Part shown: positions 1-64,000 of the stretch, one piece after another
How the letters are laid out: every line of letters starts with the position of its first letter
Numbering within the stretch: the stretch's first letter is position 1
DNA from: Spirochaetaceae bacterium UBA1318
Lineage (GTDB): Bacteria > Spirochaetota > Spirochaetia > Treponematales > UBA1318
Reading direction: 5' to 3'
Assembly: GCA_002307015.1 (NCBI GenBank)
Contig: DBTK01000131.1
Span: 723-64,722 of the forward strand
DNA: 64,000 nt
Notes under the pieces: model-generated
Told to the model about the DNA's origin: nothing
What the model saw: only the letters and a program-made list of their open reading frames with translations
The model's database searches: none
Position numbers and translations under genes: made by a program

Positions 1-705
1 AACTACGCGGTCGGGGTTCTCGACAAGCGCTTCGCCGTCATCGGCGGGGACAAGAACCTTGCGAAAAAGGAACAGCTGGAGCAGAAGCTCGCCGACGTCA
101 AGGTCGAGATGACCCGGCTCGAGGATGAAATCCAAGTGTTTCAGAAGAAGTACGGGGTTATCAGCGCCGACACCCTCGCTACGGAGCAGATCACGACGGT
201 CGCCAAGGTCCGCTCAGAGCTTATCATGAAGGAGATGGACATCAAGACCTACTCCCAGCTTTCGCGTATCGAGGATCCGGTCCTGAAACGTCTCCAGACC
301 GAGCGGGATAATCTTTCCAAATTACTTGATCAGCTCGAGAAAGGCTTTACGGATTACGAGAACGTGATGCCTTCCCAGAACGAGCTGCCCAAGATCGCCC
401 TCGAGTTCGGCCACCTGAAGCGCGACCTCCTGGTTCAGGAAGCGCTTTATCAGCTTCTGACCCAGCAGTACGAACTCACAAAGCTCTCCCTGACCGGCGA
501 GGAACCGACCTTCCAGGTTCTGGAGCTTGCCGAGGCTCCCGAAATGAAAAGTGGTCCCTCACGGGGCCTGATTGTCCTCGTTGCGACCTTTGCAGGTTTA
601 TTCTTGAGTGTCCTTCTCGCTTTTATCCTTAATGCGTGGGAGAACATGAAGAGTGATTCGGAAGCGATGGGGAGACTGAAAGGTCTCACTAAGGAAAAAA
701 CATGA
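1..705 (+). CDS. Polysaccharide chain-length determinant (Wzz/GumC-like), C-terminal part; 5' end lies outside the window
   Basis: Frame 1 is open from nt 1 (NYAVGVLDKRF...), so the M at 109 in the ORF track is internal. A coiled-coil-like segment is followed by a terminal TM helix GLIVLVATFAGLFLSVLLAFIL. The stop overlaps the next start (ATGA at 702-705). Confidence 0.6.
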   Translation, partial: NYAVGVLDKRFAVIGGDKNLAKKEQLEQKLADVKVEMTRLEDEIQVFQKKYGVISADTLATEQITTVAKVRSELIMKEMDIKTYSQLSRIEDPVLKRLQTERDNLSKLLDQLEKGFTDYENVMPSQNELPKIALEFGHLKRDLLVQEALYQLLTQQYELTKLSLTGEEPTFQVLELAEAPEMKSGPSRGLIVLVATFAGLFLSVLLAFILNAWENMKSDSEAMGRLKGLTKEKT

Positions 706-2408
706 AGCGTTTTGGCTGTATTGTTATTATTGCGACAGTAGCCTTTTCTGGCGCATTCGCCCAGAGCAGCTCGACCCTATCGAACCAGCTTCAGCAGTCG
801 CTGACCGGCCAAGGCTCCGGTGGCTCCTCGCTGCTGGGGGGAAGCGGTTCCTCCCTGTTTGGATTGGGTTCGCAGAATTCGTCCGTTTTGTCTTCGTCGA
901 ATCAGTCACTAGGTGACGGATTTTCGAATTCATCGTGGGATCCTTTCGCTTCGGGAACCCAGAGCGTCCAGGGCATCGACGGCTCAACGGGAACAACGGC
1001 GTTTTCGGCAAACCAAGCTGACCTCGCGATGGCCGATCCCCTCTATCCGGTGACGCCGGGGGATAGCTACATCTTTTCGTTCGTAACCGGCGCGGGGTCT
1101 ACCACTGTATCGGTTGTCGTGGACGCCGGGTACAACGTCAACCTGGGAACCCTCGGAACCGTCGCAGTTCGGGGGCAGACCTTCCAACAGTTGAAGGCAT
1201 ATGCGGAGAAAAAGGCACTCGAGGCCTATTCCTATTCAGCACCACGGCTAGTCATCAGATCGCCCGGCGTTTTCCAGGTCTATCTCAGGGGAGAGGTAGA
1301 GCAGGCGGGCTTCTCGAAGGCATGGGGTCTCATGAGGCTTTCCGAGGTCTCCGCGAAACCGACCCGATTCGCCTCCGATAGGGATATCGAAATTATCTCG
1401 GCCAAGGGGGAGGTCGCCCATTACGATCTTTTTCGTGCCCTTCGGTTCGGCGACTTGACTCAGAATCCCCTCCTGAAGGCTGGAGATACGATCGTTATCA
1501 ATAAATTCGACCGAAAGATAATGCTGAAAGGCGAAGTGAAACGACCTGGCATCTATAACATCCTGAACACCGATACATTGCAGACCGTTATCGAACTCTA
1601 CGGCGATGGGCTTACGAAGCTTGCCGACCTCTCCCAGGTCAAGGTGGACAGCCTTGCTACGGGAATGGAAACGATTTCCGAAACGAGGAACCTCGATCTT
1701 TCGAGAGGCTATGGCTCTCCGTATACGCTTCGCGACCTCGATACCGTGACGATCCAGACGCGGACCGATTTCCTCCCGGTCGTATTCATCGAAGGGGCCG
1801 TCACGAAGCAGATCGTCAAGGACCCCACGGTGATTAGCCTCGCCGACTCCAACAAAGAATCGCCGAATACGATGGAAAAGCTCCCCCACCGTTTTAATAA
1901 CGGGGAGACCGTCCACGACATCATCCTCACCCTCGAGAAGGGGAACCAGATCCTGTCCGTGGCCGACCTTGAAAATGGCTATATCTCCCGCAGTTCCGGC
2001 ATCATTCCGGTCAACCTCTCGAAGCTCATCTACTCCTTTTCTCCCGCCGATGACGTGACGCTTCAGGATAACGACCACCTCGTCGTTCCCTTCAAGCAGT
2101 TTTTTATCACCGTTGGCGGCGCCGTGGCTGCACCGGGGCGCTATCCTTACGTGCCTGGCCGTACCTGGAAATACTATGTGAACCTTGCTGGCGGCATCAA
2201 CACGGATTTGAACAGCTTCAATATTGTGCATGTATCCGATAAAAGCGATAGAGATAAAAAAAACTCTGCAACCATCGAACCCGAAGACAAGATCATCGTC
2301 CCGGCGAACAGCGTTCTGCACTATCTGGGACAGATTTCAGGCATCATGAGCATCCTGACGACGACCTTCCTTGCCTTTATCTACGCGAAAAGTCTGGGTT
2401 TGTACTAG
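702..2408 (+). CDS. Polysaccharide export protein (Wza-like, SLBB-repeat type)
   Basis: 568-aa ORF with signal peptide MKRFGCIVIIATVAFSGAFAQ and a Ser/Gly-rich linker. Repeated SLBB-like strands are present (LKAGDTIVI, RPGIYNI, LQDNDHLVVP, IEPEDKIIVP). There is a C-terminal TM helix. Confidence 0.7.
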   Translation: MKRFGCIVIIATVAFSGAFAQSSSTLSNQLQQSLTGQGSGGSSLLGGSGSSLFGLGSQNSSVLSSSNQSLGDGFSNSSWDPFASGTQSVQGIDGSTGTTAFSANQADLAMADPLYPVTPGDSYIFSFVTGAGSTTVSVVVDAGYNVNLGTLGTVAVRGQTFQQLKAYAEKKALEAYSYSAPRLVIRSPGVFQVYLRGEVEQAGFSKAWGLMRLSEVSAKPTRFASDRDIEIISAKGEVAHYDLFRALRFGDLTQNPLLKAGDTIVINKFDRKIMLKGEVKRPGIYNILNTDTLQTVIELYGDGLTKLADLSQVKVDSLATGMETISETRNLDLSRGYGSPYTLRDLDTVTIQTRTDFLPVVFIEGAVTKQIVKDPTVISLADSNKESPNTMEKLPHRFNNGETVHDIILTLEKGNQILSVADLENGYISRSSGIIPVNLSKLIYSFSPADDVTLQDNDHLVVPFKQFFITVGGAVAAPGRYPYVPGRTWKYYVNLAGGINTDLNSFNIVHVSDKSDRDKKNSATIEPEDKIIVPANSVLHYLGQISGIMSILTTTFLAFIYAKSLGLY

Positions 2409-2438
2409 CGGCAACGCCTTTTCTATGGAGAAACGACT

Positions 2439-3761
2439 ATGAGTTCAATCGCCGTCATTGGTACCGGCTATGTCGGCCTCGTGAGCGGGGCCTGTCTCGC
2501 GGATTTCGGGAATACCGTGGTCTGCATGGATACGGACGGGAAGAAGATAGAAGCCCTCAAGAAAGGGGAGATTCCCATCTACGAGCCGGGAATCGAGGAT
2601 ATCGTATCGAGAAATGTGGCGGCCGGGCGACTTTCGTTTTCGACCGACCCGGCTCTGGCCATCAAGGGAGCCGATGCCGTGTTCATCGCGGTGGGCACGC
2701 CCCCCGCGGATGACGGCAGCGCCGACCTCAAGTACGTCGAGTCGGCCGCGAGGAGCGTCGCGAGGAATCTCGAGGGCTACGTCGTCGTCGTGGACAAGAG
2801 CACGGTGCCGGTCGGCACCGCGCGCAAGGTGAAGTCCTGGATAGACGAGGAGCTCTCGCTGCGCGGCGTGAAGCGGGAGTTCGACGTGGTTTCGAACCCC
2901 GAGTTCCTCCGCGAGGGATCGGCCGTTCAGGACTTTACCCACCCGGACCGGGTGGTCATCGGCGCGGAGAGTGATCGGGCGAAGAAGCTGATGAAGGATG
3001 TCTACCGCGTCCTCTACCTCAACGAGACTCCCTATATCGAGACGAACCTCGAGACGGCGGAGATGATCAAGTACGCCTCGAACGCCTTCCTCTCGGTGAA
3101 GATCACCTTCATCAACGAGGTGGCGAACCTCTGCGAGAAGGCCGGGGCCAACGTCCAGGACGTGGCGAGGGCCATGGGAAAGGACGGGAGGATAGGCTCG
3201 AAGTTCCTGCATTCGGGGCCGGGCTACGGCGGTTCCTGCTTTCCGAAGGATACTCTCGCGATGGCGAGGACGGGGCGGGATTTCGGCGAGCCGATGTCCA
3301 TCGTGGAAACGACGATCGAAGCGAACGAGAGGCAGAAGGCCCGCATGGTCGTGAAGATCGAGAAGGGAATCGGCGGCCTCGAGGGCAAGACGGTCGCCAT
3401 CCTCGGCCTCGCCTTCAAGCCGAACACCGACGACATGAGGGAGGCTCCCGCCATCGCCATCTGCCTGGGCCTCGCCTCAGGAGGGGCCAAGATCCGGGCC
3501 TGCGACCCGGTCGCCGGGAAGGAAGCGGCCTGGCGTCTCGCCTCCATCAAGGATTCGATCTATTTCGCCAGGGACGAGTACGACGCCATCCAGGGCGCCG
3601 ACGCCGTCGTCATCGTGACCGAATGGAACCAGTACCGGAATCTCGACCTCGCAAAGGTGAAGACTCTTCTTTCCTCGCCCAACTTCTTCGACCTCAGGAA
3701 CATCTACAAGAGAAGCGATCTCGAGGCAATGGGCTTCCGGTATTTCGCCGTCGGACAGTGA
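2439..3761 (+). CDS. ugd: UDP-glucose 6-dehydrogenase
   Basis: 440 aa with N-terminal Rossmann motif IGTGYVGLVSGACLADFG. The catalytic Cys region GPGYGGSCFPKD and overall collinearity fit the UDP-glucose/GDP-mannose dehydrogenase family. Confidence 0.93.
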   Translation: MSSIAVIGTGYVGLVSGACLADFGNTVVCMDTDGKKIEALKKGEIPIYEPGIEDIVSRNVAAGRLSFSTDPALAIKGADAVFIAVGTPPADDGSADLKYVESAARSVARNLEGYVVVVDKSTVPVGTARKVKSWIDEELSLRGVKREFDVVSNPEFLREGSAVQDFTHPDRVVIGAESDRAKKLMKDVYRVLYLNETPYIETNLETAEMIKYASNAFLSVKITFINEVANLCEKAGANVQDVARAMGKDGRIGSKFLHSGPGYGGSCFPKDTLAMARTGRDFGEPMSIVETTIEANERQKARMVVKIEKGIGGLEGKTVAILGLAFKPNTDDMREAPAIAICLGLASGGAKIRACDPVAGKEAAWRLASIKDSIYFARDEYDAIQGADAVVIVTEWNQYRNLDLAKVKTLLSSPNFFDLRNIYKRSDLEAMGFRYFAVGQ

Positions 3762-3777
3762 GCCAGACGCGCCGGAC

Positions 3778-4422
3778 CTAGCTCTTTTCGGCCTGCCGGC
3801 GTCCGGCGGATTTGAGCTTCATTCGCGTCTTGATGAACCGGATGACGTAGAAGGGTATCCTGAGCGGCGAGGCGACGAGCTTCTGCACGCGGACGAACCA
3901 GTCGACCCGGGCCGGATAGTCGGCGATGGGGATGTTCCAGGTCTTGCCGTAGAGGTTCCGCATGAGGCCGATGGGATCGGCGGGAACCCGGAACTTCGCA
4001 CCGAGGAAGTCGACGTCCTCGAGGGAGTCGAGGAAACGTGGAGGGACGGTGGTTCTCTCGTCGAGCTGCCAGAGCCTGCCCTTGAAAAGGTGGCGTACCT
4101 TCCTCGCCGGAAACAGGTCGATATCGACTCCGTCCCGTATCACCTTGTAGATATACCCGTCTTTCCGGTTGTAGATCCCGTCGCCGATGAACTCGAACCC
4201 CTTCGCCTCGAAGCTGGGTTTGAGGGCGAGAAACCGGTCGACGTCGGAGAAATAAAAGCCGACGTCGATATCGTTATCGTGCGGTATGAAGTCCCTTTCC
4301 CTGACGGCACCCAGAAGCGTACCCCAGTGCAGGAACATGGGAATGCCGGCGCCTTCCAGAATATCCCGGGTGTCGACAAGATTCCTGAGTCCGATGGTTT
4401 TATCGAAAAATGATTGTTTCAT
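3778..4422 (-). CDS. LicD-family phosphotransferase (phospho-alcohol transferase to glycan)
   Basis: LicD signature LHWGTLLGAVRERDFIPHDNDIDVGF. I place the start at ATG 4422 (MKQSFF), preceded by AAGGA. The track's upstream extension to 4518 has no support. Confidence 0.75.
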   Translation of the reverse strand: MKQSFFDKTIGLRNLVDTRDILEGAGIPMFLHWGTLLGAVRERDFIPHDNDIDVGFYFSDVDRFLALKPSFEAKGFEFIGDGIYNRKDGYIYKVIRDGVDIDLFPARKVRHLFKGRLWQLDERTTVPPRFLDSLEDVDFLGAKFRVPADPIGLMRNLYGKTWNIPIADYPARVDWFVRVQKLVASPLRIPFYVIRFIKTRMKLKSAGRRQAEKS

Positions 4423-4558
4423 AATAATCCTTCTTGATTTTATCATGTGTATATGAGGAATACAACATGGGTTGGTGAGAAAAGCGTTAAATGAATATTT
4501 TTCCCTCTTGCGGGCCATGTCCTAACTTGCTAACATAGGCACGCACACGAGGAAGAAT

Positions 4559-5584
4559 ATGGACAGAATGATCATCATGGACCGCAACGAGAACAATTAC
4601 GGTCCTTCGCCGAAATGCCACGACGTCCTTGAACACATGGACATGGAGTATTTCTCCACATATTCACGGGATTATCCCCGACGCATCAAGTCGAGGATAG
4701 CGGAACAGTACGGCATCGCGCCCGAGCAGGTGGCGATCGGGTACGGCGCCGAGGATCTGCTGAAGCAGATCATTTACTGGGCCGCGGGAAAGGGCGCCGA
4801 TATCGCCGTTCCGAATATGTCGTGGTGGTATTACAAGCACATCGTCAAGGAAATCGACGGCAATCTCGTCGAATACCACATGACTGAAGGCGAGGAGAGC
4901 TGGGCTTTCGACGATGACGAGATCTTCCGGATTCTCGCCGCGAAGCCCCGGGTTTTCATCCTCGCGTCCCCCAACAATCCGACGGGCAACTACCTCGAAC
5001 CGGACCGGATTCGCCGGTACCTCGCGGCCAAGGCGCCCGAGACGGTGATGGTCCTCGACGAGGCCTACTGGGGCTTCGGCGCCCCGCCCTTTCCCGAACG
5101 GGAAATCGCGTGCTGGCCCGGGTTGATCGTGCTGCGCACGATGTCCAAGTACTACGCACTCGCCGGCCTCCGGATCGGCTTCGCCTTTCTGGGATCCGGG
5201 CTCGACGAGTACGTGGTGCACAACAGCAAGTACCTCGGGTTCAACCGCATTTCCGAGGAGATGCTGTTCGCCTCCCTCGATCATGAATCGGACCTCTACT
5301 ACCGCGAACGGGCCGCGATGATCATCGAGGACGGAAAGATGCTGTTCCAGGAACTCCGCGCCATGGGGTTCAAGCCCTTCCGGACCTGCGCCAACTTCAT
5401 TCTCGCCCGCCTGCCCGCTGCCGACTTCAACCTGCTCAAGGAGCGGGTGCTCACGAAGGGCATGGTGATAAAGTTTTTCAGCGAACCCATTTTCGAAAAC
5501 TGCGTCCGAATCTCCATCGGAACCCGCGACCAGAATTACTTGCTGGTGGAGATCATGAAAGACATTCTCGCCAACCGCGGTTGA
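4559..5584 (+). CDS. Class I/II PLP-dependent enzyme, HisC/CobD-like (aminotransferase or phospho-amino-acid decarboxylase)
   Basis: Motifs NENNYGPSP, ASPNNPTG and the PLP-lysine region RTMSKYYALAGLRIGF. GAGGAAG lies 5 nt upstream of the ATG. Confidence 0.75.
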   Translation: MDRMIIMDRNENNYGPSPKCHDVLEHMDMEYFSTYSRDYPRRIKSRIAEQYGIAPEQVAIGYGAEDLLKQIIYWAAGKGADIAVPNMSWWYYKHIVKEIDGNLVEYHMTEGEESWAFDDDEIFRILAAKPRVFILASPNNPTGNYLEPDRIRRYLAAKAPETVMVLDEAYWGFGAPPFPEREIACWPGLIVLRTMSKYYALAGLRIGFAFLGSGLDEYVVHNSKYLGFNRISEEMLFASLDHESDLYYRERAAMIIEDGKMLFQELRAMGFKPFRTCANFILARLPAADFNLLKERVLTKGMVIKFFSEPIFENCVRISIGTRDQNYLLVEIMKDILANRG

Positions 5585-5585
5585 G

Positions 5586-6302
5586 ATGCAGGCCGTTCTC
5601 CTTGCCGCCGGCATGGCCACGAGGCTCAGGCCGCTGACCGACCTGAGCCCGAAATGCCTCCTCGACGTGGGCGGAAAGTCCATCCTCCAGCGCGCGGTCG
5701 AGAACCTCGTCGCCGTCGGGGTGGACGAGGTCGTCATCGTCACGGGCTATCGTCCCGGCATGATACGGGCCCACATGGCCGAGAGGTTTCCCTCGCTGCG
5801 TGTCCGCTGGATCAACAACGACCGCTATGCCGAGACGAACAACGCCTACTCCCTCATGCTCGCCGAACCGGAGGCGCCGGGGGAATTCCTCCTTCTGGAC
5901 AGCGACATCCTCTTCCCCGCCGAACTGATCCGATCCCTCCTCGCCTGTCCCGATCGGCCCTGCATCGCCCTCCACCGGCACGAGTGCGGCGAGGAGGAGA
6001 TGAAGATCGTGTGCGGCGAGTCGGGCTGGGTGACGGATGTGGCAAAGACCATCGATCCGCGCAAGGCTGCGGGGGAGTCGATCGGATTCGAGCTTTTCGA
6101 CCGGAGTTCCCGGGATCGCCTTTTCGAGACGCTGCGGCGCCGAATAGTGGACGAGAAGCGAGAGAATGAATATTATGAAGCCTCGTTCAAGGAAATGGTG
6201 GATCACGGGTTCGGCTTCCGCACCGTGGACATCTCCTCCTGGCCGGCGACCGAAGTCGATACGATCGAGGACCTGGAACGGGCACGATCCCTGTTTCGCT
6301 GA
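5586..6302 (+). CDS. LicC-type nucleotidyl(cytidylyl)transferase
   Basis: LLAAGMATRLRPLT NTP-binding loop. NDRYAETNNAYSL closely resembles pneumococcal LicC NDKYADYNNFYSL. C-terminal EVDTIEDLERA. The start lies 2 nt after the previous stop. Confidence 0.8.
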   Translation: MQAVLLAAGMATRLRPLTDLSPKCLLDVGGKSILQRAVENLVAVGVDEVVIVTGYRPGMIRAHMAERFPSLRVRWINNDRYAETNNAYSLMLAEPEAPGEFLLLDSDILFPAELIRSLLACPDRPCIALHRHECGEEEMKIVCGESGWVTDVAKTIDPRKAAGESIGFELFDRSSRDRLFETLRRRIVDEKRENEYYEASFKEMVDHGFGFRTVDISSWPATEVDTIEDLERARSLFR

Positions 6303-6379
6303 CCCAACGGGTCGTGGATTTGTGACAGCGGCGTCGACGAGCGAAAAAAGCCTTTTCTGAATTCGACGAGGTAACGCTG

Positions 6380-8185
6380 ATGCAAGCAATTATCCTGGCC
6401 GCGGGAATGGGAAAGAGGCTCGGGAAGTATACCCGGGACGGGACCAAGTGCATGGTCAAGGTGAACGGGAAGTCCCTGATCGAGCACTCCCTCGAGGCCC
6501 TGATCGCCGTCGGGATCAAGCGGGTCGTGATGGTCGTCGGCTATCGCGCCGAGACCCTCCGCACCTTCCTCGAGGGGAGGTATCCCGAACTCGAGCTTTG
6601 CTACATCGAAAATCCCATCTACGACAAGACGAACAACATCTACTCCCTCTGGCTCGCGCGGCAGGAGCTCGCGGCGGAGGATTCCCTGCTGCTCGAGAGC
6701 GACCTGATCTTCCACCCCTCGATCATCAGGAAGCTGGTCGACGATGTCGAGCCGAACCTCGCGGTCGTGTCGAAATTCGAGTCCTGGATGGACGGCACCG
6801 TCACGATGGTCGACGAGAAGCGGAACATCGTGAGCGTGATCGACAAGGCCGACTTCAAGTGGAAGCGGGTGGAGGACTACTACAAGACCGTCAACATCTA
6901 CAAGTTTTCGAAGGAATTCTCGAAGACCTTCTACCTTCCCTTCCTCGACGCCTACATGGCCGCCTTCGGCCAGAACGAGTACTACGAGCAGGTCCTCAAG
7001 GTGCTCGCCTTCCTTTCCGACGTGAGGCTCAAGGCCCTGCCGGTGAGCGCGAGGCGATGGTACGAGATCGACGACCCGAACGACCTCGAGGTGGCCGAGA
7101 CCATCTTTTCGGAGGGGGACACGAAGTACGCCCTGATGGCGAAGCGCTACGGCGGGTACTGGCGCTTTCCCGGTATGCTGGACTACTGCTATCTCGTGAA
7201 CCCCTACTTCCCGCCCAAGCGCATGGTCAAGGAGATGCTTTCGAGCTTCCGCGAGCTCATGTCCCAGTATCCCTCGGCCGCACGGATCCAGAGCTCGCTT
7301 GCGGGAAAGGTGTTCGGTATCGAACCCGAGCGCATCGTCGTCGGAAACGGGGCGGCCGAGCTCATCGACGTGGCCTCGCGCCTCCTTCCGGGGCGGATGG
7401 CGATCACGTCGCCCTCGTTCAACGAGTATCCCGCGCGGTTCGGCAAGGAAAGGACGATCGTCGTGCCGACGGCGAATGGCAACCTTTCCTATGGCACCGC
7501 CGAGCTGATCGCGGCCATGGAAGGCGCCGACATCCTCGTCCTCGTGAACCCGGACAACCCGAGCGGCCATTTCCTCGGGAAGGACGAGGTCAAGGGGTTG
7601 GTCGAGACCCTTCTCTCCAAGGGGAAGCGGGTCATCTTCGACGAGTCCTTCATCGATTTCGCGGAACGTGAAAAACGCTACACCCTTTTGGACGACGACT
7701 ACCTCGCTTCCCACCCCGGGCTCATCGTCATCAAGAGCATCTCCAAGAGCTACGGGGTTCCGGGATTCAGGCTCGGCGTCCTCGCCACGGGGGACCTCGA
7801 GCTCGCCGCCGCGATCAGGAAGGCGCCCGCCGTCTGGAACATCAACTCGTTCGCCGAGTTCTTCCTGCAGATCGTCGACAAGTACAAGCGGTGGTACCTC
7901 GCCTCCTGCGACGAGATCGCCGAGGAGCGCGCCAGGTTCGCGGGGGCTCTCGAGGCCACCGGGATGATGAGCGTCTATCCCTCCCAGGCTAACTTCCTGC
8001 TCTGCCGCCTCAAGGCGGGGCTTTCCTCCCGCGCGCTTGCGGATTTTCTTCTCGAAGACTGCCGGATATTCATCAAGGATTTAGGAGACAAACCGGGGTT
8101 TCCCGAGGGCCAGTTCATCCGGCTCGCCGTTCGTGCGACCGGGGAAAACGACCGCTTCGTGGAAGCCCTGAAAAAATACCAATGA
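6380..8185 (+). CDS. Bifunctional fusion: N-terminal LicC-type nucleotidyltransferase plus C-terminal HisC/CobD-type PLP enzyme
   Basis: Single 601-aa frame. The N-terminal part has ILAAGMGKRLG, NPIYDKTNNIYSL and RWYEIDDPNDL. The C-terminal part has VNPDNPSG and SISKSYGVPGFRLGVL. Confidence 0.8.
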   Translation: MQAIILAAGMGKRLGKYTRDGTKCMVKVNGKSLIEHSLEALIAVGIKRVVMVVGYRAETLRTFLEGRYPELELCYIENPIYDKTNNIYSLWLARQELAAEDSLLLESDLIFHPSIIRKLVDDVEPNLAVVSKFESWMDGTVTMVDEKRNIVSVIDKADFKWKRVEDYYKTVNIYKFSKEFSKTFYLPFLDAYMAAFGQNEYYEQVLKVLAFLSDVRLKALPVSARRWYEIDDPNDLEVAETIFSEGDTKYALMAKRYGGYWRFPGMLDYCYLVNPYFPPKRMVKEMLSSFRELMSQYPSAARIQSSLAGKVFGIEPERIVVGNGAAELIDVASRLLPGRMAITSPSFNEYPARFGKERTIVVPTANGNLSYGTAELIAAMEGADILVLVNPDNPSGHFLGKDEVKGLVETLLSKGKRVIFDESFIDFAEREKRYTLLDDDYLASHPGLIVIKSISKSYGVPGFRLGVLATGDLELAAAIRKAPAVWNINSFAEFFLQIVDKYKRWYLASCDEIAEERARFAGALEATGMMSVYPSQANFLLCRLKAGLSSRALADFLLEDCRIFIKDLGDKPGFPEGQFIRLAVRATGENDRFVEALKKYQ

Positions 8186-9987
8186 CCATACCATTCATCG
8201 ATCCCTTTATCAGGGCCGTACGGCTCCTGGCCAAAAAAGAAAAGCGGCAGCTCGGTCTCCTCATCGCCTCGATGGTGGTGTGCGCCCTCGTGGACCTCGC
8301 GGGCATCAGCTCGATCGTGCCCTTCATGAGCGTGATCGGGAATCCGGCCATCGTCCACACGAACAAGTACCTCGCGGCCGCGTACGGGATGCTCGGGTTC
8401 TCCTCCGACCGGGCCTTCCTCATCGCCCTCGGCGCGGGCTCGATCTGCATGATCCTGTTCAGCTCGGCCCTTTCCGCCCTGACCTTCTACGCCCAGCAGC
8501 GGTTCGCGAACGGAAGGCGCTACACCCTTTCCAACCGGCTGCTCTCCACCTACCTTTCCCAGCCCTACGCCTTCTTCCTCGACCGGAACAGCGCGGAGCT
8601 GTCGAAAAACGTGCTCACGGAAACCACCCGGGTCTTCTCCGGGATCGTCAATTCGGGCATCGACTTCATCGCGCGCGGGGTCTCGATCATCTTCATCATC
8701 GGACTCTTCGTCGCGATCGACCCCTTTCTGGCCTTCTTCGTCAGCGTGGCCCTCGGCGGCTCCTACGCCCTGATCTTCTTCCTGTCGAGGAAGAAGCTTT
8801 CGGGAATTTCCAGGCGATGGGTCCTGCTCAACAAGATCAGGTTCCAGGCGGTGGGAGAGGCCCTCGGCGGGGTGAAGGAGATCAAGCTCCTCGGCGTCGA
8901 GGACAATTTCCTCCGAGCGTTCGCGAAACCCTCCCGGGAGTTCTCGAGGCTCGAAGCGAGCGAGGAGGTCATCAGCACCCTGCCGAAGTACTTTCTCGAG
9001 GCCCTGGCCTTCGGCGGGATCATGATCATCGTCCTCTACCTGCTCCTGTCCTACCACGACCTGAGCTCGGTCCTTCCCCGCATGACCCTGTTCGCCTTCG
9101 CCGGGTACAAGATGCTGCCGAACCTGCAGCTCTCGTTCAGGGCCCTGGCGAAGATGAAAAGCAATCGGTCTTCCCTCGACCTTATCGAAAGCCATCTCGC
9201 CCTTTCCTCGACGATGGTTCCCGCCGGTTCGTCGACGGCCGAGAGGCTCGAGCCCGCGAGGGAAATCCGGGTCTCGAACCTGGAATTCCTCTACGAGAAC
9301 ACCGATAAGCCGGCCCTCGTCATCGACGATTTGACGATTCCGGCCAAGATGAGCATCGGCATCGCCGGATCGACCGGGGCGGGGAAGACCACCTTCGTGG
9401 ACCTGCTCATCGGCCTTCTTTCGGCCCAGAAGGGAGGCTTTTTCATCGACGACGTGCCGGTGGAGGGCGAGAACGTCCGGAAATGGCAGAACTCGATCGG
9501 CTATATCCAGCAGAGCATCTACCTCTGCGACGACTCGGTCGCCGCGAACGTCGCCTTCGGAAGCCGCAAGGACACGATCGACATGGACGCGGTGGTGAAG
9601 GCTGGCAAGGCCGCGAGGATCCACGATTTCGTCATGGAGCTTCCCGAAGGCTACCAGACGATCATCGGGGAAAGGGGCGTCCGGCTCTCGGGCGGACAGC
9701 GCCAGAGGATCGGGATCGCGCGGGCTCTCTACCGGGATCCGCCCGTCCTCATCATGGATGAGGCGACGAGCGCCCTCGACAACGTGACCGAAGAGGCGGT
9801 GATGGAAGCCATCACCAATTACTCCCATACGAAGACCATTTTCATGATAGCCCACCGCCTCACTACCCTTCGCGATTGCGACCTGATCCTGTTCGTGAAT
9901 AAGGGACGCATCGAGGCGAAGGGGACCTACGCGGAGCTGCTCGAAACAAGCGAGGGCTTTCGCAAGATGGCGGGAAAGACGAGCTGA
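8182..9987 (+). CDS. Fused TMD-NBD ABC exporter (MsbA/PglK-like half-transporter)
   Basis: Hydrophobic N-terminal half, Walker A GSTGAGKTT, signature LSGGQRQRIGIARAL and Walker B VLIMDEATSALD. The start overlaps the previous stop (ATGA). Confidence 0.9.
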   Translation: MTIPFIDPFIRAVRLLAKKEKRQLGLLIASMVVCALVDLAGISSIVPFMSVIGNPAIVHTNKYLAAAYGMLGFSSDRAFLIALGAGSICMILFSSALSALTFYAQQRFANGRRYTLSNRLLSTYLSQPYAFFLDRNSAELSKNVLTETTRVFSGIVNSGIDFIARGVSIIFIIGLFVAIDPFLAFFVSVALGGSYALIFFLSRKKLSGISRRWVLLNKIRFQAVGEALGGVKEIKLLGVEDNFLRAFAKPSREFSRLEASEEVISTLPKYFLEALAFGGIMIIVLYLLLSYHDLSSVLPRMTLFAFAGYKMLPNLQLSFRALAKMKSNRSSLDLIESHLALSSTMVPAGSSTAERLEPAREIRVSNLEFLYENTDKPALVIDDLTIPAKMSIGIAGSTGAGKTTFVDLLIGLLSAQKGGFFIDDVPVEGENVRKWQNSIGYIQQSIYLCDDSVAANVAFGSRKDTIDMDAVVKAGKAARIHDFVMELPEGYQTIIGERGVRLSGGQRQRIGIARALYRDPPVLIMDEATSALDNVTEEAVMEAITNYSHTKTIFMIAHRLTTLRDCDLILFVNKGRIEAKGTYAELLETSEGFRKMAGKTS

Positions 9988-10001
9988 AGGGGCGGGGCAT
10001 C

Positions 10002-11003
10002 ATGCGGGCTTTCATCAAATCCCTCAGGCGGCTCGTGATCGGCAAGGCCGCCGCGCTCTGGTACCGGGCCGGGAGCGTCTTCCTGCCGGCGAGGCTCGAG
10101 TTGCTCCGCTACGACGTTCCCGTCCGGCTTCGGGTTCCGACCTACGACGGATCCGACCAGGCCGTGCATCCCGACATCCTGAGGACCGACGGACCGGGAA
10201 GGCCCTTCGTTCTCGCCTTCACCCCCTATCCGTTCACGAACGATCGGTACGAGAATCCCTCGGTCGTGGTCTCGACGGACGGACTCAGGTTCAGGGAGGA
10301 AAGGCGGGGGCTCAATCCCCTCGCGCCCGCGCCGGACAGGGACCACAACGACGATCCCGACCTGAGCCTGATCGACGGCACGTATCACCTTTTCTACCTG
10401 GAAACCCTGAGGCCCGAGCGCCAGAACCTCGTGCTCCTCGAGAGCCGGGATCGGCTGGACTGGACCAGGGCGGCGGAATGTAACTGGGAGCTTCAGGGCG
10501 AAAATCCCGATCCCATGATCGTGTCCCCTGCCCTGGCCGAGCTGGACGGGGAGTTCTTCCTCTATTACGTGAATACGACCGAGAGGCCCTATCGCGTCGA
10601 GTTCCTGAAAAGCGCGAGGCCCGATTCCTGGGACAGGAAGACGGCGAGCCTTCCCGTCTTCGACCGTTTCCCCTTCGTCCCCTGGCACGTCGACATCGTG
10701 AAGGGGAAGGGCTTTCATTACCTGATTCTGGACGAAACGGAGAAGATCGGGGAGGGCAGGCGGACCTACGACCTGAGGCTGGCCCGGAGCGCCGACCTCG
10801 TGCACTGGACGGTTTCGGACCGGAAGATCTTTGCCGAAAGGCCCTTCGGCTCGAGGCTCGTCTACCGCAGCACCGCCTGGTGCGACGGCGGCGACATCTT
10901 CGTGTATTTTTCCTACAAGACGAAACAGATGTGGAGAATCGGCCTGGTGCGGAAGCGCCTGGGCGACTTCTTCCCCGACGATTCGAACATGGAGCAACGA
11001 TGA
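10002..11003 (+). CDS. Hypothetical protein, possibly beta-propeller glycoside-hydrolase/phosphorylase-like
   Basis: 333-aa ORF with coding-like composition. Repeated segments rich in aromatic residues and Asp (AVHPDIL..TPYPF..ENPSVVVSTDG, DGTYHLFYLE, DGEFFLYYVN, GGDIFVYFSY) suggest propeller blades. No family could be named with certainty. Confidence 0.35.
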   Translation: MRAFIKSLRRLVIGKAAALWYRAGSVFLPARLELLRYDVPVRLRVPTYDGSDQAVHPDILRTDGPGRPFVLAFTPYPFTNDRYENPSVVVSTDGLRFREERRGLNPLAPAPDRDHNDDPDLSLIDGTYHLFYLETLRPERQNLVLLESRDRLDWTRAAECNWELQGENPDPMIVSPALAELDGEFFLYYVNTTERPYRVEFLKSARPDSWDRKTASLPVFDRFPFVPWHVDIVKGKGFHYLILDETEKIGEGRRTYDLRLARSADLVHWTVSDRKIFAERPFGSRLVYRSTAWCDGGDIFVYFSYKTKQMWRIGLVRKRLGDFFPDDSNMEQR

Positions 11004-12592
11004 AAAAACGGGCCTTCGGTTTTCTGATTCTCACCTTCGGGTTTTTCGCCGCGACCGGACAAGAAGCCCTCCTTTCCGAAAACGCCGAGTACTACGGCCT
11101 TCTCGAGCTCATGGGGCTTTCGGAGCGTCCGACCCTCAATTACCGGACCCTCTCCGACGACAGGCGATCGGTCGCCTCCGGCGATAATCCCTGGCAGGAT
11201 CTCGAGCTTTCGACGACGAGGAAGATGGGGAGCGTCGACGTCAGGATCTACGGACCCGAGCTCTTCAATTCGTACAACACCGCCTATCCCCACGGCTTCG
11301 ACGACGGGGTCCTCTGGCAGGGCGTCGGCCTCAACTCGAGCCTTTCAGCGGGAATTCGCGCCGAGGCCTTCGGCTTCGAGGCGACGGTGAAGCCCGTCGT
11401 CGCATTCGAGCAGAACAAGGACTTCGACATCCTGCCCTCGACGGCGACCGGCAGCGACTACGGCTATTTCTGGCATGGGGACGTCATCGACCTCTACCAG
11501 CGTCCTGGCGACAAGCCGGTCTACGCCTTCGACTGGGGCGACACGGAACTCCGCTACACCTACGGCACGTTCACCCTAGGTTTCGGCACCCAGGCCGTCT
11601 GGCTCGGGCCCTCGAGGCGGAACGCCATCCTCTCCTCCAACAACGCGCCGAGCTATCCCAAGTTCGATTTCGGCCTGAGGAAGACGGCCACGCCGATCGG
11701 CGATGTGGAAGCCCGGGGTTGGTGGGGCTATACCTCCGCATCCGAGTACGCATCGAGCGCTTCGAACTCGCACAGCCTCTTTACGGGCCTGAGCCTTTCC
11801 CTCGCCCCGGCCGTGCTGCCCGGGCTTACCCTCGGCGTGAATCGGGTGATGTTTTCAGAATGGGGGGCGAACGGACTCGAGAACATGCTCGTCCTTTCGA
11901 TCCCGACCTTCAAGAGCGGCCACGGAGACCAGGACAACCAGGAGGCCTCCCTGACCGCGGACTACCTGCTTCCCGCCGCCGGGGTCGAGGCCTACGTCGA
12001 GTGGGCCCGGGACGACTACAGCCCGAGCATCAACGACGTCGTCCGCTATCCCTTCCACACCCAGGGCTACACCCTCGGGATGAGGAAGCTGGTCGGCTTC
12101 GGGGAATCGAAGCGGGTCGTGGGCGTCATCACCGCGGAGATCACGGACCTCGAATCCTCGCGCGACTACGAATTTCTCGGTCCCTGGAGCTGGTACACGC
12201 ACGGATTGTACGAGACCCAGGGCGCGACGAACGGAGGCCAGATCATCGGCGCCGGGATCGGCACCGGCGGCAACAGCCAGTACCTGGGCTTCAGCGTGTA
12301 TTACCCGAGGGGCCGTTCGACCATCTACGTGCAGAGGATGAACCGCGACAACGACTACGTGTACTTCATGAACTATGGCGGCAGCGCCGCGGACAAGATC
12401 GACGACCAGTACAAGTTCAACGCGGAGATGACCTACGGCGCCGAGACCGCCTACTTCCTGACCGACTCGATCCGCGGCTCCCTCGGCCTCGCCTGCTGCA
12501 TGAATTACAACCCCCTGTACAATCCGACCGGGCACGTAAGCTCGATCATCGCCAATTTCTACATCACCGCCGGCCTCGGCTTCAAGCTCTAG
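11000..12592 (+). CDS. Outer-membrane capsule-assembly protein, Wzi-like
   Basis: Start ATG 11000 overlaps the upstream stop (ATGA), with signal peptide MKKRAFGFLILTFGFFAATGQ. The segment FTLGFGTQAVWLGPSRRNAILSSNNAPSYP resembles the Wzi core WLSFGQVPQWWGPGYEGSLIRGDAMRP. The sequence is Gly/Tyr-rich and barrel-like to its end. Confidence 0.5.
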   Translation: MKKRAFGFLILTFGFFAATGQEALLSENAEYYGLLELMGLSERPTLNYRTLSDDRRSVASGDNPWQDLELSTTRKMGSVDVRIYGPELFNSYNTAYPHGFDDGVLWQGVGLNSSLSAGIRAEAFGFEATVKPVVAFEQNKDFDILPSTATGSDYGYFWHGDVIDLYQRPGDKPVYAFDWGDTELRYTYGTFTLGFGTQAVWLGPSRRNAILSSNNAPSYPKFDFGLRKTATPIGDVEARGWWGYTSASEYASSASNSHSLFTGLSLSLAPAVLPGLTLGVNRVMFSEWGANGLENMLVLSIPTFKSGHGDQDNQEASLTADYLLPAAGVEAYVEWARDDYSPSINDVVRYPFHTQGYTLGMRKLVGFGESKRVVGVITAEITDLESSRDYEFLGPWSWYTHGLYETQGATNGGQIIGAGIGTGGNSQYLGFSVYYPRGRSTIYVQRMNRDNDYVYFMNYGGSAADKIDDQYKFNAEMTYGAETAYFLTDSIRGSLGLACCMNYNPLYNPTGHVSSIIANFYITAGLGFKL

Positions 12593-12616
12593 CCGAACGC
12601 ATCCCATGGAGCAGCC

Positions 12617-14098
12617 TTGAACCAGATCGTCGACAGTTCCCTGATCGAACGAAAATACGGTCCCTACCTAGACGGGTCGGGACGGCTGAAGCCCGACGCA
12701 CCGTCGGGGATCGTCGATTCCCTGGCGGCCGATATCTTCGTGAAGCCGGCCCTCGGAATGCTCCGGCACGCTAGTCGATCCTTCGATTCGGACGCGATCG
12801 GCGCCTGGATGGCCCTGGTCGACGACCAGCTTCCTTCGCTCAGGCTTCGTGAGCCGGTTCGCCGTTTCTGCCGGTCCCGGCGGAGGGAGGCCTTCCTCAC
12901 CGCCTGCGTCAAGCGGGACGTCGAGGGACTCAAGGCCGTCCTCGGGAGGCGGGACTTCCCGCGATCGGCGAAAAGGGCTTCGGTCGAATCGCTCAGGCGT
13001 TTCAAGAAGATAGCCCTCGTCTACCTCGCGCGGTGGAAGGCCTCGCCGCGTTCCGGGTCCGAGCGCGATTCCCTGTTCATCATCCGCCGCCTTCCCGTCG
13101 GCGGCATCGAGCGGGCCCTCGTCAACCTCGTGAACGCGATAGTCTCCCTCGACAGATCGGTGGACCTCCTGGTCCTGGGCGGCATCGACCCCGTGCTGGG
13201 AGCCGAGATCGACCGGCGGGTCGATCTCGTGGACCTCGGCACCGCGCTGAAGCGTTCCTATACGGTGGCGGTAAATTATTCGCAGTGGCATTTTCCCGAG
13301 ATCCTGACGAGGGGAGTCAGGGCGGCGAGAAAGATCCAGTGGGTCCACAGCGACCTCCTCCAGATCTTCAACCGCTTTCCCCGGAACCTCTACGCCCGGG
13401 AGTACCGGAGGATCGACCGCTTTGTCTGCGTGTCCGAGGCCGCCCGCAGGGGCTTCGTCCAGCTTTATCCCTTCGCCGAAGGGAAGACATCGGTAATCTA
13501 CAGTTTCTACGACATGGAAGCCGTGCGGCTCCTTGCCTCCGAAAAAACGGGGATCGTCCTCGAGCGTGACCTGCCCGCGGTGGTGACCGTCGCGAGGCTC
13601 GCCGAGGCCAAGGGCCTCGATCGGGCCGTCCGCGTTCACCGGAGGCTCGCCGACCGGGGCGTGGATTTCCGCTGGTATGTCGTGGGCGACGGACCGATGC
13701 GGGCCGAGCTCGAGGCCCTCGTGAAGAAGCTCGGCCTCGAGGACCGCTTCATCCTCCTCGGCCTCGACCACAATCCCTTTCCGATCATGATCCAAGCCGA
13801 CCTGTTCGTTCTGCCTTCCTACCACGAGGGCTACGGCCTCTCGGCGCTCGAGGCGAAGACGGTCGGGCTTCCGCTCGTCGTCAGCGATTTCAGCTCGGCC
13901 TCCGAGATCGTCACCGACGGCTACGACGGCCTCGTCGCCCCGAACAACGAGCGGGGAATCGCCGAGGCCATGGAGAGATTGATCCTCGATCCCGGGCTGA
14001 GAAGCCGATTCAGGAAGAACCTCGAGGGTTTCCGTTACGATAACGCCGCGATACTGAAGGCAGTCCGGCGAGAGCTTTTTTCCGAGGAGACAACGTGA
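12617..14098 (+). CDS. GT4-family glycosyltransferase (start uncertain; about 150-aa N-terminal extension if the TTG at 12617 is used)
   Basis: C-terminal GT-B motif FVLPSYHEGYGLSALEAKTVGLPLVVSD. The GT4 core begins near SLFIIRRLPVGGIERALVNL. Alternative ATG starts lie at MLRHAS and MALVDD. Confidence 0.8.
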   Translation: MNQIVDSSLIERKYGPYLDGSGRLKPDAPSGIVDSLAADIFVKPALGMLRHASRSFDSDAIGAWMALVDDQLPSLRLREPVRRFCRSRRREAFLTACVKRDVEGLKAVLGRRDFPRSAKRASVESLRRFKKIALVYLARWKASPRSGSERDSLFIIRRLPVGGIERALVNLVNAIVSLDRSVDLLVLGGIDPVLGAEIDRRVDLVDLGTALKRSYTVAVNYSQWHFPEILTRGVRAARKIQWVHSDLLQIFNRFPRNLYAREYRRIDRFVCVSEAARRGFVQLYPFAEGKTSVIYSFYDMEAVRLLASEKTGIVLERDLPAVVTVARLAEAKGLDRAVRVHRRLADRGVDFRWYVVGDGPMRAELEALVKKLGLEDRFILLGLDHNPFPIMIQADLFVLPSYHEGYGLSALEAKTVGLPLVVSDFSSASEIVTDGYDGLVAPNNERGIAEAMERLILDPGLRSRFRKNLEGFRYDNAAILKAVRRELFSEETT

Positions 14099-15153
14099 AG
14101 ATTACGGCCCTTTACTATCCGGACGACATCACCCTGATGTTCACCCTTTCGCCGATACTGAAAAGCCGGTACGCGGGGATGTTCGATTTCACCCCCGATC
14201 CCGAGGCCGCGCTGAGGCTGAACAACCGGACCATCGTCCTTTTCCGTTTCGTGAAGCATTCCGCGGCCGTGGGCGGCAAGGCCTACCTCGACCGGCTTCG
14301 CGGCCGCTACGACAAAATCGTCTACTTCGACGACTTCGCCGATCCCCGGGACATCGTTTCCGACCTCATCGGCCTCGTGGACGTGTACTACAAGAAGCAG
14401 CTGCTGGCCGACCGGGGGCTCTACCGCAAGGGGGCCTACGGCACGAGGCTGTTCACCGACTACTACCACGAGCGCTACGGGGTGGAGGACGACGACGGAG
14501 CCATCGCGGCCCCGCTTTCGGCTGCCGACGTCGCGAAATTGAGGCTTTCCTGGAACCTCGGCCTCGGCTCCTATCCCAAGAACCGGATCCGGAAGGGGAT
14601 CAGCGTCAGGCTCGGGTCGAGGGGCATCGTCCGGCCGCTCAAATGGGTGTTCGCCGATCCGGCCTCCTACCGGAGCGGAAAGAAGACCATTTTCAAGGCG
14701 ACCGCCCGATTCCGGGCCGGCTTCGACCGGAAGACGATCGTCTTCCACCGGGAGCTTTTCCTGAAGGCGGTCGAGGGCAGGCCCGACCTTTTCCTCACCG
14801 GCCACCTCTCCCTCGAGGAGTACAACAGGGAGATGAGGGACTCCGTCGCCGCCCTGAGCCCCTTCGGCTGGGGCGAGATCTGCTTCAGGGATTTCGAGGC
14901 CATCATCAACCGGACGGTGCTCCTCAAGCCCTCCATGGACCATATCGAGACCTGGCCGAACGTCTACAAGCCGGGAAAGACCTACATCAGCCTGGATTGG
15001 GACGCGAAGGACACGGTGGAGGCGACCGAGGCCATCTTGCACGACGAGGTTCGGCGCAGGGAGATCACCGACAACGCCTGGGACGTCTATGCCGACGGGC
15101 TCAGGAACGCCGAAAAGCGGATCGAAGGCTTCCTCGCGGAAATCACGGTTTGA
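14095..15153 (+). CDS. Putative glycosyltransferase with CgeB/Glyco_trans_1_2-like C-terminal domain (paralog 1)
   Basis: 352 aa. LSPFGWGEICFRDFEAIINRTVLLKP and the following region fit the R-x-FE-A...G pattern of Glyco_trans_1_2. It is collinear with 25610-26680. The start overlaps the previous stop. Confidence 0.5.
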   Translation: MKITALYYPDDITLMFTLSPILKSRYAGMFDFTPDPEAALRLNNRTIVLFRFVKHSAAVGGKAYLDRLRGRYDKIVYFDDFADPRDIVSDLIGLVDVYYKKQLLADRGLYRKGAYGTRLFTDYYHERYGVEDDDGAIAAPLSAADVAKLRLSWNLGLGSYPKNRIRKGISVRLGSRGIVRPLKWVFADPASYRSGKKTIFKATARFRAGFDRKTIVFHRELFLKAVEGRPDLFLTGHLSLEEYNREMRDSVAALSPFGWGEICFRDFEAIINRTVLLKPSMDHIETWPNVYKPGKTYISLDWDAKDTVEATEAILHDEVRRREITDNAWDVYADGLRNAEKRIEGFLAEITV

Positions 15154-15671
15154 TGGCCATGAAGCGCGCCCTGAAAGCCGTCATCAACCGGGCGAGCCCG
15201 AGGATCATTCCCCGGCTGCGCTTTCTCCAGGGTCTCCTTCACCACAGTCCGCCGCCGCTCAAGGCCGTCGCCCTCTACCGGGTGAGCAGGTACTTCTGGG
15301 TTCGCGGACACCGGATCCTGGCCAGGCATTACGAAAACCTCCTCTACTATCGCTGCGGCTGCACGATCAGCTGCGAGGCCGAGATCGGGGAGGGCGTCTG
15401 GTTTCCCCACCCGACGGGCATCGTGATCGGGAAGGGCTCGATCCTCGGGAGGAACGTCACCGTCTACCAGAGCGTCACCCTCGGCCGGAAGGACAGGACG
15501 GTGTCGGACTATCCGAGGATAGGCGACGATGTCACGATCTATCCGGGCTCGGTGGTCATCGGGGCCATCGTCGTCGGAAAGGGCACGACGATCGGCGCGA
15601 ACAGCGTGGTTCTCGCCGATACCGAGGAAAACAGCGTTTACGCGGGAGTACCCGCCAGGCGGCTTCGATGA
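15153..15671 (+). CDS. Hexapeptide-repeat O-acetyltransferase (CysE/WcaB-like)
   Basis: ATG 15153 overlaps the upstream TGA. Left-handed beta-helix repeats: HPTGIVIGKGSILGRNVTVYQSVTLG...IGDDVTIYPGSVVIGAIVVGKGTTIGANSVV. Confidence 0.8.
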   Translation: MAMKRALKAVINRASPRIIPRLRFLQGLLHHSPPPLKAVALYRVSRYFWVRGHRILARHYENLLYYRCGCTISCEAEIGEGVWFPHPTGIVIGKGSILGRNVTVYQSVTLGRKDRTVSDYPRIGDDVTIYPGSVVIGAIVVGKGTTIGANSVVLADTEENSVYAGVPARRLR

Positions 15672-15702
15672 CGGAGCGGCAACGAAAAATACGGGGATCC
15701 TG

Positions 15703-16860
15703 ATGAACATCGTCGGCATTTTTTTCAACAACGAACTGCGCACCGGCGGCCACGTCCGCTACCTCGAACTCATGGAAGGCCTCGCCTCGGGGGGACACCG
15801 GGTGGTCGTCCTTCTCAATTCCCTGCTCGCCTACGAGCCGAGGGTCTTCGAGGCCCTGAGGTTTCCCGTCCGCTACAAACGGAAGGGCTTCCCTCCCGCC
15901 TCGGCCGTTTTCGCCGCGGAGGCGGGAAGGAGGGCGAAGGAGTTGGGGGCGAGGATGGGCGGAAAGGTCGATGCGGTCCTCGTGTTCGGCGAGACCCACG
16001 TCGCCGCGGGCGAGAAACTCAAACGGGCCTTCGGCTGTCCCCTTATCTATGGCCACCGCTCGAACACGGCGAGGGAGTACCTCACCTACCTCGACGAGAA
16101 GGGACATTCGGCCATCGAGCGGGCACGGTTTCGCCTCGGCCTCCTCTGGTCGGTCCGCCAGGAGCGGAACATCGCCAGGGCGGCCGACATCGTCGTGTTC
16201 CAGAGCTCCTTCGACATGAACGATTTCCTCTCCCGGGTTCCCGTTGCGCGGGGCAGGACCTTCGTGGTCCGCGGGGACATCCTGGGTCCCCGGTTCAAGC
16301 CCGAGTGGGCCGGCTCAAACCGGAGCGAACGCCTCGAGAAGATCGCTTTCATGGGCACCCAAGGGCCGCGGAAGGGGGTGGATTACCTCATCGGGGCGAT
16401 TGCCCTGCTCAAGGAGAGGGGGTTCGGGCAGCTGCGCTTCGAGATCTGCGGGCCAGGGCAGAGGACCGAGGAGCTCGAGGCGAGGCTTGCGGCGGACGGA
16501 ACGGCCGGGATGGCGACAATCCACGGCAGGGTTCCCGACGCCTTCCCCGTGGTTTCGGCCTGCGACCTCCTCGTCGTCCCCTCCCTTTTCGACAGCTACC
16601 CGAACTCCGTGCTCGAGGCCCTGCACGCCGGCACCCCGGTCATCGGCAGTCGGGTCGGCGGCATACCGGACATGCTTTCCCATGACGAGCTCCTCTTCCC
16701 GCCGATGGACGCGAAGGCCATCGCCGACATCATCGAGGGCTGCGTCCGCGATCCCGGTCATTACCGCAAACTCAAGTCGCTCTGCGCCGGACGAGCCGAT
16801 TATTTCAGGTTCGACTGGGCCGCCGAATGGGCGAAGCTCGTTCCCCTGTCAAAGAACTGA
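15703..16860 (+). CDS. GT4-family glycosyltransferase
   Basis: Start MNIVGIFFNNELRTGGHVRY. C-terminal motif VVPSLFDSYPNSVLEALHAGTPVIGSRVGGIPDM. Confidence 0.8.
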   Translation: MNIVGIFFNNELRTGGHVRYLELMEGLASGGHRVVVLLNSLLAYEPRVFEALRFPVRYKRKGFPPASAVFAAEAGRRAKELGARMGGKVDAVLVFGETHVAAGEKLKRAFGCPLIYGHRSNTAREYLTYLDEKGHSAIERARFRLGLLWSVRQERNIARAADIVVFQSSFDMNDFLSRVPVARGRTFVVRGDILGPRFKPEWAGSNRSERLEKIAFMGTQGPRKGVDYLIGAIALLKERGFGQLRFEICGPGQRTEELEARLAADGTAGMATIHGRVPDAFPVVSACDLLVVPSLFDSYPNSVLEALHAGTPVIGSRVGGIPDMLSHDELLFPPMDAKAIADIIEGCVRDPGHYRKLKSLCAGRADYFRFDWAAEWAKLVPLSKN

Positions 16861-18042
16861 TTGATTGAGAATGCTCGAAGGAAGACTCGTTATGAACTCA
16901 AGATAATTTCCGGGGTGGATCGTTTTGAAGCCGGCTTCGGGATACGTATTCGTCCAGCTTGCGGGCGGTTTGATGTTCTTTTCCTTCAGCTTGAACTCGA
17001 ATGCATCAAGATGTCCGTCCGAGTCCTCCACATAATCGGCTTCGGCCCCAGTGTGTGTGCGCCAGAACCATGAGCCGCCGTAGAATCCCCGATAGGCATT
17101 GAACTTCATGCGCTCGGAGACCAGAAAGTTTTCCCAAAGCAAGTCTCGATCGCCCCTGAACTGCCATTCCTTGAAATCTTCTATGAGCGCATTTCGGACT
17201 CCGTTATCGTAGAAATAAACCTTGTCTTTCTTGGTGACTTCCTTTCGAAGGTTCCGGCTGAATCCGCCCAATCGAAATACGACAAAGGCCTTTTCGAGTA
17301 AATCGATGTAGGAAATGACTGTATCGGCGCTCATGCCGGTCTGCCGTCCCAATTCCTGGTATGATACCTCGGAACCGATCTGATACGCCAAAAGGCGCAG
17401 AAGGTCGCGAAGTTTCCTTGAGTTATGGATTCCTCCCAATTCAAGAACGTCCTTGTACAGGTAGGCCGATGACAACTAGATAAGGTGATGGATTCTATCC
17501 TCTCTCGAAGGCATGGAAAGAAGAGCCGGATAAGAGCCCAGGGTGAGCGTTTCTTCTCGATGCCCATCCACTTCGAATGAGTTTTCGAAAGCCGCGTATT
17601 CAGAAAAAGAGATCGGGTAGAGCGTGAAGGTCCATGTTCTTCCGGTCAGGGACTCCTTGGTTCTTCCCGCAAGATCGAGGCTTGATGATCCGGTAATAAA
17701 CAAGGTTCCGGGAAAATCGGAATCGTGGAGAAGCTTCAACGAAAGCCCGATATTCAGAATTTTCTGGGCCTCATCGATCAGTATAAGATCATAACCCGAA
17801 ACAATTCCCCGTATTCGCTGCAGATCCCGGGATTCCCACACCGCCTGGACTCGAGGATCCTCCCCATTTATCATGAGCGATCGTAGCCCTGTTTCGGAAA
17901 TGACTTTTTTCGCCAGTGTCGTTTTTCCAACCTGTCGAGGACCGTAGAGCATGACGATTCGGCGATCGTTCCGGAGCTTTTCAAGGATTACTGGTTCCAA
18001 AGAACGCGGAATATTCATATCATGATTATGGCGTGATTTCAT
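16849..18042 (-). pseudogene. AAA-family ATPase (AAA_14 + DUF4143 architecture) interrupted by a single in-frame TAG
   Basis: The two adjacent track ORFs (17476-18042 and 16849-17475) are in the same frame, separated only by TAG at 17476-17478 (...EDRIHHLI*LSSAYLYKDVLELGG). Walker A LYGPRQVGKTTLA. The likely true start is MNIPRS at 18018. Joined length is about 388 aa, typical for the family. G+C is visibly lower than the flanks. Confidence 0.75.
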
Positions 18043-18066
18043 CGATCAAGGTAGATGAAATCACGC
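18031..18066. repeat. Perfect 13-bp inverted repeat with 10-nt spacer
   Basis: GCGTGATTTCATC (18031-18043) and GATGAAATCACGC (18054-18066) are exact reverse complements. The repeat lies just upstream of the AAA-ATPase start and 51 nt upstream of the next GT4 gene. Confidence 0.9.
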
Positions 18067-18116
18067 AAAATACATCTATTTTGGAAGAATCAAGTTCATG
18101 TAAAAGGAAAACAGCT

Positions 18117-19331
18117 ATGCGCGTCGCGATGATCGTCAACGCCTTTCCCGAGATCTCCCAGAAATTCATCCTGAACCAGGTGACGGGGCTCCTCGACGCC
18201 GGGGTCGAGGTGGACGTCTACGCGGCCATGAAGCCCAAGGAGGCCAAAAGCCACGAGATCGCCGAGCGCTACGGACTCGCCGCCCGGACGACCTACGCGA
18301 ACGTACCCCGTTCCTCAATGGCCCGCGTCCTCGGACTGCCGGGCCTTTTTTTTCGCCAATTTTTCGCCCATCCCGGGGCCGCCTTGAGGGCGTTTCGGTA
18401 CGGCCGCTACGGAACCGCCTCGAGGAACCTGAAGACCCTGTATTTCCTCGAGGCCTTCGGGGACTCCCGGTACGACGTCATCCACTGCCAGTTCGGCCCT
18501 AACGGCCTCGTCGGCGCCTTTCTCAAGGACTGCGGGATAGCCGGCCGCCTCGTCGTGACCTTCCACGGCTCCGACATAACCACCTACCCTTCGCGGTACG
18601 GCGAGGGGATCTACCGGGTCATGTACGACAGGGCCGATGCGGTGACGTCGGGAACCTCGTTCACCAAGGCGAAGCTCACGGCGAACAGCTGCCCGGAAAC
18701 GAAGATCACCGTAATTCCCGTCGGCGTGAGGATGGACGAGTACGCCGAGACCGATTTCGCCTCGCGGGAGCCGTTTTCGATCCTGTCGGTGGGTCGTCTC
18801 GTCGAGGTGAAGGGCTACCGCTGGGCGATTGAGGCCTTCGCGAAGGTTCACGAGCGCTTTCCCCGTGCCGAATACCTGATCGTCGGCGACGGGGGACTCA
18901 AGGCTTCTCTCGAGGCGCTCGCCGGCGAGCTCGGCGTCGCCGGCTCGGTGAGGTTTCTCGGCGCGATGAGGGATACGGAGGTCGCCGCCCTCTACCGCAC
19001 AGCCTCGGTCTTCGTGCTGCCGAGCGTTATCGCCTCAGACGGCGCCGAGGAGGGACAGGGCCTCGTGCTCCAGGAGGCCCAGGCCTGCGGCCTTCCCGTC
19101 GTTTCCACCCGCATCGGGGGGATTCCCGAGGGCGTGATCGAGGGCGAAACCGGCTTCATCGTGGCCCAGAAGGACCCTGCCGCCATGGCCGAGCGCATCT
19201 GCCTCCTCCTCGGGAATCCGGAACTCCGCAAGCAGATGGGCGTTGCAGGACGGGCCTTCGCGTCCGCTCGCTACGACGTGCCCGTGCTGACGAAAAAGCT
19301 TATCGAGCTGTATGGGCGGGTCGTTTCCTGA
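18117..19331 (+). CDS. GT4-family glycosyltransferase (WcaL-like)
   Basis: Start MRVAMIVNAFPEISQKFILNQ, preceded by AAAAGGAAA. C-terminal motif FVLPSVIASDGAEEGQGLVLQEAQACGLPVVSTRIGGIPEGV. Confidence 0.85.
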   Translation: MRVAMIVNAFPEISQKFILNQVTGLLDAGVEVDVYAAMKPKEAKSHEIAERYGLAARTTYANVPRSSMARVLGLPGLFFRQFFAHPGAALRAFRYGRYGTASRNLKTLYFLEAFGDSRYDVIHCQFGPNGLVGAFLKDCGIAGRLVVTFHGSDITTYPSRYGEGIYRVMYDRADAVTSGTSFTKAKLTANSCPETKITVIPVGVRMDEYAETDFASREPFSILSVGRLVEVKGYRWAIEAFAKVHERFPRAEYLIVGDGGLKASLEALAGELGVAGSVRFLGAMRDTEVAALYRTASVFVLPSVIASDGAEEGQGLVLQEAQACGLPVVSTRIGGIPEGVIEGETGFIVAQKDPAAMAERICLLLGNPELRKQMGVAGRAFASARYDVPVLTKKLIELYGRVVS

Positions 19332-19454
19332 CTGGTAGGCACAATCGGTCTTGTTATTTATGTGACAGGACGCTAGTATCACTTTGTTTGAACCGAGGTG
19401 TTGAATAAATATCAATTAGAAAGGTACGATGAGGTTTGTTCCTTTTAGGGGATT

Positions 19455-21359
19455 ATGCAAAAAATAAGATATCGATCACTATCAAATCCATTAGCACTTA
19501 TGGACGATTCACCTCAGATCGAACGAATCATGACAATAGCCGCTGTTGTTACGCTATTGGCTGTCCCCATTCTGGAAACATTTCGCAGCCTCGACCTCAC
19601 GGATACTGGTTTCATCCTCACGAACCAGCGTTTTATTTTCACGCACCCTGAGAGCGTATCGTATTGGTTCCACCTCTGGCTCACCAATGTTGTCGGGGGA
19701 ATCATCGATTTGCTATTTGGCTCTTTCGGAATAATAGCTCACAAGATTGCGGGAACCTTTATCTTTTGGGGAACGATGGCGGCCGCCTTCTTTCTCTATA
19801 AGAACAGAGTAAAAACCTCGTTTATTCTGATCGCGCTCGCCGCATCCTGCTCCTTCAATTTTATATTCAAGATCAATATCGTCCATTACGATAACCTTTC
19901 CGCTCTACTCTATGTTGTCGGCGCTGCGATCTTCGCCTCGGCGACGTTGTATCGGAATAGTCGAACGTTCTTGCTTGCCGGTTTTGTGCTTGGTCTGAAT
20001 GTTTTCGCCCGTATACCGAATGTCATTGGGCTCGTTATTGTTTTTGTACCGTGTATAATAGATCTCTTCCATCGCGGTTCTGACATGAAACTGAGGCTTG
20101 GTCTCCGCGAGTACGCATGGTTCGCCGCTGGCGTCGCAGGCGCCGTCTGTGCCGTTCTGCTTGCAATGCTCGCCCTTGGCCACCTGCAGCTGTTCGTCAA
20201 TTCCCTGAAACAGCTGTTCTCGCTCTCTCTCTTCGAGACAAGAGGCCATAATATTGACAGGAGTGCCTATCACTCTTTCGATCTGATACGCTGGCCAATC
20301 AAGGATACGATCTACGCGCTATTCTCGGGTTTTGCATTCGCTCTTCTTCTCGGGGCGCTATCAGCCATTGTCTCACCCCTTGGCAGGAGAAGAATACTCG
20401 TTGCGGCGGTTCTCGTCGCCATGGCTGTTCTTGTTTTCTTTGCCATGGGCCCTTTCATGGCGTCCTTGCCGAGGCACACAGAATCAAAACTACAGTTCCT
20501 TTACCGTGCGGTAGCCGGGCTCTGTTATTGGGCAGTTGCATGGATACTCGTCGATCCCCGGTTCGATCGAACTCTGAAACTAACCGCAGTCATCTCCGTG
20601 TTCCTCTCTCTTGCGCTAAACATCGGGTCGAATACAAAGATTGAGGTCTCCACCTATGTCTTCCCGGTCATGTTTCCTTCTCTCCTCGTCGCGGCAAAAA
20701 CCCTCGGCGAAATAGCGAAAATCAACGATTACAGACCCTTGAAAGCCCTTGCTCTTTGCGTTATCGCGGTCTTTGCAGGAATATCCGGTTTCTGTCTCGA
20801 ACACTTCGTATATCGAGATACGCCATCCATGCGGTATATGGCGACCAATTCGCAGATCCGGGGTGTTTACACGACAAAGTCCCGTGCAAAAAACCTGGAT
20901 GAATTACTTTCAGTCCTCTCGACGTACACGAAAGCGGGAGATGAGCTATTTGTTTGTGATGGGAGCAACCTCATCAACTTCGCCGCGAGAACAAGGCCCT
21001 ATTTGGGGACTGCCTGGCCTTCCATGTATGCGCCACGATATCTCGACATGCGTCTGAGAGTAGCGGAAACCCACGGGGTCCTCCCTACCGTTGTCAGATC
21101 GCGTATAGTGCCTCGACATAAGGCATGGGCTCCCCCGCCATACTCTCAAACCAGGGATTCCATGGGGTCAAGGGACCCAATAAACGATTTTCTCGATAGA
21201 AACTCATATCGGGAGGTTTGGCGAAACTCGGGTTACATCATCTACGTTTCGCAGTCTGCTGGTCCATTGTACAATCCCCCGCTCAGAAAAAATGGAGCGG
21301 ATTCTGTCATTCTTCGTACTACCGTTGATAACGACGATGATGATAATGATTATTCATAG
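19455..21359 (+). CDS. Polytopic membrane protein, GT-C-like (ArnT/Gtr-type glycosyltransferase candidate); start uncertain
   Basis: 634 aa with about a dozen hydrophobic helices, then a soluble tail of about 170 aa. An acidic motif (LDLTDTG) follows the first helix, as in GT-C enzymes. The protein ends in DNDDDDNDYS. Low G+C and AT-rich codons. Confidence 0.5.
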   Translation: MQKIRYRSLSNPLALMDDSPQIERIMTIAAVVTLLAVPILETFRSLDLTDTGFILTNQRFIFTHPESVSYWFHLWLTNVVGGIIDLLFGSFGIIAHKIAGTFIFWGTMAAAFFLYKNRVKTSFILIALAASCSFNFIFKINIVHYDNLSALLYVVGAAIFASATLYRNSRTFLLAGFVLGLNVFARIPNVIGLVIVFVPCIIDLFHRGSDMKLRLGLREYAWFAAGVAGAVCAVLLAMLALGHLQLFVNSLKQLFSLSLFETRGHNIDRSAYHSFDLIRWPIKDTIYALFSGFAFALLLGALSAIVSPLGRRRILVAAVLVAMAVLVFFAMGPFMASLPRHTESKLQFLYRAVAGLCYWAVAWILVDPRFDRTLKLTAVISVFLSLALNIGSNTKIEVSTYVFPVMFPSLLVAAKTLGEIAKINDYRPLKALALCVIAVFAGISGFCLEHFVYRDTPSMRYMATNSQIRGVYTTKSRAKNLDELLSVLSTYTKAGDELFVCDGSNLINFAARTRPYLGTAWPSMYAPRYLDMRLRVAETHGVLPTVVRSRIVPRHKAWAPPPYSQTRDSMGSRDPINDFLDRNSYREVWRNSGYIIYVSQSAGPLYNPPLRKNGADSVILRTTVDNDDDDNDYS

Positions 21360-21569
21360 GACGAGATCCAACTCAAATCGGTGAGTTTAGGGTGATAACT
21401 GACGGGAAACGAGCGTGTGCGTCCAAGACTGGCTCCACATTATCCTGTGTCACAGAGAAGAGAAGCCTTTTTGGCTTCCGTGCACGGGATCGCTTGTCGA
21501 GTTGACAGCGATTAAAATCTCTGGCGGTCCATGACAAACGCAAGATACCGGACAACAATGGGGTAATAC

Positions 21570-22496
21570 ATGAAACTGTCGGTTTGCATTCCGGTATATA
21601 ACGGCGAAAAAACAATAGGCCCGCTTGTGGCTGAAGTGATTGACCTGTATAAATCATATGATCTTGAAATAGTTTTAGTGAATGACGGCAGTTCCGACAA
21701 TAGTGAGACTGTTTGCGAGTCGTTGGCTGAAAAATATCCGCAGGTTGTCGCGATCTCTTTAAGAAGAAATTATGGCGAACATAACGCGGTAATGTGTGCG
21801 TTGAAACACTGTTCGGGTGATTACGCCGCGATCATCGATGACGATTTTCAGAATCCTCCTCGGGAAATATTGAAATTGTTATCTGAAGCTAAAAAAGATT
21901 ATGATGTTGTCTATGCGAAATATCGTAAAAAGAGACATAGCTTTTTCAGAAATTTAGGTAGTTGGCTTAACGATGTTATTGCAACCTTTCTGCTTCGAAA
22001 GCCGAAGAGTCTTTATTTATGTTCTTTTAAGCTTATTAACCGTCCAGTGATTAATGAAGTCGTAAAATATACCGGTCCATTCCCCTATATTGATGGCCTT
22101 GTTTTGCGCGTAACAGCCAATATTGGTTCCGTTTATGTCGACCACCAAGCACGACAGGAGGGGGAATCAACCTACACAATAGGAAAGCTTGTTTCATTGT
22201 GGTTGAATATGTTTATTAATTTTTCCATTCGTCCCATGCGCATTATCAGCATTATCGGGCTACTCACATCGTTTATCAGTTTTGTTCTGGCGATTATCTT
22301 TTTAATCGATAAGGTCATTCATCCTGAAATCCCGGCTGGATGGGCTTCTTTGGCTCTTCTTGTCTTATTTATAGGGGGAATTCAAACATTATCCCTTGGG
22401 GTTATCGGGGAGTATGTTGGGAAAAATTATCTTGATAGAAACGGTACTCCGCAATGGGTTGTTAAATGGGTGAAAAAATATCAAAACGCACAATAA
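21570..22496 (+). CDS. GT2 polyprenyl-phosphate glycosyltransferase (GtrB/ArnC-like)
   Basis: LSVCIPVYNGEKTI, VLVNDGSSDNS and IIDDDFQNPP (DXD), plus two C-terminal TM helices. This is the typical GtrB/ArnC architecture. Confidence 0.85.
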   Translation: MKLSVCIPVYNGEKTIGPLVAEVIDLYKSYDLEIVLVNDGSSDNSETVCESLAEKYPQVVAISLRRNYGEHNAVMCALKHCSGDYAAIIDDDFQNPPREILKLLSEAKKDYDVVYAKYRKKRHSFFRNLGSWLNDVIATFLLRKPKSLYLCSFKLINRPVINEVVKYTGPFPYIDGLVLRVTANIGSVYVDHQARQEGESTYTIGKLVSLWLNMFINFSIRPMRIISIIGLLTSFISFVLAIIFLIDKVIHPEIPAGWASLALLVLFIGGIQTLSLGVIGEYVGKNYLDRNGTPQWVVKWVKKYQNAQ

Positions 22497-22885
22497 AGGA
22501 GCTATTCTCTTTTTATTGTATTGGAATTGTTAATACCGCGCTAACTTACGGCATTTACGCTGGTCTTGTGTATCTCGGTATTTATCACCAACTAGCGTTG
22601 ATCGCTGACTATGCGTTTGGCATTGTGTTTAGTTATTTTTTCAATAAACATATTACCTTTGGCATCGTTTCTCGTACGAATTTCTTCATGATGTTCCGGA
22701 TGGTCATTTCATATGTTCCCATTCTTTTCATAAATATGGCTCTTTTGTGGGTTCTTGTTGACAAAAACAAGGCCAACAAGTATGTAAGCCAAATCGTATC
22801 TTTAGTTGTATGCGCAATTCTGTCGTTCGTTGTACAGAAGTTATTTGTATTCAACATCCACAGCCGGGATAAACATGGCGTATAA
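22466..22885 (+). CDS. GtrA-family small membrane protein
   Basis: 139 aa with four hydrophobic helices. N-terminal FSFYCIGIVNTALTYGIY and FSYFFNKHITF fit GtrA-like proteins. It overlaps the GT2 gene by 31 nt. Confidence 0.75.
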   Translation: MGEKISKRTIKELFSFYCIGIVNTALTYGIYAGLVYLGIYHQLALIADYAFGIVFSYFFNKHITFGIVSRTNFFMMFRMVISYVPILFINMALLWVLVDKNKANKYVSQIVSLVVCAILSFVVQKLFVFNIHSRDKHGV

Positions 22886-23237
22886 AATCACCCTTCAAAC
22901 CAATATCGATGAGCGCGGGCATTTAACGGTTATTGATCATGTTTTGCCATTTCCGATTTTACGGGTCTATTATATTTATAACAGTTCAAATATGCCGAGA
23001 GGGGGACATCGCCATCATAAAACGATCCAGGGACTTGTCTGTGTTCATGGGTCCTGCCGTGTAGACTGGACAAATGGACAGGAATCAGAAAGCGTTTTAT
23101 TGGACAACCCTCGAGAGATACTAATAGTATTCCCTGAGGATTGGCATTGTATGAAGGATTTCTTTTCTGATGCGGTTTTGCTTGTTCTTGCCAGTGAGCA
23201 TTATGACCCCGATGACTATATCGATGAAGGATATTAG
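22875..23237 (+). CDS. Sugar 3,4-ketoisomerase, FdtA/WxcM-like cupin
   Basis: Start MAYKITL at ATG 22875. [22 protein letters not shown]...RGGHRHHK matches the FdtA cupin pattern. At 120 aa it is the isomerase domain only, with no acetyltransferase domain. Confidence 0.8.
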
Positions 23238-23239
23238 AA

Positions 23240-24325
23240 ATGATCGAGTATGAAAATCTGAGGAAGGCCAACGCGCCCTTTTATGCGGAATATAAAGAAG
23301 CTTTTTCACGTATTCTCGAAAAGGGATGGTTTGTCTTAGGTGATGAAGTCGCTCGTTTTGAGGAAGAATTCGCCAGATATTGCGGCGTCAAATATTGTGT
23401 CGGTGTTGCGAATGGACTGGATGCGCTTGTCTTGTCATTGAAATCCCTCAATCTTCTCGCTGGTGGAGAGGTTCTCGTACCTTCTAATACATACATAGCG
23501 ACAATCTTGTCCATTGTGCAGGCTGGGCTGATACCGGTTCCTGTTGAACCAGATATTAGAACTTATAATATCGATCCAACCCTAATCGAGGAAAAGATAA
23601 CTAAAAAAACCTGTGCGATAATGGTTGTGCACTTGTACGGAAAAGCGTGCACGATGGGACCAATTCTCGATATATGCGACCGACATCAATTAAGGCTTGT
23701 AGAGGATTGTGCGCAAGCGCACGGAGCCCTGTACAAAGGGCAGAAGGTCGGTAGTTTTGGCGATTTGGGCGCCTTCAGTTTTTATCCAACAAAGAATCTT
23801 GGCTGCCTTGGTGACGGCGGCGCCGTAACGACAAACAATGAGGAATATGCAAATACGGTTAGGATTCTCAGAAATTATGGCTCCAAAGAAAAATATCATA
23901 ATGAAATGATCGGGTATAATTCCAGACTGGATGAACTACAGGCGGCTTTTTTACGAGTGAAACTGAATCACCTTGAAGAGATCAATACGTATAAACGGAA
24001 ACTGGCGGCGCTATACAGGGAAAATATCGGGCGTGAATATATTCTACCGATTGAAGAGGACGGGTATTATGACGTATATCACATATTTAATGTCAGATGC
24101 TCCCGCAGGAATGAATTAAAGCAGTATCTACTGAAAAACGACATTAAGACCGATATACATTATCCCGTTTCTCCAAATAAGCAGCCTGCATTACGGGGAA
24201 TTATGGATGAAGCATGTCCAATTTCTGAAGAAATTCATAATACCATTTTAAGTCTTCCTATTTCGTTTTATCATACCGAAGACGATATATTGCGCGTATG
24301 TTCGGTATTAAACAAGTTTTCTTGA
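23240..24325 (+). CDS. DegT/DnrJ/EryC1-family sugar aminotransferase (FdtB/WecE-like)
   Basis: 361 aa with [38 protein letters not shown] and [18 protein letters not shown] (PLP lysine). Confidence 0.9.
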
Positions 24326-24450
24326 CATCGAGGACCTACTGGTCACCAGGGATTCCGCCAAGCTTGGCCAAGTCGGCCCATCCGATGTACGTATGCATGA
24401 AGTCAAGTTTGTCAGCCGAGTAGCATAAATACGCTTCGGTGCCGATGGCG

Positions 24451-25581
24451 CTAAACCCGTTTTCCCTTTTCCGCGCAGAGCTCCGCGTAGATCCCGATGA
24501 GCTTTCGCGCGCTTTCCTTCCAGGAGTAGAGCTTCACCCGCTCCAGGCCCTTCGCCCTGAGTTCGGCCGCGAGGTCCTGATTCGTGAGGACGCGGGCCAT
24601 CGCCTCGGCGAGGGCGGAGGAGTCCATGGGATCCTGCACCACGACTGCGGCGTCCCCGACGATCTCGGGCACGGCGAAGGCCGCCGAGGTCACGACGGGA
24701 CAGCCGCAGGCCATGGCCTCGACGTTCGGCATGCCGAAACCCTCCGCGAGCGAGGGAAAGACGAAGAGGTCGGCCGCGTTCAGGAACTGGACGAGGTCGT
24801 TCTCGGCGACGAAGCCCGGAGTTATGAGGCGATCGGCGATGCCGAGCTCAACCGCCCGCTTTTTCACCTGTTCGCCGTCCCAGCCTCCGCCTGCGCACAC
24901 GAGGCTCTGCTTGATCGAGCCGGATTCGACGAGGCTGGCGTAGGCGTTGAGCAGGGTCCAGGGGTTCTTGCGCTCGGAAAAGCGGCTGACGTGGAAGATG
25001 AAGGGGCCCTTCACGCCGAAGCGCTCGGGCGCGGCGACCTCGGAGGGTGGAAGGACTCGGTAGGCCGGGCCGAGGCCGTTGTAGGCGACGATTATCCTCT
25101 CAGCCGGGACGCGGAAGTTGTCGACGAAGTATTTCTTGCTCGTTTCGGAGACGGTGAGGATGCGGTCCATCCTCCTCGCGTAGTTCGGGACGACCAGCCT
25201 TTCGTGGGCGAGCTCGAGCTGGCCGAAGAACTGGGGTATCAGGAGCTGCTCGGCCCCGTGCATGGTCGCCATCCTCTTCGCCCTCACGTTCCAGAGCGGC
25301 GCGTAGATGGTGAGCGGCGCGTAGTGGAGGACGTCGAAGCCCTCCCGGCGCAGGATGGTCGAGGCCGCGATCGGGTTCCGGGGAATGATGAGTTCCCTCG
25401 CCCTGCCGTAGACCGGGTTCTCGCTTTTCGCGTAATGGATAAAGGTAAAGTCGAACCGGCCCTCGTTTTGGTCGAGGACCGAACGCATCATTTCGTCCAT
25501 ATGATGGCCCGATCCTGATTTCCAGTTGTCGAGGGCCTTGGTGAAGACGCCGATGCGGGGAAGGGAGCTCTTGTCATCCAT
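24451..25581 (-). CDS. GT4-family glycosyltransferase
   Basis: 376 aa with FVFPSLAEGFGMPNVEAMACGCPVVTS. It is the only minus-strand biosynthetic glycosyltransferase in the locus. Confidence 0.85.
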   Translation of the reverse strand: MDDKSSLPRIGVFTKALDNWKSGSGHHMDEMMRSVLDQNEGRFDFTFIHYAKSENPVYGRARELIIPRNPIAASTILRREGFDVLHYAPLTIYAPLWNVRAKRMATMHGAEQLLIPQFFGQLELAHERLVVPNYARRMDRILTVSETSKKYFVDNFRVPAERIIVAYNGLGPAYRVLPPSEVAAPERFGVKGPFIFHVSRFSERKNPWTLLNAYASLVESGSIKQSLVCAGGGWDGEQVKKRAVELGIADRLITPGFVAENDLVQFLNAADLFVFPSLAEGFGMPNVEAMACGCPVVTSAAFAVPEIVGDAAVVVQDPMDSSALAEAMARVLTNQDLAAELRAKGLERVKLYSWKESARKLIGIYAELCAEKGKRV

Positions 25582-25609
25582 TCGGACATCCTATACGATC
25601 GGGTTAGCC

Positions 25610-26680
25610 ATGGGCAAGATCACCGTTCTAAGCATCGTAGACCGCATTTCCTGCTTCCACTCCCTGAAGCCCTTCCTCTTTTCCCGCGATCCGGGGCGTT
25701 TCACCTTCACCGATTCGGTCGAATGGTGCCTGGAGGAGGACACGAACGACGTCCTCGTGATGGTCAGGCAGTTCATCAAGCCTGACCGGGTCGACCTCGA
25801 ACTCATGAAGAAGCTGCGCGGGAAGTACTCGCGCATCGCCTTCTTCCACGACGACGCGGGCGGGGGAATTCCCCGGCTCGAGGTCCTGCCTTTCGTCGAC
25901 CTGTTCTATTCGAAGGCCCTGTTCCGGGATCGTTCGCTCTACGCCCGGCCGCTCTACGGCAAGGAACTCTACTCGGACTACTACCACGTGAAATACGGCA
26001 TCGTCGATCCCGATCACCGCGAGAGGCCGACGGAGTCGAGGCCGGGCGAGCTGGCCAAGCTCAGGCTTTCGTGGAACATCGGCGTGGGAGACTATCCCCG
26101 GGGAAAGCTCCGCCAACGTGTCGGGGTTGCGGCCTCGATGGTCCGCGGCCTGCGCATGGCGAAGCTCTTTTACGGAAGGAACCGGCTTCCGGCCGATCCC
26201 GTATCGGCGAACGCGGGAACGATTCCCGTTCATGCCCGGATCGGATTGATCAGCCGACCATCGATCAGCCGCCAGCGCTCGCTGATCCTGGAAAGGATCG
26301 CGGGCGATTCCCGTTTCCTGACCGGTCCCGTGTCCCAGCGGGCCTACAATCGAGAGATTCTGAAGAGCCGCATCATCCTGAGCCCCTTCGGCTGGGGCGA
26401 GCTCTGCCTGCGGGACTTCGAGGCCGTGCTCTCGGGAGCCCTGCTCCTGAAACCCGACATGTCCCATCTCGAGACCTGGCCCGACGTTTTCCGTCCGGAC
26501 GATACCTACGTGCCCTTCGACTGGGACGCCTCGGACCTGGTCGAGAAGGTCGACCGTTGGCTCGGCGACGAGGAAGGACGGGCACGGATCGCGAGAAGGG
26601 CCTACGAGTCCTACCGCGACCAGCTCGCCGGCTGCGCTGAGCGTTTCGAAAGCATCGTCGCCGAGATCGTCGGCGGCTGA
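25610..26680 (+). CDS. Putative glycosyltransferase with CgeB/Glyco_trans_1_2-like C-terminal domain (paralog 2)
   Basis: Start MGKITVLS at 25610. It shares YSDYYHVKYG, LRLSWNIGVGDYP and LSPFGWGELCLRDFEAVLSGALLLKPDMSHLETWPDVF with 14095-15153. Confidence 0.5.
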   Translation: MGKITVLSIVDRISCFHSLKPFLFSRDPGRFTFTDSVEWCLEEDTNDVLVMVRQFIKPDRVDLELMKKLRGKYSRIAFFHDDAGGGIPRLEVLPFVDLFYSKALFRDRSLYARPLYGKELYSDYYHVKYGIVDPDHRERPTESRPGELAKLRLSWNIGVGDYPRGKLRQRVGVAASMVRGLRMAKLFYGRNRLPADPVSANAGTIPVHARIGLISRPSISRQRSLILERIAGDSRFLTGPVSQRAYNREILKSRIILSPFGWGELCLRDFEAVLSGALLLKPDMSHLETWPDVFRPDDTYVPFDWDASDLVEKVDRWLGDEEGRARIARRAYESYRDQLAGCAERFESIVAEIVGG

Positions 26681-26696
26681 TACCCAAGGAGTTCCC

Positions 26697-27431
26697 ATGA
26701 ACAACCGCCATACGATGCGAGACATCGTCGCCTCGCTTCCGCCCGAGAAGAGGGCCGCCGACGGATTTTGGACGCGCTTCGTCCTTCGCCCCATTTCCTT
26801 TCCCGCCTCGTGGCTTCTCCTGAGGCTCGGGCTTTCGGCCGACGCGGTCACCTACGTTTCGGCCCTGCTCTGCGTCGCCGGCTTTGTTTTCATCGCCGCG
26901 GGCGGAGCCCTCTTCACCTGGACCGGCATCGTCCTCTTTTTCATCTTCGGCATCCTCGACTGCGCCGACGGGAACATGGCCCGCGTGATCGGAAAGCCCA
27001 ATCCCTGGGGCGAGTGGGTCGACGCCTTCGGCGGCTACATCGCCTACGCGACCATTCTCCTTTCCCTCGGCATCGCCGCAGAGACCCTTTCCGGCTCCTC
27101 CATCCCCGGCGTCCAGGGCTACGTCCTTCCGTGGAAGGGCGGCGGCTGGATGCTCATCGGCGCCCTCGCCTCGTGCGCGAACCTCCTGATGCGCCTCCTC
27201 TACCAGAGCTTCAGGGCAACCCAGCCGGATCCGGGGAAGAAGGCCGTCGGGGGCGAGAAGAAGTTGAGCGAGACGATCGGGATCACCGGTCTCCTCGTTC
27301 CCCTTTTCGCCATCGGCTACGCCACGGGCTTTCTCGCCTGGGTGCTCGTCGCCTACACGGTCATCTACGGGGGCGGTTGCCTCCTCGTCGCCCTGAAGCT
27401 CGTCCGGAAGGTCGAGAAGTCGCTGAGATAG
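26697..27431 (+). CDS. CDP-alcohol phosphatidyltransferase-family membrane enzyme
   Basis: 244 aa, polytopic. The motif LDCADGNMARVIGKPNPWGEWVDAFGG fits D-x2-DG-x2-AR-x8-G-x3-D. The final Asp of the canonical motif is not obvious. Confidence 0.75.
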   Translation: MNNRHTMRDIVASLPPEKRAADGFWTRFVLRPISFPASWLLLRLGLSADAVTYVSALLCVAGFVFIAAGGALFTWTGIVLFFIFGILDCADGNMARVIGKPNPWGEWVDAFGGYIAYATILLSLGIAAETLSGSSIPGVQGYVLPWKGGGWMLIGALASCANLLMRLLYQSFRATQPDPGKKAVGGEKKLSETIGITGLLVPLFAIGYATGFLAWVLVAYTVIYGGGCLLVALKLVRKVEKSLR

Positions 27432-27443
27432 ACGCAAGAATCC

Positions 27444-28577
27444 ATGAAAAAAAATCCCATCGTCATCTCGTACAATACCTCGTGGTATGTCTGGAACTTC
27501 CGCATGCCCCTGATCGCGGCCCTCAGGGGACGGGGCCGCGACGTGGTCGTCCTCGCGCCGCGTGACGAGTATACCGACCGGATCGTCGCGACGGGGGTCG
27601 GCTATCGCGAACTGCCCCTCAGCGCGAAGGGGAAGAATCCCCTCGCCGAGCTCGCGGCCGTCCTCGCCTTCGTGAAAGCCTACCGCGAACTGAAGCCGGC
27701 CGTCGTTCTCCAGTACACGATAAAGCCGAACCTCTACGGCTCGCTCGCCGCACGCTTCCTCCGAATCCCGGCCGTCAACAACGTGACCGGGCTCGGCGCC
27801 GCCTTCGAGGGCGGGGGACCCCTGGAGGCCCTCGCGAGATTCCTCTACCGGCTTTCCTTTTCCAAGGTGGAGAGGGTTTTCTTCCAGAACCCGGACGACT
27901 TTTCCCTGTTCTTGAAGGGCGGTCTCGTTCGCGAGGAGCAGGCCGACCTCCTGCCCGGCTCGGGCGTCGACCTTGCGAGGTTTTCCCCCAGACCGAGGGT
28001 CGAGGGGCCCTTCACCTTCCTCTTCGTCGGACGGCTTCTCAAGGCCAAGGGGGTCGAGGATCTCGTCAGGGCTGCGGCCATCGTCAAGGCGAAACGGCCG
28101 GAAGCCCGGATCGTCCTCCTCGGGAAGCGGGATGACGAGGATCCGGGAGCGGCCGATCCGGTTCTGCTCGACGCGGCCGCTTCCGCGGGAACCGTGGAGC
28201 TCGCCGGAACATCCGACGACGTGAGGATCCAGCTCGCGCAGGCGGACTGCGTCGTCCTCCCCTCGTTCTATCGCGAGGGAACCCCCCGATCCCTCCTCGA
28301 GGCCGCGGCCATGGGCAAGCCCCTGATCGCGGCCGACTCGGTCGGGACGAGGGAGCCGGTGAGCGTCGGCGTGAACGGTTTCCTCCATCGCCCCCACGAT
28401 TCCGAGGACCTCGCCGGGAGGATGATCGAAATGATCGAATTGCCGCCCGAGACCATCGCCTCGATGGGAAGGGCTTCGCGCGAAATTGCCGAAGCGCGGT
28501 TCGACGAAAGGATCGTGATCGGCAAGTACCTCGAGATCGTCGAACGCATCGTTTCGAGAAAGGACGGGAAGAAATGA
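27444..28577 (+). CDS. GT4-family glycosyltransferase
   Basis: N-terminal SYNTSWYVWNFRMPLI and C-terminal VVLPSFYREGTPRSLLEAAAMGKPLIAADSVGTRE. Confidence 0.8.
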   Translation: MKKNPIVISYNTSWYVWNFRMPLIAALRGRGRDVVVLAPRDEYTDRIVATGVGYRELPLSAKGKNPLAELAAVLAFVKAYRELKPAVVLQYTIKPNLYGSLAARFLRIPAVNNVTGLGAAFEGGGPLEALARFLYRLSFSKVERVFFQNPDDFSLFLKGGLVREEQADLLPGSGVDLARFSPRPRVEGPFTFLFVGRLLKAKGVEDLVRAAAIVKAKRPEARIVLLGKRDDEDPGAADPVLLDAAASAGTVELAGTSDDVRIQLAQADCVVLPSFYREGTPRSLLEAAAMGKPLIAADSVGTREPVSVGVNGFLHRPHDSEDLAGRMIEMIELPPETIASMGRASREIAEARFDERIVIGKYLEIVERIVSRKDGKK

Positions 28578-29650
28578 AGATACTCGTTACCGGAGCCGCC
28601 GGGTTCATCGGCTTTCATGTCGCAAAGCTGCTGCTCGAACGTGGAGACGAGGTCCTCGGAATCGATTGCGTGAACGATTACTACGAGCCCTCTCTCAAGT
28701 TCGCCCGTCTCGCCCAGCTCGGCATCGGTTCCGAAGCCGCCGAGCTCGGCCGCGAGGTTCGAAGCTCCAGCTTCCCGGGATTCTCCTTCCGTCGGATAGC
28801 CCTCGAGGATCGGGGCGCCATGGAGAGGCTCTTTGCTGATCATTCCTTCGACCGGGTCTGCAGCCTCGCCGCCCAGGCCGGGGTGAGGTACAGCATCGAG
28901 AATCCGCGGGCCTATATCGAGTCGAACGTCGTCGGTTTCCTCAACGTCCTGGAGTGCTGCCGAACGGCCCGCACCCCGTCGCTCGTCTACGCCTCGAGCT
29001 CCTCGGTCTACGGTCTCAACGCCAATCGGCCGTTCTCCGTGCGTGACGGCGCCGACCATCCCGCGAGCCTCTACGCCGCGACGAAACGGGCCGACGAACT
29101 CATGGCCCATGCGTACAGCCATCTCTACGCCCTCCCCACGACGGGGCTGCGCTTTTTCACCGTCTACGGGCCCTGGGGAAGACCGGACATGGCCTATTTC
29201 AAATTCGCCCGGGCGATCGTCCGGGGCGAGACCATCGACGTGTACAACAACGGCGACCACTACCGCGACTTCACCTACATCGACGACATTGCCGAGGGGG
29301 TCGTGAGGGTGATCGACCGGATTCCGATCGGAAACCCCGAATTCGATCCGATGAAATCGGATCCGGGCTCGTCGAAGGCCCCCTTCAGGATCTATAATAT
29401 AGGCAACAACACCTCCGTGCGGCTTTCGGATTTTATCGCGACCCTCGAACGGGCCCTCGGACGCGAGGCGAAGAAACGCTACCTGCCGATGCAGGACGGC
29501 GACGTTTACGCCACCGAGGCCGACGTTACCGACCTGGAGCGGGATTTCAATTGGCGCCCGTCGACGAAGGTCGAAGAGGGCCTCGCCAGGTTCGCCGAAT
29601 GGTTCGAATCATCCGGCTGGAAGGATAGGATGTCCGACAATGCTCAATGA
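28574..29650 (+). CDS. NAD-dependent UDP-glucuronate 4-epimerase-like SDR
   Basis: MKILVTGAAGFIGFHV, SSSSVYG and the YAATK catalytic motif. At 358 aa it resembles the Cap1J/LpsL type. The start overlaps the previous stop. Confidence 0.88.
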   Translation: MKILVTGAAGFIGFHVAKLLLERGDEVLGIDCVNDYYEPSLKFARLAQLGIGSEAAELGREVRSSSFPGFSFRRIALEDRGAMERLFADHSFDRVCSLAAQAGVRYSIENPRAYIESNVVGFLNVLECCRTARTPSLVYASSSSVYGLNANRPFSVRDGADHPASLYAATKRADELMAHAYSHLYALPTTGLRFFTVYGPWGRPDMAYFKFARAIVRGETIDVYNNGDHYRDFTYIDDIAEGVVRVIDRIPIGNPEFDPMKSDPGSSKAPFRIYNIGNNTSVRLSDFIATLERALGREAKKRYLPMQDGDVYATEADVTDLERDFNWRPSTKVEEGLARFAEWFESSGWKDRMSDNAQ

Positions 29651-31007
29651 CCGGAAAAGCAAGCAGTATTTTCTCCTGGTCGGGGATATCTGCGTTCTCG
29701 TGATCTCCCTTACCCTCGCCCTCGTCGTGAGAAACCTCGCCGTCCCCGAGACGACGGACTGGGTCCTCCACCTCGCGCGCTTCCTGCCGACCTTCGCCGG
29801 GTGGGCCCTCATCATGTACACCGCCGGGCTCTACGATCCGGAGCGGGTCTGGGGCCTCGAGCCCGCCCTCGCCAGGCTCATCCTGAGCTCCGTCCTCGCC
29901 ACCCTCCTGACAGCCCTCCTGTTCTACCTTCGTGGCCGGGGCGGCGACATAACGCCGAAGACCGTGCTCGCCCTGTTCGGCGTCATTTCCTTCTTTCTTC
30001 TGTGGGGCTGGCGTTCGCTCGCGGGCAGGGTCGGGCGGAACGTCCTGCCGAAGGCCGGTGTCGCCTTCGTCGGCTGGAACGGCGCCATACCGGAACTCGA
30101 GCGCCTCCTTTCCGAAAAACCGAGCCTCGGCTACGAGATCCGCCTTGCCTTCGACGAGAACGGCGGCTTCCCCGAGGATTTCGAATCCCGGGTTTCGAGC
30201 CTCGGGGAGTTCGTGAAGGCGGTCGATGAGCGGAGCATCGGCTTCATCGTGATCGTGGATCAGGGAAAGCTCTCCGAAGCCATGAGGCTCGCCCTGTTCA
30301 AACTCCTCGGCCATCCCGTCCGCTTCCTGGATTTTCCCGGATTCTACGAGCTCATCGCCCGCCGCGTTCCCGTCGGTTTCCTCGACGACCTCTGGTTCCT
30401 GGAAAACATCGACATGAGGACGAAACGGTACTACGAATCGATCAAGCGCGCCGTCGACATTTTCGTGGCGGCTCTCGCCATGCTCGTTTCTCTCGCGTTC
30501 TGGCCTTTCATAGCCCTCGCGATCAAGCTTTCGAGCCCAGGTACCGTGTTCTTCGCCCAGAACAGGCTTGGCCTGGGCGGCAAGGTATTCCGGATCTACA
30601 AGTTCCGCACGATGCGGTCCGACCGGAACGATTTCGCTCCGACGACGAAGGGCGATCCCCGCGTAACCGGGGTGGGCAGATTTCTCCGCGCGACGAGGCT
30701 CGACGAGATTCCCCAGCTGATCAACATCCTCTCCGGCGACATGAGCTTCGTGGGACCCCGCCCCGAGAGGCCGGAGCTCGTCGAGGACCTCGAGAAGGCC
30801 ATCCCCTACTACCGCCAGCGGCTCCTCGTGAAGCCCGGCTTGACCGGCTGGGACCAGGTCTCGGGGGAGTACCACTCGCCTTCCATCGAGGATACCTACA
30901 AGAAGCTCCAGTTCGACCTTTACTACATCAAGAACATCTCCCCGCTCCTGGATATTTCCATCTTCCTGAAGACGATCATGACCGTCCTCCAGCGCGACGG
31001 AAGGTAG
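29640..31007 (+). CDS. Polyprenyl-phosphate hexose-1-phosphate transferase (WbaP/EpsL-type bacterial sugar transferase)
   Basis: N-terminal TM helices. The C-terminal domain has KRAVDIFVAALAMLV, FFAQNRLGLGGKVFRIYKFRTM and RLDEIPQLINILSGDMSFVGPRP. Confidence 0.92.
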   Translation: MLNDRKSKQYFLLVGDICVLVISLTLALVVRNLAVPETTDWVLHLARFLPTFAGWALIMYTAGLYDPERVWGLEPALARLILSSVLATLLTALLFYLRGRGGDITPKTVLALFGVISFFLLWGWRSLAGRVGRNVLPKAGVAFVGWNGAIPELERLLSEKPSLGYEIRLAFDENGGFPEDFESRVSSLGEFVKAVDERSIGFIVIVDQGKLSEAMRLALFKLLGHPVRFLDFPGFYELIARRVPVGFLDDLWFLENIDMRTKRYYESIKRAVDIFVAALAMLVSLAFWPFIALAIKLSSPGTVFFAQNRLGLGGKVFRIYKFRTMRSDRNDFAPTTKGDPRVTGVGRFLRATRLDEIPQLINILSGDMSFVGPRPERPELVEDLEKAIPYYRQRLLVKPGLTGWDQVSGEYHSPSIEDTYKKLQFDLYYIKNISPLLDISIFLKTIMTVLQRDGR

Positions 31008-31027
31008 CCGAAACGCCCCCGGCGGTA

Positions 31028-31056
31028 TTGGCAGATAGGGTGCTTGCGGGTATACT
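31028..31056 (+). promoter_or_regulatory. Sigma-70-like promoter candidate for the FtsX-like module
   Basis: TTGGCA (31028-31033), 17-nt spacer, TATACT (31051-31056). The ATG at 31068 follows only 11 nt after the -10 element. Confidence 0.35.
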
Positions 31057-31067
31057 GTTTTCACTTC

Positions 31068-32522
31068 ATGATCGTAGTAAAATTGGCGTTCCGCAACTTG
31101 GTCCGGAACGGTAAAAAAAACCTGACCATCGGCATACTCATTGCCCTCGGTATCGCGATGATGTTCGTCGGCAACGCGATTTTCGACGGCACCGACAGCG
31201 GAATCAGGCGAACCTTCATCGACAGCTTCACGGCCGATGTTTCGATCAGCGCCTCCTCGGAGGAATCCTTCAGCATTTTCGGGAACGAGACCCCGGTCAT
31301 CGGGGAGCTCTCGACCGTTCCGACCATCGTGCCCTACGACGAGGTCCTCAAGGCCGCGGTCGCGAAACGAGGGGTCGCGAAGACCGCCTCCGTGGTTTCC
31401 GGTCTCATCGGCATCGAGCTTCGCGACAAGCGCGAGGCCGTTCCCGTTTTCGGGGTCGACGGCGACGGCTACTTCGCCTGCTTCCCCGGCATCGACATCC
31501 TGAAGGGGTCGCGAATTTCCGGTTCCCAGCCGGGCATCATGCTGACGGAAAAACGGGCCGCCGATATCGAGAAACTGACGGGGAAACCCCTCGTCATCGG
31601 AGAGCCCGTTCAGGCCGACGTCCTGACGGCCAAGGGCTTCCAGATCAGGGAGGTCCCGCTTACCGGGATTTTTCGCTATCCGGTCGGGAACGAAACCCTC
31701 GACCGGATCGTCATCCTCGACGTGACGACCCTCAGGTCGCTCTACGGGCTCACCCTGGGCGTCGATACCTCGGCCATCGCCACCAAGTCCCAGACCGGGC
31801 TTCTGGACAAAAGCGTCAACGATCTTTTCGATACGGGCGACGCGACGGCCCAGACCGCTTCCGGGATCACCATCACCGACGTCGAGAAGAACCTGAAGGA
31901 AACGGAAAAGCGGAACGAGCTTCTGAAGGTCGATACGGGAGCCTGGGATTTCATCCTGCTGAGACTCGAGCCCGGGGTCAATTCGGCCCTTTTCGTTCAA
32001 AGTTTGAATAAGGAGCTTTCGTCGAAGGGCTGGGCGGTCAAGGTCGCCGACTGGCGGCATACCGCAGGCAATTCGGCCCTGTTCATCTACTGGCTCGGCA
32101 TCATCTTCAACATCGGTTTCCTGATCATCGCCATCGCGGGGACGATCATCATCATCAACACCCTCGTGATCGCCGTCCTCGAGCGGACGGGCGAGATCGG
32201 CACGATGCGGGCCATCGGGGCCTCAACCGGTTTTGTCAGGAAGCTTCTGCTTGCCGAGATGATGTCGCTTTCGGTTGCCGCGGGAATCGCCGGAATCGTC
32301 GTGGGAATCCTCGCCGTCCTGGCACTGTCGAGGACGGGGGTCGCCCTCCACAACCCGATACTCGTCTCGCTGTTCGGGACCACGGTGCTCCGACCCCAGG
32401 TCACCTTCACGGGAATCCTGAGGCATCTGGGCGTTGCCTTTCTCATCGGCGCGATATCGTCGATGTATCCCGTACGGCTTGCGCTCAGGATCCAGCCTGT
32501 CCGCGCCATCGCGACGGAGTAG
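31068..32522 (+). CDS. FtsX/MacB/LolE-type ABC permease (no NBD)
   Basis: Start MIVVKLAFRNLVRNGKKN (typical FtsX-like N-terminus). A large periplasmic domain sits between TM1 and TM2. C-terminal FtsX domain: ERTGEIGTMRAIGAS. Confidence 0.8.
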   Translation: MIVVKLAFRNLVRNGKKNLTIGILIALGIAMMFVGNAIFDGTDSGIRRTFIDSFTADVSISASSEESFSIFGNETPVIGELSTVPTIVPYDEVLKAAVAKRGVAKTASVVSGLIGIELRDKREAVPVFGVDGDGYFACFPGIDILKGSRISGSQPGIMLTEKRAADIEKLTGKPLVIGEPVQADVLTAKGFQIREVPLTGIFRYPVGNETLDRIVILDVTTLRSLYGLTLGVDTSAIATKSQTGLLDKSVNDLFDTGDATAQTASGITITDVEKNLKETEKRNELLKVDTGAWDFILLRLEPGVNSALFVQSLNKELSSKGWAVKVADWRHTAGNSALFIYWLGIIFNIGFLIIAIAGTIIIINTLVIAVLERTGEIGTMRAIGASTGFVRKLLLAEMMSLSVAAGIAGIVVGILAVLALSRTGVALHNPILVSLFGTTVLRPQVTFTGILRHLGVAFLIGAISSMYPVRLALRIQPVRAIATE

Positions 32523-32525
32523 GAA

Positions 32526-33821
32526 ATGGCAAACGAGATCCTTTTCGCGTTCAGGAACCTAACCCGTCAGCGGAGACGCTACCTCCTCCTGGGGGGCGGC
32601 ATCGGATTCGGCTTTCTGATCATCACGATGGTCACCGGCCTCCTCGGCGGGATGATATCGAACCTCCAGCAGAAGGCGATCATCTACTACGGCGGAGACT
32701 TCACCGTCATAGGGAGCGAAAAGACGGGCAAGAACACCATGATCCGTCTTCCCGAGATCGGGGCGGCCGTCGAAAAGGCCTTTCCTGGCGGAAGGGCCAC
32801 CGCCTCGCTCAGAACGGTGAACCGTTCCTCGGGGAACGTCCTCTTTTTCGGCGGGGACTCGGTCAGGCAGCGCCAGCTGACGGGCGTCGACTGGGCGGTC
32901 GAGGAACCGATTTTCAGGAAGCTGAACTACGTCGAGGGCGGCGCCGAGGGGCTCGCCGGCACGAACGGGGTCCTGATCTCGGAGCCCATCGCGAAGATGC
33001 TCGGGGCCAGGGTCGGCGACGACCTGATGATCCTCGCCGACACCATCAACGGCCAGAAGAACACGACGACCGTCGTCGTCAAGGGCATTTTCCGCGATTC
33101 GAGCCTCTTCGGCTATTACACGACCTACATCGACCGGAAGGTCCTGAATGCCTTCATCGGCTATGGTCCCGACGAGGGAACCGAGGCGGGGATCTATTTC
33201 GGCGAAACCCGGCCGACCGAGCGGGAGCGTTCCGCTCTGTACTCCTCGCTCAAGGACAGCCTTCCCTTTTTCCCCATGGTGAAGACGATCAAGGAGATGA
33301 GGGACGTCCAGGACTCGGGTCAGTGGGACGGGATCAAGTACGTCTTCCTTCCCCTCGACGCCCACCTTTCCCAGATCAACCAGATGGTCGAGGCGATCTC
33401 AGCCCTCTCCTTCGTCCTCGTCTTCATCCTGCTCGCCATTCTCGTGCTCGGCATCGGAAACACCTTCCAGGTCCTCGTCTACGAGAGATCGAGGGAGATC
33501 GGCACCATGCGGGCGCTCGGAATGCAGCGGATTTCCGTCTCCCGGCTTTTCCTCTCGGAGGCGGGCGGGCTCGCGATCGCCGGTTCCCTCGTCGGATTGC
33601 TCGTTGGAATGATGCTTCTCTGGGCATTCTCGAAAGTGAATTTTTCCTGGATACCGGGCTTCGATGTCTTTCTCCGGAAGGGTCGCCTTTCCTGGAGGCT
33701 CGATTCCCTCGAGGTCGTCGGAGAGCTAGTCCTGATGATCGTCGCTTCCCTCTTCGCCGCCTGGTCGCCCGCCAAGCGGGCAGCCGCCATCGAACCGGCT
33801 CAAACATTGCGTACGGAGTAA
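32526..33821 (+). CDS. FtsX/MacB/LolE-type ABC permease (no NBD)
   Basis: FAFRNLTRQRRRY N-terminus, a periplasmic domain, and ERSREIGTMRALGMQ with three C-terminal TM helices. Confidence 0.8.
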   Translation: MANEILFAFRNLTRQRRRYLLLGGGIGFGFLIITMVTGLLGGMISNLQQKAIIYYGGDFTVIGSEKTGKNTMIRLPEIGAAVEKAFPGGRATASLRTVNRSSGNVLFFGGDSVRQRQLTGVDWAVEEPIFRKLNYVEGGAEGLAGTNGVLISEPIAKMLGARVGDDLMILADTINGQKNTTTVVVKGIFRDSSLFGYYTTYIDRKVLNAFIGYGPDEGTEAGIYFGETRPTERERSALYSSLKDSLPFFPMVKTIKEMRDVQDSGQWDGIKYVFLPLDAHLSQINQMVEAISALSFVLVFILLAILVLGIGNTFQVLVYERSREIGTMRALGMQRISVSRLFLSEAGGLAIAGSLVGLLVGMMLLWAFSKVNFSWIPGFDVFLRKGRLSWRLDSLEVVGELVLMIVASLFAAWSPAKRAAAIEPAQTLRTE

Positions 33822-33823
33822 CC

Positions 33824-34609
33824 ATGAAACGGATATTTTTTTACGCCCTTCTGCTCGCCCTCGTCGTGATCGGATCGGCGCCCTACGTCGGAGCCGAGGA
33901 CGCTCCGGATTTCAAAGCGATGCTGAAGACCGTCGACGGCCTCGTGTCTTTCATGGATACGGATTTCTCGGCCGAGTATGCCATCGTGCTGGACAAGCCG
34001 GGTGAGAGCAGGAGCGTGACGGACGCCGTCATGTTCAGGCGCGACAAGGACGAGAAGTACCTCATCCTGATCCTCGAACCCACCTCGGACAAGGGCAAGG
34101 GCTATCTCAAGATCGGGCAGAGCCTCTGGCTCTACGATCCCCTGAGCCGCCGGTTCACCTTCACGAGCTCCAAGGAGCGCTTCCAGAATTCCAACGCGAG
34201 GAATTCGGACTTCACCCGCTCCAACTTCGCCGGGGACTACGACATTGTTTCCGGCCATCGCGAGGCTCTCGGCCGGTTCAATTGCTGGGTCATCGACCTC
34301 AAGGCGAACAACGACGGTGTTTCCTTCCCGAAGACCAAGATCTGGGTGAGCGACGACAACCTGGTCAGGAAGACCGAGGATTACAGTCTCTCGGGCCAGC
34401 TGATGAGAACGACGGCCATTCCGACCTACCAGAAGGTGGGCAACCGCTTCCTTCCCGTCACGATGCTCATCGTCGACAACCTCAGGGGCAAGACGATCAA
34501 CGGCAAGCTCGAGAACGAAAGGACCCAGATCACGATCACGAAGCCCTCCCTCTCGACCTTGCCCGACTCGATCTTTACGCAGGCCTATCTCGAAAAGGTC
34601 AGCAAGTGA
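33824..34609 (+). CDS. Outer-membrane lipoprotein-sorting (LolA-like) protein
   Basis: Start MKRIFFYALLLALVVIGSAPYVGA (signal peptide). MDTDFSAEYAIV..KYLILILEPTSDKGKGYLKIGQSLWLYDP matches my recollection of the LolA_like family that accompanies FtsX-type permeases. Confidence 0.65.
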   Translation: MKRIFFYALLLALVVIGSAPYVGAEDAPDFKAMLKTVDGLVSFMDTDFSAEYAIVLDKPGESRSVTDAVMFRRDKDEKYLILILEPTSDKGKGYLKIGQSLWLYDPLSRRFTFTSSKERFQNSNARNSDFTRSNFAGDYDIVSGHREALGRFNCWVIDLKANNDGVSFPKTKIWVSDDNLVRKTEDYSLSGQLMRTTAIPTYQKVGNRFLPVTMLIVDNLRGKTINGKLENERTQITITKPSLSTLPDSIFTQAYLEKVSK

Positions 34610-35922
34610 CCTTTTCCCTTTTCCGGTCGTTCAGGACTTTCGCAGTCTTCTTCCCTCTACTCTTTCTGATCGCGGTGGCTTCGCCTCGACTCGCCGCCGC
34701 GGACTCGACGGTTCAGGCGAGCGACGGAAGCTCCGCCTCGGCGGGAGCTGACGCGGCCGGGACTTCCGGTTCGATCGCCGAAGACGGCTCGACGATTCCG
34801 GCCGATGACAGCTCGTCGGTCGACCAGCTTTTCACCGCCCCCCAGGCGGATACGGTCACCAAGGAAGGCGGATCCCTCCTCGGCAAGTTCGACGATCATC
34901 AACCGATCACGGTGACCGGATCCCTCCAGGCGATGGGGGGAGCCGTCGTCGGCGTTTCCGACGGCCCCACCGCAGGCACCTACCAGTTCGGGATGAAGCC
35001 CGGGATGAGCATCACCCCGAGCATCACCTTCGACGCGAGGCCCGATAGGACCTTCCGCATCCACGGGACGGCCACCGCGAAATATCCAGGCGACTTCGCG
35101 GTCGGCTTCAGCGAACTTTTCTTCGATTACACGGTGAAGGATTCCACCTACGTCCGGGTCGGCAAGCAGCTGATCGGCTGGGGCATCACGCGGCTGTTCG
35201 ATGTCGGGGATCTGATGTCGGACAGCGACGACGGCGTGGCGGCGAAAGTCTACGTTCCCGTCGACGGCATCGGAATCACCTCGGTCGTTCTCGTCAAGAC
35301 GAGTTACGGCATCACCTCGGACAACGTGGACTTCAAGAGCCTCGGCTACGGCCTCCAGGGGGACGTTCCCCTCGGCCGCTCGGAGATGCTCTTTTCCGGC
35401 TTCTACCACGATGCCGATTCGACGCCGGGAAAGGCGACGGCGACCTACAAGACCTCGATGCTGGGCGTCGACCTTTTCGCCGAAGGCATCGGCAATTTCT
35501 ACAAGACGAAAGAGCCCTCATTCTCCGGGGCCGTCGCCGGCTTCTACTGGGAGAAGATAGAGCCGAGCCTCAAGATCTACGGCGAGTATTACTTCAACGG
35601 AGAGGATTCCTCGGGAACCGACCACCGCGCGTCGATCGTCGTCGGTACGAACAATATCCCGGGGACCCCGTTCAAGGCGGCGATCCAGTGGACCCACGCG
35701 TTCATGGACAATTCGGGATCGGTGGTTCCCGTTCTCTCCTTCAGTCCCTGGCCCCATGTTTCCATGCAGTACGGCCTGCCGGTCAGGTACGGCGCGTGGG
35801 GAAGCTACTATGTCGTGAACGGCTCTCCGATCGTGCAGACCACGGCGGAGAAGAACAACGCCCTGAGCTGGGCGCAGAGAATCGGGTTCATGTTCCGGTT
35901 GACGCTGAATGTCGGATTCTAG
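34606..35922 (+). CDS. Putative outer-membrane beta-barrel protein
   Basis: GTG 34606 overlaps the upstream TGA. Hydrophobic signal FAVFFPLLFLIAVASPRLAAA. Alternating aromatic and Gly-rich strands end in ...RLTLNVGF, a C-terminal Phe typical of OMPs. Confidence 0.45.
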   Translation: MTFSLFRSFRTFAVFFPLLFLIAVASPRLAAADSTVQASDGSSASAGADAAGTSGSIAEDGSTIPADDSSSVDQLFTAPQADTVTKEGGSLLGKFDDHQPITVTGSLQAMGGAVVGVSDGPTAGTYQFGMKPGMSITPSITFDARPDRTFRIHGTATAKYPGDFAVGFSELFFDYTVKDSTYVRVGKQLIGWGITRLFDVGDLMSDSDDGVAAKVYVPVDGIGITSVVLVKTSYGITSDNVDFKSLGYGLQGDVPLGRSEMLFSGFYHDADSTPGKATATYKTSMLGVDLFAEGIGNFYKTKEPSFSGAVAGFYWEKIEPSLKIYGEYYFNGEDSSGTDHRASIVVGTNNIPGTPFKAAIQWTHAFMDNSGSVVPVLSFSPWPHVSMQYGLPVRYGAWGSYYVVNGSPIVQTTAEKNNALSWAQRIGFMFRLTLNVGF

Positions 35923-36022
35923 CTGTCACCCACGCTTGACAGGGGTGCTTGTGGATATACCGCCTGTGCGATATACTATGCAAATATTAATACGCTGTAA
36001 CCTGAACGATGGATAAACAATA

Positions 36023-37120
36023 ATGTACGCATTGTTACCTATCCCTATCGCGGCTGCGCTCAGCCTCGTCATGATGCCCATCATTATCCTTATCGCCGAC
36101 AAGCAACATTGGTTCGACGAGGTGAATTCCCGGAAGATTCACACGGGCAATATTCCCCGATTGGGTGGCATCGGAATATTCTGGTCGTTCGCCGTGACGA
36201 TGGCCCTTGCGATCGTCTTCGTTCCGAACTGCGCTGTCGGTCTTGGCAAGAACTGGTGGCTCCTGATCGCACCCGTCATCGCCATTTTGGTCATCCACTT
36301 CATCGGCCTCGCGGACGATTTCCAGAGCCTTCGCGCCCGTTTCAAGTTCATGCTTCAGATCGGTGCAGCCATTCTGGTCGTCGCCTGCGGGTTCTATTTC
36401 AAGCGCGTCTATCTGCCGATCCCGCCCTACGATATCGATCTGGGTTGGGGCGGCCGGGTTCTGACCGTGATATGGATCGTGGGCATCACGAACGCCATCA
36501 ACCTGATCGACGGCATGGACGGGCTCTCGAGCGGGATTTCGATCATCGCCGCCGCGACCTTCGGGACGATGTATCTCCTTCAGGGCGAGCTTTTCCCGGC
36601 GACGATCGCGTTCGCCCTCGTCGGTGCCCTCATCGGTTTTCTCTGTTTCAATTTTCCGCCCGCGAAGATCTTCATGGGTGATTCGGGAAGCACCTTTCTC
36701 GGTTTCGTGCTCGCCCTGCTGACCGTATTCGACGGGAACGGCGACGGGTACTCGGAGGTCGGGCTTCTGAGCGCGATAACCGTCCTGATCATACCGGTGT
36801 TCGACACCTTCGCCGCGATGATCAGGAGGCGGCGGAACGGCATATCGTTCCTGGTGCCCGATCGGCTTCATCTCCACCACAAGATGCTGAATCTCGGGCT
36901 CGGTGTCCGATCGATCCTCGCCATCGTCTATGCGGTCTGCATCCTTCTGGGTGCGACCGCGATCTCGACGCTCTATCTTGAGAAGACCGCGGGCTTCATC
37001 CTGCAGACAGCCTCCTGGGCCGTCTGCCTGGGGCTTTTCATCCTTCTGCACTACCTACAATACGGAACGCTGATTGTTCCCAAGGATGAGTCGGCCATCA
37101 CCGACGAGAGCAAAGAGTAG
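36023..37120 (+). CDS. MraY/WecA-family polyprenyl-phosphate HexNAc-1-phosphate transferase
   Basis: 365 aa, polytopic, with NAINLIDGMDGLS, FMGDSGSTFLGF and HLHHKM. Confidence 0.9.
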   Translation: MYALLPIPIAAALSLVMMPIIILIADKQHWFDEVNSRKIHTGNIPRLGGIGIFWSFAVTMALAIVFVPNCAVGLGKNWWLLIAPVIAILVIHFIGLADDFQSLRARFKFMLQIGAAILVVACGFYFKRVYLPIPPYDIDLGWGGRVLTVIWIVGITNAINLIDGMDGLSSGISIIAAATFGTMYLLQGELFPATIAFALVGALIGFLCFNFPPAKIFMGDSGSTFLGFVLALLTVFDGNGDGYSEVGLLSAITVLIIPVFDTFAAMIRRRRNGISFLVPDRLHLHHKMLNLGLGVRSILAIVYAVCILLGATAISTLYLEKTAGFILQTASWAVCLGLFILLHYLQYGTLIVPKDESAITDESKE

Positions 37121-37167
37121 TCCGGGCACTGGCAGCTTCGTCGCTACCGGCCCGTTCGACCTGCCGA

Positions 37168-37659
37168 CTACTGACTGAGCCAGGACTCCTGCGCCGTCTT
37201 GATGTAGGCGAGAAGATCCTCCGGTTTCGGTTTTCCCTGCAGCAGGGATAGAAAATCTTCCCTCTGGCAGAGGTAGGAAACCCTCGACAGGATCTGGAGG
37301 TGAAGCCGGGCCTGGGCCGAGAGCAGGATGAAAAGCACGAATACCGGGCTCTTGTCCAGGGCCTTGTAATCGATGGGATCCTTCAGGAAACATACGGAAA
37401 TCAGCTGATCCTCCGGAAGGGGAATGAGGGGATTTCTCGGATGCGGGATGGCGATTCCATGGCCGACCGCGGTCGGCATCAGGTCTTCCCGCTCGATCAT
37501 GGCCGAAAGGACGGCCTCGCGGCGCACCTCCGCCGGAAGCCGGATCTTTTCCACCGCGTTCTTCAGCACCGCTTTCGGCGTATCTCCGCCGATATCATAG
37601 AAAATGCCGCCCTTCCTCACCAAAGCCTCAAGGTCAATCCTACCGCTTTCCATGTCCAC
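37168..37659 (-). CDS. ptsN: PTS EIIA (fructose/mannitol/Ntr type), PtsN-like
   Basis: 163 aa. MPTAVGHGIAIPHPR contains the phosphorylatable His of the EIIA-2 family. Confidence 0.75.
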   Translation of the reverse strand: MDMESGRIDLEALVRKGGIFYDIGGDTPKAVLKNAVEKIRLPAEVRREAVLSAMIEREDLMPTAVGHGIAIPHPRNPLIPLPEDQLISVCFLKDPIDYKALDKSPVFVLFILLSAQARLHLQILSRVSYLCQREDFLSLLQGKPKPEDLLAYIKTAQESWLSQ

Positions 37660-39526
37660 TCCCTTTTTTTATCCCCGATACCAGCCTGTTTTGTGTCTTT
37701 TTGAGGTCGAAGCGCCTCGGGTCGAAGGCCCTGCCGAGCGTATCGGCCGCGAAGGCTTTCGCGCCGGCGTCTGCGCCGCCGAGCGCCGCGATGAGGCCGA
37801 GATACCCGACGACGCCGCCTGAGTCTTCCGGCGGGGACGCCCCCTCTCCCTCGACGAGTTCCGGGACTGCCGAAACGACAGGTCCGGCAGCGGTTTCCAC
37901 GGCGACGACCTTCACCGTGCATTCCCAGTCGTCGCCGAAATCGTACTGGTACGAAAAGGCCGACACGTCGATTCCGAGAACCTCTCCCAGGAGGTACTCG
38001 CTGTCGTCCGCGACCGTACCGAGATCCTCGTCCGAGGGAAGGCCGAACCGCTTCCCGTCCACGAGGAATTCGTGGAGGTGGCAGTCCCGCCATCCCATGA
38101 CGGCCTGGATGCTTTCATGGAGCTGCCTCAGCGTGACGACCGAGGGTACGCGCAACCTGCGACGGATCTGCGGCTCGATCCCGTCTATCGTCACGTCGAG
38201 CAGGTAGGCCGAGTCCGACTGGATGGGCTTTTTCACGGGGGGGGATTCCCTCGGCAGGTCCGAAGGCCCCTCGGTCGCGAGGAGCTCGAGACTCGCGTCC
38301 ACCTTCCCGAGGGATTCCCTGAAGTCGGCGGCGTCGTCCTTGCCGATGCCGGCCGGGTCGTTCAGAAGCGCGATGATCGCGTGGATCTGGGCGACGAGCA
38401 TGTTCATCAGGGTGAAGGGATCTTCTGAATCGGGATCATCGTCCGTTCGGTCGAAGCGATCCTCTTCCGCCAGGTCGGAGAGGGCGTTCAGCGCCTTTTC
38501 GAGAAGGGTGATGCAGTAGGATCGGAGAGGACCGGAATAGGCATCGGCCTCACGGTCGTAGGCGGCCGTGATTTTTTCACGCAGCTTTCTGGTCAGCGCC
38601 TCGAACTCGCAGGTGTCGTTGTTCTTTTCGAGCCTTTCCCGCCATTTTTCGCCGAAAAGCTCGATGTCGAGATGTTCGGTGTCGCCGAGGTGGTTGAAAA
38701 GGGCGTCCTTGATGTAGCCCTCGTACAGGGCGCTCGTCATGATGAGTTCGTTGCGCATGAAGAGGCGCGTGAGTTCGTCGAAATCGCTGTCCACGCCCGA
38801 TTTCTCGTCGGCGGCCGCGCTTCGGACATGGTCGACGGACGAAAGGTCCTTGTGGATGAAACGCTGTTCCTCGTGGGCTTTCCCGATGCCGATCGTATTG
38901 TTCTGATTCACGAATTGGGCGATCGTGACGACCGGATGCTGGATTATCCAGGGGCCGGCGTCGAGGACGGCGGCGGCAAGCTGCTCCTCCATGTCGGCGT
39001 CCGGGCCGATCGTGTCGATCGCCCTGAGGAAGGCGGCCTCGAAGCGCTCGTTCCACTCGCGTATCTCGTCCTGACGTTCAAGGAGTTCCCTGGCCGGCGT
39101 ATGGATCAGGACGAACTCGCCCTTCGCCCAATCCCTGACCGTGGCGATGAACCCGTCGCCTGGCTTGAACCCGAGCTTCCTGTAGGGCCTGGCCATGTCG
39201 AACACGGAGACGATGGCTTCCTTCTCTTCGCTCGTCTCTGTGAGGAGGGCCGCATTCTTCCTGTCGTCGTTGATCAGGAATTCGACGAGACGGTTCGAAC
39301 CGAAAAGGCTGTAGTAGATGCCCAGATCGCCCATGGCCGCATTGAGGTCGGTCCGCGGAAGCTCGACGCCGTTCATGAAGGCGCGCAGTTTCCTCGGCTT
39401 GATCGCGGGGGCGTAGAAGGGGATGAAACGATGTCCCGGTATGAGGATGTCGCTCGCGATCTCTTCCCTCGTGGGAACGATGAGGAATCGCGCTCCGGTG
39501 AACGGACTCGGGCTGGGCGAATTCAT
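37640..39526 (-). CDS. Protein with C-terminal pRiA4b ORF-3-like (MM3350-like) domain; N-terminal 430 aa unknown
   Basis: 628 aa. YLLDVTIDGIEPQIRRRLRVP...LHESIQAVMGWRDCHLHEF...YQYDFGDDWECTV matches the pRiA4b ORF-3-like domain pattern. Its 3' end overlaps ptsN by 20 nt. Confidence 0.7.
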   Translation of the reverse strand: MNSPSPSPFTGARFLIVPTREEIASDILIPGHRFIPFYAPAIKPRKLRAFMNGVELPRTDLNAAMGDLGIYYSLFGSNRLVEFLINDDRKNAALLTETSEEKEAIVSVFDMARPYRKLGFKPGDGFIATVRDWAKGEFVLIHTPARELLERQDEIREWNERFEAAFLRAIDTIGPDADMEEQLAAAVLDAGPWIIQHPVVTIAQFVNQNNTIGIGKAHEEQRFIHKDLSSVDHVRSAAADEKSGVDSDFDELTRLFMRNELIMTSALYEGYIKDALFNHLGDTEHLDIELFGEKWRERLEKNNDTCEFEALTRKLREKITAAYDREADAYSGPLRSYCITLLEKALNALSDLAEEDRFDRTDDDPDSEDPFTLMNMLVAQIHAIIALLNDPAGIGKDDAADFRESLGKVDASLELLATEGPSDLPRESPPVKKPIQSDSAYLLDVTIDGIEPQIRRRLRVPSVVTLRQLHESIQAVMGWRDCHLHEFLVDGKRFGLPSDEDLGTVADDSEYLLGEVLGIDVSAFSYQYDFGDDWECTVKVVAVETAAGPVVSAVPELVEGEGASPPEDSGGVVGYLGLIAALGGADAGAKAFAADTLGRAFDPRRFDLKKTQNRLVSGIKKGSGHGKR

Positions 39527-39577
39527 GGTTCTAATAATGGTGAAGAAGCGTCAAATTATCAAGCGGAAACGGAACGA

Positions 39578-39606
39578 AGCGCGGCGATGAGCCGCGCTTT
39601 TTTTTT
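39578..39606. terminator. GC-rich hairpin flanked by a T9 run (A9 on the other strand), abutting a second hairpin; possible bidirectional terminator after lgt
   Basis: AGCGCGGC (39578-39585), loop GATGA, GCCGCGCT (39591-39598), then T-run 39598-39606. A second hairpin GCCCGGG/CCCGGGC at 39607-39625 touches the lgt stop codon. Confidence 0.4.
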
Positions 39607-39624
39607 GCCCGGGCCGACCCCGGG

Positions 39625-40677
39625 CTACCTGATTTTTTTCCGCGTTCTCCGCGCCGAGTTTCGGCCAGACTTTTCCCTGGTTCCCGTCTCCCGGAAAATC
39701 GCCGTTCCGGTACCCGAGGCGGACGACCTCCCTGGATGTCGGCGCGACCAGCCCCGCGCGATCGCGAGGAAAAGAATTCCGCCGATGATCATCAGGAAGC
39801 ACAGGATCTGTCCGGTCGAGAAATTCCAGGGGCTCGAGAAAAGGTAGGTCGGCGCGTCGCCGTGGGCGAGGCTGATGCGGTACCCGATGCCCGCGTCCGG
39901 TTCCCGAAAATACTCGATGAAAAACCTGACGATGCCGTACCCGATCATGTACCATCCCATCACGAAGCCGTCGTAGGACTTTCGCTTCCTGATGAAGAAC
40001 CAGAGAAAGGCCCAGAGGACGAGCCCTTCGAAAAATGCCTCGTAGAGCTGGGATGGATGGCGGGGGAGATTGAGCAGGCCGGCGGGGTCCGGGATCGACA
40101 TGCCGATCTTTCCTGCGATGTTCTTGACCCAGGGGTCCGAAGCGGGAAAGCGCTCGGCCTCCGGAAAGATCATGCCCAGGGGGCTCGAGGTGACGCGTCC
40201 GTAGAGTTCCCCGTTGATGAAATTTCCCAGTCGACCGAAGGTGTAGCCGAGGGGGACGGCGGCCGCGACCGTGTCGCCCCAGTCGAGGAAGCTGATCCTC
40301 TTGACCCGGCAGAAAACCACCGTCGCGACGATCGCACCCAGAAAGCCTCCGTGGTAGGACATGCCCTGGAGTCCCGTGAACGCGCCGGTCTCATCGAAGG
40401 GCCAGAATACGAGCCAGGGGGCCCTGAGGTAGCGGCCCGAGGTGTCGTAGACGATGGTCGCGAAGATCCGCGCGCAGACGAGGACGCCGATGATCGTCCA
40501 GAAAAAATAGCTCGTCACCTCGTCGGCGTCGTAATTGACTTTGCGTTCCCTGAGCTGGCGGGAAACGAGAAGGTAGGTGATCGCGAAGGCGACGAGGTAC
40601 ATGAATCCGTACCAGCGGAAGGGAAGTCCCGGAATGATTTCCGGCCTGATCCAATCGGGATAATTCAGATACGACAT
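39625..40677 (-). CDS. lgt: Prolipoprotein diacylglyceryl transferase with a basic C-terminal extension of about 60 aa
   Basis: FRWYGFMYLVAF, GMSYHGGFLGA and GRLGNFINGELYGR. 350 aa, versus about 270-290 aa typical. Confidence 0.92.
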   Translation of the reverse strand: MSYLNYPDWIRPEIIPGLPFRWYGFMYLVAFAITYLLVSRQLRERKVNYDADEVTSYFFWTIIGVLVCARIFATIVYDTSGRYLRAPWLVFWPFDETGAFTGLQGMSYHGGFLGAIVATVVFCRVKRISFLDWGDTVAAAVPLGYTFGRLGNFINGELYGRVTSSPLGMIFPEAERFPASDPWVKNIAGKIGMSIPDPAGLLNLPRHPSQLYEAFFEGLVLWAFLWFFIRKRKSYDGFVMGWYMIGYGIVRFFIEYFREPDAGIGYRISLAHGDAPTYLFSSPWNFSTGQILCFLMIIGGILFLAIARGWSRRHPGRSSASGTGTAIFRETGTREKSGRNSARRTRKKIR

Positions 40678-40693
40678 GGGCTGTTCGGACTCC

Positions 40694-43639
40694 TCACGTT
40701 AAGGGCTTTTCCTGGATGTGGCCGCGTTCCTGATCGAAGAAGAAAACAACCCGCGTCTTTTTCTGCTTCACCTCGAAGTACCTGCCGTGGCTTTCGAGAA
40801 CGACTCCGGGATACACGGTTCCGCGTATCCGAATTTCGGAGGGGAAGTGTTCCTCGAATTTCTCCCTCAGCGTGAGGAGGCGGTGGGACCGTTTTTCGAG
40901 CAGCTTGATGAGCGAAACCTTTTCCTGACCGAGGGCGTCGATCTTGCCTCCCGAGTTCGCGAGACGCTTGATCTCGATGTCGAGTTTCACGATGCGGTTT
41001 TTCAGGTCCGAGGTTTCGCGCTCCTCGAGATCGATCTGGTCGCCGACGAGGTAATCCTGGCCGAAGGAGAGTTCCGTCTTGACGCCCGATTCGGTCCCGA
41101 TGTTCATCGTGTCGATGCCCTTCTTCGCCTTGCAGCTGCCGCCGACGAGGGTGCCGCGTTCGCCCGAGAGCGAGAGCCGCCCGTTCGTCTTGACCTTGCA
41201 GTTGAAGCACTGGTTCTTCATCTCGATCGTGTCGACCGAGAGGAGCACGGTGCCTTCGGCGAAGAGGGTGTGGATGCTCGTCTTCGCCCTGACGATGGCC
41301 TTTCCTCCGCCGCGGATTCCCCCGCCGACGGTGACCGAGCCCTCGGCCGAGAGCAGGGCGGCCTCCATGGCTCCGGCGACGATGATCGATCCGCCGGCGA
41401 AAAGCTGGGCGCCGTTTCCCACCGATCCCGATATCGCCACCTCGCCGGGAAACCTGACAGGACCTGCGGCCCTGGTGAAGTCCCCCTCGACGAGACGGCG
41501 GCTTACGACGCTCAGTCCGTTGCCCGAGTAGTGGAGCTCTCCCGACCTGGCGGCTATGAGGACGATGGATCCGTCCGCAGCCTTTTCCTCTCTCAGGCCG
41601 TCGTCGTGCTTGATCGCCATGGGTTCGGCGGTTTCGGAGGGAGGGGCTTCGAGTTCCCCTTCCTTTACCTTGACGACGGCGCCGGTAACGTCCCACCCGT
41701 CCTGAGAGCCGCCGGAATCCTTGGAGAGCTTCGCGACCGGCTGGCCCTGTTTGACCGAGGCCGAGGCACCGGCGACGGAATCGGGAATACCGGTGAGCTT
41801 CACGAGGAATTCGGGCTTGGGGGTTCGCGAGTCCTGCGGGGGCTTCCCCCTGGCGATTTCACGTTCGCGTACCGGATTTCCCTCCAGGGCCTCGCGCAGC
41901 GCCTTCCCGAGGGCCTCGCCGTCGATTCCCTTGACGATGTTCTTCGCCTTGAGTGCCTCGTGGACCCGATCGGCGGTGAGAGGTTTTCCCGCGCCGACCT
42001 CTCGTTCGAGGGTGAGGTAGGCATCCATGCCGTCGGAGCGGACCCTGGCCGAAATGACGGCGTCCTTGTGGGGGACGATCCTGAGGAAAAAGGAGTTCTC
42101 CTCCTGGCTGTAGTGCAGGAGGCCGTCGACCTGGGCTTCGACCGAATTCCCCGAAAACCTGACGTTCTCGAAAGGCTGGATCTCGGGGTCGTTCCCGGGA
42201 AGGCCGGCGAGCACGGTACCGAATACGTCGACTCCAGCCGTTCCCGGTTGGGCGGGCGGCATCTGCAGGATGTTCTGGCCCTTCTGGACGAAGGCGAATT
42301 TCTGGACCTTGGCAAGCGGGAAACGAAGGGTCGAAGGGTACTTCAAGAGAAGCTCGGGTCTTGCCTCGCAGCGTTTCCGTATCTCCTCGGAAACGTCCTC
42401 TGGCAGGAAGGTGACGGCCGGCTGGGCGATGCGGTCCTTGCCCCGGCCCGCGGCCATTCCCTGGGCGAGGGGATAGTCCTTGAGCTCGAGGTTGGGTCCG
42501 TTGATGAAATCGAGGATGTCCTTCTTCACCTGGTCGAGCTTGAGGTTCTTGAGCTTCTTCTCGTTTATCGCGGCGCTGATGTCCTTGAGCTGAAGCCGCT
42601 TCCCGGAGCCCGTACCTTTCTTTGCATAGAGGGTCGCGCTGAGGCCTTCCGGGGTGATGTCGACTCGGACGAGGGCTTCGCCCGAGGCGGAAAGCGGAAC
42701 CGAGGCCAGCGGCTCGTCCTCGTCGATCGATTTCTTGAGCAGGGCGGCGATCTGGCTTTCCTCGAAGATGTTCGAGGCCGGCACTCCCGCCTCCACGGCC
42801 GCCGCGAGAATTTCCGCAGCCTGAGGAATCGGGAGCCTCAGATCGCCGGGAATGAAGTCGAGGTAGGCCGTCGACTTGTCCTCGGAGGCGCGTATGGACC
42901 AGCGGTGGACGGCAAAGGGAATGACGTCCACCCAGTTTTCGCCGATGCGGGTAAAGCCGGTGGTCTCGGTCCAGAGCTCGTTCTTGTCGCGCTTGATCCC
43001 CGAACCGCAGAGGAAGTTGACCCCCGAGGGAGGGGTCGGCGACGGTACGGGCATGCCGAAGATGCTTTTCCCGTTCTTCCCCGGCTTGGAGGGGCTGACG
43101 ACCCCGATTCTGGTTCCTGCGACCGCGAATCCCTTTTCGAGGGTCTCCGGATTGACCATGGCCTTTTCCTTCACCTCGCTCGTTTCATAGGTGACGACGA
43201 TTTCCTCTTTCGGCGGAAGGAAGGGAAGGGCGGCGGGTTTCTTGATCTTCGTTTCTTTCTTGATCTTTTCCAGGCGGATTTCGAAGATTTCCGGGTTGGG
43301 GCCCGAAAAGAAGATCTCGTCGGCGAACGAGGCGTAGGTGTCGGGAATGGTCAGGTCGGCCCAGGTGACCCGTTCCGGAACGGGCTCTTCGGGGGGAACG
43401 CCCTTGACGATGACCGAGGTTATCGGGGTTTTCGATCGCGCGTATTTCTGTACGAGATCGTCGAGCCCGCGCTGGGTATAACCCTGGCTGATGCGGTTAT
43501 CCATCAGCATGCGCTGGATTTTCTCGACATTCCATTCGGCGCCGAGGGGATCGGGCGTGAAGGTCAGTGAAGCCTCGAGCCCCGCCTCATCGATATCGAG
43601 TCGTACCGAACCTTTCGCGATCGATCCGCTTGCGGGCAT
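40694..43639 (-). CDS. FapA/DUF342-family protein, unusually long (981 aa) with repeated N-domain-like modules
   Basis: The C-terminal beta-helix-like region (GSVGNGAQLFAGGSIIVAGAMEAALLSAEGSVTVGGGI...CKVKTNGRLSL...GGSCKAKKGIDTMNIGTESG) plus a terminal coiled coil is typical of DUF342. Upstream are 3-4 copies of a V-x-I-x2-D-x3-A-x-L...I..G module. Confidence 0.75.
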   Translation of the reverse strand: MPASGSIAKGSVRLDIDEAGLEASLTFTPDPLGAEWNVEKIQRMLMDNRISQGYTQRGLDDLVQKYARSKTPITSVIVKGVPPEEPVPERVTWADLTIPDTYASFADEIFFSGPNPEIFEIRLEKIKKETKIKKPAALPFLPPKEEIVVTYETSEVKEKAMVNPETLEKGFAVAGTRIGVVSPSKPGKNGKSIFGMPVPSPTPPSGVNFLCGSGIKRDKNELWTETTGFTRIGENWVDVIPFAVHRWSIRASEDKSTAYLDFIPGDLRLPIPQAAEILAAAVEAGVPASNIFEESQIAALLKKSIDEDEPLASVPLSASGEALVRVDITPEGLSATLYAKKGTGSGKRLQLKDISAAINEKKLKNLKLDQVKKDILDFINGPNLELKDYPLAQGMAAGRGKDRIAQPAVTFLPEDVSEEIRKRCEARPELLLKYPSTLRFPLAKVQKFAFVQKGQNILQMPPAQPGTAGVDVFGTVLAGLPGNDPEIQPFENVRFSGNSVEAQVDGLLHYSQEENSFFLRIVPHKDAVISARVRSDGMDAYLTLEREVGAGKPLTADRVHEALKAKNIVKGIDGEALGKALREALEGNPVREREIARGKPPQDSRTPKPEFLVKLTGIPDSVAGASASVKQGQPVAKLSKDSGGSQDGWDVTGAVVKVKEGELEAPPSETAEPMAIKHDDGLREEKAADGSIVLIAARSGELHYSGNGLSVVSRRLVEGDFTRAAGPVRFPGEVAISGSVGNGAQLFAGGSIIVAGAMEAALLSAEGSVTVGGGIRGGGKAIVRAKTSIHTLFAEGTVLLSVDTIEMKNQCFNCKVKTNGRLSLSGERGTLVGGSCKAKKGIDTMNIGTESGVKTELSFGQDYLVGDQIDLEERETSDLKNRIVKLDIEIKRLANSGGKIDALGQEKVSLIKLLEKRSHRLLTLREKFEEHFPSEIRIRGTVYPGVVLESHGRYFEVKQKKTRVVFFFDQERGHIQEKPLT

Positions 43640-43691
43640 CTTCTCTCCTACCGCACGAATTTATAGGAATGGGTCTCGTTGTGCAAGCTCG

Positions 43692-44834
43692 TCACGGCTT
43701 GAACCCCGCCTGAATCGCCTTCGTCAGCTTGAACTTGAGAAATTGGTTTTCCTTTTTAAGCTGGTTGAGCTCGTACTGCTGCGACTTCACGGTTTCGATC
43801 AGGTCGCCCATGCTCAGGGCTCCCGAATGCAGGAGGTCTTCGACGTAATCGAGCTTGTTCTCGAAATCGATCTGGGCCTCGACCGTCGCCTCCTGGTAGG
43901 ATTCCTCGAGGCTGTCCCGGTCGAGCGGTCCCTCCTCGTCGTTCTGCGACTGGATGACCTTGTCCGCGATTCGGCAGACCGCCTGGGAGAGGATGGACTG
44001 GGGCTTGTAGACGATGACGGGCATCCGGGCCGAAAGGGCGACGTCCTGGATGGTGTCGCGATAGATGATTCCCAGGTGCTCGAGCTCGAGTCCGAGGTAT
44101 TCGCTCGCCGATCGGCGGATCTTGATCGCCTTTTCGGCATCCTTCGGATCCTCGATCATGTTCAGGATGAGCCGGGGCCGGAACCTCGCCCGCTTGGCCA
44201 TGAAGGCCGCGTAGCTTTCGGGGTCGTCCTTGGCGATCTTCTCGAGCAGCTTCGGCAGGTAGATCTTCTGGAGGGCGTTCCCTTCCTTGCGGAGCTGTTC
44301 GAGGTAGCGGTACGCGATCGAGGACGGCTTGAAGGAGGTGTACATCAGGCGGAAGAGGGCGTTTTTCAGGAAGAGGTAGGCGTTGAGGACTGCCGTTACC
44401 GCCGGGGTCGTCACCACGATGCCCTGTCCCGATATAAGGAAGAAATCGAGGATGTTCGCCCCCGTTCCCGCGCCGAGGTCGAGGATGAGGTAGTCCGCCT
44501 CGAGGGTGAGGAGCCTCTTCACGAGGCGGTTCTTCTGGTTGGCGTGGAGGTTCGCCATGCCCGGGATTTCCGAATCGCCCGGGATGAAGGAGAGCCCGGG
44601 GAATTCGGTCGGAAGCACGATGTCCTCGAACTTGCGTGAGGAATCCGTCATGAAGGTTCCGATCCCGGTCTTGGGCGACTGCTGTCCCAGGATGAGGTGG
44701 AGGTTCGAGGCGCCGAGGTCGAGGTCGGCGAGGATGACCCGTTTTCCCGCCTTGGCCAGGGCAATGGAGAGGTTCGCGGCGACGAGCGATTTGCCGACGC
44801 CGCCCTTTCCGCTCGCTATCGGGATGATGCGCAC
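43692..44834 (-). CDS. MinD/ParA-superfamily P-loop ATPase (FlhG/MinD-like) with coiled-coil C-terminal extension
   Basis: GTG start. Deviant Walker A IASGKGGVGKS, then ILADLDLGASNLH. The C-terminal amphipathic end FLKFKLTKAIQAGFKP resembles a membrane-targeting helix. Confidence 0.85.
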   Translation of the reverse strand: MRIIPIASGKGGVGKSLVAANLSIALAKAGKRVILADLDLGASNLHLILGQQSPKTGIGTFMTDSSRKFEDIVLPTEFPGLSFIPGDSEIPGMANLHANQKNRLVKRLLTLEADYLILDLGAGTGANILDFFLISGQGIVVTTPAVTAVLNAYLFLKNALFRLMYTSFKPSSIAYRYLEQLRKEGNALQKIYLPKLLEKIAKDDPESYAAFMAKRARFRPRLILNMIEDPKDAEKAIKIRRSASEYLGLELEHLGIIYRDTIQDVALSARMPVIVYKPQSILSQAVCRIADKVIQSQNDEEGPLDRDSLEESYQEATVEAQIDFENKLDYVEDLLHSGALSMGDLIETVKSQQYELNQLKKENQFLKFKLTKAIQAGFKP

Positions 44835-45331
44835 TATTCCCGCTCCTTTCCCGGCTCGTCCGATACGTCCTCGATGGCGTTTTCCGTGGTGGAATCGGGC
44901 ATCCGGACCGTTCCCTCAGCGGAGGGAGGCTGATCTCGGGGGATCTCGACTCGCGGACGGGAAAGCGCGAGGACGGCGACGGCTATGGCGTCGCCCGCGC
45001 CGACGAGGACGGTCGCCCTGAATCGCGAGACGGTCGAGACGATGCTCCCGTCCGCTCCGGCCCTTCCCAGGACCGTGAAAACGAAGGCCACGGCCGCGAG
45101 AAGCGAGACGAGCTTCGCCGCGATCAGCAGGGGTCGGTACGGGGAATAGCGCCCGTAATCGAACCAGAGGAAAAAGAAGGCCGCCGCGAACAGTATCTGC
45201 GGGGCGAGGGCGAATACGGCGGTGCCGTAGCCCGCGGCCGACTGTGGCGCGCTCACGAAGGCGGCGACGATATAGAACCTGGCCAACTCCCAGGCCGCGA
45301 GGACGAGGAAGGCGAAGGGACGATGCTTCAT
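44834..45331 (-). CDS. Hypothetical 4-TM membrane protein
   Basis: 165 aa with four hydrophobic helices. Its stop TAG shares one nucleotide with the GTG start of the ATPase gene (TAGTG). Confidence 0.5.
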   Translation of the reverse strand: MKHRPFAFLVLAAWELARFYIVAAFVSAPQSAAGYGTAVFALAPQILFAAAFFFLWFDYGRYSPYRPLLIAAKLVSLLAAVAFVFTVLGRAGADGSIVSTVSRFRATVLVGAGDAIAVAVLALSRPRVEIPRDQPPSAEGTVRMPDSTTENAIEDVSDEPGKERE

Positions 45332-45401
45332 TTGTCTTGAGTGTACGTTTCAAGTCCTTGACGGTCAAGTATATCCGGCCGTTGGCGTCCCGTCGGCGTA
45401 G

Positions 45402-45429
45402 TTGACAAACCGCCTCCCGTATCTAGAAT
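45402..45429 (+). promoter_or_regulatory. Sigma-70-like promoter placed for a leaderless ctp transcript
   Basis: TTGACA (45402-45407), 16-nt spacer, TAGAAT (45424-45429). The A of ATG 45436 lies 7 nt after the -10 hexamer. Confidence 0.4.
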
Positions 45430-45435
45430 GTCGGT

Positions 45436-47013
45436 ATGAATACGAACAATACCCAGGAGGGCCACGGCCCTTCCCCAAAGAAGCCTCGTGGTCGGATGGC
45501 CTGGATAGCGATGACTGCCTTCCTTGCGGTTGGCGTCACCTGCCTGATGGTCGTTCCGAGCGCCTTCGCCCAGCAGTCCGAGAACGACAATCAACGATAC
45601 TTTATGATTTTCCAGAACGTGTTCAACTTCGTCCAGCAGAATTACGTCGATCAGGTCGATCCCCAGACCCTGTACGAGGGCGCCATGAAGGGTATGTTCG
45701 AAAGCCTGAAGGATCCCTATTCGGTCTACCTGGACAAATCGGCGTGGAGCGATATCAGCGACACGACGAACGGCAAGTTCGGGGGCGTGGGGCTGTTCAT
45801 CTCGAAGGCCGTCTCCACCGATCCGAAGAAGAAGGGCCAACCCGATTACGTCGAGATCATCTCCCCGATCGAGGATACGCCCGGATGGAGGGCCGGCCTC
45901 AAACCGGGGGATCTCATATTGACGGTGGAAAAGGAATCGACCGCCGATCTCGAGGTTGACAAGGTCGCCGACAAGCTTCGGGGCGACCCCGGCACCAGCG
46001 TCACCATCACGATCCGGCGGGGTGAGTCCCTCGAATTTCCGGTCACCCTCACCAGGGCCGTCATCGAGGTTCCGACCGTGAAGCGGGCCATGCTGCCCGG
46101 GGGGATCGGCTACCTCCGGATCATCCAGTTTTCGAGCCTCACCCCCGACAGGGTCCGCGAGGCCCTCGATTTCTTCAAGAAGAACGGCTACACCTCGATG
46201 ATCATCGACCTCAGGTCCGATCCGGGCGGAGTGCTCGGGGCCGTCGTCGACATCGCGGGAAACTTCCTTCAGGACGGCGTCGTCGTTTCCACCAAGTCCC
46301 GCGTCCTTTCCGAGAACCAGGAGATGGACGCGAGCGGCAAGCCGAGGGTGCCCCAGGACCTTCCGATCGTCGTCATGATCGACCGCGGTTCGGCGAGCGC
46401 CTCCGAGATCCTGGCCGGCGCCCTGAAGGACCACGACAGGGCCTATGTCATCGGCGAAAAGTCCTACGGAAAGGGGGTAGTCCAGCAGGTCTTCCCGCTC
46501 GGACCGAACTCCGGTTTCAAGCTGACCACCTCGCGGTACTACACCCCGAGCGGGGTGAACATCGACAAGAAGGGAATCGAGCCCGACCGCGAGGTCAAGG
46601 ATTCCGACCTGACCGACGCCGAGACCGCCTCGCTCAAGAAGCTGATCGACCAGAACTCGATCGCGGACTTCGTCAAGAAAAATCCGAAACCGTCCGCCGC
46701 CGAGGTCGACGCCTTCATCGCGAAGCTCAAGGCCGACGGCATTGTTCTCCGCGACCGTCTCCTCGAGCGTCTCGTCCGGGACGAGGCGAGGAGGACCGAG
46801 ATCGCCCCCGTCTACGACCTCGAGTACGACACGGTGCTGAAGGCGGCGGTGAACATCCTCACCAAGGAGGATTATCCCGCCCTGCTGAAATCGGTGAAGA
46901 CCCTGAAACAGGCCGCGGACGACAAGGCCGCCTCCGTCGCAGCCGCAAAGCCAGCGGACCAAGGTGCGACCGCCGCGACCGCCGGAGACTCCCCAACGGC
47001 AGCCGGCCAGTAG
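45436..47013 (+). CDS. ctp: Carboxyl-terminal processing protease (S41 family)
   Basis: Signal/TM AWIAMTAFLAVGVTCLMVVPSAFA, a PDZ region, IIDLRSDPGG and RGSASASEILAGALKD...GEKSYGKG. Confidence 0.92.
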   Translation: MNTNNTQEGHGPSPKKPRGRMAWIAMTAFLAVGVTCLMVVPSAFAQQSENDNQRYFMIFQNVFNFVQQNYVDQVDPQTLYEGAMKGMFESLKDPYSVYLDKSAWSDISDTTNGKFGGVGLFISKAVSTDPKKKGQPDYVEIISPIEDTPGWRAGLKPGDLILTVEKESTADLEVDKVADKLRGDPGTSVTITIRRGESLEFPVTLTRAVIEVPTVKRAMLPGGIGYLRIIQFSSLTPDRVREALDFFKKNGYTSMIIDLRSDPGGVLGAVVDIAGNFLQDGVVVSTKSRVLSENQEMDASGKPRVPQDLPIVVMIDRGSASASEILAGALKDHDRAYVIGEKSYGKGVVQQVFPLGPNSGFKLTTSRYYTPSGVNIDKKGIEPDREVKDSDLTDAETASLKKLIDQNSIADFVKKNPKPSAAEVDAFIAKLKADGIVLRDRLLERLVRDEARRTEIAPVYDLEYDTVLKAAVNILTKEDYPALLKSVKTLKQAADDKAASVAAAKPADQGATAATAGDSPTAAGQ

Positions 47014-47017
47014 GCCC

Positions 47018-47887
47018 ATGCGACAATTCCTTCTCCCCGCCACCTTCGGCGGGGAGCCCCGAATCGTGCTTTCGGACGGGGATTTCCGGTACCTCTGCCG
47101 CGTCCTGCGCCTGAAGGAAGGCGCCCGGCTTCCAGCCCGGGATTCGCACGGCAGGATGTGGACCCTCGAGCTTGAGTCCATTGGCCGCGACAGCTGCACC
47201 TGCAGGCTCGACGCCGTGGATCATGGCTCGGTTTCCGTAGGGGAAAAACCGGAAGCCGTCCTTCCCGATATCCGGGGAGGACGTGAGGAAGCCGCGGGCT
47301 CGCCCCGTGCCGACCCATGCCCCCTCGTGCTCTACCAGGGATTGCCCAAGGGTCAGAAGATGGACCTCATCGTACGCCAGGCGACCGAGGCGGGGGTTTC
47401 CATGATCGTCCCCCTCCGGTGCGAATTCAGCGTTTCGCGAATCGACCGGGACGAGGGCGGGGCGAAACGCGGGCGCTGGGAACGGGTGGTCCGCGAGGCG
47501 ATGCAGCAGAGCGGTTCTTCCGTCGCGACGGAGGTCGCCGAACCGATCGACATAGAGGAGGCTGCCGCCCATTGGCGAAGCCTCACGGGCTATCCCTCGG
47601 GGGATTTCCCGGCGTCCCGAGCCTTCCTTTTCCACCAGGAGCCCCTTGCGCGTTCTTCGCTGCATCGGTATCTTTATGAAAATCCTGTTCGCGTCGCCGT
47701 TGCCGTCGGCCCCGAAGGCGGTTTTTCGGAACGTGAGGTCGAATCCTTGACCGATTCCGGTTTCCTACCCGTTTTTCTCGGCGCTAACGTGCTTCGCGCT
47801 GAAACCGCGGCACTCTATGCAATCGCGGCGATTCGGATCATCTTGTTGGAGAAGCATTCGTGGACGACAACTTCGATAGAAAAGTGA
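47018..47887 (+). CDS. rsmE: 16S rRNA (uracil1498-N3)-methyltransferase
   Basis: Start MRQFLLP. RVLRLKEGARL (PUA-like N-terminus). C-terminal PEGGFSEREV...LGANVLRAETAALYAI. Confidence 0.85.
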   Translation: MRQFLLPATFGGEPRIVLSDGDFRYLCRVLRLKEGARLPARDSHGRMWTLELESIGRDSCTCRLDAVDHGSVSVGEKPEAVLPDIRGGREEAAGSPRADPCPLVLYQGLPKGQKMDLIVRQATEAGVSMIVPLRCEFSVSRIDRDEGGAKRGRWERVVREAMQQSGSSVATEVAEPIDIEEAAAHWRSLTGYPSGDFPASRAFLFHQEPLARSSLHRYLYENPVRVAVAVGPEGGFSEREVESLTDSGFLPVFLGANVLRAETAALYAIAAIRIILLEKHSWTTTSIEK

Positions 47888-48621
47888 AACCCCGGCGCAT
47901 TACCATCCTGAAAGTGCCGGTCGACATCCTGCCGCCGGAAGACATCGAGCCCTACCTCAAGGGGCTCATGGCCGACCAGAAAAATCACCAGATCGTACTC
48001 CTTTCCATCTGGGATCTGATGCGCGCCAGACGGAACGCCGAATACCGCGCCCTGGTGCAGAACGCCAGCCTTGTGCTGCCGATTTCCATGAGCGTCCTCA
48101 AGGGTGCCCGATTCCTCAAGTACGACATCCCCGTCCGCTGGATGCCCTTCGATTTCATCATCGCCACCATGAGGGTTCTCGAGCGATGGGGAAAGTCGCT
48201 CTACCTCTTCGGCGCCCAGAAAAAGGTCCTCCAGCTCGCGGAAAAGAACATCAAGCAGACCTTCCCCGGCCTGAAGGTCGTCGGCCGTTACCAGGGATAC
48301 TATCCCCGGACGGTGGAGCCCGCGATTATCCAGGCCGTCCAGAAATCGACGCCCACCCTGCTGATGGTCGGTGCCGGCGTGCCTGGCAAGGAAAAGTGGA
48401 TTCAGCGGAACATGAAGCATTTCCAGTCGGGTCTCTACCTCTGGGTCAGCGATTGTTTCGACGTTTTCGCCGAGAAAAAGAAACGGGCTTCGAAGGAAAC
48501 CTTCCGGAAGGGGCTTGAAAGCGTCCCCTATTCCGTTCGGAAACCCTGGAAGATTTTCCGTATTTTCATCTTCGTGTACTTCAAAATCCTTCTCGTCATT
48601 TACAGGATCCGCAAGATGTAA
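47860..48621 (+). CDS. WecB/TagA/CpsF-family (GT26) glycosyltransferase
   Basis: GTG start. ILKVPVDIL, NASLVLPISMSVLKGARFL, YLFGAQKKVLQLA and LLMVGAGVPGKEKWI. It overlaps rsmE by 28 nt. Confidence 0.8.
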   Translation: MDDNFDRKVKPRRITILKVPVDILPPEDIEPYLKGLMADQKNHQIVLLSIWDLMRARRNAEYRALVQNASLVLPISMSVLKGARFLKYDIPVRWMPFDFIIATMRVLERWGKSLYLFGAQKKVLQLAEKNIKQTFPGLKVVGRYQGYYPRTVEPAIIQAVQKSTPTLLMVGAGVPGKEKWIQRNMKHFQSGLYLWVSDCFDVFAEKKKRASKETFRKGLESVPYSVRKPWKIFRIFIFVYFKILLVIYRIRKM

Positions 48622-48659
48622 CTATACTTTACCGTGCGGCTTGGGGCCGGCGGTGGAGT

Positions 48660-49784
48660 ATGAGGAAAATACTGGTAGTCGACGACGATCTTTCCCTCCA
48701 TGAGTCCCTGGTCGGGATCCTGAGGGAAGAGTGGGTCCTGACCTCCTGCACCGGCGCGTCGAAGGCGATACGCCTCCTCAGGGAGGAGACGTACGATGCG
48801 GTTCTGCTCGATATAGCCCTTCCCGACCAGTCCGGCCTGACCGTCCTCGACGAGAGGCGGAGCTTCAAGTCCCAGAGCCCGATCATCATGCTCACGGCCT
48901 ATTCCGACGTATCGACCATATTCGAGGCGTCCAAGCGCGGCGCCGACGACTTTCTCGCCAAACCCTATTCGATCGACTGCCTCAAGAATACCCTCCGTGC
49001 CGCCGCCACCGGTTATGCCGCCAGGCGCGCCGCCGAGGAGAGCGAGTTCGGCGACTTCGTCGGCATGAGCGATTCCATCGTCGCGATAAAGCGGCAGGTC
49101 GGCATCTACGCCCGGGTGAACCACACGGTCCTCATCTGCGGGGAAAGCGGGACCGGCAAGGAGGTCGTCGCGAAGGCGATCCATCGGCTGTCCCCGCGGA
49201 GGTCAGGCAAGCTTATACGGTTGAACATAGCCGCCATTCCCCTCAACATGCTTGAATCCGAGCTTTTCGGGAGCGAGCGGGGCGCCTTCACGGACGCGGT
49301 ATCGCGTCCCGGGTGCTTCGAGGAGGCTGCCGGCGGAACCCTCTTTCTCGACGAGATCGGCGACCTCGATGAGGGCGCCCAGATCAGGCTGCTCAGGGTT
49401 CTCGAGGACAAGTCGGTTCGGAGGCTGGGCGGGCAACGCGACATTCCCGTGGATGTTCGCATCATCTTCGCGACCAACCAGGACCTGCCCGGGATGGTGA
49501 AGGCCCATAAATTTCGCCAGGACCTGTTCTACCGGGTGAATATCCTCCCGATCACCCTTCCGCCGCTCAGGGAACGCGAGGGTGATGTGCTCGTCCTTGC
49601 CGAGTATTTTCTCAACGGGTGCGGAAAGACCAGCCACGATATCGATGACCTGGCGATCGAACGTCTTCTGGCCCACGATTGGCCCGGAAACGTCAGGGAA
49701 CTGAAGGCCGTCATCGAGCGCGCGGCCCTGTTGAGCGGTTCCGGAAGGATCCGTTCCGAACACATCCTGACGGTCCGGTTCTAG
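48660..49784 (+). CDS. Response regulator with sigma-54-interaction AAA+ domain but no DNA-binding domain
   Basis: Receiver (ILVVDDD..., LLDIALPDQSG), Walker A GESGTGKE, Walker B LFLDEIG and ESELFGSERGAFTDA. The protein ends 30 aa after NVRELKAVIERA at a TAG that overlaps a convergent gene. Confidence 0.85.
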   Translation: MRKILVVDDDLSLHESLVGILREEWVLTSCTGASKAIRLLREETYDAVLLDIALPDQSGLTVLDERRSFKSQSPIIMLTAYSDVSTIFEASKRGADDFLAKPYSIDCLKNTLRAAATGYAARRAAEESEFGDFVGMSDSIVAIKRQVGIYARVNHTVLICGESGTGKEVVAKAIHRLSPRRSGKLIRLNIAAIPLNMLESELFGSERGAFTDAVSRPGCFEEAAGGTLFLDEIGDLDEGAQIRLLRVLEDKSVRRLGGQRDIPVDVRIIFATNQDLPGMVKAHKFRQDLFYRVNILPITLPPLREREGDVLVLAEYFLNGCGKTSHDIDDLAIERLLAHDWPGNVRELKAVIERAALLSGSGRIRSEHILTVRF

Positions 49785-50287
49785 TCCAGCCGCCTGATCT
49801 TGTAGGCCTTGATGACGGCGACGTTTCCGGTTCCGGAGTAGTCTTCCGCGAGGCCTTCGTACCTGCCGATGACCAGTACCCGTGATGAGAGGGAAATGTG
49901 ATTTTCCGGGAGCGCGCTCTTGGAAAAGAAGGCGGCGAATTCCTGCCCCTGGAAGACGACATAGCATCGGTAGAACTCGACCCGTTCGAGACCTTTCCAC
50001 GCGCCGTTTGCGAGTTCCGCCTCGGCGATGAACGATGAGGCATCGTCGGACCGCACGGTGATGGAACGGATCATTCCGTCGACCATCAGGAGCTTGTCGC
50101 GGGGAAGGGCGTTTTCGCTCCCGTTCTCGGCCGCCATCTGAAGCTCGGGAAGACCGATGGAGAAATCGACGGCCTGGGAGAACAGGGCCTCCGGTTCGGG
50201 CTTGGCCGCCTTTTTGGGAGCCGCCATAACGGCCGGTACGAGGAGAAGGGTCGATGACAGAATCAGGGGAATGAGAAATCTTCTCAT
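49781..50287 (-). CDS. Secreted hypothetical protein
   Basis: 168 aa with signal peptide MRRFLIPLILSSTLLLVPAVMA. No recognisable family. Confidence 0.5.
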   Translation of the reverse strand: MRRFLIPLILSSTLLLVPAVMAAPKKAAKPEPEALFSQAVDFSIGLPELQMAAENGSENALPRDKLLMVDGMIRSITVRSDDASSFIAEAELANGAWKGLERVEFYRCYVVFQGQEFAAFFSKSALPENHISLSSRVLVIGRYEGLAEDYSGTGNVAVIKAYKIRRLD

Positions 50288-50366
50288 ACTGGTAAACCTC
50301 CCGTTTTCAAATCTACCATGATTAGCGAGGATTATACCGTTGAAGCCCGTGTAGGGATACCGTCGC

Positions 50367-51089
50367 TCATTGGGGATTTCCTTTCAGGTGCTCGATCTTG
50401 TTGAAAAGGTACTCCAGATAATCCAGCTCTCCCTTGCTCAAGGCCGCCCGGGCGAAAATATCGCGCAAGGTCTTTCTCGTGTCTTCGGGATTTCCCTGCT
50501 TGTGGAATCCGATCGCCTTGAGGTTCCCGAGGATGCCCTCCGACAGACCCTCCACCTGGGCGAGGGACACCGGCTGATAGCTCGCCGATTGTCCACCCGT
50601 CGCGTGCCGGAAGAGCTCGTAGGCGATCACCTGGACGGCGTGTGAGAGGTTGAGCGAGGGGAAGAGCTCGGAAGAGGGTATGTGGACGGCCAGGGGACAG
50701 AGGGAAATCTCCTCGTCGGAGAGGCCCGTCCTTTCGCAGCCGAAAACGACCGCGATGTCCCCGTCGGGAAGCGACCAGGCCTTCTCGGCGAAGTCCTCGG
50801 GAAGGAAGGAAAACCGCTTGCGCTTTTCGCCTCGTCGCCTGGTGATCCCCGCCGCGATCGCGACGTCGGCGAGGGCCTCCCTCAGGGTCGGAACGATTTC
50901 CGCCTTCTCGAATACGTCGAAGGCATGGACCGAGAATATCCGGACCTGTTCCGGGTCGATGTTTTCCGCGCCGGCTATGCAGAGCCGGGTGAATCCCATC
51001 GTTTTCATCGCCCTGCAGGCGAATCCGATGTTTCCGCTTTCGGATGGACGGGCGAGGACGAATTTGAAGCGCTCGAAGTTGTATTCCAT
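50367..51089 (-). CDS. trmJ: SpoU/TrmH-family tRNA 2'-O-methyltransferase, TrmJ-like
   Basis: SESGNIGFACRAMKTMGF, VFGCERTGLSDEE and PSLNLSHAVQVIAYE align by eye with E. coli TrmJ motifs. Confidence 0.8.
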   Translation of the reverse strand: MEYNFERFKFVLARPSESGNIGFACRAMKTMGFTRLCIAGAENIDPEQVRIFSVHAFDVFEKAEIVPTLREALADVAIAAGITRRRGEKRKRFSFLPEDFAEKAWSLPDGDIAVVFGCERTGLSDEEISLCPLAVHIPSSELFPSLNLSHAVQVIAYELFRHATGGQSASYQPVSLAQVEGLSEGILGNLKAIGFHKQGNPEDTRKTLRDIFARAALSKGELDYLEYLFNKIEHLKGNPQ

Positions 51090-51201
51090 GATTTCCGGTC
51101 CTGGTCGGATTTGGCCGGATGCTGAAACCGCAGGGGTTCAGCATGCCGTCCGAGATTGAAGCAAAGTCGTTTTGTGCATAGACTGTCAAGCGGGGGTTCC
51201 G

Positions 51202-51957
51202 ATGGTTTCAACCGGATCGGCTGATGGCAGGAAACTGGCTGGCAGGAAGGCCGTCGTGATCGGCGGCACCGGGGGCATAGGCTCCGCGATGAGCCTCGCC
51301 CTGGCCGAGGCCGGGGCCCATGTTTTCGTGACCGGGGGAAGGTCCCTCCCAAGGCTCGAATCCCTTCTGGAGAGGATCCGCGGTATCGGTGGCTCGGCCG
51401 ATGGCGAGCTTCTCGCGATCGACACTCCCGCCGACGTTTCTTCGGCGGCGGAACTCGCCGCGAATGCGGATATCCTCGTCGTCGCGTACGGGCCCTTCCT
51501 GCAGAAGCCCCTTGCCGAGACTGAGGCCGATGACTGGGGACGAATGGCCCTCCTGGACCTCGCGCTTCCGGGAAGCTGCGTTTCATCCGCACTGCCCGGC
51601 ATGGTCTCCAGGGGCTACGGCCGCATCGTGCTTTTCGGCGGCACGGGAACCGATCTTCCGCGGGCGGTGGAGACGAATTGCGCCTATGCCGCCGCGAAGG
51701 CGGGACTCTCAACCCTCGTCAAGTCGGTGGCCGCCTCCTTTGGACCGAAAAACGTGGCGGCCCTGCTCATCTGCCCCGGGTTCACCGATACCGAGTATCT
51801 TTCCCCGGATGAGAAACGGGAGCTTGAGGCACGCATGCCCGGCGGAAGGCTCATCAATACCGGGGAAATTGCCGGAATCGGCGTCGAATTTGTCACGCAG
51901 GAGAGGGCCGTCGTGAACGGAGCCAGCCTTTCCGTCGATTGCGGAAAAAAATACTGA
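51202..51957 (+). CDS. Short-chain dehydrogenase/reductase
   Basis: VIGGTGGIGSA cofactor loop and YAAAKAG catalytic motif. The start is chosen at ATG 51202; a GTG at 51172 is also possible. Confidence 0.8.
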   Translation: MVSTGSADGRKLAGRKAVVIGGTGGIGSAMSLALAEAGAHVFVTGGRSLPRLESLLERIRGIGGSADGELLAIDTPADVSSAAELAANADILVVAYGPFLQKPLAETEADDWGRMALLDLALPGSCVSSALPGMVSRGYGRIVLFGGTGTDLPRAVETNCAYAAAKAGLSTLVKSVAASFGPKNVAALLICPGFTDTEYLSPDEKRELEARMPGGRLINTGEIAGIGVEFVTQERAVVNGASLSVDCGKKY

Positions 51958-52018
51958 TCCGGCCCCCCTAGACTTCCGAAAATGGGTTATATTGGTGGAT
52001 GATACGGCGTAAGGACAT

Positions 52019-52047
52019 TTGACAAATGCATTGAAGCCTAATAATAT
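52019..52047 (+). promoter_or_regulatory. Near-consensus sigma-70 promoter for the STAS-PspA operon
   Basis: TTGACA (52019-52024), 17-nt spacer, TAATAT (52042-52047). AAAGGAG lies 5 nt before ATG 52096. Confidence 0.55.
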
Positions 52048-52095
52048 ACTTAAATTAAAGTATTGTTCTTGTCGGATGGAGTCTAAAGGAGCGCC

Positions 52096-52647
52096 ATGAC
52101 CAATAACGAGATCGTACCGGGTTTCGATGACGAAAAAGACGATAGCCTGAAGATTCGGCTTCAGAAAGCCGACAACGCGAATGGCTGTCTGATCCTTTTC
52201 CTCACCGGCTATATCGATACCTACAACTCAAACTTTTTTCAGAAGCGCGTTTCCAAGGCCATCGAGGCGGGATTCATCAGGCTGATCTTTCACTGCGGCG
52301 GCCTCAACTACGTCTCCTCAACCGGCATCGGTTCGTTCACGGCGTTCCTGAAAAATGTGAAGCCCCGGGGGGGGGACATCGTCCTTCTTGAAATACAGCC
52401 GAAGGTATATGAGGTTTTCCAGCTTCTTGGATTTTCCCAATTCTTCAACATCAAGGACAATCTGGACGAGGCGGTCGACTTTTTCCTGCGTGGGGATCAG
52501 ACGGGCAAGACGGATATCTTCCCGAAAATTTTCGCCTGTCCCATCTGCTCGAAAAAACTGAAAGCGACGAAAGCGGGACGTTTCCGGTGTTCGGAATGCA
52601 AGACGATTCTCGCGATCGACGCGAACGGTCAGGTCTTCCTGGGATAA
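52096..52647 (+). CDS. STAS-domain (anti-sigma-factor-antagonist-like) protein fused to a C-terminal zinc ribbon
   Basis: LFLTGYIDTYN...HCGGLNYVSSTGIGSF (conserved Ser position)...VFQLLGF. The C-terminus has CPICSKK...CSECK (two CxxC pairs). Confidence 0.75.
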   Translation: MTNNEIVPGFDDEKDDSLKIRLQKADNANGCLILFLTGYIDTYNSNFFQKRVSKAIEAGFIRLIFHCGGLNYVSSTGIGSFTAFLKNVKPRGGDIVLLEIQPKVYEVFQLLGFSQFFNIKDNLDEAVDFFLRGDQTGKTDIFPKIFACPICSKKLKATKAGRFRCSECKTILAIDANGQVFLG

Positions 52648-52696
52648 CCCTCACCATTCCGTGCAATCAGCCACTCGTCGTATCAAGGAGGACGCG

Positions 52697-53083
52697 ATGC
52701 CCGAGTTGAGCAAGATAGAAACGTACCTCGTCGACCTAAACCTGAAGTACAGAGAGATCGCTCCGAACGGATGGCTGATCAACGACGACTCGAGGGGGCT
52801 GGAAGAGACTCTCGTGATGTTCGTGGCGCCTCTGGTCATCGTGCGCGTGAAGATCATGGATTTGCCGACGTCGCGCCGCGAGGAATTCTACGAGCAGCTC
52901 CTGCGGTACAATGTCGTCGATCTGGTTCACGGGGCCTACGGGATCGACGGGAGCGACGTGATCCTGATCGACACCCTGGAATACGATTCGTTGAAGAAAG
53001 AGGAGCTGGAGGCATCGCTCGATGCGGTCGCTCTCGCCCTCAATAGACATTATCCAGTCCTTTCAAAATATAGAGACAAGTAA
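52697..53083 (+). CDS. Small acidic protein, YbjN/T3SS-chaperone-like (PspA-associated)
   Basis: Start at ATG 52697 after AAGGAGG. 128 aa. The family assignment rests on general resemblance only. Confidence 0.4.
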   Translation: MPELSKIETYLVDLNLKYREIAPNGWLINDDSRGLEETLVMFVAPLVIVRVKIMDLPTSRREEFYEQLLRYNVVDLVHGAYGIDGSDVILIDTLEYDSLKKEELEASLDAVALALNRHYPVLSKYRDK

Positions 53084-53094
53084 GGGAGGCCGGC

Positions 53095-53793
53095 ATGGGA
53101 ATTTTCCAGCGATTAAAAACGGTCGTTTCGTCAAACATCAACGACCTGATCAATAAATCCGAGAATCCGGAGAAGATGCTCAATCAGCTCCTGATCGACA
53201 TGAACGAGCAGATGATCGAGGCGAAAAAGGCGGTCGCCATGGCCATCGCCGACGAGAAGAAGCTCGAGCGGGAGATGATCGCCCAGCAGGACGCCTCGAA
53301 GGATTGGGAACGGAAGGCCATGCTTGCCGTTCGCGCCCAGAAGGACGACCTGGCGAGGGAAGCCCTGCTGCGCAAGCAGGAAGCCGAGAATTTCTACCTC
53401 GAGTACAAGAAACAGTGGGAAGCCCAGAAGGAATCCGTCGTCAAGCTCAAGGAATCCCTCCGTGAGCTCCAGAGCAAGATCGACGAGGCAGCACGGAAGA
53501 AAAACCTGCTTATCGCGAGGGCGAAGCGCGCCGAAGCCCAGCAGAAGATCCAGAGCACGATGTCGAGCGTTTCCAACACGAGCGCCTTCGAGGCCTTCGA
53601 CCGCATGGCGAGCAAGGTCGACCAGATCGAAGCCGAGGCCGAGGCGAGCAAGGAACTCGAGGATGCGACGAGCGGGGCAGACCTCAACAAGCAGTTCAAG
53701 GAATTGGAAAAGTCCTCTTCCAGCGCCGACCTCCTTCTCGATGAGCTGAAAGCCAAGATGATCGAAGAGGATGCCGGAAAGACCGGCCGATAG
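53095..53793 (+). CDS. pspA: PspA/IM30-family protein
   Basis: MGIFQRLKTVVSSNINDLINKSENPEKMLNQLLIDMNEQ is the canonical PspA N-terminus. The rest of the 232 aa is coiled coil. Confidence 0.9.
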   Translation: MGIFQRLKTVVSSNINDLINKSENPEKMLNQLLIDMNEQMIEAKKAVAMAIADEKKLEREMIAQQDASKDWERKAMLAVRAQKDDLAREALLRKQEAENFYLEYKKQWEAQKESVVKLKESLRELQSKIDEAARKKNLLIARAKRAEAQQKIQSTMSSVSNTSAFEAFDRMASKVDQIEAEAEASKELEDATSGADLNKQFKELEKSSSSADLLLDELKAKMIEEDAGKTGR

Positions 53794-53826
53794 TACCGCC
53801 GCCTGAAGCCGGCCTGCCCGCTCGTC

Positions 53827-54462
53827 ATGGTAGTCAATGCCGTTTCGATCGATGCGATGACCCGGGCCCTGCTCGGGCGGTTTCCCGATCCCACGCTTCC
53901 GATATCCTACGTTTTTTCCGAAGAGCCGCGTCCCGAAGCGGCTCCGGATTTCTACCTGATTCCCGCCGAAAAGCTCATTTCCCTGTCGGAGGGGCCGGCC
54001 ATGCTGCCTTATGCGCACGTGGTCGCTTTCGGCCCGGTGGAGGAGCTTCCGACGGCATTTTCTCTCGGCTGCGCCGATTACCTGAAGACCCCCTGGACGG
54101 TCCGCGAGTTCGCGTTCCGTCTGGAGCGGCTGTGTGGAAGGCTGCCTGCCGTTCATGAAGGGGAGTTCAGGCTCGAGGGTTTGAGCCTTTCCGGAAATGG
54201 CCGCAGGACCCTGTTGACCAGGGAAGAACGTGCGATTTTGGTTGTTCTGGCCAAACAGGTCCCCGAACCGGTATCCCGGTCTTCCCTCTACCGTTCCTAC
54301 CATCCCGACGTCTCACGGGCGTCAAATTCCCGGTCTGTCGACATGCATATCCATGAACTGAGGGCGAAAATAGGCCTCCTTGCGAACACAACTCGCTATG
54401 ATGAAGTGATCTATACGGCCCGGCCGATCGGATACGGTTTACGCCAATTCATATGTTGTTAA
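53827..54462 (+). CDS. OmpR/PhoB-type winged-helix DNA-binding protein with degenerate receiver-like N-terminus
   Basis: GCADYLKTPWTVREFAFRLERL resembles receiver alpha4-beta5 (GADDYLxKPF). The C-terminus LTREERAILVVLAKQ...SVDMHIHELRAKIG...IYTARPIGYGL is Trans_reg_C-like. No clear phospho-acceptor Asp context. Confidence 0.65.
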   Translation: MVVNAVSIDAMTRALLGRFPDPTLPISYVFSEEPRPEAAPDFYLIPAEKLISLSEGPAMLPYAHVVAFGPVEELPTAFSLGCADYLKTPWTVREFAFRLERLCGRLPAVHEGEFRLEGLSLSGNGRRTLLTREERAILVVLAKQVPEPVSRSSLYRSYHPDVSRASNSRSVDMHIHELRAKIGLLANTTRYDEVIYTARPIGYGLRQFICC

Positions 54463-54467
54463 CAACC

Positions 54468-54700
54468 TGTGGATAAAATTCACGGTTTTCCACAGCAAGC
54501 AAAGATCGGAATCGAATGTTAACGAATGTATGTGGATAAATAAGCCGTGTGCTTGTGGATAGATTGATATCTTGTTTTAATGTATAGAGATGCAAAGATT
54601 TTCCATATAAATATCAAATAAGTATTTTATGAGGTATCTGTCAAACTGCCTATGTGGAAAAGAAATATCAAGTTTCGGGTAATTGACAGCTTGTGGATAA
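54468..54700. promoter_or_regulatory. Cluster of six DnaA-box-like 9-mers around an AT-rich stretch
   Basis: TGTGGATAA at 54468, 54531 and 54692 is the perfect complement of TTATCCACA. TTTTCCACA at 54486, TGTGGATAG at 54554 and TGTGGAAAA at 54653 each have one mismatch. 54563-54640 is 18/78 G+C by hand count. Confidence 0.7.
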
Positions 54701-54768
54701 CTTGTTGAATGATCTCCCCGCCATCGTTTCCGCTTGCAAACGTAAAACTCGCATGGTACGATAAAAGC

Positions 54769-55716
54769 ATGAAAAAGGTGTTGAAGCTGGTGCCGTTTTT
54801 TTTCATTTCCCTTTTGTCATGCATCGTTCTTGGAATAACCGGTTTCATATTGATGAATTTCGCCTCGATGGCGCCATTTCACCTGTCCTTTGTCCTGAGG
54901 GCCTTGAAATCGAGCCTCCCCCTTTCGGTTTTGGTATCCATGCTCGTCGTGATGCTCTGCTGGTTCGGACTCCGCCCGAACCGGTTCCTTTCCTACCTCG
55001 TCGTGGCTATCCTGGGGTTTCTTTTCCTCGCCGGCGGATCCTGGTTTTTTGCCAGGATTCCTGATACCCACGCCTCATCCTCGGGAAGTACGGGCATTAC
55101 GGCGGCGCGTATAGCCTACGCCGAGGGGATAGCCTTCTATCCGATGGGTGTTTCCCACGACTCGGTCGGCCAGACCCTGGTTGCCGACCTGAATCGAACC
55201 GATTCGCCGCGGCTGACCCTGTACCGCGGAGGAAGCTTCGACCGATCGAAGGGGGAGCTGAGGCTGGGAAAAGGCTCGGACGGGGCTCCCGTCGATATCC
55301 CCGTGGGCGGACCGGCAAAGGCTTCCGACGCTTCTGGCGATGCCGTCTTCGCCCGCTTCCTTTCCGATGCGGGCGCCCTGAACGCTTCGCTCTATTTGGC
55401 AGCCTCCGGACCGATCGGCCGCTATCTTCTTTTCTGCGGCGCAATCGTCATCCTTTTCCTCTCTCTCTGGTTTTTCGCACGACTGACCGCCTGGGCGCTT
55501 TTCAACGCCGCCCTCGCATTCATCGCCTTCAGGCTTTCGCTTGCGGTCTTTTCCGCGCTGAATGACCAGGCATTTCGGCGGATCGCCATTTCAGTTGCCC
55601 CCTTCCTCGCGGTTCCCTTCGCATTCCCCGCCGTGTTCGCCGGTATCGGTTTTCTGCTCATCCTCTGCGATGTGCTTCTTTCCTTTCTCGGCGCCAGACG
55701 GAGGAGCGAGCCATGA
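54769..55716 (+). CDS. Membrane protein with 3TM - periplasmic domain - 3TM layout (LptF/LptG-like topology)
   Basis: Three N-terminal helices, a hydrophilic segment of about 110 aa, then three C-terminal helices. Start taken at MKKVLKLVPFFF; ATG 54709 is also possible. Confidence 0.45.
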   Translation: MKKVLKLVPFFFISLLSCIVLGITGFILMNFASMAPFHLSFVLRALKSSLPLSVLVSMLVVMLCWFGLRPNRFLSYLVVAILGFLFLAGGSWFFARIPDTHASSSGSTGITAARIAYAEGIAFYPMGVSHDSVGQTLVADLNRTDSPRLTLYRGGSFDRSKGELRLGKGSDGAPVDIPVGGPAKASDASGDAVFARFLSDAGALNASLYLAASGPIGRYLLFCGAIVILFLSLWFFARLTAWALFNAALAFIAFRLSLAVFSALNDQAFRRIAISVAPFLAVPFAFPAVFAGIGFLLILCDVLLSFLGARRRSEP

Positions 55717-57485
55717 CCTCGGGAAGGAAACTCGCCAATACCCTGATCGGGGCCTATCTGCTGCTCGCCTCGGTCTGTTTCGCCGCCGCCGTGCTCGGCT
55801 ATGCGCAGCGGGAGACCTTGCCGATATTCTATTGGAAGTGGATAGCCGCGAAGACCTTTGAGCTTTTCATCCGGTACATCCTGCCCGTCCACCTTACCGC
55901 CGTCGCCCTCGCGATCAGCGTCCAGCCCCGGGGGGCCTCGACCTCGTTGATTGCCGCCGTCCAGGGCCAGCTCCTCGTCATCATCGCGGTGGCGGCCCTG
56001 TTCACCTTCCTCGTGGAATACTCCCTTCCGGCGACCTACGCCGACGAGAGTCGGATGGCCTCGATCACGACGGCCTTCAGGAATTCCTATGACGATGCGG
56101 ATGCCGCGTTCAGAAAAGCGGACTATGAAACCGCCGTGACGAAGATCCTGGTCTGCCTCGGCATCGATCCGGCCAATCCCGCGGCTCGGGATCTTCAGGT
56201 GAGGATACTCCGAAAGAAGGCGCTCGCGGCTTCTCCTTCGGGGCTTCCCGTCCTATCGGAAGCCGGAACGGCCGGGACCGGGGCCGTCGGCTTGACGGCG
56301 AGACCTGCCGCGAAAGCCGAAGAAAGCGCGAATGGCGACTCGTCCTTCGTCGCGGCCGATGGCCGGTCGGCCAACCCGGCCCTCGATCTGTTCAATCAGG
56401 CCCAGTCGTTCTACGATCACAACGATTTTTACGCCGCTCATCTCTATGCGACCCGGTCATTCGCCCTCGATCCGGCGAGGATCGACGCGCAGAGGCTGGC
56501 GGCCCAGGCCTGGCAGCGGATTTCGGATCTCGCTCCCTCGAAGGACTCGCCCGAACGGGACCTCTTCGCCAGGAAGATGGAAGGCTACGCGGCCTATGCC
56601 TCGAACGACCCCCTCGCCGCCTTCTATGTCTTCGCGAAACTAAAACCGGCCTACCCGAACGATCCCGACGTGGTGAAGTACTACGCCCTGAGCCTCGAGG
56701 CGGTAAAGAAGGTTTCCTTCTTCACCGATGAGATGTCCTCGTTCGACGCGATCCTGGGCAACGAGAACATCCTCTTCCGGAACGCCGTCGCCGACGGAAG
56801 GACGGAGATGGTCTATGTCGGGAAGGAAGCGGCCATCGGCGGCGAGGAATACTACCGCGACATCGAGGTCATGAGGTTCGATTCGTCGGGGGTGAAGGAA
56901 CATTTCTCGGCCCGGTACGGGAAACGCATCAAGGACGAGCTGCTGCTTTTCGCCATCGACCGGAAGGATCCCACGGTATTCTTCAAGCCCAAGTACTACG
57001 TGGGAAATCCCTCCTCTCCCGTGCCGTCCATGCTGAAGATTGGTTTCACCTCCGGGGAGTTCGAGCTGATCGCGAAAAGCCGCCGGCCCCTGGCTCAATC
57101 GAACATCAGCGAGCTTTTCACCATGGAACCGGTCATGGCGAGGGCAGGCCTTGACGGCGGCGAGGTGAAACGGGAAATACTCTACCGGTTCTTTCTCCCC
57201 GTCGAGCTGCTTTTCCTTTCCATCTGCGCCGTCATCGCCGCCCTGCGCTTCAGGTCCCGTTCCGAGGAACGTCCTCCCTTTTTCCAGCTTCTCGTCGGCG
57301 CCGGGTGCTTCGCCCTCGTTTCCTGGAGGGCTGTCGAGGCCTGGACGGCCCTGAACCGATCCCTGATCGACACCCTCTCCGTGACGGAGAATTTCGCCCA
57401 GTCCCAGGCCGTTTTCATCGCGGTTCAGGGCGCTCTCGTCGCCCTGACGGTCATCGTTCTCGCCGGCCAACGAACGGACGCCTGA
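55713..57485 (+). CDS. Membrane protein, 3TM - long periplasmic (TPR-like plus beta-rich) region - 3TM
   Basis: 590 aa. The start overlaps the upstream stop (ATGA). Helical-repeat-like region YETAVTKILVCLGIDPANP...FYDHNDFYAAHLYATRSFALDP. Three C-terminal helices. Confidence 0.45.
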   Translation: MTSGRKLANTLIGAYLLLASVCFAAAVLGYAQRETLPIFYWKWIAAKTFELFIRYILPVHLTAVALAISVQPRGASTSLIAAVQGQLLVIIAVAALFTFLVEYSLPATYADESRMASITTAFRNSYDDADAAFRKADYETAVTKILVCLGIDPANPAARDLQVRILRKKALAASPSGLPVLSEAGTAGTGAVGLTARPAAKAEESANGDSSFVAADGRSANPALDLFNQAQSFYDHNDFYAAHLYATRSFALDPARIDAQRLAAQAWQRISDLAPSKDSPERDLFARKMEGYAAYASNDPLAAFYVFAKLKPAYPNDPDVVKYYALSLEAVKKVSFFTDEMSSFDAILGNENILFRNAVADGRTEMVYVGKEAAIGGEEYYRDIEVMRFDSSGVKEHFSARYGKRIKDELLLFAIDRKDPTVFFKPKYYVGNPSSPVPSMLKIGFTSGEFELIAKSRRPLAQSNISELFTMEPVMARAGLDGGEVKREILYRFFLPVELLFLSICAVIAALRFRSRSEERPPFFQLLVGAGCFALVSWRAVEAWTALNRSLIDTLSVTENFAQSQAVFIAVQGALVALTVIVLAGQRTDA

Positions 57486-57494
57486 GTTCCGGTG

Positions 57495-58373
57495 ATGACC
57501 GCCGGGCTGGGGAATTATTTCAACAAGCTTCGGGACAGATTGCGGCCGCGGTCCGGCCGGGCCCGCCCGGTTTTCATCGGGAAGCTCGTCGGTACCGCCA
57601 TCGGCGCCTTCGCCGGCTGGTACGGGGCCCTTTCAGGCTTCCTCGTCGGTCTCCTCGTCGATCAGCTTCTCGAACGCCGGCGGTACACGAGGCGGCTCGC
57701 GGGCTTTCTCGCGGATCCCTCGAACCGATTTCCCCATGAGCTGAATCCCGGCGATGCGGCGATCGCCGGAATGGCCGTGTGGCTCGCCGCCTTCGATGGC
57801 GGGCTTTCGGATCGTCAGGCGGAAATCGTCACGTCATTCATCGCGAACCGGGGAAAGGGCGGGGGAGAAATTCCGTCGGGGAGGGCTGGCATGGATGAAG
57901 CTCCTCTGCGCTATGCCCGTGAGCTCGTCGAGGCCGTGTACGACTTTCCCGGCTCGATCGCCGCCCTTCCTCTCGCGGGGAGCCTCGTCGGTCTTCCGTA
58001 CGAAGAACGCCTGGCCATCCAGGCGATGCTCGCCGAGGCCGCTTCGGCGGATTCTCTTGGATTCTCCGAGAAGGACGCCGAGGCCCTCGATTCCGTCGGC
58101 TCGGCTCTCGAGCTCAAGCCGGGCGACATCAGGCGCGAACGGTCGATCAGGGACGACGGCCTCGCCGAGGCCTATCGGCTGCTCGGCATCGATCCCGATG
58201 CGGACGAGGGGGAGGCGAAGGCCGTGTTCAGGAAACTCGCCGCCCAGTTCCATCCGGACGCGAACGCGGGGCTTTCCGAGGAGCAGAGGAAGCAGGCCGA
58301 GGAGGCCTTCGTCAGGATCGAGAGGGCCTACCGGCTGGTCGAGGCGGGCTACTCTTCTTCCCGGACGACGTGA
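57495..58373 (+). CDS. djlA: DjlA-like membrane co-chaperone (N-terminal TM, TerB-like middle, C-terminal J domain)
   Basis: TM helix LVGTAIGAFAGWYGALSGFLVGLLV. C-terminal J domain AYRLLGIDPDADEGEAKAVFRKLAAQFHPD. Confidence 0.7.
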   Translation: MTAGLGNYFNKLRDRLRPRSGRARPVFIGKLVGTAIGAFAGWYGALSGFLVGLLVDQLLERRRYTRRLAGFLADPSNRFPHELNPGDAAIAGMAVWLAAFDGGLSDRQAEIVTSFIANRGKGGGEIPSGRAGMDEAPLRYARELVEAVYDFPGSIAALPLAGSLVGLPYEERLAIQAMLAEAASADSLGFSEKDAEALDSVGSALELKPGDIRRERSIRDDGLAEAYRLLGIDPDADEGEAKAVFRKLAAQFHPDANAGLSEEQRKQAEEAFVRIERAYRLVEAGYSSSRTT

Positions 58374-59629
58374 GCCCCGAGGGACTGGAGCCTCTCCGAC
58401 AGGTGCTCGTATCCCCGCTCGATCTGGTAGACGTTGTGGATGGTCGAGCCGCCCTCGGCGCAGAGCGCCGCGATGACCATGGCCATGCCGGCCCTGACGT
58501 CGGGTGAAACGAGGTCCGAGCCGTGAAGCCTCGCCGGTCCCGAAACGACGGCCCGGTGGGGATCGCAGAGGATGATCTTCGCCCCCATGGCGATGAGCTT
58601 GTCGACGAAGAACATGCGGGATTCGAACATCTTTTCGTAGACGATGATCGTTCCCTCGACCTGGGTTGCGACGACGGTGACGATCGAGGTGAGGTCGGGA
58701 GGGAATCCCGGCCAGGGCGCGTCGTCGATCTTGGGTATGATGCCGCCGAGGTCGCAGTTCACCTTGAGGGCCTGGCCCGGTTCCATGTGCAGGTTCGACC
58801 CCTCGATCTCCCAGCGTATGCCGAGCTTGGCGAAGGAGAGGCGGGACATCCTCAGGTCCTTCGGCTTGACCCCGGTGATGGTGAGCTCTCCCCGCGTCAC
58901 CGCGGCGAGGCCGATGAAGGACCCGATCTCCATGAAGTCGGGCCCGATCGCGAAGTCCGTCCCCGAGAGCTTTTTCACCCCGTCGATGACGAGGATGTTC
59001 GAGCCGATGCCGGATATCTTCGCGCCCATCGAATTGAGCATGGTGCAGAGGTCCTGGATGTGGGGTTCCGAGGCCGCGTTCTCGACGACGGTTCTCCCCT
59101 CGGCGAGGACGGCGGCCATCAGGGCGTTTTCGGTGGCGGTGACCGAGGTTTCGTCGAGGAAGATCTCGGCGCCGACGAGCTTGTTCGTCGAGAACCGGAA
59201 CTGGCCGTCGAGGTCGACGCGGACGCCGAGTTCGGTCAGCGCCAGGATGTGGGTGTCGATCCGGCGCCTCCCGATGATGTCGCCTCCCGGGGGCGGCATC
59301 AGGGCCTTTCCCGTTCTCGCGAGAAGGGGGCCGGCGAAGAGGACTGAGGCCCGTATCTTTTTCGCCTCCGCGGAGGGAATGTCGGACCGCACGATGTTCG
59401 CGGTCCTGATGGCGTAGTCGTTCGGCCCGAGTTTCACGACCTCCGCCCCGAGCTGGGTGACGATGTCGAGCATCACCTGGACGTCCTCGATTTCGGGGAT
59501 GTTGCGGAGGATAACCTTTTCGTCGGTTAAGAGCGTGGCTGCGATGCAGGGAAGGGCGGCATTCTTATTGCCGCTCGCGGCGAGGGTGCCTTTGATCGGA
59601 AAGCCGCCCTCGATCTGGTAGCGGTACAT
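58349..59629 (-). CDS. murA: UDP-N-acetylglucosamine 1-carboxyvinyltransferase
   Basis: MYRYQIEGGFPIKGTLAASGNKNAALPCIAATLL and full-length (426 aa) collinearity with MurA. Confidence 0.95.
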   Translation of the reverse strand: MYRYQIEGGFPIKGTLAASGNKNAALPCIAATLLTDEKVILRNIPEIEDVQVMLDIVTQLGAEVVKLGPNDYAIRTANIVRSDIPSAEAKKIRASVLFAGPLLARTGKALMPPPGGDIIGRRRIDTHILALTELGVRVDLDGQFRFSTNKLVGAEIFLDETSVTATENALMAAVLAEGRTVVENAASEPHIQDLCTMLNSMGAKISGIGSNILVIDGVKKLSGTDFAIGPDFMEIGSFIGLAAVTRGELTITGVKPKDLRMSRLSFAKLGIRWEIEGSNLHMEPGQALKVNCDLGGIIPKIDDAPWPGFPPDLTSIVTVVATQVEGTIIVYEKMFESRMFFVDKLIAMGAKIILCDPHRAVVSGPARLHGSDLVSPDVRAGMAMVIAALCAEGGSTIHNVYQIERGYEHLSERLQSLGAHVVREEE

Positions 59630-59645
59630 GGCGTCACTCTACTTG

Positions 59646-59674
59646 TTCACTTTTTGTCTGTCAATGCGTATACT
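59646..59674 (+). promoter_or_regulatory. Sigma-70-like promoter candidate for thrC
   Basis: TTCACT (59646-59651), 17-nt spacer, TATACT (59669-59674). AAAGGGGGG lies before ATG 59692. Confidence 0.3.
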
Positions 59675-59691
59675 GGGTTAAAGGGGGGACC

Positions 59692-61023
59692 ATGAAATTC
59701 GTCGACACCAGGAATCCTACCGAATCGGTGAGCTTCAGCGATGCGATTTTCTCGACCCTCGCGCCCGACGGCGGCCTCTACCAGCCCGCGAGCGACGCCG
59801 ACGTGCGGCAGTTCCTCCTCTACATGGACGAATCGACCTCCTTCCAGGAACTTTCGGAGGTCATGATCTCGAGCCTCTTCGAGGATGAGATCAATCCGGG
59901 CGCGGCGGCGAGGATAGCGAAAAGCTCCTTCCCCTTCTCGCCCGTGTTCAGGACCCTCGACGAGCATTTCTCCCTTCTCGAGCTCTACCACGGACCGACG
60001 GGGGTTTTCAAGGATTTCGGCGTTTCCTTCCTCGCGGCGGTGCTCGAGGAATTCATCTCCCATTCGGGCCGCTCGGCGACCGTGCTGACCGCCTCGACGG
60101 GGGATACCGGGTGCGCCGTCGCCAGGGCCTTCCATGGCCGCAAGGACATGAGGGTCGTCGTGCTGGTGCCGTCGAGCTGCGGATCGGCCTCGTCGGCCGG
60201 AGAGTCCCGAAAGCTCAGGCAGCTCGCCGCCTTCGACGGGAACGTCCTGAGCCTCCACGTGAGGGGCAACTTCGACGATTGCCAGCGTCTCGCGCGGTCG
60301 GCCTTCGAGAACCCCGCGGTCCGGGACCGTTTCTCCCTCATCTCGGCCAATTCCCTCAACCCGGGCCGGCTCATTCCCCAGACCTTCTATTACGTCTACG
60401 CCTTCACCCGGCTCAAGAAGACGATCCACGGGGATTTCTTTTTCAGCGTGCCCTCAGGCAACCTCGGGAACCTGACGGCCGGCATCTACGCCTGGAAATG
60501 GGGCATGCCGGTCAACGGTTTCGTCGCCGCGACGAACGCCAACGACGAGATCCCGCGCTACCTCGCGAACGGGGTGTTCTCGCCCCGGGAGCCGGTCAGG
60601 ACGGTTTCCGACGCGATGGACGTGGGGAACCCGGCGAACTTCGAGCGCCTGCTTTCGGTTTTCGGGAGCAACCCCGGGGTGATGCGCACGATGATCGACG
60701 GCGAGTCGGTGACCGACGATGAAACCCTGGACGCGATCCGCCGGGTCTACGAAACCCACGGCGTCCTCATCGACCCCCATACGGCGGTCGGCTATCGCGC
60801 GGCCGAGAAATTCCTCTCGGAAAAGCTCGACGGCCAGGGGAGCATCATCGTCCTGGCGACCGGGGACCCCTATGGCTCGGCCGACATCGTCGAGAAGGCG
60901 ACCGGGGTGAGACCCGAGCCCCCCGCCGGCATCGCGGCGCTTCCCGAGTCGGACCGGAACCTTCGGGCGATCGATCCGGACCTGGGCTCCCTCGTCGCTG
61001 CCCTCGAATCATTCGACAAATAG
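59692..61023 (+). CDS. thrC: Threonine synthase
   Basis: MKFVDTRN...LAPDGGLYQP and HGPTGVFKDFG (PLP lysine). 443 aa. Confidence 0.93.
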   Translation: MKFVDTRNPTESVSFSDAIFSTLAPDGGLYQPASDADVRQFLLYMDESTSFQELSEVMISSLFEDEINPGAAARIAKSSFPFSPVFRTLDEHFSLLELYHGPTGVFKDFGVSFLAAVLEEFISHSGRSATVLTASTGDTGCAVARAFHGRKDMRVVVLVPSSCGSASSAGESRKLRQLAAFDGNVLSLHVRGNFDDCQRLARSAFENPAVRDRFSLISANSLNPGRLIPQTFYYVYAFTRLKKTIHGDFFFSVPSGNLGNLTAGIYAWKWGMPVNGFVAATNANDEIPRYLANGVFSPREPVRTVSDAMDVGNPANFERLLSVFGSNPGVMRTMIDGESVTDDETLDAIRRVYETHGVLIDPHTAVGYRAAEKFLSEKLDGQGSIIVLATGDPYGSADIVEKATGVRPEPPAGIAALPESDRNLRAIDPDLGSLVAALESFDK

Positions 61024-62097
61024 CCGCAGATCCTTCTTTCCGTCCGGTCCCCTGAAGGGATTCTTCACGTTCTTGAGATAGGCCTTGTAGGTCTTGCAGG
61101 CGGCGTAGTATCCCTCGGGTCCCCGATAGGTCGACATGAGGTCGCAGCGGTAGAGTTCGAGGAGAGTCGGGAAGAGGGGCGATTCGATGCATTCCTTCAC
61201 CCGGTAGAAGGGAAGCTCGGGCAGGGCCGCCGGTATCATATGGTTCCGTATCAGGAAACTCACGTCGTTCGCGAGGCCGGAGGAAAAGCCGAGCCTCTCG
61301 AGAAAGCGCCTCGCCCCCGGCACCCCGATCTCGGCATGGCCGTCGAAGCGCCTTCCCTCGTTGCTCACTGCCCTGGCCTTCCCGATGTCGTGGAGGAGCA
61401 GTCCGAGCGAGAGGGTGAGGTCGGGAACCTTCCGGTACCTGAAGGTCTCGAGGGTATGGGCCCAGGCGTTGCCCTCGGGATGGAACTCCTTGGATTGCCC
61501 GATCGAGTCCATGGCCGAAAGCTCGGGCCAGAACCGTTCGATGAACCCTTTTTCGAGGAGAAGCGTGAGCCCCGTTTCTGGACGACGGCCGGTCAGCACG
61601 AGGGTGAGGAGGTCGGCCTGGACCTCGGCCGGAACCTCGCCGGCGCGGAGCGGCTCCCCGCCTTCCGGGGCCTCCAGGCCGTAGCGGCTCGAGAGGCTGG
61701 CTGCCTCGAAGAGGGCCCTAAAGGGCTCCCCGCGAGGCTGGCCGAGAGGTTCCTTTTTTCTGAGCATCCCGTAGATTCCGCTCTTGTCGAGGTAGACGCG
61801 GCGGCGGGGATCGTACCTGAGGGTGAGGGGGCCGTAGGAACAGGGATGGGGGGCGGTGAGGGAATCCACGCATCGGAAGTAGTATTTCCTGCCCTCGGAA
61901 ACCACGAGGGCGTCGCCGTACTCGATGCCGGGGTAGCTCACCCCGTCCAGGGTTCTCGCGAGGTCGGCCTGGGTCGCCTCCGTATCGATGAAGACGAGGG
62001 AGGATTCGCGAAGGGAGAAATACCGGTCGAGGGCCGAGAACGAGGCGAACTGGAACGCGATCGGACTCGCCTCCAGCGAAGCGATGAGGGATTCCAC
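61009..62097 (-). CDS. HD-domain protein related to the C-terminal part of CCA-adding/poly(A) polymerase-family enzymes
   Basis: GLTLLLEKGFIERFWPEL, HPEGNAWAHTL and LLHDIGKA. The N-terminal 150 aa lack the GGxVRD/DxD nucleotidyltransferase head motifs. Confidence 0.6.
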   Translation of the reverse strand: MESLIASLEASPIAFQFASFSALDRYFSLRESSLVFIDTEATQADLARTLDGVSYPGIEYGDALVVSEGRKYYFRCVDSLTAPHPCSYGPLTLRYDPRRRVYLDKSGIYGMLRKKEPLGQPRGEPFRALFEAASLSSRYGLEAPEGGEPLRAGEVPAEVQADLLTLVLTGRRPETGLTLLLEKGFIERFWPELSAMDSIGQSKEFHPEGNAWAHTLETFRYRKVPDLTLSLGLLLHDIGKARAVSNEGRRFDGHAEIGVPGARRFLERLGFSSGLANDVSFLIRNHMIPAALPELPFYRVKECIESPLFPTLLELYRCDLMSTYRGPEGYYAACKTYKAYLKNVKNPFRGPDGKKDLRLFVE

Positions 62098-62143
62098 GGC
62101 TAGAAGATACCGTTTCCTGGGCCCGCCGTCCAGCGTTCGGGTT

Positions 62144-62614
62144 CTAGCCCCTCGAGGCCTGCTTCCTGATGTCCTTCGAATAGAGGCAGAAATCGTCGCC
62201 GGGGGCGTAGAAGTCGGGGATGGTGCCCGCCCTGACGTAGCCGGCTCTATCGTAGAAGTTCCTGACGTAGCCGTACTCGGCCGTCCCCGAGGTTTCGACC
62301 CTGAAGATCGCCCGGTCGGCCGTACGGAGGGTCGCCTCCTCGACGGATTCCATGAGGGCGAGGCCTATACCCCGGCGCTGGAAGTCCGGGTTGACGGCTA
62401 TCCAGTACACGTCCCAGGCGAAATCGGTCATCGGGGTGCGGCCGTAGATCGCGAATCCGGCGAGGACGCCGTCGATCCGCTTTTCCGCGAGGGAGTAGTC
62501 CTTGTCCGGTTCTTCCCTCGCGGCCTCGAGGACCTCGCGCAGGATATCGATCTCGCTCCGCTTGAAGGAAAGTGTCGCCTCGGCGACGGCAAGGTACTCG
62601 GCTATGTCGGTCAT
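62144..62614 (-). CDS. GNAT-family N-acetyltransferase
   Basis: Start MTDIAEY at 62614, 4 nt after the upstream stop. The acetyl-CoA loop is IAVNPDFQRRGIGLALM. Confidence 0.75.
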   Translation of the reverse strand: MTDIAEYLAVAEATLSFKRSEIDILREVLEAAREEPDKDYSLAEKRIDGVLAGFAIYGRTPMTDFAWDVYWIAVNPDFQRRGIGLALMESVEEATLRTADRAIFRVETSGTAEYGYVRNFYDRAGYVRAGTIPDFYAPGDDFCLYSKDIRKQASRG

Positions 62615-62618
62615 GGAA

Positions 62619-63677
62619 TCAGGGTAGCATATCGGCATTTTTCGGGCAATGCCGGCCGTCCTCCAGCGACGGCCGCCCTCGGGCGGCTTCCAGGATGAGT
62701 TCGAGGGTTTCGGCATAGGAAAGCCCCGAGCCGGCCGCCATCCTCATGAAGCCTGAGTCGGGGGATATGTCCGGGTTGGGGTTCACCTCGAGCACGAAAA
62801 GCTCGTTCTCGCCTTCCCTCATGTCGACGCGGAAATACCCGGTGCAGCCGAGGGCCTTCCCGGCCCTTGCGCCGAGGTCCCTCGCGGCGGCGAAGGGAGC
62901 CGCGTCATCCCCGTTCTCGGGGTCGAGGATCCGGGGCATCAGGACCTTGTATTCATCAGTGTCCTCGGCCCACTTCGCCCCGAAGCCGAGGTAGGGGGGG
63001 AAGCCCGGCCCGGCCTTCCCGTAGTCGAGCATCGAGACGCCGACGCACCGGCAGCTTTCGCCGTTCCCGACGAAGCCCGCCGCGCACTCCCGGCCCGGGA
63101 GGAATCGTTCGACGAGAAGCCCCGAGGGAAAGGCGGAGAGCTTTTTCGCGAGGCTTTGGGCGAGTTCCTCGGCGTCGCGGACGAGGGAGTTTCCGTCGAT
63201 CCCGACCGATCCGTCCTCGGCCGAGGGTTTGAGGAAGAGCGGGAACCCGAGGTCCCCGAAGTCGGCGGGAACGGAGCCGGGAAGGGCCAGCCGGCCCGGC
63301 GCGACCGGGACGGACTTCCCGGCGAGGAGGATCCTCGCCCTCGACTTGTCGAGGCATCGCTCGAGGGTCTCGGCCCGGTTCCCGGTGAACGGAATGCCGA
63401 GGGTTTCGAGCACTCGGGCGAAGGCGACCTCGGTCTCGGGGCGGCCCTCGAATCCCTCGAAGAGGTTGAGGATGACCGAGGGATTCCTATCGCGGACGGC
63501 CTTGGCGAGGCGCGAGGGGTCGAGGAGGAGGTCGGGAAACACCTCGACGAGGTCCGCCCTTCTTCCCGCAGTTTCGAGGGCCTTGAGAACCGCCTCGGCG
63601 CTCTTGAGCACGTCCGACACATCGGGCCGCGCCTCGCCCTTCTCCCGGTTCACGAGAATCAAGATCCTTTCGTCCAT
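62619..63677 (-). CDS. ATP-grasp enzyme of the D-alanine--D-alanine ligase family
   Basis: Start MDERILILVN after GGAGGAAG. LETLGIPFTGNRAETLERCLDKSRAR and FVLEVNPNPDIS (Ddl-like C-terminal Mg/ATP motif). Confidence 0.75.
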   Translation of the reverse strand: MDERILILVNREKGEARPDVSDVLKSAEAVLKALETAGRRADLVEVFPDLLLDPSRLAKAVRDRNPSVILNLFEGFEGRPETEVAFARVLETLGIPFTGNRAETLERCLDKSRARILLAGKSVPVAPGRLALPGSVPADFGDLGFPLFLKPSAEDGSVGIDGNSLVRDAEELAQSLAKKLSAFPSGLLVERFLPGRECAAGFVGNGESCRCVGVSMLDYGKAGPGFPPYLGFGAKWAEDTDEYKVLMPRILDPENGDDAAPFAAARDLGARAGKALGCTGYFRVDMREGENELFVLEVNPNPDISPDSGFMRMAAGSGLSYAETLELILEAARGRPSLEDGRHCPKNADMLP

Positions 63678-63716
63678 GCTTCCTCCGGAAAACCCTCGGC
63701 CCGTTCGGGACGGTGC

Positions 63717-63745
63717 TTGCCGACGATTTTCAATCGCCGTATACT
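63717..63745 (+). promoter_or_regulatory. Sigma-70-like promoter candidate placed for a near-leaderless transcript
   Basis: TTGCCG (63717-63722), 17-nt spacer, TATACT (63740-63745). ATG 63753 begins 8 nt after the -10 hexamer. Confidence 0.35.
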
Positions 63746-63752
63746 CTCGGGC

Positions 63753-64000
63753 ATGATTATCGGCATTACCTACGACCTCATCGACGACTACCTCGCGGCG
63801 GGCATGGATCCCGAGGCGGCCGCCGAGTTCGATACGAAGGAAACCATCGACGGCCTCGACGATGCCCTGAAAAGCCTCGGCCATGAGACCGACCGGATCG
63901 GGAACGCCAAGAGCCTCATCGGCCGGCTCGCCAGGGGCGACCGATGGGACTTCGTCTTCAACGTCTGCGAGGGGGAGAGGGGCTACGCCCGGGAGGCCCA
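63753..64000 (+). CDS. Second Ddl-family ATP-grasp enzyme, N-terminal part (runs off the window)
   Basis: My own translation gives MIIGITYDLIDDYLAAGMDPEAAAEFDTKETIDGLDDALKSLGHETDRIGN...WDFVFNVCEGERGYAREA, open to nt 64000. The layout matches the N-domain of the divergent paralog. Confidence 0.6.
   Translation, partial: MIIGITYDLIDDYLAAGMDPEAAAEFDTKETIDGLDDALKSLGHETDRIGNAKSLIGRLARGDRWDFVFNVCEGERGYAREA

Follow-up and report, generated by a model that had tools for sequence, protein, structure and literature searches.

A conserved chromosomal cluster of predicted DnaA boxes that is probably not the replication origin in divergent uncultured bacteria

The locus and its genes

We analyzed a 64-kb stretch of DNA (the window), corresponding to positions 796 to 64795 of a 75.7-kb wetland metagenome contig, and compared it with related loci, which carry the labels L069 to L080. 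Proteins identical to those encoded here are also found in NCBI and in Logan. The site of interest spans 233 bp, from 54468 to 54700, and consists of DnaA-box-like 9-mers. It is housed in a 247-bp spacer that runs from the stop codon of a gene for an OmpR-family winged-helix (wHTH) protein to the annotated start of the next gene (Table 1).

The left part of the window begins with a polysaccharide-synthesis cluster of about 37 kb, which is followed on the minus strand by genes for FapA, Lgt and a MinD/ParA-like ATPase. From there toward the site lie CtpB, RsmE, WecG, a sigma-54 activator, SpoU (minus strand), SDR, STAS, CesT-like, PspA and wHTH genes. The wHTH gene is the last of the SDR-STAS-CesT-like-PspA-wHTH run, and its stop codon is 5 nt before box 1. 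Its product has no detectable Pfam receiver domain, and the gene always follows those for PspA and the CesT-like protein. To the right of the site are genes for two membrane proteins of 315 and 590 aa and a DjlA-like J-domain protein, then murA (minus strand) and thrC, and farther on two Ddl genes.

Several other features of the window deserve mention in their own right. Within the polysaccharide-synthesis cluster, positions 19400 to 24400 form a low-G+C island (41 to 50%, against about 60%) with a third-position G+C of 0.38 to 0.54, which suggests horizontally acquired glycan genes. The plus-strand open reading frame at 24439 to 25518 has a first-position G+C of 0.87 and a third-position G+C of 0.63, a wrong-frame signature; the overlapping minus-strand frame at 24451 to 25581 may be the real gene. 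Two minus-strand genes, at 37640 to 39526 and 40694 to 43639, encode a 628-aa protein with a C-terminal PRiA4_ORF3 domain and a 981-aa FapA-family protein, which is unusually long; the MinD/ParA-like ATPase beside them (380 aa) is not a ParAB partition pair. At the right end (62619 to 64000 and beyond), the two D-Ala-D-Ala-ligase-family genes stand back to back, and farther along the contig is a gene for a 1871-aa Glyco_hydro_77 protein. No rRNA, tRNA or Rfam match was found in the 64-kb window, which thus offers no phylogenetic marker; FapA, a Rpn/TIGR01784 protein and the TIGR04133/4 pair hint at Spirochaetota, but we place no weight on these hints.

The two membrane proteins directly downstream of the site had been described as LptF/G-like in the original prediction. 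For the 590-aa protein, Pfam LptF_LptG matches at E = 0.029, and TPR matches were found in PDB sequences. Its predicted structure (pLDDT 60) comprises transmembrane helices, TPR repeats, a beta domain and further transmembrane helices, and a Foldseek search against the PDB gave LptG chains as the best matches (E = 4e-4), with low TM-scores. Since the models of the downstream proteins are of low confidence (pLDDT 60 and 54), the LptG-like match is suggestive only, and the LptF/G-like label, weakly supported by the Pfam and fold matches, is plausible for the pair. The 590-aa protein appears to carry TPR repeats inserted in an LptG-type permease, and it is paired with the 315-aa and DjlA-like proteins.

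Table 1. Coordinates of the features at and around the DnaA-box cluster
Feature	Coordinates	Strand	Description
OmpR-family winged-helix protein, 211 aa	53827..54462	+	Pfam Trans_reg_C only; weak NCBIfam OmpR-family matches
DnaA box 1	54468..54476	-	Perfect, TTATCCACA on the minus strand
DnaA box 2	54486..54494	+	TTTTCCACA, one mismatch; the only inverted box
DnaA box 3	54531..54539	-	Perfect, TTATCCACA
DnaA box 4	54554..54562	-	CTATCCACA, one mismatch
A+T-rich spacer between left and right box groups	54563..54640		18/78 G+C
DnaA box 5	54653..54661	-	TTTTCCACA, one mismatch
DnaA box 6 and weak 9-mer	54692..54711	-	Perfect box at 54692-54700, 2 bp, weak box-like 9-mer at 54703-54711
Putative sigma-70-like promoter	54734..54762	+	TTGCAA (54734-54739), 17 nt, TACGAT (54757-54762)
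First downstream gene, 315-aa polytopic membrane protein	54769..55716	+	No Pfam or NCBIfam family
Second downstream gene, 590-aa membrane protein with TPR	55713..57485	+	Weak LptG-like fold
Third downstream gene, DjlA-like membrane protein with J domain	57495..58373	+	Pfam DnaJ; NCBIfam DjlA below cut-off

A dense cluster of DnaA boxes around an A+T-rich spacer

The cluster contains six DnaA boxes, three of them perfect (that is, TTATCCACA) and three with one mismatch. The three perfect boxes are the only ones in the 64 kb, where 0.08 would be expected, and none of 100 shuffled sequences reached three. When one mismatch was allowed, six boxes fell within 271 bp, compared to 0.08 in the shuffles, and the remaining four one-mismatch matches in the window are scattered singletons. 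All six boxes are where the original prediction had placed them, and its description of their arrangement also held: all but one of the six face the same way, and boxes 1 and 2 are inverted relative to each other, 9 bp apart. The spacings between the strong boxes are 63, 23, 99 and 39 bp. Box 6 and the weak box-like 9-mer that follows it contain a 14-mer, TGTGGATAACTTGT, that recurs in relatives.

Boxes 4 and 5 are separated by an A+T-rich tract whose G+C content, earlier counted by hand, was exact on recount. The lowest-G+C 78-bp stretch of the whole window starts at 54560 (17/78), while other intergenic spacers in the window reach 21 to 24/78, so the tract is extreme in composition but not unique. 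It lies 12 bp from box 5, is defined by a measure of composition only, and holds an inverted box with two mismatches (54599 to 54607).

The E. coli IHF consensus WATCARNNNNTTR, which may not transfer to this organism, is matched nowhere in the cluster. We also considered, and rejected, an RNA gene in the spacer, since a relaxed Rfam search of the cluster returned no match and single-strand folding of it showed nothing unusual (z = -0.5). A candidate half-site before box 1 (TGTTAACAA) was likewise dismissed, as it consists of the terminal Cys codon and the stop codon of the wHTH gene.

The cluster is conserved at one syntenic position in divergent relatives

We collected relatives from the contigs of homologues of the wHTH and 590-aa proteins and from a metagenome scan, which yielded seven non-redundant lineages (L072 and L076 are the same locus, as are L078 and L080). 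Both protein families are small: among 5.8 billion proteins, the wHTH family has 9 homologues and the 590-aa family has four members, a number that additional searches seeded with the 590-aa protein and with its alignment did not raise. When genome contigs were scanned with the wHTH alignment, the only matches were distant response regulators of Flavobacteriaceae, at about 25% identity (L003 to L068), which are irrelevant here.

All seven lineages, which range from 25 to 63% in G+C content, have a comparable cluster at one syntenic position, where the STAS or PspA-wHTH operon precedes it and the LptF/G-like pair follows. The closest relatives to the window, judged by the wHTH protein, are L069 (86% identity) and L071 and L070 (46% each), and in these three loci boxes 1, 2, 3, 4 and 6 are in register while the spacers have diverged. 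Box 1 is identical in L069 and L071 and has one mismatch in L070; box 2 is kept in L069 and L070 and reads TTTTACACA in L071; and box 3 is identical in all three, despite divergence of the 36-nt spacer that precedes it. At the position of box 4, L071 has GTTTCCACA. Box 5 is degenerate in that locus (TGGGAGAAG on the plus strand), with its 5' flank AAACTGYCTA retained. The inverted pair formed by boxes 1 and 2 is conserved across the window's clade.

The comparison between the window and L071 provides a footprint of the boxes. The flanking proteins of these two loci are 46 to 52% identical, and identity is 87% in the boxes (47 of 54 positions) and 41% in the spacers (90 of 217 positions outside the boxes; Fisher p = 7e-10). 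By this measure, the cluster is under selection.

The more distant relatives L072, L073, L077 and L078 (29, 38, 53 and 45% G+C, respectively) share the synteny CtpB-RsmE-WecG-sigma54-SpoU-STAS / LptF-like-590-like, and a significant box cluster sits at the corresponding position in each of them. The common layout consists of left and right box groups around an A+T-rich spacer of about 50 to 200 bp, the sequence of which is not conserved. At the end of the right group, TGTGGATAA-CT-TGTnnnnnn combines a strong box with a weak one placed 2 bp beyond it. The 14-mer at box 6 recurs in L069, L071, L072 and L073, and none of the 66 unrelated loci contains it. The DnaA-box consensus is TT(A/T)TNCACA, with a degenerate position 3; among the 23 boxes with at most one mismatch found across the lineages, 12 are perfect and 7 are TTTTCCACA, with the substitution at position 3, and 21 of the 23 share one orientation. 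In L078 the boxes have degenerated, and L075 lacks them.

Judged by this pattern of conservation, the site is clearly functional. From the motif we infer that DnaA is the protein that binds it, and the footprint, the synteny and the way in which the boxes vary together give strong support to a functional site that would be read by DnaA.

A putative promoter at a fixed distance from the last box

The spacer also contains a putative sigma-70-like promoter that ends 6 nt before the ATG at 54769. A scan for consensus promoters and terminators was uninformative, and it missed this element, whose hexamers match the consensus at only 4/6 and 5/6 positions. The layout is identical in L071 (TTGCAT, 17 nt, TACGAT, 6 nt, ATG). 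The ATG at 54769 is conserved in L071, and the one chosen by the metagenome annotation, at 54709 (335 aa), is not. Because only the ATG at 54769 and the promoter are conserved in L071, the annotated start lies too far upstream and the product is 315 aa long. The earlier assertion that the last box ends 68 nt before the ATG at 54769 was correct, and the comparison with L071 identifies this ATG as the true start. As the promoter ends 6 nt before the conserved ATG, the arrangement suggests a leaderless mRNA that begins at 54769.

Both in the window and in L071, the last strong box lies 33 to 34 bp upstream of the -35 hexamer. The promoter layout differs in the low-G+C relatives and is not conserved outside the window's clade. 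In L073, the boxes are not at a promoter, and the cluster lies between convergent genes.

The cluster is probably not the chromosomal origin

Boxes together with an A+T-rich tract make an origin-like layout, and one alternative is that the cluster is an oriC displaced from dnaA, in which DnaA would bind boxes 5 and 6 and melt the A+T-rich tract 5' of them. In E. coli, R1 adjoins the unwinding element, and the tract here lies on the same relative side of boxes 5 and 6. An origin would be consistent with that geometry, with dense consensus boxes next to the most A+T-rich 78 bp of the window, with conservation across deep divergence, and with the position between convergent genes in L073, where its action would not depend on a promoter. 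The tract, however, is not at one edge of the box array but has boxes to its left and right, and the boxes are degenerate or missing in two relatives (L078 and L075), which would be unexpected for an essential element. The gene content also argues against an origin: as the original prediction had noted for the window, there is no dnaA, dnaN, gyrB or parAB, and neither these nor gidA or other origin-proximal genes occur along the 75.7-kb contig or, for the related loci, within 10 kb. Also as stated earlier, the genes on the left run toward the site (35 of 45, or 79% of coding bases) and would be head-on to replication from it; on the right, four genes point each way. In every related locus, the flanking operons pass straight across the site. 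Some 15% of origins have no detectable basal unwinding system (BUS), so that a missing DnaA-trio array is weak evidence against an origin. When we applied the published BUS rules (a box, a spacer of at most 16 bp and at least three NAN trios; PMC8287927) to the window and its relatives, only chance-level runs were found, which never exceeded the three-repeat minimum and adjoined different boxes in different lineages.

A further line of evidence is strand asymmetry, which was read mainly from the relatives, as skew in the window is weak and only 8 genes (about 9 kb) lie to the right of the site. GC skew in the window depends on the coding strand, with a strand term of -0.18 and a side term of 0.02 ± 0.04, and is powerless alone, so we used T-A skew at fourfold sites together with the relatives. 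The strand-independent fourfold-site skews do not flip at the site: T-A skew is about +0.13 on the left and about +0.18 on the right, and G-C skew is about +0.03 and about +0.09, respectively. In L072, where skew is very strong, GC skew at third codon positions (in plus-strand coordinates) is +0.21 to +0.76 on the left and +0.56 to +0.74 on the right. The sole minus-strand gene in that locus, SpoU on the left, is also positive (+0.69), which shows that the bias follows the replication strand and not the coding strand. In L078 (contigs of 0.9 and 1.6 Mb), all 20 of the 1-kb intervals have positive skew, and third positions of minus-strand genes give +0.14 on the left and +0.30 and +0.26 on the right. 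Bulk GC skew and third-position GC skew thus keep one sign across the orthologous clusters of these two relatives, which are not at a skew switch. Given this uniform skew, the lack of a flip in the window, the genes directed at the site and the lack of a BUS array, the proposal of a cryptic oriC was not supported; the cluster is probably not the replication origin, and on these indirect arguments we regard the displaced-oriC account as improbable.

DnaA-binding cluster, control locus or operator of another regulator

Another account holds that the boxes form the operator array of a different transcription factor with a DnaA-box-like motif, either the adjacent OmpR-family wHTH protein or an unknown regulator. 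In its favor, the end of the wHTH gene and box 1 are 5 nt apart in four lineages, and a box-like 13-mer before the WecA-like gene adjoins a TTGACA hexamer. The cluster is, however, kept in L072, L077 and L078, where it directly follows the STAS gene and no CesT-like, PspA or wHTH gene is adjacent; this persistence tells against the earlier suggestion that the array belongs to the neighboring wHTH protein. Proteins of the OmpR family usually bind direct repeats in tandem, spaced by one helical turn, and the strong-box spacings found here are different. In addition, 12 of the 23 sites match the universal DnaA box at 9/9 positions, and the main variant is a known tolerated one. The shared 13-mer does exist, as had been claimed: GTGCTTGTGGATA occurs at 35945 and, at box 4, at 54549. 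As a possible hint of an operator it amounts to one pair of copies, with a one-mismatch box inside the shared sequence. Together, these points make the operator account highly improbable. The region upstream of the WecA-like gene (35935 to 35980) has a layout of its own, in which TTGACA is followed by GTGCTTGTGGATA and the box overlaps a possible -35 element for TATACT.

The reading that we favor, and consider likely, is that of a conserved chromosomal DnaA-box cluster that is not an origin and is predicted to serve as a docking or regulatory site for DnaA. Among the possibilities raised in the original prediction, a datA/DARS-like DnaA-binding locus or control of the downstream genes by DnaA fits best, given the footprint, the degeneracy of the boxes and the fixed distance to the promoter. 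Under a related but narrower account, the site would be a dedicated datA/DARS-type locus for control of DnaA activity, or purely a titration sink, with incidental effects on the neighboring genes. Such loci have precedents in datA, DARS and the B. subtilis DnaA-box clusters (PMC5742627, PMC3245932). The two box groups of fixed orientation around a bendable A+T-rich spacer in every lineage would suit a locus of this kind, as would the inverted pair conserved in the window's clade and the L073 cluster, which is intact, with three perfect boxes, and has no adjacent promoter. The specific box geometries of datA and DARS are not matched, however, and the cluster has no IHF-type site, judged by an E. 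coli consensus that may not apply here. The constant promoter spacing shared by the window and L071 points to an additional role in transcription, and we consider this account rather unlikely. A wider formulation, in which the site is a dedicated replication-control DNA element, either of the datA/DARS class acting on DnaA or a silent second origin like the Pseudomonas oriCII, may be entertained tentatively, as a fairly unlikely possibility.

How the cluster might act

In the docking and regulatory reading, the three consensus boxes would hold DnaA at high affinity, and the one-mismatch boxes, together with weak 9-mers that follow strong boxes at a distance of 2 bp (an 11-bp phase), would support short ATP-DnaA oligomers that extend in one direction. 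Boxes 1 to 4 and boxes 5 and 6 would act as two groups joined by a flexible A+T-rich spacer. From the right-hand group, situated just upstream of the -35 hexamer, a DnaA oligomer could spread along phased weak sites toward the promoter, which would drive an envelope operon encoding the LptF/G-like permease pair and the DjlA-like J-domain protein. Occupancy of the boxes by DnaA most likely modulates the promoter, and the whole cluster would also sequester DnaA, as the non-origin clusters of B. subtilis do.

The arrangement in L073 bears on how far promoter control could extend. There, an inserted operon with a G+C content of 31 to 42%, like that of its neighbors, separates the intact cluster from the LptF/G-like genes. 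Because the L073 cluster lies between convergent genes, promoter control is not the sole or universal role, and the cluster appears to behave as an autonomous predicted DnaA-binding module. The inserted operon itself (1918 to 3238 of L073, 1.3 kb, minus strand) encodes YbjQ, a zf-HC2 anti-sigma factor and an ECF sigma factor, and it directly follows the last box.

Significance

Most work on DnaA-box clusters outside origins has been done in a small number of model species. That one such cluster stays at the same syntenic position in highly divergent genomes of uncultured bacteria suggests that docking of DnaA outside the origin is an old, selectable feature. What is unusual here is the depth of conservation combined with an origin-like layout. 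The location points to a candidate link between the potential for replication initiation and an envelope (LptF/G-like) operon. Should the site prove to be a replication-control element, its two-group, one-orientation layout would have been preserved while G+C content drifted from 25 to 63%; it would be among the few recognized outside the Proteobacteria and Firmicutes, and the first recognized by phylogenetic footprinting alone in uncultured organisms.

Box density and A+T richness by themselves would have led to a miscall of this site as oriC, and third-codon-position skew in low-G+C relatives offers a cheap guard against such miscalls on metagenomic contigs. The L072 locus (positions 1 to 11231, 29% G+C) has a third-position GC skew of about +0.6 to +0.76 that is independent of the coding strand, which makes it useful for reading the local direction of replication.

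Comparison with known systems

The closest parallels are the DnaA-box clusters of B. subtilis, some of which regulate neighboring genes and which together restrain initiation (PMC3245932). Like them, the cluster described here is intergenic and comprises several consensus-like boxes outside oriC. Binding and phenotypes have been demonstrated for the B. subtilis clusters, whereas binding here is predicted from sequence, in an uncultured lineage. The present cluster also differs in its fixed two-group layout around an A+T-rich spacer, with nearly all boxes in one orientation.

The E. coli loci datA, DARS1 and DARS2 act on DnaA rather than as origins (PMC5742627, PMC4585315), and they too are short non-coding loci with a few boxes in defined orientation, at a position conserved among relatives. 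Unlike the cluster here, in which the E. coli IHF consensus is lacking, datA and DARS2 need sites for IHF (and Fis). The box geometries of datA and DARS could not be matched to ours, and these loci are defined by their functions, ATP hydrolysis and ADP release.

In P. aeruginosa, DnaA bound at oriCII regulates gidAB-parAB (PMC13438810). That site resembles ours as an origin-like DnaA-box cluster away from the working origin, with its boxes before a promoter. It adjoins gidA-parAB near the true origin, however, while the neighbor here is the LptF/G-like operon and no origin-linked genes are nearby.

With a canonical oriC that has a basal unwinding system, the cluster shares consensus boxes beside an A+T-rich tract and a strong and a weak box 2 bp apart (PMC8287927). 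In contrast to such an origin, its trio runs do not rise above three repeats, and a skew switch, outward-pointing genes and linkage to dnaA and dnaN are all lacking. The weak box, moreover, lies beyond the strong box, on the side away from the A+T-rich tract.
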